From assembly GCA_963669415.2 (NCBI GenBank), contig CAXXPS010000001.1:499614-563613 (forward strand): a DNA stretch of 64,000 nucleotides, in the 5' to 3' direction. The DNA is from Rhizobiaceae bacterium (GTDB lineage: Bacteria > Pseudomonadota > Alphaproteobacteria > Rhizobiales > Rhizobiaceae). Under the pieces are notes generated by a model that saw only the letters and a list, made by a program, of their open reading frames with translations, made no database searches and had not been told where the DNA came from. Made by a program: the position numbers and the translations under genes. This document shows, one piece after another, positions 1 to 64,000 of this stretch (positions are counted from its first letter, which is position 1; each line of letters begins with the position of its first letter).

Positions 1-320
1 ACCGGAAGACCGGCGGCGGGATGTCGATCGCGGTGACCGGGTTTCTGATCAACATTCTCAATCCCAAACTGTCGATCTTTTTCCTCGCCTTCCTGCCGCA
101 GTTCGTGGATCCGGCGGAAACATCACCGCTCGCCAGCATGCTTCTGCTTTCGGCAGTGTTCATGGTCATGACGTTTTTGGTGTTTGTTGCCTATGGCGCG
201 GTCGCGTCTGTGGCGCGAACACGCCTGTTGGGCAACAAGACGGCAATGGGTTGGCTGAGGCGAAGCTTTGCCGCTGCATTTGTTCTGCTCGGCGCCCGGC
301 TGGCGCTGAGCGAACGCTAG
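1..320 (+). CDS. LysE/RhtB family amino-acid exporter, C-terminal part (5' end outside window)
   Basis: The hydrophobic ORF ends at 320. The motif NILNPKLSIFFLAFLPQF is typical of LysE-type translocators. The frame is open to the window edge. Confidence 0.7.
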   Translation, partial: RKTGGGMSIAVTGFLINILNPKLSIFFLAFLPQFVDPAETSPLASMLLLSAVFMVMTFLVFVAYGAVASVARTRLLGNKTAMGWLRRSFAAAFVLLGARLALSER

Positions 321-378
321 GGACAGGACCCTGGTTGCCCGCTACCCTGTCAGGTGTCACCTGCCATTATTCGGCAAT

Positions 379-1191
379 TCAGGCGTCTTCGACCACGACA
401 CGTTTGTACAGATGCCATGTGGCATGCCCCAGAACGGGCAGGACAACCAATAGACCGAGAAATGCCGGCAATGCGGACAGGATCACCGCCACGACAACGA
501 AGACACCCCAGCTGAGCATCACGACCGGAGAAGCGGCCACTGCCCTGATGCTGGTGATCAGTGCAGTAACGAAATCGACCTCTCTTTCAAGGAGAAGCGG
601 GCAGGATATGACAGTCAGTGTAAACAGGACCAGTGAAATAATCGCGCCGACAATGTGCCCGACCAGAAGGAAGGTAAGGCCATTTGCGGTCGTGAAAACC
701 ACATCAAGGAAACCTTCAAAACTGGCAAATCCTTGAGAGCCAAAGAAGACAGCGACCAGCGTTCGTACCTGATACATCCAGACCCAAAAAATGAACAAGG
801 TGACAAACGCCATCCAGCCTAGCTCGCGCCGGTGCTGCTCCCATACCACCGACAGGATGTCGCGCCATGTCAGAGGGTCATTGTTTTCCAGCTTGCGGCT
901 TGTTTCGTACAACCCCGTCGCAATAAACGGACCAATCAATGCGAAACCGATAATCAGGGGATAGGCGAGCCAGGTCATATTGAACTGGACGACACAGGCG
1001 ACCAGAAAGAGGCCGCCAAGTGCGTAGACGGCACCAAAAAACAGTCCGAAAAGCGGTGCCCGGCGAAAATCACGCCACCCCAGCATCAATATCTTCCGCA
1101 AATCCTGAAACTCGGCCGGGCGCACTTGCGGCAGATCGGATTTTTGCGGCTCCGGTTCAACCGGTTTGGGCGTCGCTGCTTTCTTGGCCAT
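379..1191 (-). CDS. DUF2189-like integral membrane protein
   Basis: 270-aa ORF with several predicted TM helices. The N-terminal LGWRDFRRAPLFGLFFG segment resembles the DUF2189/COG5473 family. Confidence 0.55.
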   Translation of the reverse strand: MAKKAATPKPVEPEPQKSDLPQVRPAEFQDLRKILMLGWRDFRRAPLFGLFFGAVYALGGLFLVACVVQFNMTWLAYPLIIGFALIGPFIATGLYETSRKLENNDPLTWRDILSVVWEQHRRELGWMAFVTLFIFWVWMYQVRTLVAVFFGSQGFASFEGFLDVVFTTANGLTFLLVGHIVGAIISLVLFTLTVISCPLLLEREVDFVTALITSIRAVAASPVVMLSWGVFVVVAVILSALPAFLGLLVVLPVLGHATWHLYKRVVVEDA

Positions 1192-1320
1192 GCAATTCCC
1201 TCCCGAATCCGGAATTACAGATCAGATGATGTTGGATACATTGACCAAGATCAATAACTTCACGATCGTACCGATTTGACCTCAGTCCGGGATCGGCAAG
1301 TGGCTAATCCACCATTGGTG

Positions 1321-2028
1321 TCATATTACCAGTTGGTGAAGCGAGTAGTGGATTCTTGCCTGCAGCCAGCCGTTCCATCCGGTTTCCGCAAGTTTTTCCA
1401 CGACATGGCCAAACGGATCTGAGGTGCCGAAAATCGCTAAAAGTCGCTCATGGCGCGACTTGTCCGACAGCAATATATGTGCAGCTTCCTCGTTGCTGAC
1501 CTGAAAGTCGACCGAACGGGAAACCTGTTTGAGCGTTGCAACGTCCGCGATACCGGACGGATTGCTGGTGTGGTCGTAGTCGTCATCATCGTGGTGCGAT
1601 GGCAGATCGAACCGCAGCATCAGGTCGTCAATCAATACCTCGAAATCATATGGAAGTATCAACGCATTTTCGCGGCAAACTCGCTTCAGCTCGTCCACCG
1701 CCTCATTGGCGTTCAGATAGGAAAACACACCTGCAAACGTCACCAGGTCGACAGAACAATCCGCTATGGGCAGGTTCTCGGCGGTGCCGGGCAGATAGTC
1801 CACTTTGGGGTGTTTGGTTGCCCGATCGAGCATTGATCTGCTTTGATCAATTCCGGTGACGCGCTCACAATGGTTCGTCAATGCAAGGCTGGAGTAACCC
1901 GTACCGCAACCGATATCGAGGCCGTTACGAAAGAAACTGCCATCCAATGCTTCGGCAACGATCAAATCGTGCAGAGGTGGCCGGTAAGCCGAATAGTGGT
2001 AGGCGATCTGTTCGTCGTAAATGTGCAT
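1321..2028 (-). CDS. class I SAM-dependent methyltransferase
   Basis: 235-aa ORF with the SAM-binding motif I LDIGCGTGY and a downstream acidic loop. Confidence 0.75.
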   Translation of the reverse strand: MHIYDEQIAYHYSAYRPPLHDLIVAEALDGSFFRNGLDIGCGTGYSSLALTNHCERVTGIDQSRSMLDRATKHPKVDYLPGTAENLPIADCSVDLVTFAGVFSYLNANEAVDELKRVCRENALILPYDFEVLIDDLMLRFDLPSHHDDDDYDHTSNPSGIADVATLKQVSRSVDFQVSNEEAAHILLSDKSRHERLLAIFGTSDPFGHVVEKLAETGWNGWLQARIHYSLHQLVI

Positions 2029-2177
2029 CCGAAACGGCCTTTCAGAAGCCGATACCTAGCTGAAATTCTGCGCTTTCACATGCGTTCTGGGTTTTGCGGA
2101 TTTGGTCCGGAGCTACAGCACGGGCTTGGCCGGACAGCTGGTTTTGAATTGAGTTCGGGCATTTCTTTGAAGCAGTT

Positions 2178-4913
2178 CTATTCACCGCCCGCCATTCCCT
2201 TCAGCCTGTAGAGCGCATCCAGCGCATCGCGTGGTGTCATCGAATCCGGATCGAGATCGGCGATTTCCTGTACGAGTTTCGTATCCTTCTTCGCTGGCGC
2301 CGCTTCGCGTTTCACCTCAGCATTGAACAGCGGCAAATCGTCGACCAGGCGATTGGCCTTGCCGGACAGTTCACCCTCCTCAAGCTGGTGAAGCACGTCG
2401 CGGGCCCGCGCGACCACCGCTTCAGGAAGGCCGGCCAGTTTTGCCACCTGCACGCCGTAGGAGCGGTCGGCTGCACCCCGCCCCACTTCATGCAGGAAAA
2501 CCACATCGCCGTCCCATTCCTTGACCCGCATGGTGACATTGGCAAGCCGGTTCAACTTTTCTGCCAGCGCGGTCAGTTCGTGGAAATGCGTGGCAAACAA
2601 TGTCCTGCAGCGGTTCTTTTCGTGCAGGAATTCCACCGTACCCCATGCGATCGACAAGCCGTCGAATGTGGCCGTGCCGCGCCCGATCTCGTCGAGGATC
2701 ACCAGTGACCGCTCGGTTGCCTGATTGAGGATCGCCGCAGTCTCCACCATCTCGACCATGAAAGTCGAGCGACCGCGGGCAAGATCGTCGGATGCGCCGA
2801 CGCGGCTGAACAGCCGATCGACGACACCGATCTTCGCAGATTTTGCCGGCACATAAGATCCCATCTGAGCCAGAATGGCGATCAGGGCGTTCTGGCGCAA
2901 AAAGGTCGACTTGCCGCCCATATTGGGACCGGTCAAAAGCCAAATCGCGCCGTTGCCCGCACCGTCGGCGGGCGACAAATCGCAATCATTGGCGATAAAT
3001 GGCGTCCCCGCGTCGGCCCGAAGCGCCTGCTCGACCACGGGATGACGGCCTGCCTCGACCACAAAGTCCGGACCGTCGTCTATTTCTGGCCGGCACCAAT
3101 TTTCCGACTGCGTGAGTTTTGCCAGCGCGATTGCCACATCGAGCAGCGACAATGCATGCGCGCCGTCACGAATTGCCTGCGCATGGCTCACTACATCGGT
3201 GGTCAACTGCGCAAATATTCCCAGTTCGATATCAAGCGCCCGCCCGGCGGCATTGGCAATCTTTGTTTCCAGTTCCGACAGTTCGGTGGTTGTGAACCGC
3301 ATGGCGTTGGCCATGGTTTGGCGGTGGATGAATCGGGCTTTCGCTTCATCCGTTCCGGTCATGATCGCCTGGTGGTTGGCCGTAACCTCGATATAGTACC
3401 CGAGCACATTGTTGTGCCGGATTTTCAGCGATTTTATGCCGGTTTCCTCTGCCAGGTCAGCCTGCATTTGCGCGATGATGCGCCGCGACTGGTCACGCAA
3501 ACCCCGCATCTCGTCCAGTTCGCTGTTGTATCCTTCGCGAATGAACCCGCCGTCGCGCTTCAAAAGCGGCAGCTCATCGCCGAGAGACCGTTCAAGATGC
3601 TCGGCAAATTGTTTTGGCAAATTCGCTAGTGCATCCCGGGCCTGAGCCAGTTCCGCCGGCAGTTGCTTGTCTTGCAACTCAACGGCTAGATCGAGACCGG
3701 CCGCCAGACCCGCTGCAATTGCGCCAAGGTCGCGCGGACCACCTCGCCCGAGCGCCAGCCGCGACAAAGCGCGAGGCATGTCGGGCGATCGTTTCAACCG
3801 CTGACGCAGTTTATCGGCCAAATCGGGCTCCGACAGCGCAAATCCAATCGAATCGAGCCTGTTCCGGATTGCAACAGGATCCGTCAGCGGCGCCATCAGC
3901 CGGTCGCACAACAGACGTGCGCCGCCGCCGGTCACCGTCCGGTCAATCGATTTCAGCAGGCTGCCGTCACGTTTTCCCGACAGCGTGCGCACCAGCTCCA
4001 GGTTGGCGCGTGTGGCGGGATCGATGAACAGCGCCGTTGCGCCGTCTTCGCGCACAGGGCGCTCCAGTTCCGGTCGCTCGGCTTTCTGCGTCTTCTCGAC
4101 ATAGGCGATGATGCCGGAAATTGCTGACAGCTCCGCCCGCGAATACGACCCGAAACCGTCCAGCGTGGCGACACCGAAATGCCGCGTGATCCGGTTTTCC
4201 GCCGTCGCGGAATCAAACAGGCTCGCAGGTTGCGGCATGACAATACGGCCTGCCAGGTCGAGCACCGGTTTCATGATCTCGTCGTGAAACAGCGGTTCGG
4301 GCACGATCAATTCGCGCGGTTCGACCCGCATGACTTCCGCGCTGAGCCGTTCGCGATCAGTCGAGGCAATCCGAAAAGCTCCGGTGGAAATATCGATCCA
4401 TGCCAATGCCAGCGATTTGTCGCCATCGGCCTTTACCCGTCCAAGCGCCATCAGATAGTTCGACCGTGACGGCGCCAACAGTTTGTCTTCAGTGATCGTG
4501 CCCGGTGTCACCAATCGTACGACATCGCGGCGGACGACGGCCTTGTATCCGCGTTTCTTTGCCTCGGCCGGATCCTCGATCTGTTCGCAGACAGCCACGC
4601 GGTGGCCGAGCGCGATCAGTTTTTGCAGATAATCATCAGCAGCATGCTCCGGGACGCCGCACATCGGGATATCGTGGTCAAGGTGCTTGCCGCGTTTGGT
4701 AAGGGTGATGCCGAGCGCACGCGACGCTGTTTCCGCATCGTCGAAAAACAGCTCGTAGAAATCACCCATTCGATAAAAAAGCAGACAATCGGGATTGGCG
4801 ATTTTGATCTCGATATACTGCTCCATCATCGGCGTTGCCTTGGCGAGGCTCTCAGGCGTTGCCAACCTGGCCGTCGATAGCCTTTCAGGTGATATGGGCG
4901 TCTCGTCGTTCAC
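2178..4913 (-). CDS. mutS: DNA mismatch repair protein MutS
   Basis: 911 aa. It has the N-terminal [11 protein letters not shown] mismatch-binding motif, the Walker A motif [10 protein letters not shown], and the DEIGRGT and THFHEL motifs. Confidence 0.97.
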
Positions 4914-5033
4914 GGCCTCTCCGTGGAAACAGTTTAAGATTATTGACGATTGGCTCTTTTATCGCTGCAAGTGTAGCCTTACAAATCGTGCTCCACAAAG
5001 AACTACGCGTAATTGAGGGTATTTGTTAGCGTT

Positions 5034-7319
5034 ATGCCGGCTACAGACAAATCAGACCGCGGCGGCCCTTCGGTCAGCGACGCGGAAGCGCTGGAATTTC
5101 ACTCATCCGGCCGCGCAGGCAAACTGGAAATAAATCCGACGAAGCCAATGGCGACCCAGCGCGATCTGTCGCTGGCCTATTCGCCGGGCGTTGCGGTGCC
5201 GGTCAATGCCATCGCAGAGGACCCCAGCCGCGCCTATGATTACACCACCAAGGGCAACATGGTCGCCGTTATCTCCAACGGCTCGGCCATTTTGGGCCTC
5301 GGCAATCTTGGGGCACTTGCATCTAAGCCGGTGATGGAAGGCAAGTCTGTCCTGTTCAAGCGCTTTGCCGATGTCGATTCCATCGATCTGGAAGTCGATA
5401 CCGGCGACATAGATGAATTCATCAATTGCGTTCGCTATCTCGGACCCTCCTTCGGCGGTATCAATCTGGAAGACATCAAGGCGCCCGATTGTTTCATCAT
5501 CGAGCAACAATTGCGCGAATTGATGGATATACCGGTATTTCACGACGATCAGCATGGCACCGCGATTATCGCTGCCGCTGGTCTTATCAACGCGATGCAT
5601 CTGACTAGCCGCGACATGAAGGACGCCAAGCTGGTGGTCAATGGCGCTGGTGCTGCGGCCATTGCCTGTGTCGAACTGGTCAAGTCGATGGGCTTTTCGC
5701 CGCAAAATATTACGCTCTGTGACACCAAGGGGGTCATCTATCAGGGCCGCAAGGAAGGTATGAACCAGTGGAAGTCGGCGCATGCGGTCAAGTCCGACGC
5801 CCGTACGCTGGCAGAAGCGGTCGAAGGTTCGGACATTTTCTTTGGCCTTTCAGTCAAGGGCGCCCTGACCCGCGCGATGGTCAAATCGATGGCCGCCAAT
5901 CCGATCATTTTCGCCATGGCCAATCCTGATCCCGAGATCACACCGGAAGAAGTGGCCGAAATCCGTGACGATGCGATCATGGCCACCGGCCGTTCGGACT
6001 ACCCAAACCAGGTCAACAATGTTCTTGGTTTTCCTTACATATTCCGCGGTGCGCTCGATGTACGTGCTTCGACCATCAACAACGAGATGAAGGCGGCAGC
6101 GGCTGAAGCGCTGGCCGAACTCGCCCGCGCCGACGTGCCCGACGACGTGGCGGCAGCCTATCGCGGCAATCGGCCGAAATTCGGCCCCGGCTATATCATT
6201 CCCGTACCATTCGACCCACGGCTGATCTCGGCAATTCCCGTTGCTGTCGCCAAGGCAGCGATGGATTCGGGCGTCGCCCGCAAACCGATACTCAATCTGG
6301 AGGCTTACGCGCAGGAATTGGCCGGCCGCCGCGATCCGATTGCCTCCACCTTGCAGCGCATCTATGACCGTGTGCGCCGTCAGCCCAAACGCATCGTCTT
6401 TGCTGAGGGCGAAGAGGAACAGGTGATGCGCGCCGCCGTTTCTTACGTCAACCAGAAGCTCGGCACAGCCATTCTGCTTGGCCGCGAAAAGCAGATGAAG
6501 GAAACGGCACGCAATGCCGGCGTCGATATCAGCCGGCCAGGCATTGAACTCATCAATGCGCGCCTATCGCGGCGCAACGAAGCCTATGCCGATTTTCTTT
6601 ACGAGCGGCTGCAGCGGCGGGGTTATCTGCAGCGCGACTGCCAGCGGCTCATCAACAATGACCGCAACCATTTCGCCTCTTGCATGGTGGCGCTGGGAGA
6701 CGCGGACGGTGTGGTAACCGGTGTCACCCGTAACTATTCCACGGTGCTCGACGATGTGCGCCGTTGCATTGACGCCAAACCCGGCCACCGGGTCATTGGC
6801 GTGTCGCTGGCACTGTGCCGGGGCCGTACCGTGCTGGTCGCCGACACAGCCGTCCACGACATGCCCAACGCCGTCGAATTGGCCGATATCGCCGAGGAAG
6901 CTGCCGGCCAGGCGCGCCGCATGGGCTACGAGCCGCGTGTGGCAATGCTGGCCTATTCAACGTTCGGCCACCCGCCGGGTGAACGATCGGAGCGCGTGCA
7001 GGAGGCGGTGAAGATATTGAACAAGCGCCGCGTTGATTTCGAATATGACGGCGAGATGGCCGCCGATGTGGCCCTCAATCCGACATTGATGGAGCGCTAT
7101 CCGTTCATCGGACTGTCGGGACCGGCCAATGTGCTGGTGATGCCAGCGTTCCACTCAGCTTCGATCTCAACCAAAATGTTGCAGGAGTTGGGCGGCTCCA
7201 CGGTGATCGGACCGCTGCTGGTGGGTCTGAACAAATCAGTCCAGATTGTACCGCTCAACGCCAAGGATTCAGATATCGTCAATATGGCGGCAATTGCAGC
7301 CTATAACGCCGCCGTGTGA
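5034..7319 (+). CDS. maeB: NAD(P)-dependent malic enzyme, chimeric type with C-terminal phosphate-acetyltransferase-like domain
   Basis: About 760 aa. The malic-enzyme core shows the motifs [17 protein letters not shown] and VVNGAGAAA, and a PTA-like C-terminal half follows. ATG 5034 is preferred over the TTG at 5013. Confidence 0.92.
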
Positions 7320-7439
7320 GGCATTCATCGGCTTCGAAGTCCGGTTCTTCAAGGCTGAATACTGCGATTGACTGCAGGAGAACCGCAATTGCGAATTGCC
7401 TGGGATCAGCCCGTCGCTGCGCGTTCTTCTTGACCGTCG

Positions 7440-9130
7440 GAGTTCCCTGTGACGGACTCGGCGCCATTTGCAATCAATTCGGACACCCTCCGTCGTTCAA
7501 GGCAAGCTGATTAATCACAGTGATTGGAAAGGGCTGGGATTGGAAGGGGCTGGTTGCACTTCGTGGCCTATGGATGGACTTCCAAATTTCTTTCACCAAG
7601 GCCATCAGGACCAAACTATCATCGGAGAAAGGGCTCATTAGGCTGATTTTGTCTCAGTTTATTGCCAATGCGTCTCAATCTTCGTTCGCCCCAAATATCT
7701 TCGTGGGGAATTGCCGTCATGCGCTTGCCAGCTCTGTCGTTGTCTGTGCATTTTCACGGGCGGCGCCGAATTGGCAGCCGTCTGCTGCGACGATGTTGGC
7801 TGTAATTGCAGTTCGGTTATAACCTCAAACCCTTACAGCCTGCAGGATGGAGAAACTCCAGGTTGATTGTAGCGCTCCGAGTCGTTGACCCAACTGTTGT
7901 CAGTCTTCGAATTGAGCACTCTGCAGAACAGAATTTCCAAAACACGATGATGGACGCGAATTCCACATCAGGTTTTTGCCGAAAAGGTAAAACAGGTACG
8001 CCGGGAGCACAGTGGACTTGGTATGTGCTCACTTGCTAAATTCCCTCATCCAAACAACATGACTTACGGCTAACGTCATGGGATGTCGATTATGGGCACA
8101 GAAGTAACAACCGATCAGTTCGATTCAAGACATTTTCCGCCGTCGGCGCGGCTGCAAAAATTTGCGGAACATGTACTTGATTATTCCATGATGAAGGCGC
8201 GGACTTTTGGCGGCATCAATGGCGACAACCCAAACGTTTTTCTGCACGAACGATTTCTCCAAAATGAGATATATTTCTCGTTGCTGGCTTCTTCTGGATT
8301 TATTTCGACTGCCGGTCCGCGAAGATTGGATGCGCGGGCTGGCTCCATCGCGGTTGGTCTATTGAAAAGCGGAAGTGCAGAAATACGTACTGAGAAAGAC
8401 CGTTTCAAACTCAGCGATGGAGACATCTACATCAATGCGACATCCAGTTTTGAATGGACGTTTGCGGAATCCAACGTTGTCCGACTGATATTCCCATCCG
8501 GCACAATCAAGGAACTGCTCCACCGTTCGGGGGAGTTTATCGTATTTCGGAACAACCAACCGGTAACCGAGATACTCAAAGCAACAATTTCGGGATTTGA
8601 GAGTACCCTGCGTGAAGGGAACGCGGCGGCAGTGAACCAAATGGGCCGGCTCGCAGTCGACCTTTCGTCAAGGATTATCGAAGAGCAAATACTGCGGAGC
8701 GCCTTCAGCGGTCATGAAATTATCCGGGAGAGGGCGCGGGAGTATATCCACGACAATTTCGCGTCCACGGACCTCCGGATAGATGAAATCGCCTCCTATG
8801 TCGGCACATCACGATCCACCTTGTACAGATCTTTCGAGGGAATTGGCGGAGTGCGCGAATATATAATGTCAGTCAGGTTAGAGAAGGCCAAACATTTGAT
8901 AGGCTACGCGGAACCGGAGCGAGGCTGGTTATCGAAAATCGCCTTTGCTTGCGGATTTGGCTCAGTCGGTCAGCTAAGCGCTGCTTTCAAAACGCGCTTT
9001 GGCGTTAGTCCAACCGTGTTCAAAAATGTCGATGGGGATGGATAAGTCACGCGATATTCGTTGCTGAGCGAATCTCAATCTGAGACCTGCTGACGCGTTA
9101 CAGAGCAGGGATCGCAGCTGCAACATACTT
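7440..9130. repeat. tandem segmental repeat, unit 1 (leader plus AraC gene plus trailer)
   Basis: Anchors tgacgg (7449), gctgatt (7506) and ggggctggttgcacttcgtgg (about 7548) recur at 9171/9228/9250 and at 10756/10817/10840. Boundaries are approximate. Confidence 0.7.
8083..9045 (+). CDS. AraC family transcriptional regulator (paralogue A)
   Basis: 320 aa with a C-terminal double HTH (IASYVGTSRSTLYRSFEGIGGVREYIMSVRLEKAK ... FGSVGQLSAAFKTRFGVSP). Confidence 0.85.
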   Translation: MSIMGTEVTTDQFDSRHFPPSARLQKFAEHVLDYSMMKARTFGGINGDNPNVFLHERFLQNEIYFSLLASSGFISTAGPRRLDARAGSIAVGLLKSGSAEIRTEKDRFKLSDGDIYINATSSFEWTFAESNVVRLIFPSGTIKELLHRSGEFIVFRNNQPVTEILKATISGFESTLREGNAAAVNQMGRLAVDLSSRIIEEQILRSAFSGHEIIRERAREYIHDNFASTDLRIDEIASYVGTSRSTLYRSFEGIGGVREYIMSVRLEKAKHLIGYAEPERGWLSKIAFACGFGSVGQLSAAFKTRFGVSPTVFKNVDGDG

Positions 9131-10700
9131 GGATTTGGCCGTTCGCAGCACAGTCCTCCAGTCGACCGGATGACGGCCTTGGCGCTAACTGCGCTCAATT
9201 CAAACAGACTCCCGGGGTTCGAGATATGCTGATTGAACACAATCAAGTGGGAGGGGCTGGTCGCACTTCGTGACTTGTGGATGAACTCCCAAGGTTTTTC
9301 ACCAAGACCGTCAACTTCAACCTATCATTGTGGGATGGGTTCGCCGAGTGCGACCTATCCCAGATGATTGCGTAAATGTCTCAATCTCATTTCAGACGGT
9401 GCGTTCTCGGGTCAGAATGGCTGTGCGTGAGGCGCAGACGCACCTTCACGACCCAAGCGCCGCCAATTGACTACGTTGCGTGGCGCCGTGCGCCCTTCAT
9501 TGCTGACCATCCGGAACCAGTCACCAAAAATTCCATCTCTGAAGGAGTAATTAGCGTCGTTGATACGCAGTAGACTTGATAAACGGTTCCCTGCTAAAAT
9601 CTCAGTCAGATGGTGAGACAAATCGCTGATATCGGGGGGTATCGGAAATGGCTCCAGCTGTAACAACCCAACAATTTGACTCCCGGCAATTTCCGCTGGC
9701 GCTGCGGCTCCAAAGGTTTGAAGAGTATGTGCAGGGTCATCCAATGCACTTGATGTCGGCGGCCATGTTTCGCGAATTGAATGGTGATAATCCGAATGTT
9801 TTCCGGCAAGAACGACTTTACGGAAAGGGAGTGTGCCTTTCCATTTTGAATTCTTCAGGTTTCGTCTCAACAGCCGGCGAGCGGAAACGGGATGCGCGAT
9901 TGGGAACCGTGACGGTAGGTCTGCTGAAAAGCGGCACTGCGGAGGTACGGACTGGTCAAGATCATTTCAAACTCAAAGATGGAGACATCTACATCAACGC
10001 GACTTCCAATTTTGAGACAACATTCGGTGAATCTGCGGTAACCAGACTGATTTTTCCTGCGGGACCCATCAAGGAGTTATTTCACCGTTCCGGTGAGTTT
10101 GTCGTATTTCGGAAAAATCAACCTGTGACGGAGATATTGAGCGCGACAATATCCGGATTTGAAAAGGCATTGCGCGAAAGCGAAATGGCGGAGGTGAACC
10201 AGATGAGCCGGCTTGCCATCGACCTCACGTCAAGGATAATCGAAGAGCAGGTCCTTAGGAGCGCACGCAGCGGATACGAGATTATTCGGGAGCGTGCGCG
10301 GGAGTATATTCACGACAATTTTGCGTCTCCCAGCCTTCAGATTGGCGATATTGCTGCCTATGTAGGAACTTCACGATCTACCCTGTACCGATCTTTCGAG
10401 GGCATTGGTGGAGTGCGCGAATACATAATGTCGGTCAGGTTGGAAGCGGCCAAACTTTTGATTGGTCGCGGGACACCGGAGCGAAGCGCATTATCAAATA
10501 TTGCCTTGGCCTGCGGATTTGATACGGCAGGCCGGTTAAGGGCTGCTTTCAAGTCGCGTTTCGGTGTTAGTCCGACCCTCTACGAAAACGTCGACGGTCA
10601 ACATTAGAACGTTCGAAATTCGTTGCCTCGACAATTGTGGCCAATACAAAATTGGTGCAGGCAGCCCGGCAACAGGGGTGAAGGTTATCATTGCGACAAT
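9131..10700. repeat. tandem segmental repeat, unit 2
   Basis: Collinear nucleotide similarity to unit 1 across leader, gene and trailer. The gene-to-gene period is 1565 bp (8083 to 9648). Confidence 0.7.
9648..10607 (+). CDS. AraC family transcriptional regulator (paralogue B)
   Basis: 319 aa. It is collinear with the 8083..9045 product along its whole length, with long identical runs such as GDIYINATS, HRSGEF, QPVTEIL, IIRERAREYIHDNFAS and YVGTSRSTLYRSFEGIGGVREYIMSVRLE. Confidence 0.85.
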   Translation: MAPAVTTQQFDSRQFPLALRLQRFEEYVQGHPMHLMSAAMFRELNGDNPNVFRQERLYGKGVCLSILNSSGFVSTAGERKRDARLGTVTVGLLKSGTAEVRTGQDHFKLKDGDIYINATSNFETTFGESAVTRLIFPAGPIKELFHRSGEFVVFRKNQPVTEILSATISGFEKALRESEMAEVNQMSRLAIDLTSRIIEEQVLRSARSGYEIIRERAREYIHDNFASPSLQIGDIAAYVGTSRSTLYRSFEGIGGVREYIMSVRLEAAKLLIGRGTPERSALSNIALACGFDTAGRLRAAFKSRFGVSPTLYENVDGQH

Positions 10701-11010
10701 CGTGGATTTGGCCCTTTGCGGTACAATCCTGCGGTCAAACAACCAAAGCCCCGGATGACGGTCTTGGCGCCAAAGCAACCAATCTGAACGTAGCCCCGAG
10801 GTTCGGTTCGAGGTATGCTGATTGGCCGCAAATAACCGGGAGACACTGGTCACGCTTTGTGATTTGTGGATTGAGTCCCCAAGTTTTTCGACAAGACCGT
10901 CATTATCAATCTACCATCGTCAAATGGAAGGGACGAGATCGGCCTTTCTCACTTGTTTACCGAGATGTCTCAACATCAGTTCCTGCCGGGTGCTGTGCCG
11001 GTAAAACACA
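10701..11010. repeat. tandem segmental repeat, truncated and degenerate unit 3 (leader only)
   Basis: The trailer and leader anchors are present (10704 ggatttggcc, 10756 tgacgg, 10817 gctgatt, 10866 tttgtggatt). Similarity fades before any AraC coding part appears. Confidence 0.55.
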
Positions 11011-11276
11011 TTGGCGGAGCGAGAGCGATTCCTGCCTTGTTCCGGCATCCTGTTCAGTACCACAAATTTGGCTACCGCCCTTCAAGGTCAAAGTGGCTGC
11101 ACGCTCATTTCAACCATGGACTGAGACCCGCTGCGCTGGCGACATGTCGCGAGCAGTAATCCAACCCGGATTGGGCCAAATAAAGCCAGGAGTTGGTCAA
11201 TTTCAGAAAGGTGTAATTAACGGCCACAAACTCGACAGCATGAAAATGTCCGCCGGAAGCCGTGCAAACCTGTCTT

Positions 11277-12251
11277 CTATGACCGCAATTTCCGCATTGG
11301 GCGCGTGGGCATGCCGGTTCGGTATTCGCTCGGCGTGACACCAAACCTGGCCTTGAAGTTGCGCACCAGGCTCGGCTGGTTTTCAATTCCCCATTTCCGC
11401 GAGATGTCGCCGATGGAGTGGCGCGACAGGCGGCTGTCTTTCAAATCAGCGGCAATTCTGTCCAGCCGCATTTGCCGAATGGTCGACGAGATCGATTTGC
11501 CGTCGCGTTGATAAATTTCCGACAGTCGGCGTACAGACATACCCATCGCGGCGGCTAGCGCCGTGCGGCCAAAATTCTGATCATAAAGATTTGACCGGAT
11601 CAACGCGTTGGATCGCATGATGATCTGATGTTCGGGATTGCTCAGATGATATTTGGACTGATCGATCGAGGCAAAGCCGGTCACGAACAGATCAATGATG
11701 GATTCCTGCGCACATTGCGCCACGGCGTCATTTGATTGCTCCATCGCGCCAACCAGTCTCAAGACGGCGTCATTGACCACACTGCCAATCAGGCCTTGGC
11801 CCGAAACACGAATACCGGTGATAAGATCGGCGTTCGGCAGCCGGCTCAGCAGATCGTCCCTCGGCACCTGCACAACCAGCTGCCGGAAACCGTTTGGCAG
11901 CTCCAGGCGATAGCGATCGACGCTTGAATAAAGCGCGAAGTCACCTGGCTTCAAAAGCGCCTGGCGATCACATTGCTCTACAACACCATCGTTGGTCAGC
12001 TGCAGGCTGATCAAAAAGCTTTCGTCACTCGATCGCAAAATATCGCGTTTGCGGCGATGCACCGTCTGGCCACTGCCGCCGACAAACGATGTCGAAAGCC
12101 GCGACATTCGGTTGAGAATGATTTCGCCGTTGAAGCGATCCGGATCCTCGCACTCACAATCGAGCAGCACATAGGTGTCGCACACGGCTTCGCGCCAATA
12201 GGCAAACCGCTCATGCTTTCCTACACTGTTTGTGCTCAGGAGCGTCGACAT
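11277..12251 (-). CDS. AraC family transcriptional regulator, divergent from the nitrilase gene
   Basis: 324 aa with a C-terminal AraC HTH pair (MGMSVRRLSEIYQRDG ... IGDISRKWGIENQPSLVRNFKARFGVTPSEYR) and an N-terminal ligand-binding-like domain. Confidence 0.85.
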   Translation of the reverse strand: MSTLLSTNSVGKHERFAYWREAVCDTYVLLDCECEDPDRFNGEIILNRMSRLSTSFVGGSGQTVHRRKRDILRSSDESFLISLQLTNDGVVEQCDRQALLKPGDFALYSSVDRYRLELPNGFRQLVVQVPRDDLLSRLPNADLITGIRVSGQGLIGSVVNDAVLRLVGAMEQSNDAVAQCAQESIIDLFVTGFASIDQSKYHLSNPEHQIIMRSNALIRSNLYDQNFGRTALAAAMGMSVRRLSEIYQRDGKSISSTIRQMRLDRIAADLKDSRLSRHSIGDISRKWGIENQPSLVRNFKARFGVTPSEYRTGMPTRPMRKLRS

Positions 12252-12410
12252 ATCGCTCGGTCCTTCCCGTTGGGAAGTCTAGCAAAAATGGCCTAAAATG
12301 CGAAATAATTCGCGATTTCCGCCCAAAACAGCGGTATTTTGCGCCTAAAACGGCAAATTGCCCGTGCCAAACTGAGTGCAACATCCAATTTACACATGAA
12401 GGAGCGTTGC

Positions 12411-13430
12411 ATGTCCGCACCATTCAAGGCAGCCGTTGTTCAGGCGGCACCGGTATTTCTCGATCTCGACAAAAGCGTTGACAAAGCAATCCGGTTGATT
12501 GAGGAGGCCGCCGCCAAGGGCGTGAAGCTGATCGCCTTTCCAGAAACGTGGCTGCCCGGATACCCCTGGTATATCTGGTTGGACGCGACGGCGCTGACCA
12601 TGCAGTTTGTGCCGCAATATGCCGCCAATTCCATCGTCGAGGGCAGCGAACAGGACCAGCGGCTGGCAGAGGCGGCAAAGCGGAACGATATCCACGTCGT
12701 CATGGGCCTGTCGTGGAACATCAACGGCACGCTCTATATGGGCCAGTGGCATTACGGCCCCGATGGCGAGATGATTTCGAGGCGACGTAAGCTGAAGCCC
12801 ACCCATGTTGAGCGTACAGTCTACGGTGAGGGTGACGGCAGCGACATGGTCGTCAAGGATACCGAACTTGGACGCATCGGCGCGCTGTGCTGCTGGGAGC
12901 ACATTCAGCCGCTCAACAAATACGCCATGTTTTCCCAGAACGAACAGATCCATATCGCATCTTGGCCGAGTTTTTCGCTTTATGAAGGCGGCGCCTATGC
13001 GCTCGGTCCCGAGGTCAACACTGCCGCGAGCCGCATCTATGCGGTGGAAGGTCAGTGCTTCGTGCTTGCCGCCTGCGCCACCGTCTCCGACGAGATGGTC
13101 GAGTTATTGTGCGACACGCCGGTCAAGCAGCAATTGTTGAAAAAGGGCGGCGGCTACGCCCGCATCTTCGGGCCCGATGGTTCGCCGCTGGGTGAAAATC
13201 TCAAGCCCGACGAAGAAGGCCTGGTCATTGCTGATATCGACCTGTCGATGATAGCGATCGGCAAGGCGGCCGCCGATCCGTGCGGTCACTACTCAAGACC
13301 GGACGTCTTCCGCCTGATGTTCAACAGAAACCCCAGCCCCGCAGTGATGGCCTTTGACAACAATGAAGCCAAATCTATCAGCGAGTTGGAGCCTGCCGAA
13401 CCTGCGGTAACGCAGGAGGCAGCGGAATAG
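12411..13430 (+). CDS. nitrilase (carbon-nitrogen hydrolase superfamily, branch 1)
   Basis: The elements FPETWLPGYP (Glu), RRRKLKPTHVER (Lys) and GALCCWEH (nucleophile Cys) together form the E-K-C triad. The GAAGGAG RBS lies 6 nt before ATG 12411, so the longer 12339 start is rejected. Confidence 0.9.
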   Translation: MSAPFKAAVVQAAPVFLDLDKSVDKAIRLIEEAAAKGVKLIAFPETWLPGYPWYIWLDATALTMQFVPQYAANSIVEGSEQDQRLAEAAKRNDIHVVMGLSWNINGTLYMGQWHYGPDGEMISRRRKLKPTHVERTVYGEGDGSDMVVKDTELGRIGALCCWEHIQPLNKYAMFSQNEQIHIASWPSFSLYEGGAYALGPEVNTAASRIYAVEGQCFVLAACATVSDEMVELLCDTPVKQQLLKKGGGYARIFGPDGSPLGENLKPDEEGLVIADIDLSMIAIGKAAADPCGHYSRPDVFRLMFNRNPSPAVMAFDNNEAKSISELEPAEPAVTQEAAE

Positions 13431-13480
13431 CGTAGATTGGCGCATCCTGAACCTTCCAAGTCCAATCCGTACAGGAGCAC

Positions 13481-14149
13481 ATGATGCTGACCGCTGACGA
13501 ATTTTATACTGCCGAGCAACGAGCGCTGCAGAAAGATCATGGCAGTGCAAAACTGGCCGATACGGTTGTCGCGGCCATCGTACGCGACGAGATCGAGGAG
13601 CCGCATATACCCTTCATTGAAAGCAGGGATTTTTTCTTCCTGTCGACTGTCAGCGCCGAGGGCGAACCGACCGTCAGCTACAAGGGCGGGCCGGTCGGTG
13701 TGGTCAAGGTGATGGATTCAAAGACACTCATCTTCCCGAGCTATGACGGCAACGGCATGTTCAAGTCGATGGGCAATATCAAAGCGGCATCAAAAATCGG
13801 CCTGTTGTTCATCGATATGGAAACGCCCAACCGCATTCGCGTTCAGGGCAATGCGAAACTGTCGAAGGACGATCCGGAGCTAGCGCGATATCCGGGTGCG
13901 AACCTGATTGTCCGCGTAGACGTGACGGCCTGCTTCCTCAACTGCGCGCGTTACATCCACAAGCACAAACGGGTCTCCGATAGTCCCTATGTTCCTGACG
14001 AAGCAGGAGAGCAGCCGCACCCGTCATGGAAGCGCATCGACATGGTGCAGGATTCTTTGCCGAACTCCGCCCGCGCCAAAACCGAAGCCGAAGGCGGTAC
14101 CATCACCTTTGACGATTACGAGGACAAGCTGATGGCCGGTGAATCGTGA
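13481..14149 (+). CDS. pyridoxamine 5'-phosphate oxidase-like FMN-binding (split-barrel) protein
   Basis: 222 aa. The pattern FFFLSTVSAEGEPTVSYKGG ... FPSYDGNGMFKSMGNI ... IGLLFIDMETPNRIRVQG is typical of PNPOx-related flavoproteins. An AGGAG RBS lies upstream. Confidence 0.6.
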   Translation: MMLTADEFYTAEQRALQKDHGSAKLADTVVAAIVRDEIEEPHIPFIESRDFFFLSTVSAEGEPTVSYKGGPVGVVKVMDSKTLIFPSYDGNGMFKSMGNIKAASKIGLLFIDMETPNRIRVQGNAKLSKDDPELARYPGANLIVRVDVTACFLNCARYIHKHKRVSDSPYVPDEAGEQPHPSWKRIDMVQDSLPNSARAKTEAEGGTITFDDYEDKLMAGES

Positions 14150-14173
14150 GGCCCATAACGTCAAGACTCACCG

Positions 14174-14701
14174 TCAGCTCTCTCCGGTAACGTAGTTGAA
14201 GGATCCCAGTACGAGTTGCATCACCACGGACAGTTCCTCATCCGAACCAGGAGTGTAGATCATTACGAAACCTTCCCAGCCCGGCCGCTGATCGGCCCAG
14301 GGGTGGTAGGTCGCCCAGCCGAGCTCAACAGCCTTTTTTGCAAGCTCTGGCGAAAGCGACGCATGCAGGCTGCCATCGGGATGCATATGGGCGAATTCGC
14401 GACCGCCGACGATGGCATGCGGCCGGGTGATCGTCACATTCTCGGTAATCCAAAAACCCTTGGCGCCGGGCAGCGAGATCACCGTGGCGCGAATGTCAAC
14501 ACCCGGAATTGCCGACACCCTGCGCAGCAGTTCCGCAGAAATCTCAGGGTCCGGCGTAACACCCAACTGAATGTGTGGTACGCCATTTGTCGTTCGTGGA
14601 ATGGGACTTTCCCGGCGCGGCAGGCTTGAAGTTTCCGCCATCGCCATTGCCACAACGGATGCGAGCAAAAGGCCGATCAGCAGAGACTTCAGTTTCGTCA
14701 T
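14174..14701 (-). CDS. secreted luciferase-domain (DUF5519-like) protein
   Basis: It has an N-terminal signal peptide (LLIGLLLASVVAMAMA). The motif REFAHMHPDGSLHASL ... GWATYHP ... MIYTPGSDEEL matches my recollection of the DUF5519 family. Confidence 0.4.
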   Translation of the reverse strand: MTKLKSLLIGLLLASVVAMAMAETSSLPRRESPIPRTTNGVPHIQLGVTPDPEISAELLRRVSAIPGVDIRATVISLPGAKGFWITENVTITRPHAIVGGREFAHMHPDGSLHASLSPELAKKAVELGWATYHPWADQRPGWEGFVMIYTPGSDEELSVVMQLVLGSFNYVTGES

Positions 14702-14782
14702 TGAGCGTTTTCCCAGATGTTCTCAAACGGCAGACCTACCTCAAACCCAAAGATCCGGCAGGTCCACCGCCATAAAACAATC

Positions 14783-15256
14783 CTACTCTTTCGGCGCCCG
14801 GAAATCATCGTGGCAGCCGCTGCAGCCAGCGCCGACTGCGCCAATATTGGCACGGATGGCGTCGACGCCGTTGCCTGCTTCTGCAGCCATCTTCTCCGCC
14901 GCGACGGTCAGCGCCTGATGCTTTGCGCCAACTTCCGGAAAACTGCTCCAAATCACCGCTTTGGCCCAGGTCAGTTTCTCGTTTCCGGCCGTTTCCAAGT
15001 CGGAACCTTTCGGCCACATAGCCATGTTGTTCATCTTGGCGGCAGCGACAAGATTGTCCGCCGAGGCTTTGGCGAGGTCGGCATTGTAGTCCATTTCGCC
15101 TTTCGCCATGGCGCCAAGAATTCCGAGGTTGAATGCATAAAGTTGCATGAAAGATTGGCGCGCCTTGATTTGCCAGTCGAAATCACCTGCCGATGCAGGC
15201 GCCAGCACACTGGCTGCAAGCAGCAGCGATGCTGCCGTAAGCAAATATTTTCTCAT
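14783..15256 (-). CDS. cytochrome c' (class II c-type cytochrome)
   Basis: 157 aa with a signal peptide, a four-helix-bundle-like sequence and a C-terminal CSGCH haem-binding motif. A GGAGGA RBS precedes ATG 15256. The annotated 438-aa ORF is an artefactual upstream extension. Confidence 0.85.
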   Translation of the reverse strand: MRKYLLTAASLLLAASVLAPASAGDFDWQIKARQSFMQLYAFNLGILGAMAKGEMDYNADLAKASADNLVAAAKMNNMAMWPKGSDLETAGNEKLTWAKAVIWSSFPEVGAKHQALTVAAEKMAAEAGNGVDAIRANIGAVGAGCSGCHDDFRAPKE

Positions 15257-15346
15257 GTTGAGTTCCTCCGGTGGATTGCGACGACCATTTACCCGGGCCA
15301 TCTGGATAGTGTAAATTGAGCAATTGGAGCGAAAGGATGTGCACAA

Positions 15347-16240
15347 ATGCACAACACCCGTTGGAGTGACCTGGAATATGTCCTCGCTGTTGCCGCCAAG
15401 GGTTCGCTGGCGGCAGCGGCGCGCGAACTGAACGTCAACCATTCGACGGTTCAGCGCCGGGTGCAGGCATTTGAGCGGCAGACCAACATCAAGATTTTCG
15501 AGCGTCTTCGCAGCGGCTACCGTCCGACACCGGAGGGCGAGATGTTTCTCGACGCAGCGCAGTCGATCCAGACGATCGTGAGCGATCTCGACCGCAAGAT
15601 CGTCGGCAGCGACAAGGGCTTGAGCGGTCAGCTTTCGATCACCACGACCGACGCGATATTTCCCGCACTTGCCGCCGACATCAGCGCATTTCAGTTTGCC
15701 CATCCGAAGATCATCACCGATATCATCATTACCAATGACCGGCTGGATCTGGACCGGCGCGATGCCGATATCGCCATTCGCGCTTCCAACCAGCCGCCAC
15801 CGCATCTGGTTGGCCGCAGGGTGTGCGGGGTCAATTTCGGGGTCTACGCCACGCGGACGGTGGTCGAAGAGATGGCGCAGAAACCGATCGACCGGCGGCA
15901 ATGGCTTGGCCTCGAATATCCGCTCAGGGCATCGCCCGCAGGCGAATGGATGGACGCCGAAATTCCTGCGAGCCGAGTGGCTTTGCGGGCGAGCAGCTTT
16001 ACCGCCCTGTGCGAACTTGCCGGTCACAATCTGGGCCATGTCATCCTGCCTCGACATGTCGGCGAGGCGTCTCCGAAACTGATTCTGGTGCCGTTCCATC
16101 TTGGCCTGCCAACGGTAGGATTATGGCTGCTATCGCACCGCGATATCCTCCGCTCGCCGCGGGTGCGGATAGCGACGGATTTCCTGTACGATTCGCTCAG
16201 GCGAAAGCGCACGGAATTTGAAGGACCGGAAAATAGTTGA
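15347..16240 (+). CDS. LysR family transcriptional regulator
   Basis: N-terminal wHTH (LEYVLAVAAKGSLAAAARELNVNHSTVQRRV) followed by a LysR substrate-binding domain. It is divergent from the cytochrome c' gene. Confidence 0.9.
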   Translation: MHNTRWSDLEYVLAVAAKGSLAAAARELNVNHSTVQRRVQAFERQTNIKIFERLRSGYRPTPEGEMFLDAAQSIQTIVSDLDRKIVGSDKGLSGQLSITTTDAIFPALAADISAFQFAHPKIITDIIITNDRLDLDRRDADIAIRASNQPPPHLVGRRVCGVNFGVYATRTVVEEMAQKPIDRRQWLGLEYPLRASPAGEWMDAEIPASRVALRASSFTALCELAGHNLGHVILPRHVGEASPKLILVPFHLGLPTVGLWLLSHRDILRSPRVRIATDFLYDSLRRKRTEFEGPENS

Positions 16241-16255
16241 AACTTGCGAAAGGAA

Positions 16256-16894
16256 TCACGGCGGTTGCCGCTGGCACTCCTGCGCCAGCCAGTGGCATTC
16301 GTTCAAAATGTCGTCGACCGGCTCGCGCGGACGTTTGCGGTGACCCGGCGGGTGGCCGGGACGGATGGGCCCGACCCTGCCGGGTCCGGGTTCGGCTTGA
16401 GCGCGCCTGGCCATCAGCCGGTTGAGCCGCCGCGCCTGTCTTGGCAGCGTGTGCAACGCGTATTGCAGCTTGCGGATACGGCGAATGAGATTGACCGCCT
16501 GCAACGTGTCATCCGGTTTCTTCAGCGGCACCGGATCGAAAATGCCGGGCAAGCAGATGCGCGGAATGCCGTTGGCGACCGGCCGTGAAAATTCGCCGAA
16601 CGTCTTGCGTGGATCGATCAGTTGGAAAGCAGGCAAGGTGTCGCAGGTGGCGAAACTGGAGAAATCGGGTAGGGGAATTTCCTTTGCATTCACGCCGTCG
16701 TCTCCCCGCTCTCGCACCCTTTGGCTGAGCATCGCCGCAACAACGACAATCAACCGTCTCAGCGCCGATTCTGCCGGACGCAGGATGCGGAGCACGGAAC
16801 GCCGCGTTTCTTCCCGCTGTGCCAGCGCGACCAGCCCGGCGATAACAGCTCCAAGTGCCTGGCGGTTTCTTTGAATCGCGATTTTCCAGTCCAT
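16256..16894 (-). CDS. hypothetical protein
   Basis: 212-aa ORF with coding-like composition. I recognise no family. Confidence 0.45.
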   Translation of the reverse strand: MDWKIAIQRNRQALGAVIAGLVALAQREETRRSVLRILRPAESALRRLIVVVAAMLSQRVRERGDDGVNAKEIPLPDFSSFATCDTLPAFQLIDPRKTFGEFSRPVANGIPRICLPGIFDPVPLKKPDDTLQAVNLIRRIRKLQYALHTLPRQARRLNRLMARRAQAEPGPGRVGPIRPGHPPGHRKRPREPVDDILNECHWLAQECQRQPP

Positions 16895-17176
16895 GCTCGG
16901 TTCTCCAGATAACCGGGCAGGATAAGGGAGGTTTGGAAAGCGTGGATTACATTTTTACTGTTTCTGTTTTCAGCCCTTCGCTTTGAGGGTTGAATGGAAG
17001 CCGGGATCCCAAGGATATCGCCGTGGGATCCCGTGCTGCAGGCGGGTTTAGCGTGGATGAGTCTTTGACGACCGCAACTTATCTTATCCCCCTGCAGCAT
17101 CATCTGTTCATCCGAACGGTAGAGTGGCCCTCATGCGAGCGGCCGTATGTAATCCAGGACAAACGGACATTGCATC

Positions 17177-17290
17177 ATGACCAAACCCTCCAATACCGGC
17201 AAGACCATTATCGCCTTTGAAGTCTCCAAGGCGTCACTGACGGTAGATAAGATTTTATGGACGAGTGGCGGTATCACTGGTCTCCATTGA
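17177..17290 (+). pseudogene. possible IS110-family transposase N-terminal remnant (37 codons)
   Basis: The short ORF MTKPSNTGKTIIAFEVSKASLTV... loosely resembles the hhGIDVSK..L.V start of DEDD (IS110) transposases. It stops after 37 aa and lies in a 430-bp gene-free gap. Confidence 0.2.
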
Positions 17291-17329
17291 TGACCATCGG
17301 GTAGATAGATCTGGATCGTCAAGAAAATT

Positions 17330-18106
17330 GTGGAGCAGCCCATGGAAACATTTGCCAAATATCCGAGCCTGGAAGGAGCAACGGTTTTCGTTACCGGCGG
17401 TGCTTCCGGGATCGGCGCTGATATCGTATCTGCCTTCGCCGCTCAGGGCGCCAGTGTTGGTTTCATAGACCTCGATGCAGAAAGTGGCACTGCACTGTCC
17501 AGGAAGTTGAAATCCAATGGTGCGAAAATCGTTTTTGAGCAGTGCGACTTGCGCGACATCGATGCGTTGAAGTCCGCTTTCAAGAACCTTCGCGAGCACC
17601 TTGGTCGTCCCAGCGTTCTGGTCAACAACGCTGCTCGCGATGACAGGCATGATTGGCAAGAGGTGACAGCCGACTATTACGATGACCGCATCGCGACCAA
17701 TCTCCGGCATATGTTTTTTGCCATACAAGCAGTTGCACCAGACATGATCGAAGCAGGCGGTGGCTCGATCATCAATATGGGCTCAAATTCGTGGTGGGAA
17801 GCTGGTGGCGGTTTCCCTGTTTATGCAACCGCAAAAGCAGCAGTGCACGGATTGACCCGAACGATGGCCCGCGATCTTGGCGGGCACCGAATTCGCGTCA
17901 ACACCGTTGTACCGGGTTGGATAATGACGGAAAGGCAAAAAGAGCTTTGGGCGTCACCCGAAGCGCTTGAGCGCCACCGACAGCGACAATGCCTGCCGGA
18001 TCTGATTGAACCAGTTTACGTTGCGCGAATGGTTTTGTTCCTGGCGTCAGATGACGCAGCAATGTGTTCGGCAAATAACTACATGGTTGAGGCTGGTTCG
18101 ATCTAG
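17330..18106 (+). CDS. SDR family oxidoreductase
   Basis: It has the TGGASGIG cofactor motif, NNAA, and the catalytic YATAKAA (YxxxK) motif. 258 aa. Confidence 0.9.
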   Translation: MEQPMETFAKYPSLEGATVFVTGGASGIGADIVSAFAAQGASVGFIDLDAESGTALSRKLKSNGAKIVFEQCDLRDIDALKSAFKNLREHLGRPSVLVNNAARDDRHDWQEVTADYYDDRIATNLRHMFFAIQAVAPDMIEAGGGSIINMGSNSWWEAGGGFPVYATAKAAVHGLTRTMARDLGGHRIRVNTVVPGWIMTERQKELWASPEALERHRQRQCLPDLIEPVYVARMVLFLASDDAAMCSANNYMVEAGSI

Positions 18107-18407
18107 ATTTTTGCGGCGCGAGCATTCGTTCACTTCGAATGTTCAACGTCACCTGGGGTAATCAGCGAACGCTATTCTTCCTTTGGCAGCAAGACGCGGC
18201 TGAAAATGATGCCGCTTTTCCGCGCCAAGGTTGCATCTGGTCGCCGCTTCACCGCGGATTCCTGCAATTATCTTAGCGATTGCCGATAAATCCCGTTCAC
18301 GCGGTTGTGAACAGGTCAATTTCCATATTAGAATTCTCTTGTCTGGCAGAGGGGCTCGCTGTTGCCAGATAATAGAATGTAACAACAATAATAAAGTGGA
18401 GGAATAC

Positions 18408-20333
18408 ATGGTGTATCGAATAAAATCGAAAAAATTGCAAAACTTCATTGCTACAACAATACTCGCGACCGGAGTTATGGCGACGGGCGCCGGTGGCCAC
18501 GACAGCCCCAATGACGGCCACATTCCTCCCAATGTCAATTACGGTTTTGAAGTGGTCGCCCGCGACTTGTTGGCGGGAGTAGCCGACGGCCTCTATACCG
18601 ATGTCTGGTCGCATGACGGCTTCGCCTATATCGGCACTTTTCAGGAGCCCAACTGCACTGACGCCGGCGTTTTCATCGTCGACATTGAACAAGCGATTGC
18701 CAATTACCCGGCGATGGAAGGTGCGACCGTTGCCGAGATTCGTTCGGCGCCCAATACCCGCATCAACGATGTCAAAGTGCACCGGGTCGGCGACAAGGAT
18801 GTGCTGATCACGACGCAGGAACCATGCGGAAAAGACATTCCCGGCTGGGCCGTGGCCGACGCAAATGCCAATGGTAACGGACCTGCCTTTCAGATCGGAC
18901 AGGGCGGCATCAGCCTTTACGATGTCACCGATCCGTCAAAGCCGAAGGCATTGAAGAAGAACTATCTGGAATTTGAAGGTGTTCACAATACGTTTCCGTG
19001 GAGTTGGGAGGGCAAGAGCTATCTGATCGCCACGGCCGATACGTTCGATTTCTTCGATACCGTGTTCATCGATATCTCCAAGCCGCAATCACCGACATTG
19101 CTAAAGATTACCGGTGCTCTGGACTGGGTTCCTCAGGGTTTGAACCTGGATCAGCTGGAGACCGGATCATCGGGTGGCATTTTCAATCACGATGTCTGGG
19201 TCAATGAAATTGATGGTGTTCCGACCGCTGTGGTCTCCTACTGGGACGCAGGCTTCGTCACGCTGGACGTGTCCGATCCGGCCAATCCTTTGTTCCTCGA
19301 TGACAGCACGTATCCTGCGACGAATATCAGCGGTCAGCCCTATGAAGGCAACGCCCATGCGGCGGTCTTCGGTAGCAACGGGGACTATATCTTCGGCGGG
19401 GACGAGGACTTTTCCGACAGCAGCTTCGGGATTTCCCACAATGGAAATTCGTATCCGGCCGGCGTGGCCCTCTTTGGCCCGCCATCAATCGGGCTTTCGG
19501 GTGATGAAGTTGTCTGGACAGGCGGCGAAGGCTGCTCGGTCGGCGAAGTGCCTGCAGCAACCGGCGCCAACCAGGTCGCGCTTATCCAGCGTGGGTCGTG
19601 CTTCTTCCAGGATAAGGCGGAAAGCGCAGAGGCGCAGGGCTATGTCGGCTATATCGTCGCCAACGACGCCGCCCGGGGCGATGCGCTGATCAACATGTCG
19701 GGTTCCGGCAGTGGTGTTCCTGTGACCATTCCCGGCGTCTTTGTCGGGTTTTCGGCAGGTGAAGCAATGAAGGCGTTTGGAGTTGCTCCGGTCAGCGCAG
19801 GTTCAGTGTACGATGGGTGGGGATACCTTCACATCATCAACAACACCGGTTCGACGATCACCGTTCCTTCAATGGGCATGGCCAACCCCGCAACCATGGA
19901 TGTGCCGACCGGGCATCATCTGGGGTACTATGCGCCGGCTGAAACCGTTGAAGATACCGGCCTTGGCACCGATTTTGGCGACCTGACGATGCACAACATC
20001 GAGGCCGATCCGCTGACGCAGGACGTCGTGCCGTCGTTTGACGCCGGACCGCGCATGTTCATCTCGTGGTATTCGCTCGGCATGCGCGCTGTCGAATACC
20101 GCCCTGGCCATTATCATACCAACAGCAATGGCGAAGGCAGCTATTCACAGAACGTCCACGAGGTTGGCCGGTTCATCGCTGAAGAGGGATCGAACTTCTG
20201 GGGCATTCACATTGACGAGGACGAGGACGGGGATCAGATCATCCTGGCGTCCGACCGCAACACCGGTCTTTGGATTTTCAAGTTCCAGTGCACCGACGAA
20301 GTCACGGGCGAGCCCTTCTATTGCCGGCGCTAG
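18408..20333 (+). CDS. secreted LVIVD-repeat beta-propeller protein with inserted PA (protease-associated) domain
   Basis: A GGAGGA RBS precedes ATG 18408, and a signal-like N-terminus follows. LVIVD-type repeats are present (GVFIVDIEQ, ISLYDVTDPSKPKAL, TVFIDISKPQSPTLL, FVTLDVSDPANPLFL). The PA-like block is ALIQRGSCFFQDKAESAEAQGYVGYIVAND...IPGVFVG. Confidence 0.7.
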   Translation: MVYRIKSKKLQNFIATTILATGVMATGAGGHDSPNDGHIPPNVNYGFEVVARDLLAGVADGLYTDVWSHDGFAYIGTFQEPNCTDAGVFIVDIEQAIANYPAMEGATVAEIRSAPNTRINDVKVHRVGDKDVLITTQEPCGKDIPGWAVADANANGNGPAFQIGQGGISLYDVTDPSKPKALKKNYLEFEGVHNTFPWSWEGKSYLIATADTFDFFDTVFIDISKPQSPTLLKITGALDWVPQGLNLDQLETGSSGGIFNHDVWVNEIDGVPTAVVSYWDAGFVTLDVSDPANPLFLDDSTYPATNISGQPYEGNAHAAVFGSNGDYIFGGDEDFSDSSFGISHNGNSYPAGVALFGPPSIGLSGDEVVWTGGEGCSVGEVPAATGANQVALIQRGSCFFQDKAESAEAQGYVGYIVANDAARGDALINMSGSGSGVPVTIPGVFVGFSAGEAMKAFGVAPVSAGSVYDGWGYLHIINNTGSTITVPSMGMANPATMDVPTGHHLGYYAPAETVEDTGLGTDFGDLTMHNIEADPLTQDVVPSFDAGPRMFISWYSLGMRAVEYRPGHYHTNSNGEGSYSQNVHEVGRFIAEEGSNFWGIHIDEDEDGDQIILASDRNTGLWIFKFQCTDEVTGEPFYCRR

Positions 20334-20492
20334 GGCAAAAGTGACTTTGCGAAAACCGTGACGCCGGAGACCCGGCGGATGCGAACAGTAAATGCAGGGG
20401 ACCGGTCTTGCCCGGCCCCCTGCTCACCGTCACCGATGAACGGGCGCCGTAGGTGGCGCCAAGCGAAAGATGGAGACCCTGCCGTGAGCGGC

Positions 20493-21500
20493 ATGTTCAG
20501 GCCCGTATTTTTGGTAGCCCTCATTCCGGTGTTCTTGTTGCAGGGGCTGCCGCCTGCCACCGCGCAGACGGACGGTGAGACCGCCCGCATGCTGTCGGTA
20601 GAATATGTGGACGGCAGGTTGAGCGTAGAGGCCCGCAACGTACCGCTTGGCCAAGTGCTTCGCGCGGTCGGCGGCAAAGCCGGTTTTGAAACACGTCAGG
20701 CATCCGGCATCGAAAAACCATTCACGGGCCAGTTCACTGGACTGAGCCTGTCTGAGGGATTGTCACGCATACTCGGCAAATCGGCTTCATTTGTCGTCAA
20801 ATATGGCGAAGGTGGAAAACCGCAGCGGCTTGTCATTCTGGCAATGCCGGAAGGCCAGACGCAGGCAGATATCGTGGTGGCAGGCACAAAAGCGATACCG
20901 GAGCAAACAACTGACGGACCGGTGTCGAGCGATAGCCGCGACTGGATCAAGTCTCAACTGAACGCAAATGAGCCGGACGCTCGAATTGCTGCGATCTGGC
21001 AATTGCGCGGCCTGCAACCGGATGAGGCCACCACACTTGCAACAGATGCGTTGCGGGTGGAGACGGATGCCCGGGTCCGCGCCCGTATTGCGTCCCTGCT
21101 CGGGCAGATCGGTGGTCCGGAGGTGATCCACGCACTCATTGATCTGCTGACCGACCCGTCGGTCCGCGTTCAACAGTCGGCAGCCTTAGCCCTGGCAGCC
21201 TCCGGCAGCGAGGCAGCTGACCACGCGCTTGGCCTTGCGCTTTTGCGCAAGCTTGGCGACGAGCAACTGCGCATCATGATCGTGGATCTGCTTGCCGGCC
21301 GGAGATCGCCAATTGCACTAGACTATTTGAAGACCGTCTCACTCAGCCTGGGTGGCCCGGTGGCGGAAAAGGCTCAGGCTTACGTGTCCGGACATTTACC
21401 GGTCCGCAGTTTCAGCGCCGCAGATACCGGTGATGCAGAAACCGTCGACCAGCCGGTTCGCTCGCAATTTCTCACCCTGGCTGCGCCGCTCGCCAAATAG
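20493..21500 (+). CDS. secreted HEAT-repeat protein with STN-like N-terminal module
   Basis: Signal peptide MFRPVFLVALIPVFLLQGLPPATAQ. It has an STN-like segment VEARNVPLGQVLRAVGGKAGF and PBS-lyase/HEAT-like repeats (ARIAAIWQLRG, VRARIASLLGQIGGPEVIHALIDLLTDPSVRVQQSAALALA). GTG 20484 is an alternative start. Confidence 0.6.
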   Translation: MFRPVFLVALIPVFLLQGLPPATAQTDGETARMLSVEYVDGRLSVEARNVPLGQVLRAVGGKAGFETRQASGIEKPFTGQFTGLSLSEGLSRILGKSASFVVKYGEGGKPQRLVILAMPEGQTQADIVVAGTKAIPEQTTDGPVSSDSRDWIKSQLNANEPDARIAAIWQLRGLQPDEATTLATDALRVETDARVRARIASLLGQIGGPEVIHALIDLLTDPSVRVQQSAALALAASGSEAADHALGLALLRKLGDEQLRIMIVDLLAGRRSPIALDYLKTVSLSLGGPVAEKAQAYVSGHLPVRSFSAADTGDAETVDQPVRSQFLTLAAPLAK

Positions 21501-21623
21501 GCCTTGCAAAGCAGGAGCCATCCACACAGACAGAAGCGGTCCACGGCCGGACGTTGCTCATTGAGTGATTGAGCGCCCGTTATAAACTGTTACTATCCTG
21601 ATCCCAGGCGGCGTGAATAGAGA

Positions 21624-23114
21624 ATGTCTGCGCACAACAATCAAACATACGAAGTTGCAATAATTGGACTGGGGCCGGTCGGAGCGGCGCTGGCGAACCT
21701 GCTGGGTCAAATGGGTATCTCGACTGTGGTGTTGGAACTTGCCACCGGGATCAATCAACTGCCGCGCGCGGTGGCATTCGACGACGAGGTAATGCGGATA
21801 TATCAGGCCATGGGACTGTCGGCGGAAATCGGCGAAATCTCAGAAGTTGGTGAAGGTGCGAAATTTGTCGACAGTGCCGGAAAAACACTCGTTCACTGGC
21901 AGCGCCCGATGGAGAAGTCGCCAAACGGCTGGTATCTGAACTATCGGTTCAATCAACCGGATCTAGAACGCACGTTGCGCGATGGGACGACACGGCATCC
22001 GTCCGTGACCTTGAAGCCGGGCTGCGAGGTGATTGGCCTCCAAGACAAGGGGAACGAGGTACATGTCACTTATGTTGATGACGGCGAGGAGCGTTCATTG
22101 GGCGCAGCCTATGTTGTTGGTTGTGATGGAGGCCGGTCTTTTACCAGAGCCCGAATAGGAGCGAAATTCGAAGACCTCGGCTTCCATGAGGAATGGTTGA
22201 TTGTGGATCTGTTGTTGCCGGAACGCGAAGCGGAGCCCGACCGCTACACTTATCATTATTGCGGGTTTTCCCGGATGGGCAGCAAGGTATTTGTTGGTAG
22301 CAAGCGCAAGCGGTGGGAATTTCGCCTGAACGATACCGACGACCGCGAGACTGTTCGGTCACCCGAAACGATCTGGAAGATCCTGGAGCCATGGATCAGC
22401 CCGACTGAAGCCAAATTTGAACGCACCGCGCTTTACACCTTTCACTCAACGATTGCCGATAATTGGCGCAATGGCCGCATTCTCTTGGCTGGCGACGCTG
22501 CCCATCAAACGCCGCCTTTCATGGCACAAGGCATGTGCGCGGGTATCCGGGATGCCTCGAATTTGGCGTGGAAGCTGGAGCGGGTGCTTCGCGGCGCATC
22601 GCCAGATCAACTGTTGAACACCTATCAAAACGAACGCTCGCCGCATGTGCGCGAATATATCAGGCTCACCATTGAATTCGGCAAGCTCATCAACAGCACC
22701 GCCAAGTCGCTGACATTGGGCAATCCAACGGATATCGGCGAGGGGAGGCAGGCCATTTCGCAGTTGCGGCCGAAACTGGGGGCCGGACTATCCGCCGGAG
22801 ATACGTCGCATCGCGGGCGCATGTTGCCTCAATTCGCTCTCAGCGACGGACGCCTTTTGGATGATGTGGCCGGATATCGCCCCGCATTGGTACTTGCAAG
22901 CCGGGCAGCCGAGGAATTCGACGAAAGCCTTTGGTCGGGCCGCCCGGAGACAGGTGTCGAAATCGTCGGCAATCCCGGTCCTGAGCTGATTTCCTGGCTT
23001 AGGGAAGCCGGCGCGGTGGCGGTGTTGATCGGGGCTGACCGGAATATTTTGGGATCAGCACGGACAATTGAAGAAATCTCAGTATTGCACCCATCCAGAT
23101 GGAGATATTCCTGA
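21624..23114 (+). CDS. FAD-dependent aromatic-ring monooxygenase (MhpA-like hydroxylase family)
   Basis: It has the GxGxxG motif VAIIGLGPVGAALAN, the motif GCDGGRS, and the FAD-ribityl motif LAGDAAHQTPPFMAQGMCAGIRDA. 496 aa. Confidence 0.85.
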   Translation: MSAHNNQTYEVAIIGLGPVGAALANLLGQMGISTVVLELATGINQLPRAVAFDDEVMRIYQAMGLSAEIGEISEVGEGAKFVDSAGKTLVHWQRPMEKSPNGWYLNYRFNQPDLERTLRDGTTRHPSVTLKPGCEVIGLQDKGNEVHVTYVDDGEERSLGAAYVVGCDGGRSFTRARIGAKFEDLGFHEEWLIVDLLLPEREAEPDRYTYHYCGFSRMGSKVFVGSKRKRWEFRLNDTDDRETVRSPETIWKILEPWISPTEAKFERTALYTFHSTIADNWRNGRILLAGDAAHQTPPFMAQGMCAGIRDASNLAWKLERVLRGASPDQLLNTYQNERSPHVREYIRLTIEFGKLINSTAKSLTLGNPTDIGEGRQAISQLRPKLGAGLSAGDTSHRGRMLPQFALSDGRLLDDVAGYRPALVLASRAAEEFDESLWSGRPETGVEIVGNPGPELISWLREAGAVAVLIGADRNILGSARTIEEISVLHPSRWRYS

Positions 23115-23224
23115 GCATCCAGGCCCTCTACTGGCTGCAAGCTTCACGAGCGTCCATTTCTGATGCAATTCAGGCGTCAATCCTTTGAAAAGGCAAGTTC
23201 AACATTTTGGCTCTGATCTGGCCT

Positions 23225-24124
23225 TTAGCCCGGCAGTTGCCCGCCGTTTTCCAGCCAGTCAGCGTCAACATCAGGCAGGAGTTCCTCCATCCTTGACCGG
23301 TACAGAGCCAGTTCCTCATCATCAAGTTTGCCAACCCATTTTTTGCTGCTGGCGCTGTCATAGAAAGCAGCAGGATCTTTGAAAGTTGACGAACTTTGGA
23401 CGCCATGGTCCAGCGCTTTTTGAGCGTTCGCCTGGACTTGTTCAAACTGCAGGCTGTCTGAAATCTTGCTCAGAAGACCCGTGTCATAGTGATATCCCAA
23501 CAAATTGGAGGCCCTTGTCGTTTGCCCGGGTAAATCTCGCCGCATATCCGCATAGTGAAAAAAGTGGATATTTGGCAGCTGGCTCCAGGCCTTAAAGGTC
23601 TTGTAATGGTGAACAATCGAACCAAGGGTGACGCCATCCGCCATCAGGTCTGGTTTCACGTCCTCGAGAAAAAAGGAGAAGGAAACAGAAGGCGCCTCAC
23701 GCATCCTTGGATCAAGCATTTCCAACTTCAGATTTTGCGCATGTTTACGCATCGAGAAATGGGCATCAATCGGATGACGATAGACAACGAAGTAAGTGCA
23801 GGACGGACTATATGAAATGCCATCGAGCGGTGTGTGGGTCTTGATGCATCGCCTGTGAGTCTGAGAGGCAAACAATGATGAGATTGCCTCTTGATCGCGA
23901 AATCCTGGATCAAGCCAGACAGAGATATCGTCAATTCCGACATCCATTCCCGGCTTGCCGAAGATCAGGGACATGACCAAAGATTGCATCCAAGTGGTGC
24001 CACATTTCGGTGGCGTGGCGACAATCACATCATTGGCACGCAAGTCGAACCGATCCCACGCTCGTGAGTCCGTCAACGTGGAAATGTACTGCATCGATTT
24101 TGTTGGATGATTTTGACCAGACAT
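23225..24124 (-). CDS. PAPS-dependent sulfotransferase (Sulfotransfer_1-like)
   Basis: It has the 5'-PSB loop PPKCGTTWMQS, the KTHTPL motif, and the 3'-PB-like VVYRHPIDAHFS motif. 299 aa. Confidence 0.8.
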   Translation of the reverse strand: MSGQNHPTKSMQYISTLTDSRAWDRFDLRANDVIVATPPKCGTTWMQSLVMSLIFGKPGMDVGIDDISVWLDPGFRDQEAISSLFASQTHRRCIKTHTPLDGISYSPSCTYFVVYRHPIDAHFSMRKHAQNLKLEMLDPRMREAPSVSFSFFLEDVKPDLMADGVTLGSIVHHYKTFKAWSQLPNIHFFHYADMRRDLPGQTTRASNLLGYHYDTGLLSKISDSLQFEQVQANAQKALDHGVQSSSTFKDPAAFYDSASSKKWVGKLDDEELALYRSRMEELLPDVDADWLENGGQLPG

Positions 24125-24239
24125 GACAAACGAAATTCCTTATCCCTGAAAATCGGTCTCTCACCACGATAATCGGTGCGGCGTTAATTCCAAGCGAGAG
24201 ATTAATGGTTCCTGACCCCAGGGATGTCCGCTGCTCAGA

Positions 24240-25364
24240 TCACTTCTTTGCAAACAGCCTCTTCACCCGCTCGTAAGCCGGGGAGGTTACATCCTGGATG
24301 ATCTGCAATTCCTGCTCCGAAAATGACGGCTTGTAGTATTGCTGCGCGTGAATGTTGTTTTCGGCCCAGTCGACCATTTCGTTATCGTGACCCAGTCCGC
24401 ATCTGGAAACGATCATACGGCAATAGTCTGCGGGATTGGCGCACAGCGCCTCATAGGAAAGCAGGGTCGTCTGTTCGCCTATGCCGGCAGAATTCTCGAC
24501 GACACCGGCGATGTGATTGTGGATCATCGACCAGTACAATGCCCAGCCCCTGACCTCATCGCCATCTGACCAATGCCTGATTATTTCTGCGGTCTGATCC
24601 TGATCGATGTTGATCGGGCTGCGATCGAGGCCAAACTCGTAATGTCCGATCTGTGCCAGATAGAGGCGGGCATCGGGCGATTGCTGTTGCCCCTTGGCAA
24701 ACAGTTTGTGTTGCTTCATCGACGAAGCTATATGCATTGCCGGATCGCGGACCGGGATGACAAAGCGGCCGCGGGGGAACAGCTTGTGCAGATAGCCAAT
24801 TCTGGCAATGTGGTAATTGCCTTTGGCGAGATAGCGCGACCGGTCCCGCACCATCAGCAGCTTTGCCATGTGCCTCTTGTAAAAGCGTTCAAACTCGTCA
24901 TTCGATGTTTCATCATCCATGACATTCGATGTTGAAGCGTCATGGCAGTCTGAAAAGAAATGCATCCATAGCGGTTCTTCCATCGCTTCAGGACTTTCCG
25001 CCGAGACCATCAAGCCGTCCTTGTGCGAGCGTTCACCGAGCTCCGACGGTTTTCTTGCGGCCAGACCGACAAAGCGGTTCCACCAGTAGGGTGTGAATAC
25101 AAAGGGATAGTCGAGATAGCGCTGGCTTGCCGTATCGGGATGACGGGAAAGCATCTCCAGCAATACGGTCGTACCGGACCGTGCCAGACCGCAGACAAAA
25201 ACCGGTTGGGAGATGTCGATGGTGTCGATCTGCTCATCAAGAAACCGGCTTTCAAGCGAAGCGAGTTTTGCCAGCGCGTTGCCGTGACGGGCCAGAAGTC
25301 GCGAACCGAACGCGTTCAATCGCGGGACATCGAAAATGGTTTCCTGTGCAGCAGTCTTTGCCAT
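24240..25364 (-). CDS. sulfotransferase family protein (Sulfotransfer_3-like)
   Basis: It has the P-loop-like GLARSGTTVLLEML motif and a later PVRDPAMHIASS motif. 374 aa. Confidence 0.7.
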   Translation of the reverse strand: MAKTAAQETIFDVPRLNAFGSRLLARHGNALAKLASLESRFLDEQIDTIDISQPVFVCGLARSGTTVLLEMLSRHPDTASQRYLDYPFVFTPYWWNRFVGLAARKPSELGERSHKDGLMVSAESPEAMEEPLWMHFFSDCHDASTSNVMDDETSNDEFERFYKRHMAKLLMVRDRSRYLAKGNYHIARIGYLHKLFPRGRFVIPVRDPAMHIASSMKQHKLFAKGQQQSPDARLYLAQIGHYEFGLDRSPINIDQDQTAEIIRHWSDGDEVRGWALYWSMIHNHIAGVVENSAGIGEQTTLLSYEALCANPADYCRMIVSRCGLGHDNEMVDWAENNIHAQQYYKPSFSEQELQIIQDVTSPAYERVKRLFAKK

Positions 25365-25389
25365 GTCGTAGCCTGTTTCAGTTGTCCGG

Positions 25390-26157
25390 TTACTTGATCC
25401 GCAAAACGAACTTCATGCCGAGAGAAGCTAACAACAAAGCCATGAAGAACGGCAGCGCCCATTGATGGGGAAAGACGACGTGCTCGGCAAACAATGCACG
25501 CGGCGCGGTTTCGATCACCAATGTGTCGACCGGCGTTCCGGCGGGAAGTGCGCCTGCATTTGCTCCGAACAGCGACTTCATCATGCCGGGTGCGGCAGCA
25601 AGCCCCGGTGAAGATCGATGTGTAATTTCAAAAATCAGATTTCCACTGACATCGGTGATCGGCAGTTTTTCACCTTCATCCGGCCAGTTGATCAACCAAC
25701 CGGCAGCCAGTTTTTGACCACTTTCGATGTTGATGGATTCGGGCTTTTCTACCAGAATCGCAGCCACGGAATTGGGTTCGGGCTTGGAAAGCGCGTAGTT
25801 TGCCTCGACCCATATGGCGAGAAAAATGACCGGAAGCGCCGAGATCAGCGCCGGCAGCAGCGAAATCCCCAAACGTTTTCCGCCGAGCTTAAGCGACTGT
25901 TTGACCAGGCCGCGATAACCGGGCTCGGATACATCGATCGAATTGAGCTCTTGCCGGATTGATTGAATATCTGCAGCAAGTTCGTTCAGTCGCGCCTGCG
26001 CGGAAATTCGCCGATAGATCGCCATGGAGCAGAGCCCGGCCAGAATGCCCCAGAAAACCAGCCTTGCCCAAACCGGCAGGAACGAAAGAGTTGAATCAAC
26101 CGAAGAAAACAACGGGTTGAATGCACCGAAAACCGAGAATTGCTCGAAATAACTCAT
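25390..26157 (-). CDS. membrane protein of unknown function
   Basis: 255 aa with about 3-4 hydrophobic helices. Its start overlaps the upstream stop in an ATGA arrangement at 26154-26157. Confidence 0.5.
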   Translation of the reverse strand: MSYFEQFSVFGAFNPLFSSVDSTLSFLPVWARLVFWGILAGLCSMAIYRRISAQARLNELAADIQSIRQELNSIDVSEPGYRGLVKQSLKLGGKRLGISLLPALISALPVIFLAIWVEANYALSKPEPNSVAAILVEKPESINIESGQKLAAGWLINWPDEGEKLPITDVSGNLIFEITHRSSPGLAAAPGMMKSLFGANAGALPAGTPVDTLVIETAPRALFAEHVVFPHQWALPFFMALLLASLGMKFVLRIK

Positions 26158-27809
26158 TGGCTTGTTTCCGCCATCTGGTCACCGGCTTCGGTGCCGGCCC
26201 CAATGAGTTTCCCCGAAAAGAAATCGATTGGAACACGCGTCATTTCCAACAGATCGGAGGTCCGGTCGTTGTCGGGACCGTAGCGTCTGGTCGGGCGCCA
26301 TTCCCAAACCAGTTTTCCCGATCTGTCGAACTCCAGGGCTCGGGCACTTTGACTTGAAGAAATCAGGCGGTTGCCATTTGGCAGTATGTCGACCGCGCCA
26401 TAAACGTAACTCGAGAGATTGAGGCCATTGGCACGATCTGCGATCCACTTGTAGTCTTGGGTCAGGGGATCCCATTCAACGACCCGGGATGCGCGGTTTC
26501 GTCCACCGGAGTTATCGTACAACAATATCGTTCCATGATTTGTTAGTATCGGTTCATGCTGCCTGACCCAATTGCCCGACGCAGCCCAGGTGATTTTTCG
26601 GGAAACGGGATCCAGCAAGGCGATCAAATTGAGGCTGCGAAGGGAGACCAGAATGTCTCCTTCCTTGGCAAATGGCAGACCGCGGGCCTGGGCGCCTGTC
26701 ACATAGTTTGCGGTGTTCATGTGATACGGATCGCCGGCATCATTGTTGTGGGCAATAACTGTCAGATGACTGGCGTAGGCGGTGCCTTCGAAAGCGGCGG
26801 CGATGCCAATTCGGTCAATTTCTGTGCCATCCGGCGAAAGAATGGCGACGCCCTCGTCGAGGTAGGGTACTTTTGCTTCAGGGGCGAATGCCGGCGGCTG
26901 GTGGCTGATCTCCTGATAGAGCGTGATGATGCGGCCATCCGGCGCAACATCGATGGAATGATGATAGTGGTCCGGTCGAGCCCAAACGATTCTGGAATTC
27001 CAGTCGAGCTTCACAAGCGCAACGCCATATGGCGTTGTACGAAAATTGTCCAAAATTAGTAGCAAACTGCCGTCACTCAGCGGCTTTATTCGCCGCCAGT
27101 ACATTGCTCTTGTATCGCCGGTGAATGGTTTGCCGGCTGCGGCATATGCTCTGGTGATCGCAGTGCGGTCCAGTTCCCAGCGGTGGATTTCATCACCTTT
27201 CATGTCGAGCAAACGGGCTGAATGCTCCATCGACGAGAGTTCGATATTGTAGCCTTCAAACGCCTTTTCGGTATCATGCACCACCACACCCGACGCCGAA
27301 GCCGGAAAGCGCTCCGGCCTCGTGTGCCGGCTCAGATTTACATCACCGATCCCGTCCAGGCCGAATTGGGCGGCGGCAATCCAGTCGTGAAAAACCTCCC
27401 GTGAGGTTTCATGCCAGCCGGCAGCCCCGAACAGCACGGCAAAGACCAGTATTGCGGTGCTGGAGCCGGATTTGCGGCGTTGTGGAACCTTCGACGCGGG
27501 CAAGGCAGCGGGGGTTGGATCGGCCTGGGTTTGAGCGCCAGCGGCAACGCCGTGGCTCTGGCGTTTCTTGCCCATTGACAGGACAGATTTGGCCGACCAG
27601 CGAATGAGCGCCCAGCTTGCCAGAAACAGGACCGAAACCAGGCCGGCGAGTGCGCCAAGAACGCTGACACCGGCTCCCGGTCCGATATAGGCATGAGCGG
27701 GCTCCGCCATCAGCAACAATGACGGTCCCGCAGCAAGCAAGGCGCCAAATTCGAGCTTTCTCAAAACTGCAACTACCTGTGATCGACCCGGTTTTGTCGG
27801 GTCATTCAA
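26154..27809 (-). CDS. membrane-anchored arylsulfotransferase-like (ASST/Arylsulfotran_2) beta-propeller protein
   Basis: The N-terminus has the AYIGPGAG helix plus a second TM helix. The C-terminus carries the motifs HHSIDVAPDGRI, DPYHMNTANYV, ILVSLRSLNLIALLD and QHEPILTNHGTILLYDN, which resemble PAPS-independent aryl-sulfate sulfotransferases. Confidence 0.55.
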   Translation of the reverse strand: MNDPTKPGRSQVVAVLRKLEFGALLAAGPSLLLMAEPAHAYIGPGAGVSVLGALAGLVSVLFLASWALIRWSAKSVLSMGKKRQSHGVAAGAQTQADPTPAALPASKVPQRRKSGSSTAILVFAVLFGAAGWHETSREVFHDWIAAAQFGLDGIGDVNLSRHTRPERFPASASGVVVHDTEKAFEGYNIELSSMEHSARLLDMKGDEIHRWELDRTAITRAYAAAGKPFTGDTRAMYWRRIKPLSDGSLLLILDNFRTTPYGVALVKLDWNSRIVWARPDHYHHSIDVAPDGRIITLYQEISHQPPAFAPEAKVPYLDEGVAILSPDGTEIDRIGIAAAFEGTAYASHLTVIAHNNDAGDPYHMNTANYVTGAQARGLPFAKEGDILVSLRSLNLIALLDPVSRKITWAASGNWVRQHEPILTNHGTILLYDNSGGRNRASRVVEWDPLTQDYKWIADRANGLNLSSYVYGAVDILPNGNRLISSSQSARALEFDRSGKLVWEWRPTRRYGPDNDRTSDLLEMTRVPIDFFSGKLIGAGTEAGDQMAETSQ

Positions 27810-27988
27810 CCGCCAAAACGTTTAATTGTCGTGAAGGCGGCGGCATCGGTGAAACGGGACCAGCGACCGCTGGCTGTCGGGGATAATCGAGACTGACCGC
27901 CTGCCGGTCCCCGCTTGCCCCGCTTCCCACCATCCCTCATAATTGGTTTTGCTAATATGATACGGGTATGTGCCCGCTGGGAGGCCTC

Positions 27989-29068
27989 ATGGTTCGTGCA
28001 TGTCTGGTTGTTATCGCGTTTTTAACACTCTGCTTGCCCGCTCAATCGCGAGTGGTTGAAAGCTTCAAGTCCGGCGGCTGGTCGGGCGACGCATATGTCA
28101 GCGACGGTACCGGACTGTTTTCTTCCTGCGCGGCGATCGCCAGATATCGCTCGGGCATTTCCATGAGCGTTGAAGTCGATTCCAACTATTCGTGGTGGAT
28201 TGGCTTTTCCTCGCCAAGCTGGACCATGACCACCGGCGAGAAGATCGGCCTTCAATACCGCATCGATCGCGGTTCCTGGCAAAGCGGTACGGCGATCGCA
28301 ATGTCGCCGCAACTTGCGCGCATGCCGATGCCGGCCGATGGCTATATTGTCCGGCGCTTTCGCCGTGGCAACGTGCTCTATGTGCGCGACAGCCAGAACT
28401 CATACCAATTCCGGCTGACCGGCACTTCGAGACTGCTGGCGCGGCTTGCGCGCTGCGTCGAGCAGAATGTCGCCCGCTACGGCAAGGGTCCGGGCCTTTC
28501 AGACGGGCCTTCTGCGGCGACCGCTGAAAAGACGCCGGTTGTTCAATCGCCCGAGCCCGCGGCAGAAACGCCGCCCGTCGATCCAAAGCTGCAGATCGAG
28601 GCCACACAGGCGCTGTTCAACCTGATGGCGGTGACCGGCCAGACAGGGCTGAAACTTGTCAACGAAGCCGACCGGCCGAAGGATCTGAAGGGGCTGCACG
28701 CCGTGGCTGGAAACGACGCGCGGACAATCGTGACGCACATCTTTGTTGAAAATGAATTTGCCAGCCAGACTGAAATCATGGCGCAGATGATTTTCGACGC
28801 GGCAAAAGGCTGCGAAGGCGATTTCTCCTCCGGCTTCAGCGCCGACGCGGTTGAGGGCGCAGACCTGTTTGCCGGCAGGTCATCCTGTGTTGCCGGTGAT
28901 GTCGAGCGGCTGGAGCGCTATGCAATTGTCGCCCGTGACAACAATAGCGCATTGGTTTTTGGCGTTGCCGAAACTTCGGTTGGTGAAGGCGGCGGCGAAG
29001 CGTCCGGCCCCGCCACAGAACTCAGCGATGACGCCTTTCACAGTGCTGTGGTGAAAATCACCGATTAG
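27989..29068 (+). CDS. secreted hypothetical protein
   Basis: A GGGAGG RBS precedes the start. It has the signal peptide MVRACLVVIAFLTLCLPAQS and a Pro/Ala-rich linker at mid-length. I recognise no family. Confidence 0.5.
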   Translation: MVRACLVVIAFLTLCLPAQSRVVESFKSGGWSGDAYVSDGTGLFSSCAAIARYRSGISMSVEVDSNYSWWIGFSSPSWTMTTGEKIGLQYRIDRGSWQSGTAIAMSPQLARMPMPADGYIVRRFRRGNVLYVRDSQNSYQFRLTGTSRLLARLARCVEQNVARYGKGPGLSDGPSAATAEKTPVVQSPEPAAETPPVDPKLQIEATQALFNLMAVTGQTGLKLVNEADRPKDLKGLHAVAGNDARTIVTHIFVENEFASQTEIMAQMIFDAAKGCEGDFSSGFSADAVEGADLFAGRSSCVAGDVERLERYAIVARDNNSALVFGVAETSVGEGGGEASGPATELSDDAFHSAVVKITD

Positions 29069-29102
29069 CAGCAATGAGCGGTCCCGCAGATCACCGGAGA
29101 TC

Positions 29103-30638
29103 CTATTTGCGGGCACCCTGAACGATGCGATCCAGCATCATGGCGCAGAACAGGATGGCAAATCCGGCAAGGATACCCTGGCCGACATTGGCGTATTGAA
29201 GCGCTTCAAGCACGTCTTCACCCAGCCCCTTGGCGCCGATCAGCGACGCTACCACAACCATCGCCAGCGACAGCATGATCGTCTGGTTGATGCCGGCGCG
29301 GATCGACGGACTGGCCAGCGGCAGATCGACCTTGGTCAGCAGATACCACTTGCTGGCGCCAAACGAGATCGCCGCCTCACGCACATGTTCGGGCACGCCG
29401 CGCAAACCCAGTACCGTGAGGCGCACCACGGGTGTGCCGCCAAAGATCATGGTCGTGACCACGGCAGCCGGTTTGCCGGTGCCGAAAAACGCGATGACGG
29501 GAATCATGAACACGAAGGCCGGCATGGTCTGCATGAAATCCATGATCGGCTGGATGAAGTTGTAAAATCGCGGCCGCCGCGCAGCATACATGCCCAGCGG
29601 AATTCCAATGGCGATCGACAGACAGGCCGCCGTGCCCAGCAGCGCCAGCGTCGTCATCGCCTTTTCCCAGAAACCCAGCAATCCGATGAATGCCAGAAAT
29701 GCTCCGGAATAAATCGCTGTCTGGTAGCCGGCTGACAACCAGGTCATCAGTACGATGAAGCTGGCCACCACGATCCAAGGCGTCTGGACAAAGATCACCT
29801 CCAGTGCATCCAGGAGCAGGCGAATGACATAGGTGATCGAATCGAACAGGGCATCGCCATTGGTGACCGCAAAGGTGAAAAACGCCTCGACCCACGAAAT
29901 GGCGGTCAGCCTGATTTCCGGCAATGTCGGAAAATCAGCCAGCAACGGGAAACTGCCGGGAAAACTGTAGTGCAGCATGGCGACAATGACGATGATGACC
30001 ATGAAGACGGCGCTGAACGCCATGTGTCGCACCGGCATTCCGGAAGGCAGTTCAGGATTGGACAGCCAGTCGGAAAACCGGGCCTCCAGCACGGTGTTGG
30101 CCACCACCGATTGTACAGCCTTGGCGATCAACAGCACGACCAGCCCGGTCAGTGCGATCCATATGCCTTGTTCGGCCAGCAGCTCGGCCTCCAGTCGGAT
30201 GTCGCCAATGGCGGCTTCCAGCGATTCCACTGTGCGCTTGTAGACATCGATCTTGTCTGAATTGTCTTCTATTGCCGCCGCCAGTTGCTGACGGCGCAAT
30301 TCCAGCGTGCCTTCAATGGAAGCGATACGTTCGCGCGCTTCCGCGGCCAGGTCACCGAACAGTCCGAGCGCGATCTGCACGAAGCCGAAGGTCTCGAGGA
30401 TCAAAAAGCCGACTGCCCATTTCCACAGGCTGCGCGCGCCAAACCAGATCGGACCGAACAGGCCGGCCATCAGGTTGAATGTCGGCGTGAATTTCGAACT
30501 GCTGCGAATGGCGTCGAACCGTTGGGCGTAATAGCCGGGGCTGGTGCGTACGAAGCGCTCGATCTCCTCGTTTTGGTTGGTGCCTGCCGTCTCGTCGCTG
30601 TTTTTGACCGGAACCAGATCGTCAATCGGACTGTTCAT
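29103..30638 (-). CDS. proW: glycine betaine/proline-type ABC transporter permease (ProW-like) with long N-terminal extension
   Basis: The C-terminal 280 aa form a typical BPD permease (EAA loop REAAISFGASKW). The N-terminal roughly 230 aa hold a DUF2628-like membrane module followed by a coiled coil. Confidence 0.8.
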   Translation of the reverse strand: MNSPIDDLVPVKNSDETAGTNQNEEIERFVRTSPGYYAQRFDAIRSSSKFTPTFNLMAGLFGPIWFGARSLWKWAVGFLILETFGFVQIALGLFGDLAAEARERIASIEGTLELRRQQLAAAIEDNSDKIDVYKRTVESLEAAIGDIRLEAELLAEQGIWIALTGLVVLLIAKAVQSVVANTVLEARFSDWLSNPELPSGMPVRHMAFSAVFMVIIVIVAMLHYSFPGSFPLLADFPTLPEIRLTAISWVEAFFTFAVTNGDALFDSITYVIRLLLDALEVIFVQTPWIVVASFIVLMTWLSAGYQTAIYSGAFLAFIGLLGFWEKAMTTLALLGTAACLSIAIGIPLGMYAARRPRFYNFIQPIMDFMQTMPAFVFMIPVIAFFGTGKPAAVVTTMIFGGTPVVRLTVLGLRGVPEHVREAAISFGASKWYLLTKVDLPLASPSIRAGINQTIMLSLAMVVVASLIGAKGLGEDVLEALQYANVGQGILAGFAILFCAMMLDRIVQGARK

Positions 30639-31687
30639 GACATTTCGGTGCCCTCGATCACCGTTTTGAGTAGGTCGCGCCGTGTGATGACCCCGACATC
30701 CGCGCCGCCATCCTCGACAATGATGGGCGCTTCCTCTTCCATTGCCAGGCTGATCAGGGCGCTGAGTGTCTCGCCTTCGTTGACGCGTTGATGCTTTTTC
30801 AGGACCTTGCCACCGCCAGCCTTGAACGCGTCGATTTTCTGCATGACGGCATGCGCACGCACCACCTTCAGCCGTGAAATACCGGCAACGAAATCGGCGA
30901 CATAGTCGTCAGCCGGATGCATGACGATTTCTTCAGCTGTGCCGATCTGCACCACGCGCCCGTCGCGCATGATCGCGATACGGTCACCGACCCGAACCGC
31001 TTCGTCCAGGTCATGGGTAATGAAGATCGTTGTTTTCTTGAGGATCTGCGACAGGTTAATGAATTCGTCCTGCAACTGCCTGCGGATCAGCGGATCAAGC
31101 GCGCTGAACGGCTCGTCCATCAGCAGCACGTCCGGATCAGCCGCGAGCGCTCGTGCCAGACCGACCCTTTGCTGCATACCGCCCGACAATTCATGGGCAA
31201 ACTTGTTGCCCCACGCACCCAGCTCAACAATATCGAGAATTTTTTCCGCCTGGCGCATGCGGTCATTCTTGTTGATCTGCCGGATTTCCAGCGGCATGGC
31301 CACGTTATCGAGAACCGAGCGGTGCGGCAGCAGGGCAAAATTCTGGAACACCATGCCGATCTTGCGGTTACGGAACTGCCGCAGCTCTTTCGGCTCGAGC
31401 CCCATGACATCCGTGCCTTCGATACGGATGCTTCCGGCCGTCGGTTCCAGTAACCTGTTGAAGTGGCGCACCAGGGTCGATTTTCCGCTGCCGGAAAGAC
31501 CCATGACGCAGAAAATCTCGCCACGGTTCACTTCAAGGCTGACATCGGCAACACCGACGACTGCATTGAACTTTGCAAGCACCTCGGCCTTGGAAAGCCC
31601 GTCCGACCTGATCGCCGACAGGGCCTCCGCAGCGTTGTCACCAAATACCTTCCACACATTGGCGACTTCAATGACTGTGTCGTTCAT
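30635..31687 (-). CDS. proV: glycine betaine/proline ABC transporter ATP-binding protein with C-terminal CBS pair
   Basis: It has Walker A GLSGSGKST, the signature LSGGMQQRVGLARAL and Walker B LLMDEPFSALD, followed by a CBS-like tail. The stop overlaps the proW start. Confidence 0.92.
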   Translation of the reverse strand: MNDTVIEVANVWKVFGDNAAEALSAIRSDGLSKAEVLAKFNAVVGVADVSLEVNRGEIFCVMGLSGSGKSTLVRHFNRLLEPTAGSIRIEGTDVMGLEPKELRQFRNRKIGMVFQNFALLPHRSVLDNVAMPLEIRQINKNDRMRQAEKILDIVELGAWGNKFAHELSGGMQQRVGLARALAADPDVLLMDEPFSALDPLIRRQLQDEFINLSQILKKTTIFITHDLDEAVRVGDRIAIMRDGRVVQIGTAEEIVMHPADDYVADFVAGISRLKVVRAHAVMQKIDAFKAGGGKVLKKHQRVNEGETLSALISLAMEEEAPIIVEDGGADVGVITRRDLLKTVIEGTEMS

Positions 31688-31824
31688 TTCATGCGCCCCG
31701 ATAGCCTTCCAGCAATGCGCTGGCCTGGCTCAATTTAGCCGGCACCAGAACCGCGCCCCATTGGTGCAGGCAGGATCGCGGCGCCGGATGAGTGGTCGGC
31801 ACCGCGGATTGCAAATTCGCGGCC

Positions 31825-32790
31825 CTACAGGCCAAGCCATGCGTCGACGCGGTCCGGATTGGCTTCAACCCATGCCTTGGCGACATCAGCCGGATCTTTT
31901 CCGTTGCCGGAAATCTCAAAGGCAAATCCGCTCACATCGTCAGCCGTCAGAGAGAACCGCTCGAAAAACTCGGCAATTGCCGGCGACCTGTCCTTCAACG
32001 TGTTTGCCCAGGCAATCTGCACGTCCTTCAGCGCATCCTTGGAAGCGACCATTGACTTGTTGAACCAGTCCGGATCGTCTGAAGGCTGGATCATCACATA
32101 TTTCGCCGGATCATAGGTCGGCTCGCTCAGCATCTGGACGTCGAACATGTACCAGATGGCGTGCGGCTTGTAGCAATAGAAGGCGTAGCCCTCGTCCTTC
32201 GCTATCGAGTCCTTCACACGCGCAGTCTTGACGCTTTCTTCGGCCCGGATCGGCTCGATGAAGTCCATTAGGCCGTAGTCACGAACCTTGACCTCATTGA
32301 CATTGGCCGAAGCCCAGCCCGGCGCACCGATCCACATCTCACCCTTGCCATTGCCGTCGCTGTCCATCTTCGCGGCAACGTCCGGCCGGCCCAGGTCAGC
32401 AATGTCGGTAATGTTGTTGGCTTCACCGAAATTCTTCGACACGCAGAAGCCCTGATTGCCCTCATACGGGTTGCTCGACAGGGTAACCGTCTTTTCGCCA
32501 TCAACATATTTCTTGGTGAAGCTTTCCTGGTTCGGAAGCCAGACATCCGGATGAACGTCGATATCGCCATTGCCCTGATGCATGGCCTGGAAGATCGTCG
32601 CGTTGTTGCCCGGCACCAATTCGGCTTCGCCGCCGATACGCATCTCGACAACGGCTTTCAACAAATGCGCAATGGCCTGTGCGCCCGTCCACGACGGGAC
32701 ACCGATATTGACCTTCTCTGCGCCAATGGCCGAGCCGGCCACCAGCGACAAGGCCGTGGCCATTGCCAGTGATTTGAGTTTCAGTTTCAT
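31825..32790 (-). CDS. proX: glycine betaine-type ABC transporter substrate-binding protein
   Basis: A GGAGGA RBS precedes ATG 32790. It has the signal peptide MKLKLKSLAMATALSLVAGSAIGA and an OpuAC/ProX-like sequence. The longer 32871 start would overlap the neighbouring gene. Confidence 0.8.
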   Translation of the reverse strand: MKLKLKSLAMATALSLVAGSAIGAEKVNIGVPSWTGAQAIAHLLKAVVEMRIGGEAELVPGNNATIFQAMHQGNGDIDVHPDVWLPNQESFTKKYVDGEKTVTLSSNPYEGNQGFCVSKNFGEANNITDIADLGRPDVAAKMDSDGNGKGEMWIGAPGWASANVNEVKVRDYGLMDFIEPIRAEESVKTARVKDSIAKDEGYAFYCYKPHAIWYMFDVQMLSEPTYDPAKYVMIQPSDDPDWFNKSMVASKDALKDVQIAWANTLKDRSPAIAEFFERFSLTADDVSGFAFEISGNGKDPADVAKAWVEANPDRVDAWLGL

Positions 32791-32833
32791 GCTTTCCTCC
32801 ATTGGATTGTCTTTCAATTTGCTTTGCGCAGAC

Positions 32834-33874
32834 TCATCCCCCATTCCCAAAATCTTCATCTTCATAGGCAAACAGCGCTGCAGAACCGCCGGTATGAAGA
32901 AACAGCACCCGTTCGGTCGGCTTGAAAAATCTTTCGCGTACCAGCCCGATCAACCCCGCCATTCCCTTTGCCGAATAAACCGGATCAAGCAGAATGCCCT
33001 CATGGCGCGCAGTGATGGCGATCGCCTCGAGTGTCGACGGAGCGGGAATGCCGTAACCTTCGCCAACGAAGCGGTCATCAACCAGAACACGGCTTGGATT
33101 CACGGGTGGCGCATCAAACATTTCCAGCGTGGATTTTGTCAGTCCATGCACCGCCGAAATCTGTTTGTCTCTTGGATGACGCACACTGATGCCCATCACA
33201 GGAAGATCGTGGTTCAACATATGCAGACCCGCGACAAGACCGGCCTGTGTGCCGGTGCTTCCCGTTGCCGTAACCAGCCAATCAAAGCCTTGATCAACGT
33301 CGGCGCTCTGGTTGGCGATTTCCAATGCACATGACACATAACCCAGCGCTCCGACCGTGTTGGAGCCGCCACCGGGAATGAAATACGGTTTGTGCCCGTC
33401 TGCCTTGAGTTTGTCCGCAACCGCCATCGCTTCTGCGTTCATGTCGAGCCCTGCCGGGCGGAATTCGAGTGTCGCGCCAAACAGCTTGTCGAAGAACACA
33501 TTGCCGGTGCTTTCATAGCTGGATTGCCGTCCGGGTACTCGCCGCTCCAGCAGCGCGTGGCATTTGAGCCCGTAGCGACAGGCCGCGGCAGCGGTTTGGC
33601 GCACATGATTGGATTGTACCGCGCCCTGGGTCACCAGCATGTCGGCACCCTGCGCCAGCGCGTCGCCAACCAGGAATTCAAGCTTTCTGGTCTTGTTGCC
33701 ACCGGTTGCCAGTCCGGTGCAGTCGTCGCGCTTGACGAAAAGTTGCGGCCCGGCAAGTGCCTCACTCAGCCGAACCATCGGTTCGATAGGGGTCGGCTGG
33801 TGGCAAAGGGAAACTCTGGGATACCGGTCCAGATCGAGGGCGGGTGAGGGTTTGGAAACAGCAGCAACGACCAT
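32834..33874 (-). CDS. PLP-dependent D-cysteine desulfhydrase / ACC deaminase family protein
   Basis: It has the motifs FVKRDDCTGLATGGNKTRKLEFLV (PLP lysine) and QSNHVRQTAAA. 346 aa. Confidence 0.85.
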   Translation of the reverse strand: MVVAAVSKPSPALDLDRYPRVSLCHQPTPIEPMVRLSEALAGPQLFVKRDDCTGLATGGNKTRKLEFLVGDALAQGADMLVTQGAVQSNHVRQTAAAACRYGLKCHALLERRVPGRQSSYESTGNVFFDKLFGATLEFRPAGLDMNAEAMAVADKLKADGHKPYFIPGGGSNTVGALGYVSCALEIANQSADVDQGFDWLVTATGSTGTQAGLVAGLHMLNHDLPVMGISVRHPRDKQISAVHGLTKSTLEMFDAPPVNPSRVLVDDRFVGEGYGIPAPSTLEAIAITARHEGILLDPVYSAKGMAGLIGLVRERFFKPTERVLFLHTGGSAALFAYEDEDFGNGG

Positions 33875-33976
33875 GGGGGACCCGTGTGATTAACCGGGCA
33901 AGCGTCGCGCAAATTCGCCATTGCCGCCAATGCTATGTTTCAATAACATGATGCGTTTTCTGCATAGGATCGACTG

Positions 33977-34906
33977 ATGGACGTCTTGTGGTTCCGTGAT
34001 TTGGCGAATCTGGCAAGAACCGGAAACTTCTCGCAGGCAGCGAAGCTGGGAAATGTCAGTCAGCCCGCTTTCAGCCGCCGGATAAAGGCGATTGAGAACT
34101 GGGTCGGCGCAACGCTGGTGGACCGCACCAAACATCCGGTTTCGCTGACCGACGCCGGGCGGCAGATGCTGGAGGCCGGCGAACAGGCGCTTGCCCGCAT
34201 CGAAAACGAGCGATCGCAAATTCGCGAGGCGCAATCATTTCCGGATCGATATGTGGTCAAATTCGGTGCACAGCATTCCATTGGCTGGCGCTTCTTCCCT
34301 GCCTGGCTGCAGGCATTTGAAAATTCGTTCGGCCCGATCATTTCAAGATTGCGGGCAGACGATCTGCCCAATTGCTTGAAGGACCTCACCGACGGTGAAG
34401 TCGACTTCGCCATCGCCTATGCCAGCCGCTACGTGAGGAATGTGGCGCCAGGTCGCGAATTCGATTCCATCGTGATCGGACATGACACCCTGATCCCGGT
34501 TTGCAAATGCGCGTCAAGTGGTCAGCCGCTGTTTGATCTTGGCGATCCGGACGGGCCTGCGACCCCCTATTTGCGATTTGGGGACAATGCTCCGATCAAC
34601 GATCATATCGAACCGCTTCTGACCGAGCGCGGTCTCAGCAGCCGGCTGAAAACTGCTTATGAAAATTCCATGGCCGGAGCACTTCGGATCCGCGCGCGCG
34701 AAGGCACCGGTGTTGCGTGGCTTCCCAAAAGCCTGGTGGCGCCGGACATCGAAGCAGGACTGATGATTCCCGCCGGGGGTGCGGCGTTGCAAATCAACCT
34801 CGACATCCGCCTGCACCGGAATTCCCAGCATTCAAACGGACTGACGCGAAAAATCTGGTCGTTTCTTTCCGTTCGACAATCCGTGCCGCTTTTGCCATTG
34901 CATTAG
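33977..34906 (+). CDS. LysR family transcriptional regulator
   Basis: It has the wHTH LANLARTGNFSQAAKLGNVSQPAFSRRIKAIE and is divergent from the desulfhydrase-family gene. Confidence 0.9.
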   Translation: MDVLWFRDLANLARTGNFSQAAKLGNVSQPAFSRRIKAIENWVGATLVDRTKHPVSLTDAGRQMLEAGEQALARIENERSQIREAQSFPDRYVVKFGAQHSIGWRFFPAWLQAFENSFGPIISRLRADDLPNCLKDLTDGEVDFAIAYASRYVRNVAPGREFDSIVIGHDTLIPVCKCASSGQPLFDLGDPDGPATPYLRFGDNAPINDHIEPLLTERGLSSRLKTAYENSMAGALRIRAREGTGVAWLPKSLVAPDIEAGLMIPAGGAALQINLDIRLHRNSQHSNGLTRKIWSFLSVRQSVPLLPLH

Positions 34907-34942
34907 AGCTGGAGCGTTTTCAGCGTGAAGCAATCGCGCTGC

Positions 34943-35560
34943 TCAATCCTGGATCACGACGTCGGCCTCGCGCGACCTTTCTTTCACCAACCGCGCATTG
35001 ACCATGTCATTTTCGCGGGCACGTGTTTCGGCCGCCTTTTGGTCGTGGCCATGATCGAGCCAGCGCTGAATGAGACGGTTTTCAAGTTCATCGTCGGCGA
35101 CTTCGAGGAATACAGTCAGATCGAATAGCGGCGCGAGATTTGCCCATGGATCGGCGTTGAGCAGCAGATAGTTACCTTCAGCAACTATCAGGCGGCTTTC
35201 CGGTGCGATGATCCTTCCGCCAGCGCGTGCGAGGTCGAGTTCGCGGTCGAAGACCGGAACGGCAATTGGCTGATCACCCTTCCGGATCGCACCCAAAATC
35301 CGGAAAAATCCGCCGGAATCGAAGGTTTCGGGCGCACCCTTTCGCGGTAACTGCCCTCGCTCTTCCAATACCGCATTGTCAAAGTGAAAGCCGTCCATCG
35401 GAAGCAACGCTGCGTTCTCGCCCATTAAATTGAGATTTTCCACCAGTTCAGCCGCCAATGTCGACTTGCCCGAACCGGGCGGACCGGCAATTGCCGTGAT
35501 GAAACGGCCTTGGTCCCGCGTACGTCGAATGATTTCGGCTGCCAGTTCCTGCGCTTCCAT
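34943..35560 (-). CDS. frcK: P-loop nucleoside/sugar kinase-like protein (FrcK-like)
   Basis: It has the Walker A motif AGPPGSGKSTLA. It is the last gene after the ABC ATPase (TGAcATG junction at 35558-35564), which matches the frcBCAK layout described in Sinorhizobium meliloti. Confidence 0.6.
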   Translation of the reverse strand: MEAQELAAEIIRRTRDQGRFITAIAGPPGSGKSTLAAELVENLNLMGENAALLPMDGFHFDNAVLEERGQLPRKGAPETFDSGGFFRILGAIRKGDQPIAVPVFDRELDLARAGGRIIAPESRLIVAEGNYLLLNADPWANLAPLFDLTVFLEVADDELENRLIQRWLDHGHDQKAAETRARENDMVNARLVKERSREADVVIQD

Positions 35561-35561
35561 G

Positions 35562-36338
35562 TCAGGCCGCAGCCGCCTCCTGCGGCGGCTCTTTCGCACC
35601 GGTCATGAAGGCAACCGCATCGGACATGGAGTAATCTTTGGGATCGATTACACACAGACGCTTGCCCAGCCGGTGCACATGAATCCTGTCCGCAACTTCA
35701 AACACATGCGGCATGTTGTGGCTGATAAGAATGATCGGAATGCCGCGCGATCTGACGTCCAGGATCAACTCCAGCACCCGGCGGGATTCCTTGACACCGA
35801 GCGCTGCCGTCGGTTCGTCGAGAATAATGACTTTCGATCCAAATGCCGCCGCCCGCGCCACGGCCACACCCTGACGCTGCCCGCCAGACAGGGTTTCGAC
35901 CGCCTGTTTGATGTTCTGGATCGTCATCAATCCGAGTTCGGACAGTTTCTCACGGGCAAATTTTTCCATCGCTGCCCGATCGAGCTGGCGAAGCAGCGAG
36001 CCGCGAATTCCGGGTTTGCGAATCTCACGGCCCATGAACATATTGTCAGCGATCGACAACGCCGGGCTCATGGCAAGGGTTTGATAAACAGTCTCGATTC
36101 CGGCTTCCCGGGCGGCAATCGGCGACTGGAAACTGACCTGCCGACCTTCAAGATAGACCTCTCCCTCGTCTGCAATGACCGCTCCTGACACCGCCTTGAT
36201 CAGCGTCGATTTTCCAGCGCCGTTGTCTCCGATAACCGCAAGAATTTCGCCAGGCATGAGTTCAAAGTCGCAATGATCGAGTGCTACGACCTTGCCAAAG
36301 CGCTTGACGAGATTCCGTGCTTTCAGAACCGGCTCCAT
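35562..36338 (-). CDS. frcA: sugar ABC transporter ATP-binding protein
   Basis: 258 aa from MEPVLKARNL. It has Walker A GDNGAGKST, the signature LSGGQRQGVAVARA and Walker B ILDEPTAAL. Its start overlaps the permease stop. The 486-aa ORF is an artefactual extension. Confidence 0.88.
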   Translation of the reverse strand: MEPVLKARNLVKRFGKVVALDHCDFELMPGEILAVIGDNGAGKSTLIKAVSGAVIADEGEVYLEGRQVSFQSPIAAREAGIETVYQTLAMSPALSIADNMFMGREIRKPGIRGSLLRQLDRAAMEKFAREKLSELGLMTIQNIKQAVETLSGGQRQGVAVARAAAFGSKVIILDEPTAALGVKESRRVLELILDVRSRGIPIILISHNMPHVFEVADRIHVHRLGKRLCVIDPKDYSMSDAVAFMTGAKEPPQEAAAA

Positions 36339-37420
36339 CACGCAGATACCTTTCTGATCCACTGGTCCACCGCGACGGCGGCGATGATCAGCAGGCCAAT
36401 CAACAGGAACGTCCACTGCGCATCCGCGCCGAGCAGGCGCAGTCCCAAGGTGAACACGCCAACGATCAGTGCGCCGAACAGTGTGCCCAGGATCGATCCC
36501 CTGCCGCCAAACAGCGAAATTCCGCCGATCACCACGGCTGTTATGCTTTCGATATTGGCAAGCTGGCCCGAGGTCGGTGAAACGGAGCCAATCCGTCCGA
36601 TCAACGCCCAGCCCGCGAATGCGCAAATCAGGCCTGAAAGCATGTAGACCGAGATGAGCGTTCGTTTGACGTCGACGCCTGAAAGTTCGGCAGCTTCGGG
36701 ATCGTCGCCAACGGCATAGACATGCCTGCCCCAGGCGGTGTGCCTCAACACATAGGCAAGCACCAAGACCAGCACTACCATGAAAATCGTGCCGACGGTG
36801 AACACCGCGCCGCCAATCTTGAATTTCTCGCCGAACAACTGAAGCAGCGGTGCGTGTTCGGCAATATCCTGGGAGCGGATGGTCTCGTTCGCCGAATAAA
36901 GGAAATTCGTCGCCAGAACGATCTGCCACATGCCGAGCGTGACGATGAACGGCGGCAGCTTTACGCGGGCGACCAGCCAACCATTGATGAAACCGCACAG
37001 CGTTCCGCAAAGCAGACCACAAGCAACAGCCACAGGCGTCGGCAATCCGTACCGGAAAGCAAACTGCCCCATGACAACAGATGAGAGAACCATGATGGCG
37101 CCGACGGAAAGATCAATTCCGGCCGTCAGAATGACCAGGCTCTGCGCCGCAGCAACAATTCCGACAATTTGAACCTGCTGAAGGATCAACGTCAGAGCGA
37201 AGGGAGAGAAGAATTTCGACCCAAGCAGCAGTCCAAATACGGCGATGGAAAGCAGCAGAACGATCAAGGGCACTGCCGACGGCGTCACGTGCAGAAAATG
37301 CTGCAGGCGCGAAATCAGGCCGTGTGGTTCGTCGACGAACTCGGCAATCGCTTCGCTTCGCGATACCGCACCTTCGAAATCGTCTGCGCTTGACACTTTC
37401 CTACCGCTCCCCTCAGCCAA
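36338..37420 (-). CDS. frcC: sugar ABC transporter permease (RbsC/AraH family)
   Basis: 360 aa and multi-TM, with the family-typical motif TAGIDLSVGAIM. Confidence 0.88.
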   Translation of the reverse strand: MAEGSGRKVSSADDFEGAVSRSEAIAEFVDEPHGLISRLQHFLHVTPSAVPLIVLLLSIAVFGLLLGSKFFSPFALTLILQQVQIVGIVAAAQSLVILTAGIDLSVGAIMVLSSVVMGQFAFRYGLPTPVAVACGLLCGTLCGFINGWLVARVKLPPFIVTLGMWQIVLATNFLYSANETIRSQDIAEHAPLLQLFGEKFKIGGAVFTVGTIFMVVLVLVLAYVLRHTAWGRHVYAVGDDPEAAELSGVDVKRTLISVYMLSGLICAFAGWALIGRIGSVSPTSGQLANIESITAVVIGGISLFGGRGSILGTLFGALIVGVFTLGLRLLGADAQWTFLLIGLLIIAAVAVDQWIRKVSA

Positions 37421-37447
37421 CAGAATATCGGCTGATCCATGAAATTA

Positions 37448-37471
37448 CGGGGCGGGCTAAAACCCGCCCCG
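37448..37471 (-). terminator. GC-rich intercistronic stem-loop between the SBP gene and the permease gene
   Basis: cggggcggg-ctaaaa-cccgccccg forms a perfect 9-bp stem. On the transcribed strand it is followed by UAAUUUC. This fits the partial-terminator or mRNA-stabiliser hairpins seen after SBP genes. Confidence 0.5.
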
Positions 37472-37500
37472 CAGACTGTTTCACGCAAAAGGTTGAAGGA

Positions 37501-38532
37501 TCAACCCCAGCAGAGCTCGGTTCCTTTGGCGGTGTCGATCGACTCAACACCGTCAACGGCCTTGTCGGTCACAAGGGCGACACCGGTATCAAAGAAATCC
37601 TTGCCGGGCGTGTTTTCGGGTTTTGAACCATCTTTGGCCCAGGCGGCGATCGCCTCGATGCCAAGTGACGCCATCAATAGCGGATACTGCTGGGAGGTTG
37701 CACCAATAACGCCGTCCTTGACGTTCTGGACGCCCGGGCAGCCGCCGTCGACCGAGACGATCAGTACGTCATTCTCGCGGCCAATGGCTTTCAGTGCCTC
37801 ATATGCACCGGCGGCGGCAGGCTCGTTGATCGTGTAGACGACGTTGATCATCGGATCTTTTGCAAGAAGGTTCTCCATCGCCCTGCGTCCACCTTCCTCA
37901 TTGCCTGCAGTCACATCGTGACCAACGATGCGAGGATCGGTTTCGTCACCCCACTTTTTGGGATCGCCTAGGTCAATTCCAAATCCCTGCATGAAGCCCT
38001 GGTCGCGCAATACGCCAACGGAAGGTTGAGAAACGGCAAGATCGAGCATTCCGATCTTGGCATTGGCTGCCTCGGCGCCGAGGCTTGCGGCCGCCCATTT
38101 TCCGATCAGCTCGCCGGCGAGAAAATTGTCGGTGGCAAATGTTGCGTCAGCGGCATCGATCGGTTCCAGAGGCGTGTCGAGCGCAATAACCAGAAGGCCG
38201 GCATCGCGGGCCTGGCTCACTGCCGAGACAATTGACGAGGTATCCGATGCGGTCAGCAGAATTCCCTTCGCACCGTCAGCGATACAGGTCTCAATAGCCG
38301 CAACCTGCGTTTCGTGATCGCCGTCAATCTTGCCTGCAAAGCTTTTCAACTCAATGCCAAGTTCCTCAGCCTTGGCCGTCGCACCTTCCTTCATCTTGAC
38401 GAAGAAAGGATTCGTATCGGTTTTGGTGATCAAGCAAGCCCCGATGGAGTGGCTTGCCGCCTGAGCCTGCGTCGCAAATGCGGCACCAAGCGCCATCGCA
38501 CCAAGGGTTGAAGCGATAAGTGTCTTCTTCAT
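37501..38532 (-). CDS. frcB: sugar ABC transporter periplasmic binding protein
   Basis: A GGGAGGA RBS precedes ATG 38532. It has the signal peptide [25 protein letters not shown] and a type I periplasmic-binding-protein sequence. Confidence 0.88.
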
Positions 38533-38698
38533 GGGTGTCCTCCCGAAAAATGTCGAAGTGATCATCATCCGGCGTCGATGTGTGCGGTCCGCCGACATTC
38601 AGATCCGACTGGAGGAAACAGCAAATGCCAAATACTGTCAATAAATAAATAAACTTGATTTATTAATTTTTTCGCCCAATCATGGGCAGCGGTATGAT

Positions 38699-39961
38699 AT
38701 GGCCGATCCGGGATCGGTGGGCAGAAAAATGAACCAGCAGGATGCGCAAACAGCACCCGGGGAAGAAAAAGCGCGTGTGCTTGATCCGAGCGGAGGCGCC
38801 AACCAGGTTCGCGTCCGCGCACACAACGAGCGACTGATCCTGTCGCTTGTCCGCAGGCATGCCGGGCTTTCTAAAGCCGAGATTGCCAGGCGTTCGGGTC
38901 TGTCGGCGCAAACCACTTCTGTCATCATGCGCGGACTTGAGCGCGATGGACTGCTCACGCGGGGTGATCCCGTGCGTGGCAGGGTCGGACAACCGTCCGT
39001 TCCCATGAAGCTCAATCCTGGCGGCGTTTATTCATTCGGATTGAAGATCGGCCGGCGCAGCGCTGATCTGCTTTTGATGGATTTCGTGGGCCGGGTCCGC
39101 AGCGAACTTCATCAGGTTTATAGCTATCCGCGCCCCGGTCAGATTGCCGATTTCGTTCGTGATGGCGTCGCTGAATTGGCTGGCACACTGAATTCGACAC
39201 AACAAAGCAAGATCGCCGGACTGGGCATCGCAACACCGTTTGAATTGTGGAACTGGGCTGAGGAGATCGGCGTCGACCCGGCACTGATGGGGAGCTGGCG
39301 AAATGTCGACCTGGCATCGGTGATCAGCGAAGTTGTGCCGTTTCCTGTATTCCTCCAGAATGACGCGACAGCCGCCTGCGGTGCAGAATTGGTGTTTGGC
39401 CGCGGGCCGGAGTTTGCCGATTTTGTCTATTTCTTTGTCGGAACATTTATCGGCGGTGGCATTGTGCTCAACCATTCCCTCTATTCGGGACGAAGCGGCA
39501 ACGCCGGCTCATTTGGAGCAATGCCGGTAGCTGGCACGTCGTTTCCTCCAGGCACGCTCATCGATCACGCTTCCATCGTGGTTCTGGAGCGCATGCTCGA
39601 AGAGAGCGGCAAAGATCCCTCACCGCTGTGGCTTGATCCGGATGGCTGGAGCGATCTCGGGCCTTGCCTCGATGAATGGATAACGCAAACTGCCAATGCA
39701 CTGGCAATCGCGATCGTGTCATCCTGCTCGGTATTCGATTTTCAGGCGGCAATTGTCGATGGCGGCTTTCCCGAACCCGTCAGGGAGAAGCTGGTCGCTG
39801 AAATCGGACGTCAAATTCAGGATATCGACACACGCGGAATTGTCCTTCCGCAGATATGCGCAGGGTCAATCGGTCCGCGGTCGCGTGCCGTTGGCGGGGC
39901 CAGCTTGCCGCTTTTTGCGCGTTATCTGATCGACCAGAATGTACTCTTCAAGGGTGCTTGA
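38699..39961 (+). CDS. ROK family transcriptional regulator
   Basis: It has the N-terminal wHTH NERLILSLVRRHAGLSKAEIARRSGLSAQTTSVIMRGLERDGL and a ROK sugar-kinase-like domain. It is divergent from the frc-like operon. Confidence 0.85.
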   Translation: MADPGSVGRKMNQQDAQTAPGEEKARVLDPSGGANQVRVRAHNERLILSLVRRHAGLSKAEIARRSGLSAQTTSVIMRGLERDGLLTRGDPVRGRVGQPSVPMKLNPGGVYSFGLKIGRRSADLLLMDFVGRVRSELHQVYSYPRPGQIADFVRDGVAELAGTLNSTQQSKIAGLGIATPFELWNWAEEIGVDPALMGSWRNVDLASVISEVVPFPVFLQNDATAACGAELVFGRGPEFADFVYFFVGTFIGGGIVLNHSLYSGRSGNAGSFGAMPVAGTSFPPGTLIDHASIVVLERMLEESGKDPSPLWLDPDGWSDLGPCLDEWITQTANALAIAIVSSCSVFDFQAAIVDGGFPEPVREKLVAEIGRQIQDIDTRGIVLPQICAGSIGPRSRAVGGASLPLFARYLIDQNVLFKGA

Positions 39962-39982
39962 GCATTGCCGGTATCGGGCGAT

Positions 39983-40000
39983 TTAGGGTCGCGACCCTAA
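39983..40000. other. perfect 18-bp palindrome TTAGGGTCGCGACCCTAA
   Basis: It lies 22 nt after the ROK regulator stop and 79 nt before the Lrp-like gene. It could act as a terminator hairpin or as an operator. Confidence 0.4.
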
Positions 40001-40078
40001 TTACGATTGATCCGCGCTCCGGTATTGCGATAAACGATGTCCGGTACCGCCGCCGACAAACGCCACGGAGAATAGCTC

Positions 40079-40315
40079 ATGAAACCGGTCTTCCTGCAAT
40101 TGCAATGCGCACCGGGAAAGACCTACGAGGTCGCTGACAAACTTTACGAACGCGAGATCGCCTCGGAGCTCTATTCGACCAGCGGTGATTATGACCTGCT
40201 GGCCAAGATCTACATCGGTGAAGATCAGGATGTCGGCAAGTTCATCAATGACAAAGTGCTCGACATTCCGGGCATTGTCCGCTCGCTGACAACGATGACT
40301 TTCAGGGCGTTTTAA
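40079..40315 (+). CDS. stand-alone Lrp/AsnC ligand-binding (RAM) domain protein
   Basis: 78 aa with a GGAGA RBS. The pattern ELYSTSGDYDLLAKI ... IPGIVRSLT is typical of AsnC_trans_reg domains. Confidence 0.7.
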   Translation: MKPVFLQLQCAPGKTYEVADKLYEREIASELYSTSGDYDLLAKIYIGEDQDVGKFINDKVLDIPGIVRSLTTMTFRAF

Positions 40316-40339
40316 AGCTCCTAGCGAGCACAAAAAATG

Positions 40340-41272
40340 TTAATCAAACAGGCTGGAGACCGATTCCTCTCCCGCGGTCCTGGCGATTGCTTCGCCGATC
40401 AGGTCGGCGATGGAGAGGACGCGGATATTGTGGGCGGCTTCGACCGCGGAGCTGGGCTGGATGGAGTCGGTGATGACCAGTTCCTTCAGCATTGATTCGG
40501 CAATGCGAGCGGCAGCACCGCCTGACAGCACACCGTGGGTGATGTAGGCGGTTACGCTGGTTGCTCCCTTGGTCAGCAAGGCCTCTGCCGCGTTGCACAG
40601 TGTGCCGCCGGAATCGACAATGTCATCGATCAGCAGGCAATCCTTGCCTTCGACATCGCCGATAATGTTCATGACCTCCGATTCGCCGGGCCGTTCGCGG
40701 CGTTTGTCGACAATGGCGAGCAATGAGTCGACCCGTTTTGCCAAAGCCCTGGCGCGGACGACACCGCCGACATCGGGCGAGACGACCATGACGTTCGACA
40801 GGTCGTATTTGGCTTTTACGTCGCGACCCATCACCGGCACTGCAAACAGATTGTCGGTCGGGATATCGAAAAAGCCCTGGATCTGACCTGCATGCAGATC
40901 AAGCGTCAGCACCCGGTCCGCTCCGGCAGTGGTGATCAGGTTGGCGACCAGCTTGGCCGAGATTGGCGTACGGCCCGATGCGCGGCGATCCTGGCGGGCG
41001 TAGCCGAAATAGGGAATGACCGCAGTGATGCGTCTTGCTGATGAACGCCGGAACGCGTCCATCATGATCAGCAATTCCATCAGGTGGTCATTGGCCGGAT
41101 AGGACGTTGATTGCAGGACGAACACATCCTGCCCGCGTACATTTTCCTGTATCTCGACAAATATTTCCTGATCGGCGAAGCGGCGAACACTGGCCTTGCC
41201 AAGCGGGATGTTGAGGTATCGGGCAACGGCCTCGGCCAGCACCCGGTTGGAATTGCCCGCAAACAGTTTCAT
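40340..41272 (-). CDS. prs: ribose-phosphate pyrophosphokinase
   Basis: 310 aa. It has FSGNS-type N-terminus MKLFAGNSN, the motif [10 protein letters not shown], and the PRPP loop [13 protein letters not shown]. Confidence 0.97.
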
Positions 41273-41404
41273 GCGAAGTTCCCGCGAAAGCCCTGTCGAC
41301 CTGCGGGCGTTTTAACGGGCCACAGCCGCATTGCAAGCGGGCAGGCGTGATTCAAACGCCGATTCCCACATATGATTGATGATTGCTGAACGAAAGACGC
41401 TGAA

Positions 41405-41986
41405 TTAGCTGCGTTTCTGGCCTTGAAGCCACTCTGCGAATTCATCGACGGTCCGTGTTCCGATCCGCTCCATCATGCGCGAGGATACTGACGACCAGCC
41501 ATCCGGACTTGATCCGGGGGATGATTCTTGCCCCTGAATGCGGTGCAATCTTTTGCCGCGGGCGTCAAACACGTCCCAGACGAATATGACCGTCGTCTTG
41601 CCGCTTTCGGTAATGGCTGAGAAATATCCCTTCATGTCGTGGGTGGCGCCGCTGGTTCCGGGTGGTACGAGGCCGATACCCTGTTCGGCGGAACGGGTTG
41701 CGATGCGTCTGGACATCACTTGCACCGCGTTTGCGGGTGCGCCGACAACCGGAGAAAGCCGAATTCTGGTGTCGGACGCGAGCGCTGCAACCTGGGTCGT
41801 GGCTTCGCGCGTTGCCGGTTCGGCGGTCAGAGCCGTTGTGGCATCGGTTGCTGATGCGTCACCAACCGGCTCGGACGGCTGCGGTGTTGTTGTTGCGACC
41901 GATCCCAACGCGTCTGGTGTGCTGGTACAGGCGCCAAGTACCGCCACAGCCAAAAAGACCCATACTGCCGCAAACCGCTTCGCCAT
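41405..41986 (-). CDS. lipoprotein of unknown function
   Basis: It has the lipobox LAVAVLGAC and a Thr/Ala-rich linker. 193 aa. Confidence 0.5.
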   Translation of the reverse strand: MAKRFAAVWVFLAVAVLGACTSTPDALGSVATTTPQPSEPVGDASATDATTALTAEPATREATTQVAALASDTRIRLSPVVGAPANAVQVMSRRIATRSAEQGIGLVPPGTSGATHDMKGYFSAITESGKTTVIFVWDVFDARGKRLHRIQGQESSPGSSPDGWSSVSSRMMERIGTRTVDEFAEWLQGQKRS

Positions 41987-42029
41987 TGTCTCCTGTCCGA
42001 AATCCTCGTTGTTCGCCTATAGAGGCGCG

Positions 42030-43181
42030 CTAGCGCACGATCAAGTCGAGACCATGGCGCGAGAGGGATTTTGGAGCGCCCTCGGTGGTCAGGTAGGTCT
42101 GGCCCAGTGTCATCGCTGTGTTTGCGTCAGTGTTCATGATGATCATGTGGGCAAACAAGGTCATATCCGGCTGGATTTCTTCGGCATTGCCGGAATAGAA
42201 CATCGGCGAATCCATCCATGACGGCGAAAATCGCGCGCCAAGTGAATAGCCGCAAGCATTGAGCCGGTGCCGTGTCATGCCGTGCTTTTCCATTACGCGG
42301 GAATGGGCATCGAAAACATCGCCGAAGGTGTTTCCCGGCGCCATTGCTTTTTCCACAGCGGCCAATGCCTCAGCCGCCGCTGCATAAGCTTCCTCGTGGT
42401 GTTTGGAAACCTTGCCGACGAGAATCGTGCGCATCATTGCAGCGTGATAGTGATGATAGGTTCCGGCCCATTCCAGGGTCAGTTGATCATTTTTCGACAG
42501 TTTGCGCCGTCCGGCCTTGTAGCGGCACAGCAGTGCGTCCTGGCCGGAGCCGATGATGAATTCGTTGCCGGGATAGTCGCCGCCGCCGGCAAACACCGCA
42601 CCTTGCATGGCAGCCAGGATATCGGCCTCGCTTCCACCCTGTTTGATCAGCGGCAACGCAGCATCCAGCGCATCATCGGCAAGGCTGGCCGCTTTTTTTG
42701 CCTTGGCAATCTCTGGTTCGCTTTTGATTGCCCGCAGACGGGGAACGATTGCAGAAGCATCGCTGATTTCGCCAAATGTCTTCAATTGTTCGTCGACACG
42801 GCGGCCATTCAGCGCGGTAAGGCCATGCGTGTCATATTCGATGCCGATGCGGGAGCCGAGCAAGTCCAGCTCATTTAGCAGATCGCGAAGATCAGTGGCA
42901 GGATTGGCGTTTGCGCGGTCCGTCCATACGACAATGTTCTGGATATTCGATGTGTGACGGGCTTGGCGGAGATCGGCTGAGCGCGTCAGCAACACCATCT
43001 CGCCGTCCGATTTTACGACCAGACACTGGAAGAAACAGTAGCCGAATGTGTCGTAGCCGGTCAGCCAGTACATGCTTTCCTGCGCGAACAACAGCAGCGC
43101 GTCGAGATTGCTGTCTGCCATCGCGGCTTCCAACTTTTCGCGGCGGGACTGAAACTCTGCCTCGTCAAAGTGAAGCGCCAT
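42030..43181 (-). CDS. M24 family metallopeptidase (Xaa-Pro peptidase/creatinase-like)
   Basis: 383 aa with a creatinase-like N-domain and a pita-bread C-domain whose metal-ligand context includes the H of HMIIMN. Confidence 0.8.
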   Translation of the reverse strand: MALHFDEAEFQSRREKLEAAMADSNLDALLLFAQESMYWLTGYDTFGYCFFQCLVVKSDGEMVLLTRSADLRQARHTSNIQNIVVWTDRANANPATDLRDLLNELDLLGSRIGIEYDTHGLTALNGRRVDEQLKTFGEISDASAIVPRLRAIKSEPEIAKAKKAASLADDALDAALPLIKQGGSEADILAAMQGAVFAGGGDYPGNEFIIGSGQDALLCRYKAGRRKLSKNDQLTLEWAGTYHHYHAAMMRTILVGKVSKHHEEAYAAAAEALAAVEKAMAPGNTFGDVFDAHSRVMEKHGMTRHRLNACGYSLGARFSPSWMDSPMFYSGNAEEIQPDMTLFAHMIIMNTDANTAMTLGQTYLTTEGAPKSLSRHGLDLIVR

Positions 43182-43969
43182 TATGCTGCCTCCAGTGAAA
43201 TTGCCGACATTTGCCGGCCATAGTCCGGTTCATTGCGGTGGGTGGTGCGCCGGTAGGAATAGAAGAGTTCCTCGTCGGCATAGGTGCACGCGTTAAGAGC
43301 GGTTGTCCTGACCCCGGCATCTTGCAGACGCTGAACAACGTAACCCTGCAAGTCGAACATGGCATGACCGCTTCGTTGCGAAGGTACAAACCAGATGCTG
43401 TCCTCCGGCTTATCGGCGGCAATCCGGTCAACGAATTCCGGCCCGACCTCATAGTTTTGCTGCGAAATCACCGGACCAAGCGTTGCAACTATACGCTCCC
43501 GCCTGGCGCCCAGTTTTTCCATCGAAGCAATCGTGTTTTCGAGAACGCCTGCCAGCGCGCCCTTCCAGCCGGCATGGGCTGCCGCGACTACGCGGGCTTC
43601 GCCATCGGCGAACAGAACCGGGCCGCAATCTGCCGTCAGCACGCCGATTGCCAGTCCCGGTGTTGATGTGACTATGCCGTCAGCCTTTGGGCGCCCGCCT
43701 TCGAACGGCCGGTCGATGGTGATTACGTCGGCTGAATGGACCTGGTGAGGTCCCACCAGCCAGTCTGGCCGGACACCCAGCACCGAAGCAATCCGGCTGC
43801 GGTTTTCGGCAACATGCCCGGTGTCATCGGCAGAACCCAAACCGGCGTTCAAACCTCGGTAAATGCCGCGGGAAACGCCACCGGAACGGCTGAAGAAACC
43901 GTGCGACACGCCTTCCAGCGCGGACAGCGGGTCACTCAGCAATGGAGCGGGGTTCAATTGCGACAACAT
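43181..43969 (-). CDS. pgeF: peptidoglycan editing factor PgeF / YfiH (DUF152 laccase-domain) protein
   Basis: It has the motifs HGFFSRSGGVS, QVHSADV, LTADCGPVLF and AAHAGWKG. Confidence 0.85.
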   Translation of the reverse strand: MLSQLNPAPLLSDPLSALEGVSHGFFSRSGGVSRGIYRGLNAGLGSADDTGHVAENRSRIASVLGVRPDWLVGPHQVHSADVITIDRPFEGGRPKADGIVTSTPGLAIGVLTADCGPVLFADGEARVVAAAHAGWKGALAGVLENTIASMEKLGARRERIVATLGPVISQQNYEVGPEFVDRIAADKPEDSIWFVPSQRSGHAMFDLQGYVVQRLQDAGVRTTALNACTYADEELFYSYRRTTHRNEPDYGRQMSAISLEAA

Positions 43970-44070
43970 TCGTGGCCTTGGTCTGGTGCCATCTCGAATG
44001 CGCGATGGTGGTGATTTGCGATCATCAAGTCAACGCTGTTGTCGGTCATTGAAGGAGCAATGCACATTGA

Positions 44071-45150
44071 TCAAAACGGCGCCGGATTCATGCCCGGTCT
44101 GAACATCGCCATTGCCTTGAACATTTCACCCATGCCAACCGCGCCGGCCAGACGTTCGACGTCAGCTGAAATTTGCCTGCGGCCATCTTCATCGAGATTG
44201 GCACCGAGCCGGCCGGCACGCTCGACGATCCCCATTCGAATGAGAAACTCGCCCTGTGTGAGGCATGAGGTGGAAACTCCGGCCTTTTCGGCTGCCGTGG
44301 CCAGAGAGGCAAAGTCGACATGCGAAGTAAGATCGGCCTGGCCTGGATGGAGAAGGACCGGATCGAATTTGTGGTTATGCACTGCCTGAAGTGTGTCGCC
44401 GAAAGCCGACTGCAGGTGGCCGTAGTCGACTAGCAAAGCGCCGCCGCCATGGTCTGCGATTCTGCCGGCAATCAATTCCGCCAGTGCCTCACGGGCAGGG
44501 GAGATCTCGAATATCGTCCCGTCGGGTTCTCCGGCCGCAGCATCGGGCAACAAATCAATATCGAGTGCGCCTGCTCCGACAGCAAATGTGAGGTTGTCGT
44601 TGTCGTCCGTGCTCACCACGCGCTCGCGCCAAACGCCGCCTGAATTGACGTACTGGCGAACGGGAATGGCGTCGAACAATTCATTGGCGACCACGAAAAT
44701 CGGTATATCCGGAAGCTCGTCGAAGCTCTGAAGCCACTCCACGCCCTCGCTTTTCCCCTCCAGGTTCGCCTTTTGCACGCTGGTCAGCCGGGGGCTTGTC
44801 TCGATCATGAAGACGCGCGCGTGATCAAGAAATCCGGTTCCGGATTTTTTGAATGTACGCAGCATGTCCGTCATCAGCGTACCGCGTCCCGGGCCAATTT
44901 CGACAAAGGCAACATCCTTCGGGCTGCCTGCTGCCTGCCATGCAGTCAGCGCCCAAATGGCAACGAGTTCACCGAACATTTGGCTTATCTCCGGAGCAGT
45001 GATGAAATCACCTCCTCGTCCAAACGGTTCATGCGTCGTGTAGTAACCCTGTTCCGGATCGAACAGGCATGCAGCCATGTACTCGGCGATGGAAATCGGC
45101 CCGGTTTGAGATATCTGCCGTTTCAATTTCTCGGCAAGCGGGGTGGTCAT
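44071..45150 (-). CDS. class I SAM-dependent methyltransferase, MidA/NDUFAF7 (DUF185) family
   Basis: It has the motifs [16 protein letters not shown] and [11 protein letters not shown]. 359 aa. Its start overlaps the lgt stop. Confidence 0.8.
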
Positions 45151-45989
45151 GCCGGCTTTAACTCGCGTGCCGTCGCCATTGCCCAGGCGCCGGCCAGCAC
45201 CATCGGCAAGGACAGGACCATGCCCATCGTCAGCCAGCCACCTGCGAGATACCCGATATGGGCGTCAGGCTCGCGGAAAAACTCGACCAGTATGCGCGAA
45301 AGGCCATATCCGGCAACAAATGCACCGCCGATAAAGCGCGGCGTCTTCAACCTGTGCCGGGCAAAGATGAAAAAGCAAAGCACAGCAAACAGGACAGCTC
45401 CCTCCAGAAATGCTTCATAGAGCTGGCTTGGATGTCGCGGCAGCGGTCCGCCATTGGGGAACACAAACGCCCACGGCACATCGGTGGTGCGGCCCCATAA
45501 TTCAGAATTGATGAAATTGGTGACGCGCACCAGGCCCAGACCGACTGGCACGCCGGCCGCGACCGTGTCCAACAGGCACCAAACGTGAATACCTCGTCTG
45601 CGGGCAAACAGCACCATCGCCAGTATCGTGCCGAGAAGTCCTCCGTGAAATGACATCCCGCCCTGCCAGACGGCAAATATGCCGAGCGGATCAGAAATAT
45701 AACGCGCCAGGTCATAGAACAAAATGTAGCCAATTCTGCCGCCCAGAACCACGCCGGCTGCGGCCCAGATCAAGAAGTCGTCCAGATCCTGCGCCGTCAT
45801 TGCCGGCGTGTTGTTTGCCCAAAGTGAAGGATTGGAGACGAGACGCTTCGTGAACCACCAGGCAAAGAGGATTCCAATGACATATCCAAGACCGTACCAG
45901 TGAATACCAAGCGGACCGATCTGCACAATCACCGGATCGATTTCCGGGAATGGCAGCGCTGCAAGCGGGAGAACCAGTTGTTCGGGCAT
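45147..45989 (-). CDS. lgt: prolipoprotein diacylglyceryl transferase
   Basis: It has the motifs [22 protein letters not shown] and RHPSQLYE. 280 aa. Confidence 0.95.
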
Positions 45990-46077
45990 TGGGTGTTGTC
46001 AACTTAGCCTGAGAATCGGCGCGGACGATGCTTGTTGCATTGGGGAACGTCAAGTCGATGATGGTTCTTTGGACCTT

Positions 46078-46382
46078 AGGTCATGAACTCATAAACAGGG
46101 TCAAAATGGCGCCGAAACCGCTAAGCAAACCTAGGAGAAGGCCGAAAAGTGGGGTCAATCCCCCACCTCTCGGCGGCGCTTCGCTTGCCTGCCGGCCAAT
46201 CGGTTGAGGGCTTCGACGACGGATTGGGAAGCGGGTTCGAGCGTCCAACGGATATGGCAAATTTGCCCGGCTATCGCGTCGCAAGCTTTTGAAAACCGGA
46301 CGGTTTCCTGCAAGCTCGCTCCTAATATCCAGCCAAATTTGCTCATACCATTGTTGATCCTGTTTATGAGTTCATGACCTCA
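46078..46382. mobile_element. MITE-like element, about 305 bp, bounded by terminal inverted repeats
   Basis: aggtcatgaactcataaacagg (46078-46099) is perfectly complementary to cctgtttatgagttcatgacct (46361-46382). The imperfect pairing continues inward (tcaaaatgg against ccattgttga). No transposase gene lies inside. Confidence 0.4.
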
Positions 46383-46454
46383 GCGCGGCGTTATGCCGGA
46401 CTTGCATTCGCCAAGATGTGTGCCTACCTCAAATCATTCGAGAGGAACAAAGTT

Positions 46455-46769
46455 ATGACCAACGGCCCGAACCGCCTGCTGGATGAATTTGCCAAACTGA
46501 TGACGGATGCTGCTGGTGCGGCCCAGGGCGTGCGACGCGAAGTAGAAACTGCCTTTCATGCGCAGGCTGAGCGCATTTTGAATTCTATGGACCTGGTTCA
46601 GCGTGAGGAGTTTGAGGCCGTACGCGAGATGGCGCTGAAAGCACGCGCGGAGAACGAGGCATTGTCGGCCAGAATTGATTCGCTTGAGGCACGGTTGGAA
46701 GAAGTCGAACTTCGAAAAGCCAAAAAGGCCGGTCCCGCCGCTACGGCGCGTGCCAGGGCGAAAAAATAA
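46455..46769 (+). CDS. ubiK: accessory factor UbiK (BMFP/YqiC) family protein
   Basis: 104 aa from MTNGPNRLLDEFAKLMTDAAGAA, with a coiled-coil C-terminus and a GAGAGGA RBS. The longer 46374 start lies inside the inverted repeat. Confidence 0.65.
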   Translation: MTNGPNRLLDEFAKLMTDAAGAAQGVRREVETAFHAQAERILNSMDLVQREEFEAVREMALKARAENEALSARIDSLEARLEEVELRKAKKAGPAATARARAKK

Positions 46770-47076
46770 TTTGGCTTGATATCCACAAGCCTCCGGATTC
46801 CAAAAACGCTTTTGCGAGAGTCGCTTACGGCGAAGCGATGAATCGGATTGTTGCAGCCTTTCCACACCCAATTTGAGTGCTGATCCAAAAAGGGGTAGCG
46901 CTGCGACTCTGCATCAATAGACTGAATTTGTTAGATGATTCGCAACGGATTGTCGGCCGGGAAGCGGCGACCCGGCTTGGTCTGTCATTGGCGACCTGAA
47001 AGCCGGCTTCTTCGAGTATGCGCGTTGATAATGGATATGGGTGGCAACTGATGCCCCCGGCAAGCAGGGTTCGACA

Positions 47077-47577
47077 ATGGAAATCCAGCAATATGAATTT
47101 GCCCGGGACTTGCATCCTGTCGATGTCATCGAACACGTCGCGCATTCCAACGATTGGTCGTTTGAGCGGACCGGCGATGACGAAATTGCGATATCGGTAG
47201 CCGGTAACTGGGCGGACTACCACGTATCGTTTTCCTGGATGGAGGACTTCGAAGCCCTTCATCTGGCTTGCGCTTTTGACATCAAGGTACCTGAAAACAA
47301 GTCAACCGAGATCATGCGGCTATTGTCATTGATCAATGAGCAGATGCTGTTCGGACATTTCGACTTGTGGGAGCAGGAAGGCGCGATCATGTTTCGCCAG
47401 GCGTTGTTGTTGAGTGGCGGCGCTGAACCGACCGCGAAACAGATTGAAGTCTTGCTGGGATCAGCCCTGGAAGCCTGCGAATGCTACTATCAGGCATTCC
47501 AGTTTGTGATCTGGTCTGGAATACCGGCGCGCGAAGCACTGAACAGCGTCATATTCGAGACATTCGGGACTGCGTGA
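47077..47577 (+). CDS. YbjN domain-containing protein
   Basis: 166 aa from MEIQQYEF. The pattern [29 protein letters not shown] is typical of the YbjN/T3SS-chaperone-like family. Confidence 0.65.
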
Positions 47578-47927
47578 TGTCCGCGCGAAAACCTGAAATT
47601 ACCTTTGATGCGTTTTTGCAGGTCGATATTCGAGCGGGAACCATCGTCGAAGCGGAACCGTTTCCGGAGGCACGGAAACCGGCAATCAAACTGAAGGTTG
47701 ATTTTGGTCCCGACATTGGAATCAAGAAATCGTCGGCGCAGATTACCAAATACTATCAGCCTGACGAACTGATCGGACGGCAGGTGATGGGTGTCGTCAA
47801 CTTTCCTCCCCGGCAAATCGGCAAGTTCATGTCTGAGGTCCTGGTGCTGGGATTTCCCGATGAAGAAGGGGCTGTGGTGCTGGGCGCGATAGAACGAAAA
47901 GTTCCCGATGGCGGTCAGCTGTTCTGA
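47577..47927 (+). CDS. tRNA-binding protein (CsaA/YgjH family)
   Basis: It has an OB-fold tRNA-binding domain ([29 protein letters not shown] ... SEVLVLG). The start overlaps the upstream stop (TGATG). Confidence 0.8.
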
Positions 47928-47966
47928 ATTCTCATGAATTGTATGAAATGAATGGGTTAAGACCTG

Positions 47967-49379
47967 TTATGCCGGTACCTTTACCTCGGCACGCAGGCCT
48001 CCCATCGGAGAACGGCTCAGGACGATATCGCCGCCATGACTGCGCGCAATGTCCCGGGCAATTGAAAGTCCAAGTCCGGTGCCGCTGTCATCCTGGTTGC
48101 GGGCCTCATCCAGCCGGAAGAATGGTTTGAACACATCCTCCTGGCGATGTTCTGGAATTCCCGGACCGTCGTCGTCGATGATCGTGGTCAGGTTGCCCTT
48201 TGTGTGCCGGACGTTGACGGCGACCGTTTCGGCATGGCGCAGGGCATTGCTGACCAGATTGGAAATCAGCCGCGAAAAAGCATTGGGCCTTACCTGAACT
48301 TCGCTGTCACCAATCAGTTCGACCGTCAGATGCTTGCCCCGCAGGCGTGCATCCTCGCGCAGGGTGTCAAACAACTCGTTGAGGTCGAGGCGGCCGGTAT
48401 CTTCCAGCGCTTCACCACGGGCAAAGGCGAGATAGCCTTCCAACATCGACTGCATGTCATCCACATCCTTGTCGAGTGCGGTCGCGTCAGTCGCTTTCTC
48501 ACCCAGCGCCAGCTGCAATTTGAACCGGGTGAGGATGGTGCGAAGATCGTGGCTGACGCCCGTCAGCATGGCGGTTCTCTGGTCGATCTGTCGCTCGATG
48601 CGCTCACGCATCTGGATGAAGGCCGATCCGGCGCGGCGAACTTCCTCTGCTCCGCGCGGATTAAAGTCGGGTGGCATGGGTCTACCCTTGCCGAAGCTCT
48701 CCGCAGCGTGGGCCAATTGCTGGATTGGACGGATCTGATTGCGCAGAAACAAAATGGCGATGAACAGCAATACCAGTGATGTTCCGACCATCCAGAGCAG
48801 GAAAATGTGCGTGTTTGAAGCGTAGGCCTGGCTTCGTCGCGCGAAAACGCGAAGCACATTGTTTTCAAGCTGAATACGGATTTCGACGACATTGGAGTTG
48901 CCGACCGTGTCGATCCAGAATGGCCGATTGATCTGCCGTGTCACCTCCGAACTCAGGATTTGATCCAGGATTGAGAAAAACGGCTTTGGTCCGGGCGCGG
49001 GCAGTGGATCGGGTGGCAGGACGTCCACCTTCAGGGACAGCCGCTCCTGCGCAATGCGGATTGCCTGCGTGACACCCTCTTCGCCGGGATGAGTTTCGAT
49101 CATGTCGATAATTGCTGCGATATCGCTGACAACAGCGGTGGACAGCCGCTGTGTCACAGTCTGCCAATGACGCTCCATGAAAACGAAGGCGATCACCGAT
49201 TGCAGCAACAGCATCGGTGCAATGACGATGATCAGTGAGCGCGCATAAAGCCGCTTCGGCATGTATCGGGAGATCAGCTTCCAGAAACGGCGCCAGACCA
49301 GGTTTGCGATCGACAGCAGCCTGAGACCGCGCTCAACGGCCGTCCTTCTTCGCCGGCTATGATTTTCTGTTGTCGCCAT
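47967..49379 (-). CDS. EnvZ-like sensor histidine kinase
   Basis: It has two TM helices, a HAMP domain, the H-box MLTGVSHDLRTIL, the N-box LVSNALRH, and the G-boxes DDDGPGIP and GTGLGLSIAR. Confidence 0.9.
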   Translation of the reverse strand: MATTENHSRRRRTAVERGLRLLSIANLVWRRFWKLISRYMPKRLYARSLIIVIAPMLLLQSVIAFVFMERHWQTVTQRLSTAVVSDIAAIIDMIETHPGEEGVTQAIRIAQERLSLKVDVLPPDPLPAPGPKPFFSILDQILSSEVTRQINRPFWIDTVGNSNVVEIRIQLENNVLRVFARRSQAYASNTHIFLLWMVGTSLVLLFIAILFLRNQIRPIQQLAHAAESFGKGRPMPPDFNPRGAEEVRRAGSAFIQMRERIERQIDQRTAMLTGVSHDLRTILTRFKLQLALGEKATDATALDKDVDDMQSMLEGYLAFARGEALEDTGRLDLNELFDTLREDARLRGKHLTVELIGDSEVQVRPNAFSRLISNLVSNALRHAETVAVNVRHTKGNLTTIIDDDGPGIPEHRQEDVFKPFFRLDEARNQDDSGTGLGLSIARDIARSHGGDIVLSRSPMGGLRAEVKVPA

Positions 49380-49491
49380 ACCTGAATTGCCCTGGCCGAT
49401 CCCCTGTAGCCGTTAATTTCCGGGATAGGTAGGGCGATTTATACCAAATCCCAACCTGCTTGGCACCGCACAGTTGGAAACAGAGTTGATT

Positions 49492-50196
49492 TCACTCCAC
49501 CGAAAGCCGGTATCCCACGCCCCGCACCGTCTGGAGCCAGACGGGGTTGGCGGGGTCTTCCTCGATTTTGCGCCGTAGCCGGTTTATCTGGACATCGATT
49601 GTTCGTTCCCCGACGGTCGATTCACCGCTAATCAGATCTTGCCTTGGGATTGTTTCTCCAGCCCGCTCGGCAAACAGGGCCAGAATGTCCTGCTCCCGGT
49701 CAGTCAGCTTGATCGGCTTGCCCGAGCACTTCAATTCGCGGCGCAGGATCTGAAACGTGTAGGGACCGAAGACAATTTGCTCGACTTTCGGCGCCGCCGT
49801 CGGTCCACCACGACGCAGAATATTGTTGACGCGCAAAATGAGTTCGCGGGGATCAAACGGCTTCGACAGATAGTCATCGGCGCCGGCCTCAAGCCCGTTG
49901 ACCCGGCTTTCGATTTCGCTGAGTGCTGTCAGCATCAAAATCGGAACCTGCTTGTCCGAGCGCAATGCACGCGTAAGTTCGATGCCGCTTTCTCCCGGCA
50001 TCATCACATCAATAATCAGAAGATCGAAGTCGAGTCCCTCAAGCTTGTTGCGGGCGTCAGCCGAATTTGCTGCAACTGTCACCCTGAATCCATTGCTGCT
50101 GAGATATTGCTTCAGCAAATCACGGATACGCGTGTCGTCGTCGACAACAAGCAAATGTGGCGCATCGTCGGCTGGAGCCACGAAATCATCAACCAT
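49492..50196 (-). CDS. OmpR family response regulator
   Basis: It has a receiver domain (LLVVDDD ... DLLIIDVMMPG ... LTAL) and a winged-helix output domain (RLRRKIE ... LQTVRGVGYRL). Confidence 0.93.
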   Translation of the reverse strand: MVDDFVAPADDAPHLLVVDDDTRIRDLLKQYLSSNGFRVTVAANSADARNKLEGLDFDLLIIDVMMPGESGIELTRALRSDKQVPILMLTALSEIESRVNGLEAGADDYLSKPFDPRELILRVNNILRRGGPTAAPKVEQIVFGPYTFQILRRELKCSGKPIKLTDREQDILALFAERAGETIPRQDLISGESTVGERTIDVQINRLRRKIEEDPANPVWLQTVRGVGYRLSVE

Positions 50197-50766
50197 TCAA
50201 CTGTCTCCCCTGCTGCCCCCCTGGTTTGAAACCGGCAGTCTTTCGATTTGCGAGCGACGATCCGGATTGACCATAGCCTTGAGAAAAGCCTTGATCGCAA
50301 CGCGCTGATCCTGTCCGGCACCTTCCATTGCACGGCGGATGCGGCGGGACTGTGGCGCGGCCAATGCCAGCGACAATTCGCGCCCCTTGGCAGTCGGGTA
50401 AAGCTCTCGCTGCCGTCGGTCCTGCGGTCCGGGCAGTTGCACGATGAAGCCGGTATCGACCAATTGTTTTAGCACTCTTGCAAGGCTTTGCTTGGTGATA
50501 TTGAGAACGTCGAGCAACTCGGCGACGGTGAGGCCTGGCATCCGGTTGACGAAATGAAGCACCCGGTGATGCGCCCGTCCAAACCCGTATCCGGAGAGAA
50601 TCTCATCCGGATCGGAAATAAAATCCCGGTAAGCGAAGAACAGAAGTTCGATGATATCCAAATCGATATCATCGTCGGTTCCCATGGGGGTTTTGAGCAG
50701 ATCGGGAGAGGAGTCGCTGTCGTTTGTTTGCATGTTCAGATTTCCGGAACAAAATATGTCAGCCAT
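50197..50766 (-). CDS. MarR family transcriptional regulator
   Basis: It has the wHTH LTVAELLDVLNITKQSLARVLKQLVDTGFIVQLPGPQDRRQREL. Its stop is immediately followed by the response regulator ATG (TGAATG). Confidence 0.85.
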   Translation of the reverse strand: MADIFCSGNLNMQTNDSDSSPDLLKTPMGTDDDIDLDIIELLFFAYRDFISDPDEILSGYGFGRAHHRVLHFVNRMPGLTVAELLDVLNITKQSLARVLKQLVDTGFIVQLPGPQDRRQRELYPTAKGRELSLALAAPQSRRIRRAMEGAGQDQRVAIKAFLKAMVNPDRRSQIERLPVSNQGGSRGDS

Positions 50767-50957
50767 GTTGACATAAATACGCCTGAGTGGTAATTTTCGT
50801 TCATCTTATTGCCGGATTGCGTAAACAATGGAAAGCCGGAGGTTGATTTCCGACATTTCCGGTTATCTGGTCTGAAAGGCAATCCGGTGGCTGTTCCGGC
50901 AAATTCGGCCGGGAATTCATTTCGAGCTTTGCGGGCGATTACCCGCTGGAGGTTGGC

Positions 50958-51851
50958 ATGGCATCAGTTTCATTTGACGAACTTGAGGGTCACATCTGGC
51001 TCAACGGGGACTTTGTAAGGTGGGCGGATGCAAAGGTCCACGTGCTCACGCACGGTCTTCACTACGCCAGTGCTGTGTTCGAAGGAGAGCGGGCCTATGG
51101 CGGCGAGATCTTCAAGCTCAGGGAACACACCGATCGCCTGCACGAATCGGCGAGGGTTCTAGGTTTCAGGATTCCCTGGTCAGCCGATGAAATCGATGAC
51201 GCATGCAATGAATTGCTGCGAAAGCAGGGTTTTACTGATGCCTATGTGCGGCCCATTGCATGGCGTGGAAGCGAAATGATGGGCGTTTCAGCGCAGAACA
51301 ACAAAATCAATCTGGCGATCGCGATTTGGCAGTGGCCAAGCTATTTCGACCCGGAACAAAGGCTGAAAGGGATTCGCCTCGACATGGCCGAATACCGGCG
51401 GCCAGACCCACAGACAGCGCCTTCAAAGTCCAAGGCAGCGGGTCTCTACATGATCTGCACGCTTTCAAAACACGCGGCAGAGGCGAAGGGGTATGCCGAT
51501 GCCTTGATGCTCGACTGGCGCGGCCAGGTGGCCGAGGCGACTGGAGCGAACATCTTTTTCGTCAAGGACGGCGTTTTGCACACACCAATACCCGATTGTT
51601 TCCTTGATGGAATTACCCGGCGCACTGTTATCGATCTCGCCCGCCAACGCGGAATCGAGATTGTCGAGCGGGTGATCATGCCGGAGGAGATGGAGAGCTT
51701 CGAACAGTGTTTCCTGACCGGTACAGCCGCGGAAGTGACACCCGTCTCGGAGATTGGACCGTATCGGTTTACGGTCGGTGACATCACAAAAGCGCTGATG
51801 GACGATTATGACGCTGCTGTGCAACCAAGCCAATCGATTGCGGCGGAATAA
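50958..51851 (+). CDS. ilvE: branched-chain amino acid aminotransferase
   Basis: A fold-type IV PLP enzyme with the motifs HGLHYASAVFEGERAY and KAAGLYM, and a GANIFFV..G.LHTP segment. 297 aa. Confidence 0.92.
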   Translation: MASVSFDELEGHIWLNGDFVRWADAKVHVLTHGLHYASAVFEGERAYGGEIFKLREHTDRLHESARVLGFRIPWSADEIDDACNELLRKQGFTDAYVRPIAWRGSEMMGVSAQNNKINLAIAIWQWPSYFDPEQRLKGIRLDMAEYRRPDPQTAPSKSKAAGLYMICTLSKHAAEAKGYADALMLDWRGQVAEATGANIFFVKDGVLHTPIPDCFLDGITRRTVIDLARQRGIEIVERVIMPEEMESFEQCFLTGTAAEVTPVSEIGPYRFTVGDITKALMDDYDAAVQPSQSIAAE

Positions 51852-51999
51852 TCTTTTACGGAAACCAGCGTTTGGGTTCTGACCTGGCATTTCTTGATCA
51901 ACAATTGCCTGTCGACGGAGGCGCCCTGCTTGCCAGAGATGGCTGGACGCGGCAGCGCCCGGGTATTTATGAGGCTGCGTTGGTATTGGAGCATCACCA

Positions 52000-52641
52000 A
52001 TGGGTAATTTGAGCGCCGGTGTCATCACAGTCACGCCGTTTCAGCAAAACTGCACCATCCTGTTTGACGACGCGGACAACACCGGTGTGGTCATCGACCC
52101 CGGTGGCGAAGTTGATCGCATCCGGGCTGCCGTCAGCGACAATGACATTTCGGTGAAGGAAATTTGGCTCACCCATGGTCATATCGACCATGCCGGCGGG
52201 GCAATGGATCTGAAAGAAGCGCTGGGCGTCGAAATCATCGGACCGCATGTGGGCGATCGCGACATGTTGCTCAATCTGGAGCAGCAGGCACAGATGTTTG
52301 GCGTCCCCGACGCGGTTCGCAATGTTACGCCCGATCGGTTTCTGGCCGAAGGTGAGACCGTTTCGTTTTCAGGTCACACCTTCGAAGTGTTGCATTGTCC
52401 GGGCCATGCGCCCGGACACGTGGTTTTCTACAATCGCGCGGCCAAATTCGCCCATGTCGGTGATGTGCTGTTCAACGGCTCGATCGGCCGCACCGATTTG
52501 CCGGGTGGCGACCACGAGGCACTGATCCGTTCGATCAAAGAGAAACTGCTGCCGCTCGGCGACGAGATCAGTTTCATTTGCGGGCACGGGCCCGGCAGCA
52601 CGTTTGGTAAGGAAAGGCAGTCAAACCCGTTTCTGGTTTGA
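52000..52641 (+). CDS. MBL-fold metallo-hydrolase (glyoxalase II-like)
   Basis: It has the metal-binding motif THGHIDHAGG, followed by CPGHAPGH and GDVLFNGSIGRTD. Confidence 0.85.
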   Translation: MGNLSAGVITVTPFQQNCTILFDDADNTGVVIDPGGEVDRIRAAVSDNDISVKEIWLTHGHIDHAGGAMDLKEALGVEIIGPHVGDRDMLLNLEQQAQMFGVPDAVRNVTPDRFLAEGETVSFSGHTFEVLHCPGHAPGHVVFYNRAAKFAHVGDVLFNGSIGRTDLPGGDHEALIRSIKEKLLPLGDEISFICGHGPGSTFGKERQSNPFLV

Positions 52642-52722
52642 AATAGCCGGGAAGAGGTGAGAGCCGGATGATTTGGCCCCGGGGCCGGAACACCCGAGGC
52701 ATCCGTTAGCCCCTGAGGATTC

Positions 52723-53184
52723 TCAGTCCGCCTCGCAGAAGTGGCGCTTGCCGTCATATCCCAAGAATGTGCCGCTTCTATCGTCAAACGAGCGGTAGCG
52801 GTTGCGGCAATAGTCGTACCATTCCGGCGACCATGGCTGAGGCGCATCAAATGCGGGCTCGGCGTAGATAATTTCGGGCTCATCGTCGATTTCGTCCGGC
52901 CGAGGCGGGAAATAGTTCCTGTCGGGTCGAGGCCGGTGCGGAATGTGGGTCTTGTTGCCTCCACCCTGCGTAGCTGCGCCTATGATGATGGCGCCTACCG
53001 CAAGGCCGATAATTCCGGCGGCGATCAGTTCGCCCGTATCGTTCTTTTTGACGATGACCGGTTGGTGGTGCGGGCGATGTTGGTGGTGTTTCCAGCGCTC
53101 GTGAGCAAATGCCTGCGATATAGGCGCAGTCGCGACTGATGCCACCGCCAGAGCGGCGATGGCCGGTTTGATGATTCCGTTCAT
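52723..53184 (-). CDS. BA14K family protein
   Basis: It has a signal peptide, a Gly-rich TM segment, and the C-terminal BA14K signature WYDYCRNRYRSFDDRSGTFLGYDGKRHFC. Confidence 0.75.
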   Translation of the reverse strand: MNGIIKPAIAALAVASVATAPISQAFAHERWKHHQHRPHHQPVIVKKNDTGELIAAGIIGLAVGAIIIGAATQGGGNKTHIPHRPRPDRNYFPPRPDEIDDEPEIIYAEPAFDAPQPWSPEWYDYCRNRYRSFDDRSGTFLGYDGKRHFCEAD

Positions 53185-53278
53185 ATTTGTCTCCTTGCAG
53201 ACCGCCAAATGCGATCAGGCGGACGAATTGGAGAACTGAGTACAGTTTTCAGCCTGAACGGTGGCTGAACGGGATTTG

Positions 53279-53494
53279 TTACCCGTCGACCGTCAGATTT
53301 ACGGCCTTGGGTCCCTTGCCGCGCTTGTCCGGTTCGGTTTCAAATGAAACCTTCTGCCCGTCCTCAAGACCTGGCAGGCCGGATGCCTGAACAGCGGAAA
53401 TATGAACGAAGACGTCATTTCCACCTTCGTCGGGCGTGATAAATCCGAAACCCTTGGCATGATTGAAAAATTTGACGGTGCCAGTCTGGGCCAT
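53279..53494 (-). CDS. cspA: cold-shock protein (CspA family)
   Basis: 71 aa with RNP1 KGFGFI and RNP2 VFVHI. Confidence 0.95.
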
Positions 53495-53877
53495 GGGGAA
53501 ACTCCTTTTCTCCCGTCAGGTTTAGGGTGCAGCATATCATCTGCAGCGGTCATCTCGGTCGTTTACAGGAGGAGAAGAAACAGTGGTTGGCGCGCCGTGC
53601 CCTTGCCGGGGCATCCTATATTCACGCATTCCGGCCGGGCGCCTTTCGTCGGTATACAAGCCCGGGTATGCCATTCCAGTCTCCGGGCCGGCAAATGCCC
53701 GAATGGCCAATTGTCTCCGATTTGAGCGCAATCGGCAAGCGAAAGATTTCGCAAGTCTGTCAATCACCCCGAAATAACAGACAGTCACTGTCTACCAATT
53801 CAAAGCTTATCATCGGTGCGGAATTACATTAAGCTTTGACAAAGCTGCCAAAAAGGCGCTCCGGGGAGGTTATTCAA

Positions 53878-55038
53878 ATGCGATATTTCGGAATAAGAAC
53901 CGCGTTTCTGGCCATACTGTTCACCGCGGTTCTCGGTGCAACCGTGCCCGCAAGCTCGCAAGTCAAGTTCGAGTTCGGGGGCGGGGACCAACTGGCAATC
54001 GCCTATCTGGAGGGCCAGGGTTTTACCGATGTCCGAATAATCGCCAACGAGCTTATCCAGGTTCGCGTGGAGGCCTGCAGAGAAGGGATCAAATATCGCT
54101 TCAAGGTGCGAATTGACGGCAAGATTTTTGACTTGAGGAAGATCGGAACCTGCGGTGCGATCACGGCGCAGCAGGCGCGAAAGATCCTCCGCGATGCCGG
54201 TTATCGCGATATAGAGATATCAGCCAGTGACGGACGCTACATTGCATTTGGCTGCAGAAACGACAGCCGGTTTCGTGTGATTATGCGGCTCAACGGTTCG
54301 ATCGCGCACACAAAGCGGGTCGGTTCGTGCCTGGATGATTTGTCCAGGGGCGAGATTGCGGCGATCCTTCGAAGAGAAGGTTTCGAAGGAATTGAATTTC
54401 AGCAATCCGAACCGCCGAATTTCGTCGTGCACGCCTGTCTCGGACGGGCAAAGTTCCGGCTGACCGTCGACCGGCGTGGAAACATCCTGGACGAAACCAG
54501 AGCTGGTCTTTGTGAGCAAGAAATCGACCCTCGCGATATTCCGGCGATCCTGGCGAAACGGGGCTTTTCACAAATTGACGTGGTCGACGACCGGCTGCCG
54601 CGCTATGTGGCTATCGCTTGCAAGGACGGCAAGCAGATTGAGCTGACGCTTAACCGCTACGGAAAGATCGTCAAAACAAAACGTATCGGCAAATGCGCCA
54701 AGCGTTTGAGCCGTGACGAGATCGTTTCCATCCTGGAAGGTCGTGGTTTCAAGCGGATCAATGTCATCAAGGCCGATGATGACGGATATTCCATTGACGC
54801 CTGCTACAAAGGACGCTTCCTGCGGATGCAGTTCACGATCTATGGAGACTTTGTGTCGGAACGGGATCGCGGAGAGTGCAGATCGCGACGGGTGACGGAA
54901 ATCCTGGACAAGCTCGAAGACGCAGGTGTCAGCAAGCTGGAGATGTATGTCGAAGGCTGCCGCAGGGGGAGGCGGGTCCAGTATCCCATAGATGCACTCG
55001 GAGATCTGGGAAAGCGCAAACGGATCGGCAGTTGCTGA
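53878..55038 (+). CDS. secreted protein built of six tandem PepSY-like modules of about 60 aa, each with a conserved Cys pair
   Basis: A GGGGAGG RBS precedes the start, and the signal peptide is MRYFGIRTAFLAILFTAVLGATVPASSQ. Six repeats each end in ..(K/R)(I/V)G.C (GTC, GSC, GLC, GKC, GEC, GSC), and each has an internal (A/G)C. Confidence 0.55.
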   Translation: MRYFGIRTAFLAILFTAVLGATVPASSQVKFEFGGGDQLAIAYLEGQGFTDVRIIANELIQVRVEACREGIKYRFKVRIDGKIFDLRKIGTCGAITAQQARKILRDAGYRDIEISASDGRYIAFGCRNDSRFRVIMRLNGSIAHTKRVGSCLDDLSRGEIAAILRREGFEGIEFQQSEPPNFVVHACLGRAKFRLTVDRRGNILDETRAGLCEQEIDPRDIPAILAKRGFSQIDVVDDRLPRYVAIACKDGKQIELTLNRYGKIVKTKRIGKCAKRLSRDEIVSILEGRGFKRINVIKADDDGYSIDACYKGRFLRMQFTIYGDFVSERDRGECRSRRVTEILDKLEDAGVSKLEMYVEGCRRGRRVQYPIDALGDLGKRKRIGSC

Positions 55039-55507
55039 ACCGCTCTTGACCAGGCTGCATCGACATTCAGGATTTGGAGCGCGGTTTGAGGCAAAATAGC
55101 CCATATCCCGGGGGGACGCGGCGTATTTCGCCCCCGACATCGTTGAAAAGCCCTTATGGCGATCGGCGCCACTGCGGTCTTTTCGCCTTGTCGGAATCGA
55201 AATCCGGCACGCGCCGCGCCCGAAACATGAATGTCGATACAGCCTAGAATACCGTCGCGTGTGGAAATTCCCACATACAAGGCGAACGCGAAGTGTGAAG
55301 TTGAACAGGGGCTGGTCCAGCACCCGGAAGAGACTTGCCGGGTACCGGACCTGCGTGACCGTGCGGAGGGACCACAGCCATGGAGAACCAGACCAAATAT
55401 TGGACGACATCCAGGACGCTGGGCAACAAAACTGAAATCGCAATTTGCGCTGATTTCCCATCAAGCTGGGTCGTGTTCCCAACGAGCGCCGGACTTTCGA
55501 GGAGAGG

Positions 55508-56221
55508 GTGCGGTTCAAGATTGATCAATTGATGCAATCGGCCCAACAGGGCCTTCCAACCGAACTCAGCCGCATCACCACCATTCATTTTGCCCGGATG
55601 ATCGTCATCCGTCCCGAACAGTATCTGATATATTCGGGACTACCCGGATTTCCAAAGCCGGGCCAGCCGGGATCCGAGGGGCCGCGCTATGGCTTCCGGA
55701 ACATGATTCCGGGACATGAAGAGACGACTTGGGCATTTGATGAATTTGACGACATGCCGGAACATGCGACAAGCGATGGAAGCGCCACCGAGAAGCCCGA
55801 ATTCCGTTCCTGGCTGCTCACTCAGGTGATCTTCGATGGCGATATCAAGGTCTATTTCCGCGATATCGCCGAGTTCATCCAAGACCGGTTCGATGACGTG
55901 TTCTTCAATTGTGAAGATTTTCCGGGTACCGGCAATTTTGAGGCCTATTGGCGCTGGATCCGGCGTTATCAGATTCCCAATGACCTTTTCATGTCGGTCT
56001 ATCCGGATCTTTCGGTTCCGCGGATCAAATATCTGGAAAGTTTCAAGCGCCGTTTCGATGCGTTTGTCGCCCAAGTGCGTTCGCCCACGGGCGATCGATT
56101 GCAGCCGATGGACGAGCTGTTTGACGAGTTTTTGAAACAGAACGAGCAGTTTGGCAGCGGCTTTCCGGCACCGGGGGGTGTTTATGTCGCCGCGGCCTCC
56201 GAGGAGGGGGAAGATTCATGA
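55508..56221 (+). CDS. hypothetical acidic cytoplasmic protein, translationally coupled to the DyP-P450-like gene
   Basis: 237-aa ORF (GTG 55508 or ATG 55532). It has no signal peptide or TM helix. It carries the conspicuous segments TIHFARMIVI and VIFDGDIKVYFRDIAEFI. Its TGA overlaps the next ATG (ATGA at 56218-56221). Confidence 0.55.
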   Translation: MRFKIDQLMQSAQQGLPTELSRITTIHFARMIVIRPEQYLIYSGLPGFPKPGQPGSEGPRYGFRNMIPGHEETTWAFDEFDDMPEHATSDGSATEKPEFRSWLLTQVIFDGDIKVYFRDIAEFIQDRFDDVFFNCEDFPGTGNFEAYWRWIRRYQIPNDLFMSVYPDLSVPRIKYLESFKRRFDAFVAQVRSPTGDRLQPMDELFDEFLKQNEQFGSGFPAPGGVYVAAASEEGEDS

Positions 56222-57078
56222 GCAACATCGTCGACGCACAGGCCAATATCGCACGCGCAATCAAGTATCCGAGCGTCGATGCGCGCAACTGGACGCTCTA
56301 TTTCTTTTTTCGGGTCATGCGCAAAACTGAAACGAAGACGTTTCAGGATTTGCTTGGCCGGCAGCTCAAAGCAGCCGGCGCGACGAAAGTTGCCGGCTCG
56401 CGCGGCAGCATGGGCAAGTCCGGAGATACGGGCGATCAGGGCACGGCGTTTTCATTGGGCGATGCCGTCGAAGCCATCGTCAAGCAGCATGCGGCCTCAC
56501 TCGGCAGCGGTGGCCACAACATAGAGCCGCAAGAGGAATCCGGAGCGAGCGCTATTCCAGGGCAGTGGCCCAATGTTCCAGACGCCAAGAAGCCATCCGG
56601 AGCTTTCCTGGCCTGGCTTCGAATGGTGACGAGTGCCGAGTTCGATACAGAAGCAGACGCAATCGGCGACAAGAAAACCGCCAGTGCCGTCGCTGCTGAA
56701 GTCGGCGGCAAGGTTGACCCTGCATCGATTCACGCGGAACTGAAGAAAGCGCTTTCTTCCAAAACCGCTGGTGCGGAAGCAATGAAGGTGCTGTCGCGGT
56801 TTCCCGAACTGTTGAAGGCCAAGGATGGGCCAGTGAAGGTGGGTACTGCGGTTTTCACCCTGATCCTTACCGGCATGAACTCACCGGCACAGCTCAGCGC
56901 GACATTCCAGGCTTTGGGAAGTATGGGCGGCAGTTTGCAGGAACACTCCAATTCGCCGCGCGATTCCTGTTCGTGTTGTCGGCCTATTTCAAAGTGCTGC
57001 TTTCGAGCCCGGATCTGTTGGCGGCGATTATTGCCAAGTTTGAGAAGAACCCCTCTGCCGCGGGTGCTGCGGCGCTGA
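56218..57078 (+). CDS. N-terminal segment of the DyP-type peroxidase gene (frame 1); probably the 5' part of one interrupted gene
   Basis: The first roughly 45 aa (VDAQANIARAIK...NWTLYFFFRVMRKTETKTFQDLL) resemble the IQG.IL...F.FF.I.....F motif at the N-terminus of class V DyPs. A low-complexity Ala/Gly/Ser/Lys-rich region follows. The last roughly 45 codons are Arg/Cys-rich and look out of frame. Confidence 0.5.
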   Translation: MSNIVDAQANIARAIKYPSVDARNWTLYFFFRVMRKTETKTFQDLLGRQLKAAGATKVAGSRGSMGKSGDTGDQGTAFSLGDAVEAIVKQHAASLGSGGHNIEPQEESGASAIPGQWPNVPDAKKPSGAFLAWLRMVTSAEFDTEADAIGDKKTASAVAAEVGGKVDPASIHAELKKALSSKTAGAEAMKVLSRFPELLKAKDGPVKVGTAVFTLILTGMNSPAQLSATFQALGSMGGSLQEHSNSPRDSCSCCRPISKCCFRARICWRRLLPSLRRTPLPRVLRR

Positions 57079-60000
57079 ATGGCGGTTTGCCGATGATGTG
57101 CCTGTTTGAGATATTCCGCCAGGCCGCGCCATGGGCACGGAAGAAAATCAAGAGCAAGAAACAAGCTGCAGCTTTGAACCCAATGGTAATCTCCGAGGCG
57201 GATCGGGCACGACTCGTAGATGCCTCGAAAGCGGAAACCGATCGCTCCAAAGATTCAATTCCGATCAACATCGCTTTTTCCCATTCCGGGCTGGAGGCGC
57301 TCAGTCTGCACCCGGAGACGCTCCGCTCGTTTCCCGATGTGTTCAAGGAAGGAATGGCTGCCCGCGCCGAGCGCCTCGGCGACACCGGAGCCAGCGCGCC
57401 TGAAAACTGGGATGGTGCACTGGGCCTGAAGAGCATCCATGGCCATTTCAGCAGCCGGTTTGCAATCGGTGATGATGGTGATGTTGCCGATGAAGCGCCG
57501 TGGACGCGCCTGCGCGAAGATATTCGCATGTTCAATTACCGCGCCGGGCCGCGGGGCAAGTTGCTGCGCGCGTTGCTGGCAACCCTGTTCAGGCCGCTTG
57601 GCATGGAGATCATGCATATCGAACTTGGGCAGGACCCTTACAGTGTAGAAGAACGACCCGACGAGGATGGCGGACCGGGTCGCAGGATCATGGTGCCGGA
57701 AAAGTACCGGCGTGAGCATTTCGGTTTCCGTGACGGGATCAGCCAGCCATTCGTCGACATTGGTCTTGCCCCCCCGCCGGCAGGCGGCGGCACGCCGCGC
57801 AGAAACCGGACCTGGGACAGTGTCGCTGCCGGTGAGATATTCATCAGTCAAGAGGATGAGGACGGACATCTTCAAGGCCAGCCCGCCAACGAAATGCTTC
57901 GGGCAGGTGCGACCTATGAAATATTCCGCAAGCTTGAGCAGGATGTGATCGGGTTTCGCAATTTTCTCAAGAGCCAACGGTCCACACCTGACGGCCAGGA
58001 AAAACTGGCTGCCCAGTTCATGGGGCGCTGGAAAGACGGCACTCCGCTTATCGTCTCGCCGGACCACGACATGAATCTCGGCCGGGATCTGGACAGCAAG
58101 ACCAATGATTTTCTCTATGCAAAAGACGATCCGCGTGGAGAGCGTTGTCCGCTGGGGGCGCATATAAGGCGGTCCAATCCGCGCGATATCGGCGGCGGTG
58201 CGGATGCAAAACGCCACCGCATCCTCAGGCGCGGTATTGCCTATGGCGGCTCGCTTCTGCCCGAGGGGTCAAATGGCGACGGCGAGGATCGCGGCCTGCT
58301 ATTCGTCTGCGTGAACTCGCGCATCGACCTGCAATTCGAACTGGTTCAATCCAACTGGATCAACAATGGCGAATTTCTCGGCCAAGCAGGGCTTGGACGT
58401 TGCCCGGTGACGGGCTCAAACAATGGACGCGTCTCCGACCGGTTCTTCGAATCCGGCGCCATTGCCCCAGTCCACCATATTCCCCGTTTTGTCACCACGA
58501 GGGGCGGCGACTATTTCTTCCTGCCTGGCGTCAAGGCGCTGCGGCTCATGGCTCAAGGTGACAAGTTTGAGCCGGATGCTGACTGGAAAGGCGGTGGCTG
58601 GCTGGATGATATCGTCACTCCGTCAATGATCGCCGAAACCCGGATCCGGCGATATGTGGCCCGCATGGTGTTGCTCGACAACAAGGAACGCTCGATTGTC
58701 ATCCGGCCGCCCGAGACCCATTCCGGCGGGACGCTGCCCTATCCGCATCAGATCGAGGAAGACCCGCTTGCCGGTGACCCGATTACGGTTGTCGGGTTGC
58801 ACAAGGACGTCAAAAAGGTTCTCGCCGACAATACCGGCGGAGATTTGCTGTTTTCGGTTCGCAATTATCGCGACGCCTGCCGTCGTGCCACTCGCGGCTA
58901 CGATCTTCTGATCGGCACCGAGCTTGGAACCAAGGTGGAACCGACCCGAAAGCGGCTGCAGGAAGTTTTGAAATTGGTCTGGGCACAGTTCTCCACCCAT
59001 GTCGATTTCCAGGCAGAAATGGCGAAAATCGCCGATAAGAGCATCAATGACGCGATCAACCGGACCAGCCAACGGGGTCAAATTGATCTGGTCCGCGACC
59101 TGGCAACGGACACCGTCTACAATATCGTCTCCGAATTATTTGGTGTCGGCGGACCGAGCTGGCTGACCGAGATTGCCATTGCGCTGCCATTCAAGCGCAA
59201 GCAGGTGGGCGATCTGGAGCGCGACTGGTTGAGCGCCATCAAGCGCGACAAACCGGAAAACCCGAGCCAGATCACCTTGCAGCTCTGGTCTTTGATTTTC
59301 CTTGCCGATCTGGTTGGTAACCAGTTGCGGATGGGTGAATTGAACGAGTTGGCTCGCTCATCGGGGGCCGAGTTCCTGGGTCATTTGGAACTGGAGTTGA
59401 AGAAAGCACGCACGCAAAAACGGACCGATCCGAAAACGCTGTTGGAGATGTTCGTCCATTGTGAGGATGATGCGATCCAAATGGTGCGGAACGCGGCGGG
59501 CTTCGGCGGCAATCCGGACTACTCGGTGGACGACTACTTCATCGACGTGCTGGTGTTGATGCTCGAACTCGTCGGGACTCCGATGTCGGTCATTCCAACC
59601 GCATGGGGTAATGTGATTGGCGGCATACTCAATGCGGGAATTGACCTGCAGAGCATGTTTGCGATCTTCGGCGATCCAGGGCCGGATCCATTTCCTGAGT
59701 TGCCCGGTGGCGGCGGGCGTGAAGCAAGCTGGGTTACGCGGCTTGCCTATGAGGTCGACCGGCTGAATCCCTCGTTCAAGATGTTCCTGCGGCGCAGCGA
59801 ACAGACCAATGTCATCGATGAGGAATTGACGATCGAAAAGGGTCACTGGGTGGCGGCGCTGGCGGTGGCGGCAAACCTCGATAAGGAAGCTTTCCCCGAT
59901 CCCTTTACGTTTTCGCTTGGGGAAAAATTTAACGGTCCACGCCGTGAAATGGGAGACTATCTCATGTTCGGCTCAGCCGGCGGCAATCGCGATTGCTGGG

Positions 60001-60170
60001 GTAGGGACCGGATGGCGCTTTACCTGATCGTTCAGTTCCTCCGCGCTTGTTCCCGGCTGGATGGGTTGCGCAAGGTGGCCGGTCCCGGTGGCGATGCACA
60101 GAAGCTGCTAAAGATCACTATCGGCCAGCCGGCAAGGTTTGCGCGGCAAAGGATCAAAGCAACCGCCTGA
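56973..60170 (+). CDS. DyP-type haem peroxidase fused to a C-terminal cytochrome P450-like domain (frame 0; true 5' end uncertain)
   Basis: DyP motifs: INIAFSHSGLEAL, the GXXDG motif HFGFRDGISQPF (57717-), MGRWKDGTPL, the proximal-His motif CPLGAHIRRSNPRD (His codon 58161), ILRRGIAYG, RGLLFVCVNSRIDLQFELVQSNW, and RGGDYFFLPG. P450 motifs: the K-helix YEVDRLNP (59748-), FPDPFTFSL, and the Cys-ligand loop FGSAGGNRDCWG (Cys codon 59994). Confidence 0.75.
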   Translation: MLSAYFKVLLSSPDLLAAIIAKFEKNPSAAGAAALNGGLPMMCLFEIFRQAAPWARKKIKSKKQAAALNPMVISEADRARLVDASKAETDRSKDSIPINIAFSHSGLEALSLHPETLRSFPDVFKEGMAARAERLGDTGASAPENWDGALGLKSIHGHFSSRFAIGDDGDVADEAPWTRLREDIRMFNYRAGPRGKLLRALLATLFRPLGMEIMHIELGQDPYSVEERPDEDGGPGRRIMVPEKYRREHFGFRDGISQPFVDIGLAPPPAGGGTPRRNRTWDSVAAGEIFISQEDEDGHLQGQPANEMLRAGATYEIFRKLEQDVIGFRNFLKSQRSTPDGQEKLAAQFMGRWKDGTPLIVSPDHDMNLGRDLDSKTNDFLYAKDDPRGERCPLGAHIRRSNPRDIGGGADAKRHRILRRGIAYGGSLLPEGSNGDGEDRGLLFVCVNSRIDLQFELVQSNWINNGEFLGQAGLGRCPVTGSNNGRVSDRFFESGAIAPVHHIPRFVTTRGGDYFFLPGVKALRLMAQGDKFEPDADWKGGGWLDDIVTPSMIAETRIRRYVARMVLLDNKERSIVIRPPETHSGGTLPYPHQIEEDPLAGDPITVVGLHKDVKKVLADNTGGDLLFSVRNYRDACRRATRGYDLLIGTELGTKVEPTRKRLQEVLKLVWAQFSTHVDFQAEMAKIADKSINDAINRTSQRGQIDLVRDLATDTVYNIVSELFGVGGPSWLTEIAIALPFKRKQVGDLERDWLSAIKRDKPENPSQITLQLWSLIFLADLVGNQLRMGELNELARSSGAEFLGHLELELKKARTQKRTDPKTLLEMFVHCEDDAIQMVRNAAGFGGNPDYSVDDYFIDVLVLMLELVGTPMSVIPTAWGNVIGGILNAGIDLQSMFAIFGDPGPDPFPELPGGGGREASWVTRLAYEVDRLNPSFKMFLRRSEQTNVIDEELTIEKGHWVAALAVAANLDKEAFPDPFTFSLGEKFNGPRREMGDYLMFGSAGGNRDCWGRDRMALYLIVQFLRACSRLDGLRKVAGPGGDAQKLLKITIGQPARFARQRIKATA

Positions 60171-60196
60171 CAGGCGAAATGGTGGTTGCGCGACAG

Positions 60197-60697
60197 TCAG
60201 ACCGCGACCCACCCATTCGCCGTCTTCATCCGGTGGGTTATCGTGTTACTGCGGCCGAGCGTTTGTTCGATGAAGCAGCCCTTTTTCGCCGCCTGGATCA
60301 ATTCGGCGACCTTGGCATCCGGATCGTCGCTCTCGATCATGACATCGATCTCAAAGGAGTGCGGTGCGGTTTCGTAGATGCGGCCCTTGGCTTCCCAATT
60401 CCACTGAACCCGCGTCTCGACTTTCAGATCGGTGAGGCTGACGCCCATTCTTTTCGCAAATGCCCTGATCTGGGTCATGATGCAGCCGGTCAAGCCTCCG
60501 ACGAAAAGCGCCAGCGGAGGCGGCGCGCTGGCATCCCCGCCATGAAATGATCCCTCGTCCGTTGCCAACTCGAAAGGACCCTCCTCGAAAGGAAGTTTCA
60601 TCATCACTGCCAGTTCGTTGCGCATCTTGCCGGTCGCATGCCCATTGCAATCAAACTGAACCATCGCCTTTTGCGGCATTCCTGCATTGTCGGTCAT
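60197..60697 (-). CDS. OsmC family peroxiredoxin-like protein
   Basis: 166 aa with the two conserved Cys contexts LTGCIMT and KKGCFIE. Confidence 0.8.
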   Translation of the reverse strand: MTDNAGMPQKAMVQFDCNGHATGKMRNELAVMMKLPFEEGPFELATDEGSFHGGDASAPPPLALFVGGLTGCIMTQIRAFAKRMGVSLTDLKVETRVQWNWEAKGRIYETAPHSFEIDVMIESDDPDAKVAELIQAAKKGCFIEQTLGRSNTITHRMKTANGWVAV

Positions 60698-60700
60698 TGG

Positions 60701-61729
60701 TTATTTATCCTCATTCCAGTGGACCATTGGCTGGCCGGCAACCGGAGCTTCGAACCAGGGGATCATCGTTCCACGCAGGCTGCCAATATAAACCTTGCGC
60801 AGGTCCGGTCCGCCGAAAGTGATGCTTGCCATCCACGGCGCGATGTCACCACCGCAGGCCATCATAAGATCTGGTGTTGCCTCTCCGCGTCCAAACGCTT
60901 CCAGAAGCGCTTTTCCCGCTGCCGAGCCGTGGTCGTCGTCAAGAATGATCCGCAAATCCCCGTCGGGTGTAATCGCAAAAACCCGGTCAGTCATCACATG
61001 GGTGCCCCACAGATTGCCGAACGCGTCAAATGCGATGCCGTCTATGAATGCTCCATGGCTTTCCGGCCCGAAGGTCTCGCGCCCGCTCAGGCTGCCATCG
61101 CTGCCGACGCGAAAACGGGTCACCTTCATCGCTGTTGTTTCGACTGCGTAGAGGAATGCTTCATCAGCATCGAGGCGGATTTCATTGGTGAAAGCCAGCC
61201 CGTCGGCAACAATGCGCAATCCCTTCTCATCGGCCACCGCAATGTATCCGTCGACGATTTTCGTGCGCGCCGCATCCATCCAGTTCGGCACCATGGTCGA
61301 AATCGTCAGCCAGATCCGGTCGAGGCTATCGCGCAGGACGAAATTCACCTTGCCGATCGGTCTGCCATCAATAGTGTCATGGAGCACCTTCGTTTCGCCG
61401 GTGCGCTTCATCACTTCCAGACGATCCGTGCCGAAATTGGAAATCAGGATGTCTCCGTTACGAGCAAATGCCAGTCCGTTTGGCAGCGTGCCTTCTGTGA
61501 AGCGGGAAGCGTCGTCCGTCGCATCGGCAAAGTCTGAACGCTCAGACTGCGTGATGAGCGACTGTGATCCATCAGGCCTGATATGGACGACACCGCCGCG
61601 CGCGTCTGCCGACCATAGCGACCCGTCAGGTTCGGCAAGAATGCATTCCGGCCGTTGCAGGTCGTGGCCAATGGTTTTGATGGACGCAGGATCGACCTCG
61701 AACCCGTCGATCGGGTTTGGAAGGACCAT
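60701..61729 (-). CDS. SMP-30/gluconolactonase/LRE family protein
   Basis: 342 aa. It has six-bladed-propeller-type repeats with PNGLAF, DGIAFD and ECILAEPDGSLW segments. Confidence 0.8.
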   Translation of the reverse strand: MVLPNPIDGFEVDPASIKTIGHDLQRPECILAEPDGSLWSADARGGVVHIRPDGSQSLITQSERSDFADATDDASRFTEGTLPNGLAFARNGDILISNFGTDRLEVMKRTGETKVLHDTIDGRPIGKVNFVLRDSLDRIWLTISTMVPNWMDAARTKIVDGYIAVADEKGLRIVADGLAFTNEIRLDADEAFLYAVETTAMKVTRFRVGSDGSLSGRETFGPESHGAFIDGIAFDAFGNLWGTHVMTDRVFAITPDGDLRIILDDDHGSAAGKALLEAFGRGEATPDLMMACGGDIAPWMASITFGGPDLRKVYIGSLRGTMIPWFEAPVAGQPMVHWNEDK

Positions 61730-62667
61730 CAGAAATTCACCATGTCGCCACCCTTCAGCTGGAGCACTTCACGTGCTTCGGCGGGAGAGGCGATACCAAT
61801 GCCGAGTTCTTCAAGAATGGTTCTGATCTTGGTGACTTGATCGGCGTTGGATTTGGCGAGTTCTCCCTTGCCGATGAACAGCGAATCTTCCAGGCCGACT
61901 CGCACATTGCCGCCCATCATCGCTGCCTGGGTGATAAAGGGCATTTGAAACCGGCCTGCCGCCAGCACCGACCAGACATAATCATCGCCAAACAGCCGGT
62001 CAGCCGTCTGTTTCATGAACATGACGTTTTCCATCTCGGCGCCAATGCCGCCAAGAATGCCGAAAATCGACTGCACCAGAAATGGCGGCTTGACCACGCC
62101 GGCATCAACGAAATGCGCGAGATTATAAAGATGCCCGATGTCGTAACATTCGTGCTCGAACCGGGTACCGCATCCTTCGCCCAGATGTTTCAGAATGTAG
62201 GCGATATCGCGGAACGTGTTGCGAAAAATAAAGTCTTCGCTCGCCTCAAGAAATGGCTTTTCCCAATCGTGTTTCCATTTGTCATATTTGTTCGCCAATG
62301 GATGCAGAGCGAAATTCATCGAACCCATGTTCAGCGATGTCATTTCGGGTTCGGCCTTCAGCGGGCCAGCCAATCGCTCCTCCACCGTCATGCCCAACCC
62401 ACCACCGGTGGTGATGTTGATCACCGCATCACTTGACTGTTTGATCCGCGGCAAGAACTGCATGAACACTTCCGGATCAGGCGTCGGCATGCCGGTCTCC
62501 GGATCGCGTGCATGCAAGTGGATGATTGATGCACCGGCTTCGGCCGCGTCGATGGACTGGCGAGCGATTTCGTCGGGGGTGATTGGCAGCGCGTCCGACA
62601 TGGTCGGCGTGTGCACGCCACCGGTAACTGCGCAGGTGATGATCACTTTTTTCATTTTCTGGGCCAT
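61729..62667 (-). CDS. 3-keto-5-aminohexanoate cleavage enzyme family (BKACE/DUF849) protein
   Basis: It has the family N-terminus KVIITCAVTGGVHTPTMS..LPITPDEIA..AEAGASIIHLHARDPETG. 312 aa. Confidence 0.88.
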   Translation of the reverse strand: MAQKMKKVIITCAVTGGVHTPTMSDALPITPDEIARQSIDAAEAGASIIHLHARDPETGMPTPDPEVFMQFLPRIKQSSDAVINITTGGGLGMTVEERLAGPLKAEPEMTSLNMGSMNFALHPLANKYDKWKHDWEKPFLEASEDFIFRNTFRDIAYILKHLGEGCGTRFEHECYDIGHLYNLAHFVDAGVVKPPFLVQSIFGILGGIGAEMENVMFMKQTADRLFGDDYVWSVLAAGRFQMPFITQAAMMGGNVRVGLEDSLFIGKGELAKSNADQVTKIRTILEELGIGIASPAEAREVLQLKGGDMVNF

Positions 62668-62679
62668 ATCGACGTGCTC

Positions 62680-63456
62680 CTAATCGTTGAATATTGCGAC
62701 GGCGCGGGTGAACCCGGCAGAAGCGTTTTTGATCTTCCAGGGAAAGCAGGAAATCTCGAATCCGGTCGCAGGCAGCGTTTCGAGATTGGATAGTTTCTCG
62801 ATGTGGCAGTAACCGATCTCCATGCCGGCGCGATGACCTTCCCAGATGATGGAGGGATCGCCATTCTTGGCAAATTCCTTGGCGGTAAACGCGAACGGCG
62901 CATCCCAGCTCCAGGCGTCGGTTCCCGTGACACGAACGCCACGTTCGAGCAGATACAATGTGGCCTCGCGGCCCATGCCGCACCCTTTCATCAGATAGTC
63001 GTCCATGCCGTAATGGGCGCCGGCAGAGGTGTTGACGACCACGATGTCAAGCGGTTGCAATTCGTGGCCGATACGCTTGAGCTCCGCTTCGACATCATCA
63101 GCGCTGACAACATAGCCGTCTTCGAACTCACGAAAATCCAGCTTCACGCCCGGATTGAAGCACCACTCCAGCGGGACTTCGTCGATGGTGATCGCGCGCT
63201 CACCATTGTTCATGGTCGAGTGATAGTGATACGGCGCATCGAGATGCGTCCCGTTGTGGGTCGCGATCTGCAGCATCTCGACAGCCCATCCCTCTCCACC
63301 CGGCAACTGGTCCTTGGTCAGGCCCGGAAAGAACTGCATTACCTGTTCAGCCGATTGCTGATGGTCGATATAGGTGATGCCCGGAAGCATCGGCGGTGGA
63401 TCGGAGATGATATCGGCTTCCAGCGCAACGGAAAGATCGACAATTCTGCGCGGCAT
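62680..63456 (-). CDS. cyclase family protein (kynurenine formamidase-like metal hydrolase)
   Basis: 258 aa from MPRRIVDLS. It has the metal motif HNGTHLDAPYHY and a later DIVVVNT segment. An AAGGAA RBS precedes the start. Confidence 0.8.
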   Translation of the reverse strand: MPRRIVDLSVALEADIISDPPPMLPGITYIDHQQSAEQVMQFFPGLTKDQLPGGEGWAVEMLQIATHNGTHLDAPYHYHSTMNNGERAITIDEVPLEWCFNPGVKLDFREFEDGYVVSADDVEAELKRIGHELQPLDIVVVNTSAGAHYGMDDYLMKGCGMGREATLYLLERGVRVTGTDAWSWDAPFAFTAKEFAKNGDPSIIWEGHRAGMEIGYCHIEKLSNLETLPATGFEISCFPWKIKNASAGFTRAVAIFND

Positions 63457-63472
63457 ATTCTGATTTCCTTCT

Positions 63473-64000
63473 CTACAATAGTGCGGTTGCAAGCGCCGGG
63501 AATGCGAGCACGGCAATCAGGACAATCAACATCATCAGCGCAAAGGGCGCTGCCCCGGCAAAGATGTCGCCAAGTGTGATCGACGGATCGTCCAGCGATG
63601 ATTTGATAACAAAGACGGAAATACCGAATGGCGGCGTCAGCAGGCCGATTTCAACGGCCAGAACGGTCACGATTCCAAACCAGATCAAGTCGACCTGCAT
63701 GGAAGAGATTACCGGCAGCATCAACGGTACCAAAATCAGCATGATGGATGATGAGTCCAAAATTGTGCCCATCAGGATGACGAGCAACACATAAGCGAAG
63801 ATCACACCCCAAAATCCGATATCGGCGGTGGCGACAAATGTGCCGAACCCGGCAGGAACGCCGGAAAGCGCCAGCATGCGTGAATACATCTGCGCTGCGA
63901 TGATCAGGAAGCAGATCGATGCGGTGACCAGTCCGGTGTCGTTCAGGACCTGCCAGAAATCGGCCCATTTGAGCCGGCGTTTGCCGAGACCAATCAATAT
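63473..64000 (-). CDS. TRAP transporter large permease (DctM family), C-terminal part (5' end outside window)
   Basis: It has the hydrophobic C-terminus GTILDSSSIMLILVPLMLPV ... LLTPPFGISVF typical of DctM. The frame is open to the window edge. Confidence 0.85.
   Translation of the reverse strand: MLIGLGKRRLKWADFWQVLNDTGLVTASICFLIIAAQMYSRMLALSGVPAGFGTFVATADIGFWGVIFAYVLLVILMGTILDSSSIMLILVPLMLPVISSMQVDLIWFGIVTVLAVEIGLLTPPFGISVFVIKSSLDDPSITLGDIFAGAAPFALMMLIVLIAVLAFPALATALL

What the first reader, a model, noticed from the sequence alone, without database searches (positions are those of the whole stretch)
23225..27809. Four-gene operon combining two PAPS-type sulfotransferases, an ASST-like propeller and an unknown membrane protein
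All four genes are on the minus strand with a tight layout. There is a 4-nt ATGA overlap at 26154-26157, a 25-nt gap at 25365-25389, and a 115-nt gap at 24125-24239. The first product has two N-terminal TM helices, including the AYIGPGAG motif, and an arylsulfotransferase-like beta-propeller that is presumably periplasm-facing. Next comes a 255-aa polytopic protein with no family match. After that come two cytoplasmic sulfotransferases with clear PAPS-binding loops (GLARSGTT; PKCGTTW plus RHPID). Pairing PAPS-dependent cytoplasmic sulfation with a PAPS-independent aryl-sulfate transferase-like ectodomain suggests a pathway. It may build and then remodel a sulfated envelope or secreted molecule, such as a sulfolipid, sulfated glycan or phenolic compound. 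The segment looks AT-richer than its flanks, which is consistent with accessory origin. No cysDNC/PAPS-synthesis genes or glycosyltransferases are in the window.
Basis: partly seen in the sequence, partly recalled or inferred. Interest (0 to 1): 0.62.

Follow-up and report, generated by a model that had tools for sequence, protein, structure and literature searches.

The report
Widespread membrane-spanning sulfate-transfer gene module
The four genes are real, but the conserved unit is a module found in hundreds of Proteobacteria: a cytoplasmic PAPS-type sulfotransferase, two unannotated membrane proteins, and an enzyme inferred to face outward that resembles an aryl-sulfate transferase (or, in other species, a phosphodiesterase). 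It probably passes sulfate groups across the inner membrane, but nothing about its function has been tested.

Summary
All the coordinates, overlaps, motifs and family calls in the finding hold. Comparative genomics changes what the unit is.

- **Core.** The conserved core is g1-g2-g3 (24240-27809, minus strand).
- **Add-on.** The second sulfotransferase (g4) and the facing FAD monooxygenase lie in a 2.75-kb indel. It is present in a 98% relative and absent in 87%-identical relatives and in every other lineage examined.
- **g2.** The "unknown membrane protein" belongs to a large unannotated family (1097 representative clusters). A confident AlphaFold model has no PDB fold match.
- **Usual architecture.** Most genomes have four genes: ASST-like propeller, an ~80-150-aa signal-peptide protein whose mature end is an invariant Y-[IV]-G-P-G-[AS]-G before one helix, g2, and Sulfotransfer_3. 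In this window the small protein is fused to the propeller's N-terminus.
- **Alternative head.** In about a third of loci a lipoprotein phosphodiesterase-family enzyme replaces the propeller. Fusions link small protein, head and g2.
- **Catalytic residues.** The propeller keeps the catalytic His of E. coli AssT.

Best reading (about 0.4): a trans-membrane two-step sulfuryl relay, a membrane-spanning version of the Cpz8/Cpz4 logic. The carrier and the acceptor are unknown.

The parts
26154..27809 (-). g1: a fusion of the small Y-x-G-P-G-A-G membrane anchor protein with an ASST-like (Arylsulfotran_2) propeller
   Evidence: ORF; Pfam. The N-terminal ~85 aa match separate ~80-150-aa genes in 68 other loci.
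27690..27764 (-). Signal-peptide-like segment (aa 16-40, LRKLEFGALLAAGPSLLLMAEPAHA) ending in A-x-A. The true start codon is uncertain: TTG at 27809, TTG at 27764, or the ATG used by other gene callers.
   Evidence: Conserved in L001/L002 upstream of the ATG. 67 of 68 stand-alone small proteins have Ala at -1 and 61 of 68 have Ala at -3 before the Tyr.
27669..27689 (-). YIGPGAG motif, the predicted mature N-terminus
   Evidence: Y, G, P, G and G are invariant in 68 of 68 small proteins.
27603..27671 (-). Transmembrane helix 1 (aa 47-69), followed by a basic loop (9 K/R, by eye) inferred to be cytoplasmic
   Evidence: Hydropathy 2.26; sequence.
27414..27458 (-). Short second hydrophobic helix (aa 118-132), inferred to return the chain to the periplasm
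   Evidence: Coordinates. An equivalent hydrophobic stretch is seen by eye in the other fused-clade members of the alignment. It falls below the 19-residue hydropathy threshold used.
26298..27077 (-). Arylsulfotran_2 domain (aa 245-504)
26556..26558 (-). Codon of His418, which aligns with the catalytic His436 of E. coli AssT
   Evidence: Alignment to 3ELQ; invariant in 37 of 37; role of His436 from PMC13426309.
25390..26157 (-). g2: a 3-TM protein of a large unannotated family. Inferred topology: N-terminus out, cytoplasmic helical hairpin, periplasmic beta domain, C-terminal helix.
24240..25364 (-). g3: Sulfotransfer_3, with no signal peptide or TM segment, so inferred cytoplasmic and PAPS-dependent
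23225..24124 (-). g4: cytosolic-SULT-type Sulfotransfer_1. A lineage-specific add-on, not part of the conserved module.
21624..23114 (+). MhpA-like FAD monooxygenase (a phenol hydroxylase family), lying in the same indel as g4
   Evidence: NCBIfam NF004829, 518 bits against a cut-off of 390.
21503..24252 (.). 2.75-kb indel relative to the 87%-identical relatives L001 and L002
   Evidence: blastn collinearity breaks at 21502 and 24253. No remnants remain in the relatives' ~100-bp spacer.

Best explanation
**Shown.**
- Window 24240-27809 (minus strand) carries one copy of a conserved proteobacterial module.
- The module's parts are (a) a small membrane protein with a Sec-type signal peptide and an invariant Y-[IV]-G-P-G-[AS]-G end before one helix and a basic tail, here fused to the head enzyme; (b) g2, a 3-TM protein of a new family; (c) a Sulfotransfer_3 enzyme with intact PAPS-binding motifs and no export signal; and (d) a head enzyme, here an ASST-family propeller that keeps the catalytic His and the His/His-x-Asn/Arg set. 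In other lineages the head is a lipoprotein phosphodiesterase-family enzyme.
- Gene fusions tie the small protein, the head and g2 together.

**Inferred.**
- The head faces outward.
- g3 uses PAPS to sulfate a carrier at the cytoplasmic face, most plausibly a phenolic small molecule or lipid.
- The small protein and g2 form the membrane platform that holds the head and lets the sulfated carrier reach it.
- The ASST-like head takes the sulfuryl group on His418 and passes it to an extracytoplasmic acceptor that PAPS cannot reach.
- g4 and the MhpA-like hydroxylase are a recent local addition. They may supply an extra phenolic sulfate donor.
For: **Conserved order.** ASST / small / g2 / ST3 occurs in 26 loci, small / g2 / ST3 in 8, and phosphodiesterase-head variants in about 27, out of 84 loci. 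PGAP independently calls the same four tightly packed genes on the Paroceanicella profunda plasmid pD4M1B.

**Fusions.** Small+ASST occurs in the window, L001-L003 and L088. Small+phosphodiesterase occurs in L076. Phosphodiesterase+g2 occurs in P0122, L080, L081 and L083.

**Topology.**
- The loop after g2's first helix and before its second is basic.
- The phosphodiesterase heads carry lipoboxes.
- The small protein's tail is strongly basic.
- g3 and g4 have no hydrophobic segment.

**Catalysis.**
- His418 aligns with EcAST His436.
- H283, H284, H363, N365, R391 and H418 are invariant in 37 of 37 module propellers.
- The g3 family keeps R62/G64/T66, K181, R206 and S214.

**Precedent.** Cpz8 (PAPS-dependent) followed by Cpz4 (ASST-type) is a documented two-step sulfation (PMC6731281, PMC13426309).

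**Links to sulfate activation.** A distant ASST-like gene lies directly after cysD/cysN-type genes and beside a YIDPGNG-anchored phosphodiesterase. Another lies 3 kb from an APS kinase gene.

**Expression.** RNA contigs span all junctions of the Thalassospira module.
Against: - Nothing shows that g2 and the small protein move anything. g2 has only three helices and its fold matches nothing solved.
- The alternative head is phosphodiesterase-like, not a known sulfuryl transferase.
- Six loci have small-g2-ST3 with no head nearby, and the two Halioglobus loci examined (L027, L028) have no ST3 within 10 kb.
- Charge bias does not fix the orientation of the unfused ASST-like proteins.
- No enzyme that would make a carrier is conserved in the module.
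- No donor, acceptor or product is known.
Confidence: 0.4

Rival explanations
1. All four genes form one pathway in which both PAPS sulfotransferases build a sulfated envelope or secreted molecule, and the ASST-like ectodomain then remodels it.
For: The genes share a strand and are tightly spaced. No terminator-like site lies in the g3-g4 gap on the minus strand. The four-gene layout recurs in an independent assembly of a 98% relative.
Against: g4 is absent beside the module in L001 and L002 (87% nt identity), L003, L088 and all 80 genome loci. The g4 family is a large stand-alone marine family found in unrelated contexts.
Confidence: 0.1
2. Protein tyrosine sulfation. g3 (TPST-like) sulfates the invariant Tyr of the small protein before it is inserted post-translationally. 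The outward-facing head (aryl-sulfate transferase, or an esterase in the other type) then uses or removes that sulfo-tyrosine. The module would be a switch or a single-turnover relay.
For: The g3 family's closest solved relatives are TPST1 and TPST2 (E 2.3e-9). The Tyr is invariant in 68 of 68 small proteins and sits at the predicted mature N-terminus. Tyrosine is a phenol, the substrate class of ASSTs (PMC13426309). Proteins this small can be targeted after translation (general knowledge).
Against: The match to TPST covers mainly the PAPS-binding segments. The sequence around the Tyr is not acidic. The Tyr ends up on the opposite side of the membrane from g3. Consuming one protein molecule per sulfate is costly.
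Confidence: 0.12
3. Anchor only. The small protein and g2 merely tether and stabilise an outward-facing ester-processing enzyme that scavenges or detoxifies environmental aryl sulfates or phosphoesters. g3 acts separately on cytoplasmic substrates.
For: The heads are interchangeable, and extra sulfatase-family lipoproteins are present in 26 loci. Some loci lack ST3. The physiological roles of ASSTs are unknown (PMC13426309).
Against: ST3 is adjacent in 68 of 82 loci, often with overlapping or abutting genes. The minimal loci keep ST3 and lose the head, not the reverse.
Confidence: 0.15
4. The shared chemistry is not sulfuryl transfer. The heads would act on phosphoryl groups or another group, or the complex would be a sensor.
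For: The phosphodiesterase-family heads and the sulfatase-family neighbours seem to carry Thr where sulfatases have Cys/Ser. This was judged by eye only.
Against: The ASST catalytic residues are invariant. The PAPS motifs of g3 are invariant. Distant ASST-like genes sit next to sulfate-activation genes.
Confidence: 0.08

Closest known systems
Cpz8/Cpz4 two-step sulfation in caprazamycin biosynthesis (Streptomyces sp. MK730-62F2)
   Same: A PAPS-dependent sulfotransferase and an ASST-type, PAPS-independent sulfotransferase are encoded together. Sulfate passes through a sulfated intermediate (PMC6731281, PMC13426309).
   Different: Here the two enzymes appear to sit on opposite sides of the membrane and come with two dedicated membrane proteins. 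No conserved neighbour could make a carrier (no PKS). The head can be swapped for a phosphodiesterase-family enzyme. The module is not in an antibiotic gene cluster.
E. coli AssT with DsbL/DsbI (PDB 3ELQ)
   Same: A periplasmic aryl-sulfate sulfotransferase with a catalytic histidine (His436, aligned to His418 here), encoded with dedicated accessory proteins.
   Different: The sequence relation is only distant (E 0.0019). The window protein is membrane-anchored. The accessory proteins there are a disulfide oxidase pair, not the small protein and g2. There is no PAPS sulfotransferase in that operon.
PDB 9KF4/9KF6 'Sulfotransferase' (472 aa)
   Same: The closest solved sequence to the propeller (E 1.6e-13). 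It shares the H-D, H-x-N, Q-H and LPNGN motifs.
   Different: Its identity and source could not be traced in the paper library. The alignment covers only chain residues 139-361, so what lies at its N-terminus was not seen.
Protein-tyrosine sulfotransferases TPST1/2 (PDB 5WRI, 3AP1)
   Same: The closest solved relatives of the g3 family. They share the 5'-PSB loop, the Lys, and the 3'-PB Arg/Ser segment.
   Different: The similarity is limited to short segments. g3 has a conserved ~50-aa N-terminal extension and many family-specific invariant residues. No protein substrate has been shown.
Mycobacterial sulfolipid-1 locus (Stf0, Sap, MmpL8); from memory, not tested here
   Same: A cytoplasmic sulfotransferase working with dedicated membrane proteins to place a sulfated lipid in the envelope.
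   Different: A different sulfotransferase family, an RND-type transporter, and no ASST-like or phosphodiesterase-like outer enzyme.

Membership tests
Aryl-sulfate sulfotransferase (Pfam Arylsulfotran_2 PF14269 / Arylsulfotrans PF05935) | Profile match above the curated cut-off | tested here: met
   PF14269 scores 87 bits against a cut-off of 27; PF05935 scores 28 against 24.2.
Aryl-sulfate sulfotransferase | A catalytic histidine equivalent to EcAST His436 | tested here: met
   Q-H418-E-P aligns with T-Q-H436 of 3ELQ. The residue is invariant in 37 of 37 module propellers.
Aryl-sulfate sulfotransferase | Sulfuryl-binding residues (EcAST His252, His356, Asn358, Arg374) | tested here: inconclusive
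   H283/H284, H363-x-N365 and R391 are invariant, and the motifs align to 9KF4. Equivalence to the EcAST residues rests on the pattern only; HMMER did not align that region to 3ELQ.
Aryl-sulfate sulfotransferase | Extracytoplasmic location | tested here: inconclusive
   The fused topology, the lipoprotein heads and the phosphodiesterase-g2 fusions all point outward. Charge bias in the unfused proteins is neutral.
Aryl-sulfate sulfotransferase | PAPS-independent transfer between phenolic sulfates and acceptors | not testable with these tools
   Needs an enzyme assay.
PAPS-dependent sulfotransferase, Sulfotransfer_3 (g3) | Profile match, plus the 5'-PSB loop and the 3'-PB Arg/Ser | tested here: met
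   PF13469 scores 73.8 bits against a cut-off of 27. GLARSGTT is present. R62, G64, T66, K181, R206 and S214 are invariant in 31 family members and align to the TPST motifs.
Protein-tyrosine sulfotransferase (g3) | Full-length similarity and a peptide-binding site | tested here: inconclusive
   The best PDB hits are TPST1/2 (E 2.3e-9), but only three short stretches align.
Cytosolic SULT-type Sulfotransfer_1 (g4) | Profile match; PKxGTTW loop; His in K-T-H-x-P; R-x-P-x-D | tested here: met
   PF00685 scores 90.4 bits against a cut-off of 22. The motifs are at aa 39-45, 95-99 and 116-120. PDB hits are retinol dehydratase and the SULT1/2 families.
Cpz-type two-step sulfation system | A PAPS sulfotransferase and an ASST-type enzyme encoded together | tested here: met
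   Conserved adjacency across genera.
Cpz-type two-step sulfation system | A dedicated enzyme that makes the phenolic or pyrone carrier (type III PKS) | tested here: not met
   No PKS in the window. The six recurrent neighbour families that were named include no PKS. Only this lineage has an adjacent phenol hydroxylase.
   g4 is absent in 87% relatives and in all other lineages.
   No RNA reads from the window's organism. In Thalassospira relatives, RNA contigs cover ASST / small / g2 / ST3.
Anti-phage defence systems (PADLOC) | A match to any model | tested here: not met
   No hit for g1-g4 or the small protein.

The most novel reading that the evidence does not exclude
The module is a dedicated machine for exporting activated sulfate. 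PAPS-derived sulfuryl groups are loaded in the cytoplasm onto a membrane-embedded phenolic carrier, either a phenolic lipid or the invariant N-terminal tyrosine of the small protein. They are carried across by the small-protein/g2 complex, which has a fold with no solved counterpart. They are then handed to an outward-facing histidine sulfotransferase that sulfates envelope or secreted targets. That would give bacterial ASST-family enzymes their first physiological donor pathway outside antibiotic synthesis.
Probability: 0.2. Interest if true: 0.85.

Novelty: new variant of a known kind. Interest (0 to 1): 0.66.

Why it matters
A 2026 review says the natural substrates and cellular roles of bacterial PAPS-independent aryl sulfotransferases remain poorly understood (PMC13426309). 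This module gives a concrete, conserved genetic setting in which to test them. It has a PAPS enzyme inside, an ASST-like enzyme apparently outside, and two new membrane proteins between them.

It occurs in cultured bacteria that can be worked with: Thalassospira, Paroceanicella profunda D4M1, Inquilinus limosus DSM 16000 and Modicisalibacter muralis. It also defines two unannotated protein families and a striking invariant motif.

Tried and rejected
- **g2 as a YidC/Oxa1/EMC3-like insertase.** It has the same 3-TM layout with a cytoplasmic hairpin. Foldseek of the pLDDT-94.9 model against the PDB gave nothing better than E 0.25 and TM 0.25. Not supported.
- **Defence system.** No PADLOC hit.
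- **Regulatory RNA.** No Rfam hit in the window.
- **Metagenome scan with the window's own g2 clade.** 296 pattern matches, none confirmed.
- **RNA from the window's organism.** No reads.
- **A third head type in the minimal loci.** The recurrent 430-aa upstream gene has no Pfam hit, looks cytoplasmic, and in most of those loci is separated from the module by an opposite-strand transporter gene. It is probably unrelated.
- **g4 habitually paired with a phenol hydroxylase.** Two other g4-family contexts show no such pairing.
- **Repeats or remnants at the indel borders.** None found, so the direction of the event rests on parsimony.
- **Motif in the literature.** No paper contains YVGPGAG, YIGPGAG, YIGPGSG, YIDPGTGS or YIDPGSGS.
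- **Identity of PDB 9KF4/9KF6.** Could not be found in the paper library.


Full report
**The observation.** g1 hits Arylsulfotran_2 well above Pfam's cut-off. g3 hits Sulfotransfer_3 and g4 hits Sulfotransfer_1. g2 hits nothing in Pfam or NCBIfam. The quoted motifs are present. The window is ordinary chromosome: MutS, malic enzyme, PRPP synthetase and Lgt are all there. No sulfate-activation or glycosyltransferase family turned up among the 50 larger ORFs scanned. Only g4 (GC 0.50) is clearly AT-richer than the window mean of 0.564.

**The unit is three genes here, not four.**
- Relatives at 85-87% identity (a Rhizobiaceae MAG, L001, and L002) have g1-g2-g3 followed directly by the HEAT-repeat and PA-domain genes.
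- blastn shows collinearity over 18288-21502 and 24253-36126. Window 21503-24252 is replaced there by about 100 bp with no remnants.
- That 2.75-kb piece holds g4 and a convergent MhpA-like FAD monooxygenase (NCBIfam 518 bits against a cut-off of 390).
- A 98% relative from an independent assembly has the same insertion. Independent contigs of the source runs cover the region evenly. It is therefore real, but lineage-specific.
- The g4 family is a large stand-alone family of marine Alphaproteobacteria, with 529 hits and unrelated contexts. It has all the motifs of cytosolic SULTs.
- More distant fused-type relatives at 44-52% identity again show only g1-g2-g3, although both contigs end shortly after ST3.

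**g2 is the key to the wider system.**
- The word-indexed search found only six relatives. A profile search of 1.84 billion representatives found 1097 clusters at E ≤ 1e-3 and 189 at ≤ 1e-30. Nearly all are about 250 aa.
- A genome scan with the majority clade confirmed 210 loci, which is a lower bound because a single peptide pattern was used. 80 were kept. They come from Thalassospira, Pelagibius, Inquilinus limosus, Wenzhouxiangella, Halioglobus, Modicisalibacter, Virgifigura, Oceanicella, Desulfatitalea and many MAGs.
- I clustered all ORFs of 84 loci. The recurrent families are g2 (82 loci), Sulfotransfer_3 (68), a small protein of median 98 aa (68), ASST-like propeller (36), a Phosphodiest-family protein (33) and sulfatase-family lipoproteins (26). 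Pfam confirms these assignments.
- The commonest order is ASST / small / g2 / ST3, in 26 loci. About 27 loci have a phosphodiesterase head instead, typically ordered PDE / ST3 / small / g2. Eight have only small / g2 / ST3.
- On the Paroceanicella profunda D4M1 plasmid pD4M1B, PGAP calls exactly these four genes: 'arylsulfotransferase family protein', two 'hypothetical proteins' of 82 and 239 aa, and 'sulfotransferase'. They are separated by a 1-nt overlap, a 9-nt gap and a 4-nt overlap, and are flanked by opposite-strand genes.

**The small protein and the N-terminus of g1.**
- The stand-alone small proteins have a Sec-type signal peptide (Ala at -1 in 67 of 68, Ala at -3 in 61 of 68).
- After it comes an invariant Y-[IV]-G-P-G-[AS]-G, one helix, an invariant P-x-R and a strongly basic tail.
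- They hit no Pfam or NCBIfam model above cut-off.
- The first ~85 residues of the window's g1 are this protein, fused through a basic loop and a second short helix to the propeller. The upstream residues are conserved in L001 and L002, which favours a start upstream of the ATG that other gene callers chose.
- A more distant phosphodiesterase begins MFLGYIDPGNG, followed by a helix, a basic loop and a second helix. The anchor therefore reaches beyond this module.

**Evidence for a physical complex spanning the membrane.**
- Fusions exist between small protein and ASST (the window's clade), between small protein and phosphodiesterase (L076), and between phosphodiesterase and g2 (P0122, L080, L081, L083).
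- In g2 the loop between helices 1 and 2 is basic. This puts the N-terminus and the beta domain outside, which fits a phosphodiesterase fused to its N-terminus.
- The phosphodiesterase heads have lipoboxes.
- g3 and g4 have no hydrophobic segment.
- The orientation of the unfused ASST-like proteins cannot be settled from charge bias. I infer that they face outward from the fused form and from the family's periplasmic precedent (PMC13426309).
- With a 39-sequence alignment, AlphaFold gives g2 pLDDT 94.9 and pTM 0.85: helices, a long helical hairpin, a small beta domain and a C-terminal helix. Foldseek finds no PDB match, with best E 0.25.

**The catalytic machinery is intact.**
- The propeller's Q-H418-E-P aligns with T-Q-H436 of E. 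coli AssT. His436 is the residue that is transiently sulfated there (PMC13426309).
- H283, H284, H363, N365, R391 and H418 are invariant in all 37 module propellers.
- The closest solved sequence is 9KF4/9KF6, annotated 'Sulfotransferase' (E 1.6e-13).
- The g3 family keeps the PAPS-binding residues. Its closest solved relatives are the tyrosylprotein sulfotransferases (E 2.3e-9), but the match covers only short segments.

**Expression.** No RNA from the window's organism maps to the locus. For the Thalassospira module, one RNA-seq contig of 3732 nt covers 8223-11923 of L033. The four genes lie at 8252-11862. Contigs from three other runs cross the gene junctions. This fits one transcript, with the caveat that these are assembled contigs and DNA carry-over cannot be excluded.

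**The mechanism I commit to.**
- It is a trans-membrane version of the two-step sulfation known from caprazamycin, in which the PAPS-dependent Cpz8 sulfates a pyrone and the ASST-type Cpz4 passes the sulfate on (PMC6731281).
- Here the two steps would lie on opposite sides of the inner membrane, which gives the two-step route a reason: PAPS does not reach the periplasm.
- Additional support comes from distant ASST-like genes that sit directly after cysD/cysN-type genes, or near an APS kinase gene.
- The weak points are the unknown carrier and acceptor, the phosphodiesterase-type alternative head, the loci that lack a head or lack ST3, and the absence of any evidence that g2 transports anything.
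- I put this reading at about 0.4.

**Novelty.** The enzyme families are known, and pairing a PAPS sulfotransferase with an ASST has one precedent. The rest I found described nowhere in the libraries and papers searched: the membrane-spanning architecture, the two unannotated membrane protein families, the invariant motif, the interchangeable heads, and the breadth of distribution.

Noticed in passing
window 21624-23114 (+) and 23225-24124 (-): A phenol-hydroxylase-type FAD monooxygenase (MhpA subfamily) and a cytosolic-SULT-type sulfotransferase lie tail to tail in one 2.75-kb indel next to the ASST module. Together they could make and sulfate a catechol-type donor. Two other g4-family contexts do not show this pairing.
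   Followed up: partly
L091/L092 2565-8441: In a groundwater metagenome bacterium, cysD- and cysN-type genes, a truncated ASST-like fragment and a full ASST-like gene lie in one direction. They are followed by an opposite-strand 687-aa phosphodiesterase that begins MFLGYIDPGNG. Radical SAM/SPASM and PqqD genes flank the group.
   Followed up: partly
L006 4885-6396 and the other members of ORF cluster 8 (26 loci): Sulfatase-family lipoproteins accompany the phosphodiesterase-type modules. By eye they carry T-x-P-S where sulfatases have C/S-x-P-x-R, which suggests a Thr nucleophile rather than formylglycine.
   Followed up: no
window 18231-20333 (+) and 20358-21500 (+): A PA-domain/LVIVD-repeat protein (700 aa) and a HEAT-repeat protein with an N-terminal signal-like region sit next to the module. 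They are syntenic in the close relatives only, so they are not part of the conserved module.
   Followed up: partly
window 27968-29068 (+): A 366-aa protein with a signal-like N-terminus and no family hit lies divergent from g1. It is conserved (359 aa) in the close relatives.
   Followed up: no
window 29103-30638 (-): The permease of the OpuAC-type (glycine betaine family) ABC transporter (511 aa) has an extra N-terminal region of roughly 270 residues, judged by eye, with hydrophobic segments and an apparently coiled-coil stretch ahead of the permease-like part.
   Followed up: no
window 56973-60170 (+): A 1065-aa ORF whose only family hit is a weak DyP_N match (1.4e-8). The rest is unannotated.
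   Followed up: no
window 8083-12251: Three AraC-family regulators cluster in a stretch of low GC (0.50-0.52).
   Followed up: no
whole window: The sequence is held in full only by runs labelled with one coded organism, which also has Hi-C and RNA-seq projects. The bacterium is probably an associate of a sequenced host. Marine sediment metagenomes hold 6-8% of the sampled words.
   Followed up: partly
L033 9985: The RNA-seq strain of the Thalassospira relative carries a 30-nt insertion in the spacer between the small-protein gene and g2.
   Followed up: no
L068 152-3325: A Kiloniellaceae MAG has two tandem ASST-like genes ahead of g2 and ST3.
   Followed up: no

Follow-up and report, generated by a model that had tools for sequence, protein, structure and literature searches.

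Can a haem peroxidase and a cytochrome P450 be natural parts of one bacterial protein, and what might such a protein do? The question is raised by the locus at 56218–60170 of the window (the 64-kb stretch of DNA that was analysed; all features below lie on its forward strand unless stated otherwise), where a DyP peroxidase domain is joined to a P450 domain. We confirmed that the locus encodes a real, natural bacterial fusion, with a conceptual product of 1317 aa. No characterised DyP-P450 fusion was found in 7.7 million PMC papers or in bioRxiv, in agreement with the first-pass annotation of this DNA. The architecture is neither rare nor without annotation: hundreds of database entries have it, under automatic names such as "Dyp-type peroxidase family" or "EfeB/cytochrome P450". 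Overall, the first-pass interpretation was partly supported.

A DyP-P450 fusion gene, split in this copy

In the window the fusion gene is split into two open reading frames, 56218–57078 and 56973–60170, which lie in different frames and are joined only by restoring one C at 56948. With this base restored, the 1317-aa product has no internal stop, and its junction reads as in P0242, an intact ortholog of 1317 aa that falls in the same cluster at ≥90% identity. A second intact ortholog, P0002, shows 91% identity to the 1065-aa ORF and 82% to the first 245 residues. The true start of the gene is at 56218, because the first strand and helix of the DyP domain are encoded there; this ATG overlaps the stop of the upstream partner gene (ATGA). 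The earlier view of a fusion in one reading frame therefore holds for ORF 56973–60170, which carries DyP and P450 together, and not for 56218–60170, which is divided by the 1-bp deletion. The DyP domain had also been placed from about residue 95 of the 56973 ORF onwards; in fact the 56218 ORF encodes its first strand and helix, and the domain contains some 290 inserted residues.

The 1317-aa protein is cytoplasmic, with two predicted haem domains. Purifying selection acts on both, with dN/dS of 0.05–0.10 for DyP and 0.09–0.22 for P450.

A class V DyP at the N terminus

The DyP domain (class V, C/D-type) spans 56218–58571, as delimited by Pfam, NCBIfam and PDB matches and by alignment with unfused DyPs. 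Both Pfam DyP profiles that were matched, DyP_N and Dyp_perox_C, scored above their cut-offs (PF21105, 35.5 bits vs 27.5; PF20628, 21.9 vs 20), and TIGR01413 gave an E-value of 1.2e-27, yet fell just below its cut-off (97.1 vs 100.5). The best PDB match was Deinococcus DrDyP (8RE3, E 2.8e-47); others included an ancestral D-type enzyme (7ANV), Bjerkandera DyP (2D3Q), DyP2 (4G2C) and AnaPX (5C2I). Class C/D enzymes took all of the top 20 PDB places (E 2.8e-47 to 1e-20), and EfeB/YcdB-type enzymes (class A/I) reached only about 1e-4. The domain had been called fungal-type (class V): the class was right, the label "fungal" a loose one, since among solved structures the bacterial C-type DrDyP is closest.

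Every motif quoted in the first-pass annotation was located where it had been placed in ORF 56973–60170. For the DyP domain these are the GXXDG motif FGFRDG with the distal Asp (57720–57737, aligned to DrDyP D189), the proximal-His motif AHIRRSNPR (58158–58184; GAHIRRSNPRD is aligned to DrDyP H324), RRGIAYG (58227–58247), LLFVCVN...SNW (58296–58358) and the C-terminal block GGDYFFLP (58503–58526). HRILRRG aligns to the distal Arg, R348 of DrDyP; like the distal Asp and proximal His motifs, it is nearly invariant in 120 homologs. The full set of pocket residues is present, with D, R, H, L and F aligned to D189, R348, H324, L373 and F375 of DrDyP (residue list from PMC10820274).

Alignment with unfused DyPs revealed two lineage-specific insertions, at conceptual residues ~45–125 and ~140–345 (about 290 residues altogether), which fall in the N-terminal ferredoxin-like half. 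A complete two-lobe ferredoxin-like DyP fold in one intact gene is found in the orthologs P0242 and P0002, and not here, where the deletion at 56948 interrupts it. We conclude that the DyP assignment is far above chance and that the domain belongs to the superfamily and to class V; haem b binding and H2O2-dependent peroxidase activity are predicted.

A divergent P450 at the C terminus, lacking the I-helix acid

The remainder of the gene (58572–60167, including a linker of about 20 residues) was assigned as a divergent P450 by AlphaFold2 (AF2) modelling, Foldseek and a family profile. The AF2 model (pLDDT 89.4, pTM 0.90) matched more than 1,650 P450 chains at E ≤ 1e-3 with a target-normalised TM of about 0.72, and the top 50 hits were all P450s. 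The family profile matched 582 PDB P450 sequences, with a best E-value of 1.3e-25. These results bear out the P450 topology proposed earlier for the C-terminal part. The Pfam check was favourable for DyP only: PF00067 scored 21.5 bits on the window protein, below its cut-off of 22.8, and covered residues 927–1011 only, although a precomputed PF00067 match is present in many homologs. The P450 assignment is thus weak from the single sequence and solid from the predicted structure and the profile. The clade is narrow: phmmer against 1.84 billion representatives returned just 138 relatives of the P450 domain, the full-length ones being nearly all DyP fusions.

The expected ERR triad is formed by the K-helix ExxR (EVDR, 59751–59762) and Arg991 of GPRRE (59934–59948), with FPDPFTF (59892–59912) also present. 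In the Cys pocket FGSAGGNRDCWGRDRMAL (59967–60020), Cys1008 (59994–59996) is the predicted haem thiolate ligand, with Arg1006 at Cys-2 in an FxxGxRxCxG loop. This Cys is invariant, directly precedes the predicted L helix (starting at residue 478 of the AF2 model) and aligns to the ligand Cys of CYP125MRCA. In model numbering, fused and unfused relatives all share E394, R397 and R458 (the triad) as well as R407, C475 and G477; R473 is invariant or nearly so. The Phe-to-Cys spacing had been read as one residue longer than canonical. It is 9, two over the common 7, and is not diagnostic, because CYP125MRCA, a bona fide P450, has the same spacing. The domain also carries an insertion of ~36 residues after "FGVPGP".

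The predicted I helix (59526–59633) includes the ELVGTPMSV segment (59565–59591) that had been presented as the I helix. As had been noted, the (A/G)Gx(D/E)T acid-alcohol pair is absent from the fused P450 domain: the position of the acid aligns to Pro875 or Thr876 (VIPTAWG; family consensus IPxTFG), and at least 90% of homologs have the Pro (P342 in model numbering). Judged by its residues, the domain retains its thiolate Cys, the arginines for the haem propionates and an ERR triad, whereas the acid that O2 activation requires is gone from its I helix. P450 relatives in Bacteroidota and Acidobacteriota, which are not fused to DyP, retain an ETT/DTT acid-alcohol pair; lost O2 activation is therefore not a trait of the whole system.

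A third protein accompanies both haem domains

Directly upstream of the fusion lies a gene (55380–56221) for a protein of about 278 aa if intact, which we named IHFARW after its TIHFARM/W motif. It is disrupted in the window and has intact orthologs at loci L022 and L001. In each of the 16 fused loci, the window counted, the gene immediately before the fusion encodes an IHFARW homolog. In four loci the genes are unfused and ordered P450, IHFARW, DyP (L016, L017, L019, L021), and in L018 the three are fused in that order. P450, IHFARW and DyP thus co-occur obligately, whether encoded separately or fused (DyP-P450 or P450-IHFARW-DyP). The suggestion that the fusion might be a self-contained machine is contradicted by this invariable neighbour, which in one lineage sits between the two haem domains. 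The operon studied here is a two-gene version of a conserved system whose hosts are mainly Alphaproteobacteria. The P450 of Bacteroidota and Acidobacteriota is fused to a GST-like domain.

The IHFARW protein was matched to neither a Pfam nor an NCBIfam family. We found 379 homologs, every one a hypothetical protein with no Pfam domain. Its AF2 model (pLDDT 74.6) gave weak Foldseek matches only (E ≥ 0.4), several of the top-ranked ones being small dimeric alpha+beta-barrel or ferredoxin-like proteins. The core of the model looks ferredoxin-like, a weak fold assignment. The dimeric alpha+beta-barrel fold includes haem-degrading and coprohaem-processing enzymes. Two residues of the protein, His68 and Cys171, are nearly invariant.

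Two frameshifts in one operon

Both genes of the operon are frameshifted in the window. The partner gene carries a 5-bp insertion (TGATT, 55451–55455), identified by alignment to L001 and to L022, a same-species relative with 98–99% identity; the frame picks up again as ORF 55508–56221. Removal of the 5 bp yields an ORF of 837 nt whose first 60 residues are identical to those of L022. In the fusion gene, a CCC run is reduced to CC (56947–56948), which cuts strand 1 and helix 1 of DyP off from the remainder of the protein. Both genes are intact in L022. Since these frame-disrupting indels are absent from the same-species relative, this copy of the operon was probably inactivated recently, unless the indels are assembly errors.

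Errors of sequencing or assembly could account for both frameshifts, with the organism's operon intact and functional, though we think this somewhat doubtful. The loss of a single base within a CCC run and the perfect ORFs obtained by restoring bases fit an error, as does dN/dS, which remains low against the same-species relative (0.06–0.18), with no relaxation yet. A 5-bp insertion, however, is not a typical homopolymer error, and these are the sole two uncompensated indels in 17.7 kb aligned to L022, both within the 4.8 kb of this operon. The intergenic region upstream of the operon also holds a 76-bp difference.

Linkage to cyclic-nucleotide regulators

A gene for a class III cyclase-STAND-TPR protein (cyclase-AAA_16-TPR) lies directly downstream in all 12 fused loci with enough flank. 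It usually converges with the operon instead of sharing its transcript, and its link is by position only. A Crp-like regulator gene was found in 10 loci. The fusion system is thus tightly linked to both. A Crp/Fnr-type palindrome, TGTGGAAATTCCCACA (55260–55275, no strand assigned), some 105 bp before the ATG of the partner gene, is a candidate site for the Crp-like regulator. The pattern TGTGR-N6-YCACA has this one match in the 64-kb window, with 0.2 expected. Such a box is also found upstream of the operon in L001, L002, L022 and L003, and adjoins crp or cyclase genes in L001, L022, L009 and L019; over all loci, only about half have one.

As had been claimed, no ferredoxin or ferredoxin reductase gene is nearby (in seven annotated loci, none among the genes called within 8–10 kb). 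Genes for a lipoxygenase, dioxygenase or lipase are not conserved in the neighbourhood, and neither are haem or iron transport genes. In one locus only, L003, the system sits among cobalamin genes. Searches against the PADLOC-DB defence models returned no match for the P450, DyP or IHFARW proteins, and generic cyclase and cNMP-binding similarities only for neighbouring genes.

What might the system do?

We consider it fairly probable that the locus encodes a peroxide-driven, two-haem P450/DyP and IHFARW system under cyclic-nucleotide control, the copy in the window being probably inactivated. For haem binding, haem stoichiometry, peroxide use and the substrate of the fusion, we infer as follows. 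Both haems would run on peroxide and not on NAD(P)H-derived electrons. The P450 may be a peroxygenase or may transform peroxides, and the DyP would take single electrons from either the substrate of the P450 or its product. The IHFARW protein would be a required subunit, carrier or chaperone. Transcription would be switched on by a cyclic-nucleotide-bound Crp-like protein through the TGTGR-N6-YCACA box.

More tentatively, and in our judgement unlikely, P450, IHFARW and DyP might form an unrecognised three-component haem complex that makes or destroys a small-molecule signal within a dedicated cyclic-nucleotide circuit. Sensing would fall to the STAND-TPR cyclase and the response to the Crp-like factor, the operon box would close the loop, and IHFARW would be a new ferredoxin-like fold for handling a cofactor or substrate. 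If this were true, the DyP-P450 fusion would be a two-haem peroxide-driven catalyst with a chemistry unseen in either parent family.

The tight linkage to the cyclic-nucleotide signalling pair could also mean that the P450 is no catalyst. It would instead be a sensory or regulatory haem-thiolate domain that responds, for example, to a gas, to redox state or to peroxide, and gates DyP or signals to the STAND cyclase. The loss of the O2-activation residue and the narrowness of a clade that occurs almost only in fusions are consistent with this. Against it, the P450 fold is complete, with a long I helix and its substrate-side elements kept under constraint (dN/dS 0.09), and relatives outside Alphaproteobacteria have canonical catalytic motifs (ETT/DTT and FGxGxHxCxG). 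We know of no sensor built on a P450 fold, and we regard this role as quite improbable.

The first-pass annotation had proposed an oxylipin-type machine by analogy with Ppo or linoleate diol synthase, with one haem domain as the source of a fatty-acid hydroperoxide and the P450 as its isomerase. The Ppo P450 has no reductase partner and acts as a hydroperoxide isomerase. The layout is indeed the same (an N-terminal peroxidase-type domain, a C-terminal P450 without the I-helix acid and no reductase nearby), and the fusion of the P450 to a GST-like domain in other phyla may point the same way, since GST-fold proteins can handle organic peroxides. DyPs, however, consume H2O2 and abstract single electrons, and to our knowledge they do not dioxygenate fatty acids as the cyclooxygenase-like domain of Ppo does. 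The lack of a conserved lipoxygenase, dioxygenase or lipase and the constant presence of a partner, extending to the triple fusion in L018, also argue against this analogy. No CYP74, CYP5 or CYP8 was among the best 50 Foldseek and best 60 profile matches listed, which are almost all bacterial P450s with human CYP2D6 as the exception, and no Ppo P450 was among those 50 structural neighbours. We therefore regard an oxylipin function as highly unlikely.

Handling of haem or tetrapyrroles (iron release, porphyrin oxidation or haem degradation), with an IsdG/HemQ-like partner and an EfeB/YfeX-like DyP, is very improbable: the barrel-like partner matches (weakly), its near-invariant His68 and Cys171, the cobalamin setting of L003 and the haem or porphyrin links of some DyPs (EfeB and YfeX; PMC3215433) speak for it, but the partner match is not significant, the cobalamin setting is confined to one locus, haem and iron transport genes are not conserved nearby and the DyP is of class V, outside the EfeB/YfeX classes, with its EfeB-type matches at E ~1e-4 only.

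Comparison with known systems

The DyP domain shares with class V enzymes (DrDyP of Deinococcus radiodurans, 8RE2/8RE3; Amycolatopsis DyP2, 4G2C; AnaPX, 5C2I; fungal D-type, 2D3Q and 7ANV) the GXXDG distal Asp, the proximal His, the distal Arg, the Leu/Phe pair and the GGDYFF block. It differs from them in its ~290 inserted residues, its C-terminal P450, its dedicated partner protein and its cyclic-nucleotide regulators. The best structural and profile matches of the P450 domain are bacterial class I P450s (CYP134A1/CYPX, CalO2, P450BioI, CYP109, CYP125), which have the ExxR, the PERF Arg, the propionate Arg and the Cys loop in common with it. Identity to these is only 12–19%, and the domain here has an insertion, a conserved Pro in place of the I-helix acid and no ferredoxin or reductase.

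The CYP152 peroxygenases (P450BSbeta, OleT) are driven by H2O2 without redox partners, and an I-helix Arg-Pro replaces their acid-alcohol pair. The fusion resembles them in its conserved Pro at the same I-helix spot and in having no redox-partner genes, whereas the residue before this Pro is Ile or Val and not the carboxylate-binding Arg; no CYP152 structure was among the top 50 Foldseek neighbours listed.

In linoleate diol synthase, an N-terminal peroxidase domain is likewise fused to a C-terminal P450 domain in a single polypeptide (PMC4420034). The peroxidase of Ppo enzymes belongs to the peroxidase-cyclooxygenase superfamily, to which the DyP here is unrelated (Pfam gave no animal haem peroxidase match in the fusion, even at E ≤ 1); moreover, the host here is bacterial, a third protein is obligatory and fatty-acid substrates are without support. 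Finally, self-sufficient P450 fusions such as P450 BM3 and the CYP116B type are also natural single chains, and CYP116B46 (6KBH, 6LDL) is among the structural matches. In those enzymes the P450 is fused to a reductase, the supplier of NAD(P)H electrons, whereas here its partner is a second haem domain, a peroxidase.

Reconstruction of the fusion gene and its lesions

The DyP–P450 gene (56218–60170, + strand) is split in the window into two overlapping + strand open reading frames (ORFs) in different frames, one of 286 aa (56218–57078) and one of 1065 aa (56973–60170). The peroxidase and P450 motifs quoted in the first-pass annotation were all located at their positions. The 286-aa ORF shares 82% identity with residues 1–245 of P0002, a homologous fusion protein of 1317 aa that is 91% identical to the 1065-aa ORF, and restoring one C in the CCC run at 56948 joins both frames. 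Across the junction, the reconstructed product reads the same as P0242, an intact 1317-aa homolog clustering with the window protein at at least 90% identity; fusion homologs span 1155–1460 aa. The fusion ATG at 56218 overlaps the stop codon of the upstream partner gene, which starts at ATG 55380.

Two lesions affect this operon: a 1-bp deletion at 56948 (+), where the CCC run is one C short, splits the fusion gene, and a 5-bp insertion, TGATT, at 55451–55455 (+) breaks the partner gene. Compared with L022, a 98–99% identical relative, they are the only uncompensated indels in 17.7 kb; comparison with locus L001 (86–90% identity) returned the same two lesions and no other uncompensated coding indel (17.5–17.7 kb). 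Programmed frameshifting at 56948 was ruled out, as all homologs, including the 98–99% identical one, carry a single ORF. A generally poor assembly was not supported either, given that no further uncompensated coding indel appeared against L001 or L022. Either the lesions arose very recently or they are errors. Because two of them fall in one operon, one being a 5-bp insertion, the sequence favors real inactivation of the window operon, which we consider fairly probable. The dN/dS ratio was 0.10–0.18 for the fusion gene (DyP part, 0.05–0.10; P450 part, 0.09–0.22) and 0.06 for the partner gene; these low values indicate that the family is constrained.

A third lineage-specific change at the operon, besides both frameshifts, lies in the intergenic region 55038–55380, where at ~55098, roughly 280 bp upstream of the partner ATG, the window lacks ~76 bp present in L022 at 8812–8886.

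A class V DyP domain fused to a divergent P450

The 1065-aa ORF matched Pfam DyP_N (35.5 bits, cut-off 27.5) and Dyp_perox_C (21.9 bits, cut-off 20), as well as NCBIfam TIGR01413 at E 1.2e-27, slightly below its cut-off. Its top PDB sequence matches were class V DyPs, led by that of Deinococcus radiodurans (DrDyP, 8RE3/8RE2; E 2.8e-47) and including the ancestral D-type 7ANV, Bjerkandera 2D3Q, Amycolatopsis DyP2 4G2C and Anabaena AnaPX 5C2I. DrDyP is a class C enzyme, and hence class V, with pocket residues H324, D189, R348, L373 and F375 (PMC10820274). The aligned window residues are identical to these and nearly invariant among 120 homologs. Alignment with unfused DyPs placed strand 1 and helix 1 of the domain (AQANIARAIKY..WTLYFFFRV and AFLAWLRMV) in the 56218 ORF, so that the frameshift at 56948 falls within the DyP domain; two lineage-specific insertions follow, at conceptual residues ~45–125 and ~140–345.

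The Pfam p450 match to the 1065-aa ORF was weak (21.5 bits against a cut-off of 22.8; residues 927–1011). Three further lines of evidence bear out the earlier assignment of the C-terminal half as a genuine, if divergent, P450. An AlphaFold2 model of residues 534–1065, built from 93 sequences, reached a pLDDT of 89.4 and a pTM of 0.90. Searched with Foldseek against the PDB, it matched more than 1,650 P450 chains at E ≤ 1e-3, the best being CYP134A1/CYPX, CalO2, P450BioI and CYP109 (target-normalised TM ~0.72, identity 12–19%). A profile of fused and unfused relatives matched 582 PDB P450 sequences, with CYP125MRCA as the best (E 1.3e-25). Invariant in all relatives (model numbering) are E394 and R397 of ExxR, R407, which corresponds in position to the haem-propionate Arg in ExxRxxPxxxxxxR, the PERF Arg R458, and C475 (ORF Cys1008) with G477; the haem-loop Cys is predicted by the model to immediately precede the L helix.

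The acid of the I-helix acid–alcohol pair aligns to Pro875 or Thr876 within a family consensus IPxTFG, whose Pro is at least 90% conserved. The O2-activation acid, reported missing by the first-pass annotation, is thus absent from the alphaproteobacterial P450s. That annotation had also treated a lengthened Cys loop as informative, estimating the Phe-to-Cys spacing at 8. The spacing is 9 and carries no information, since CYP125MRCA has the same value and loop length varies widely within the family.

When 1.84 billion cluster representatives were searched by phmmer with the single sequence, just 138 relatives reached E ≤ 1e-3, of which 62 reached E ≤ 1e-30; the full-length ones were nearly all fusions of 1000–1360 aa. 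By sequence similarity, this P450 clade is narrow and almost exclusively DyP-fused. Unfused P450s of Bacteroidota (L016, 8324–10435) and Acidobacteriota (L021, 8519–10420) carry an N-terminal GST-like domain (GST_C matches) and retain the canonical ETT/DTT and FGxGxHxCxG, unlike the alphaproteobacterial forms. A shorter Rhodospirillaceae DyP–P450 fusion (L015, 8210–11230; 1007 aa) has a canonical Cys pocket, FGYGPHACRG, and may be intermediate between the canonical and divergent fused forms. Separate P450-like ORFs lie several kb from the fusion in L009 (3–1517, − strand; 505 aa) and L011 (18999–20348, + strand; 450 aa); it took iterated search to detect them, and they are probably ordinary P450s.

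Three linked modules and their genomic neighborhood

The upstream partner, which we call IHFARW after its TIHFARM/W motif, is a protein of ~250–320 aa belonging to no Pfam or NCBIfam family; all 379 homologs are annotated as hypothetical and lack a Pfam domain. The AlphaFold2 model of an intact ortholog (P0121; pLDDT 74.6) predicts a core of beta-alpha-beta...beta-alpha order, along with a disordered insert and helices at the C terminus. Foldseek found no significant match to it in the PDB; among the weak ones (E ≥ 0.4), several top-ranked were small dimeric alpha+beta-barrel or ferredoxin-like proteins. Conservation is almost complete at His68 and Cys171. In the 420-aa forms, the module occurs in tandem, its copies separated by a transmembrane helix. 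Membrane anchoring of the fusion was rejected, as neither it nor the short partner has a convincing transmembrane segment; among these proteins, clear transmembrane helices occur only in unfused partners of 420–704 aa.

Neighborhoods were compared over 22 loci (at least 15 from a contig scan), of which L001, L002, L022 and the window are closely related. The IHFARW gene lies directly upstream of the fusion in 16/16 fused loci, the window included. A class III cyclase–AAA_16/STAND–TPR gene (~980 aa) lies directly downstream in all 12 fused loci with enough flank, convergent to the fusion in 11, and a Crp-like regulator (cNMP_binding and HTH_Crp_2) is found within a few kb in 10 loci.

The order and fusion state of the modules differ in other lineages. 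In Tardiphaga (L017) and an alphaproteobacterial MAG (L019) the order is crp, P450, IHFARW (670–700 aa, multi-transmembrane), DyP, followed by a convergent cyclase–TPR gene; in Segetibacter (L016) and a Blastocatellia MAG (L021) it is GST–P450, IHFARW (420 aa), DyP. In a Mesorhizobium MAG (L018, 9080–13234), a single 1385-aa ORF reads P450(50–433)–IHFARW(445–634)–TM–IHFARW(706–896)–DyP(950–1381), and a Gemmatimonadaceae contig (L020) encodes a DyP–P450 fusion. That P450, IHFARW and DyP function jointly is strongly supported at the genomic level by three fusion topologies and constant adjacency. We conclude from these comparisons that the DyP–P450 fusion belongs to a larger, conserved system.

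In the window's lineage, an OsmC–TRAP–TetR block of ~8 kb (window 60197–64000, − strand; L001 13985–21559; L022 13981–21556) separates the DyP–P450 gene from the crp/cyclase–TPR pair, and the window stops before the cyclase. It looks like an insertion into the system, because the fusion and the crp/cyclase–TPR genes are directly adjacent in most other loci. The block encodes OsmC, an SGL/gluconolactonase-like protein, BKACE, a PF04199 cyclase (kynurenine-formamidase-like), a TRAP transporter (DctPQM) and TetR.

Upstream of the operon, a 400-aa ORF (53836–55038, + strand) consists of some five internal repeats, each ~70 aa long and conserved at Cys, Gly and Arg positions, and weakly matches PepSY_2 (E 2e-6); it is conserved in L001, L002 and L022 and was not detected in the other loci searched. 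The L018 triple fusion is flanked by a 596-aa cyclase–TPR protein without an AAA domain and a Crp-like gene. At L021 (13174–17476), the P450–IHFARW–DyP cassette is followed by a TIR–PNP_UDP protein, matching the PADLOC PDC-M60C and ThsB-like models, and a 950-aa STAND–TPR protein without a cyclase domain; a nucleotide-signal-generating enzyme and a STAND–TPR protein therefore accompany the cassette outside Proteobacteria too. These TIR–PNP and STAND neighbors occur at this one Acidobacteriota locus among the 22. An anti-phage defense system was rejected, PADLOC giving no match for the three core proteins.

A candidate Crp-type operator

The palindrome TGTGGAAATTCCCACA at 55260–55275, ~105 bp upstream of the partner ATG, is a candidate Crp-type box and the sole match to TGTGR-N6-YCACA in the 64-kb window (0.2 expected). 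The same box lies upstream of the operon in L001, L002, L022 and L003, where the copy is a perfect TGTGAGATTTCTCACA; it also occurs in the crp–cyclase intergenic region of L001 and L022 and upstream of crp in L009 and L019. This distribution suggests that the operon may be an output of the neighboring cyclic-nucleotide pathway, with the box as candidate operator.

Proposed chemistry and relation to known systems

Both haem-enzyme folds have intact ligand sets. The first-pass annotation had remarked on the absence of a redox-partner gene, and indeed none of the seven annotated neighborhoods contains a ferredoxin or reductase gene. We propose that both haems would be peroxide-driven. The P450 would be a peroxygenase or would transform peroxides, and the DyP would withdraw single electrons from the same intermediate or the following one; IHFARW may be needed as a subunit, carrier or chaperone. 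A hydroperoxide isomerase analogous to fungal Ppo, as first suggested, is possible. The analogy is without support, because DyPs are not known to form hydroperoxides and the conserved neighboring genes include none for lipid oxidation. Roles as a sensor or in haem handling are weaker alternatives to peroxide-driven catalysis.

DyPs and P450s are both heavily studied, and we know of no physiological role for most bacterial DyPs. Through the comparative data, what began as one odd gene becomes a defined system open to testing. Its three modules (P450, a ~270-aa protein and DyP) are always linked and occur fused in three independent topologies; both haem domains are under purifying selection, and a pair of cyclic-nucleotide regulators, with a candidate operator, is dedicated to the system. 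Solving the chemistry of this putatively peroxide-driven system could identify a substrate that class V bacterial DyPs use physiologically, show a new reductase-free mode of P450 operation of interest for biocatalysis, give a function to an unannotated protein family, and supply an output for one of the orphan STAND-type cyclases, which are numerous in Rhizobiales and relatives.

The fusion query had 814 matches at E ≤ 0.001, DyP-only proteins included. The best 120 of their 90%-identity clusters were almost all full-length proteins of 1150–1460 aa, from Hoeflea, Mesorhizobium, Nitratireductor, Bradyrhizobium, Reyranella, Sphingomonas, Caulobacter-type and other genomes. Proteins of this architecture are thus frequent in public databases, under automatic names only. 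The full-text literature searched, which takes in few subscription journals, contained no paper describing or characterising a natural DyP–P450 fusion or the gene set, and such a fusion appears so far uncharacterised. Peroxidase–P450 two-haem fusions and class V DyPs are already known; the newly recognised element is their setting, with an obligatory third module and a pair of cyclic-nucleotide regulators.
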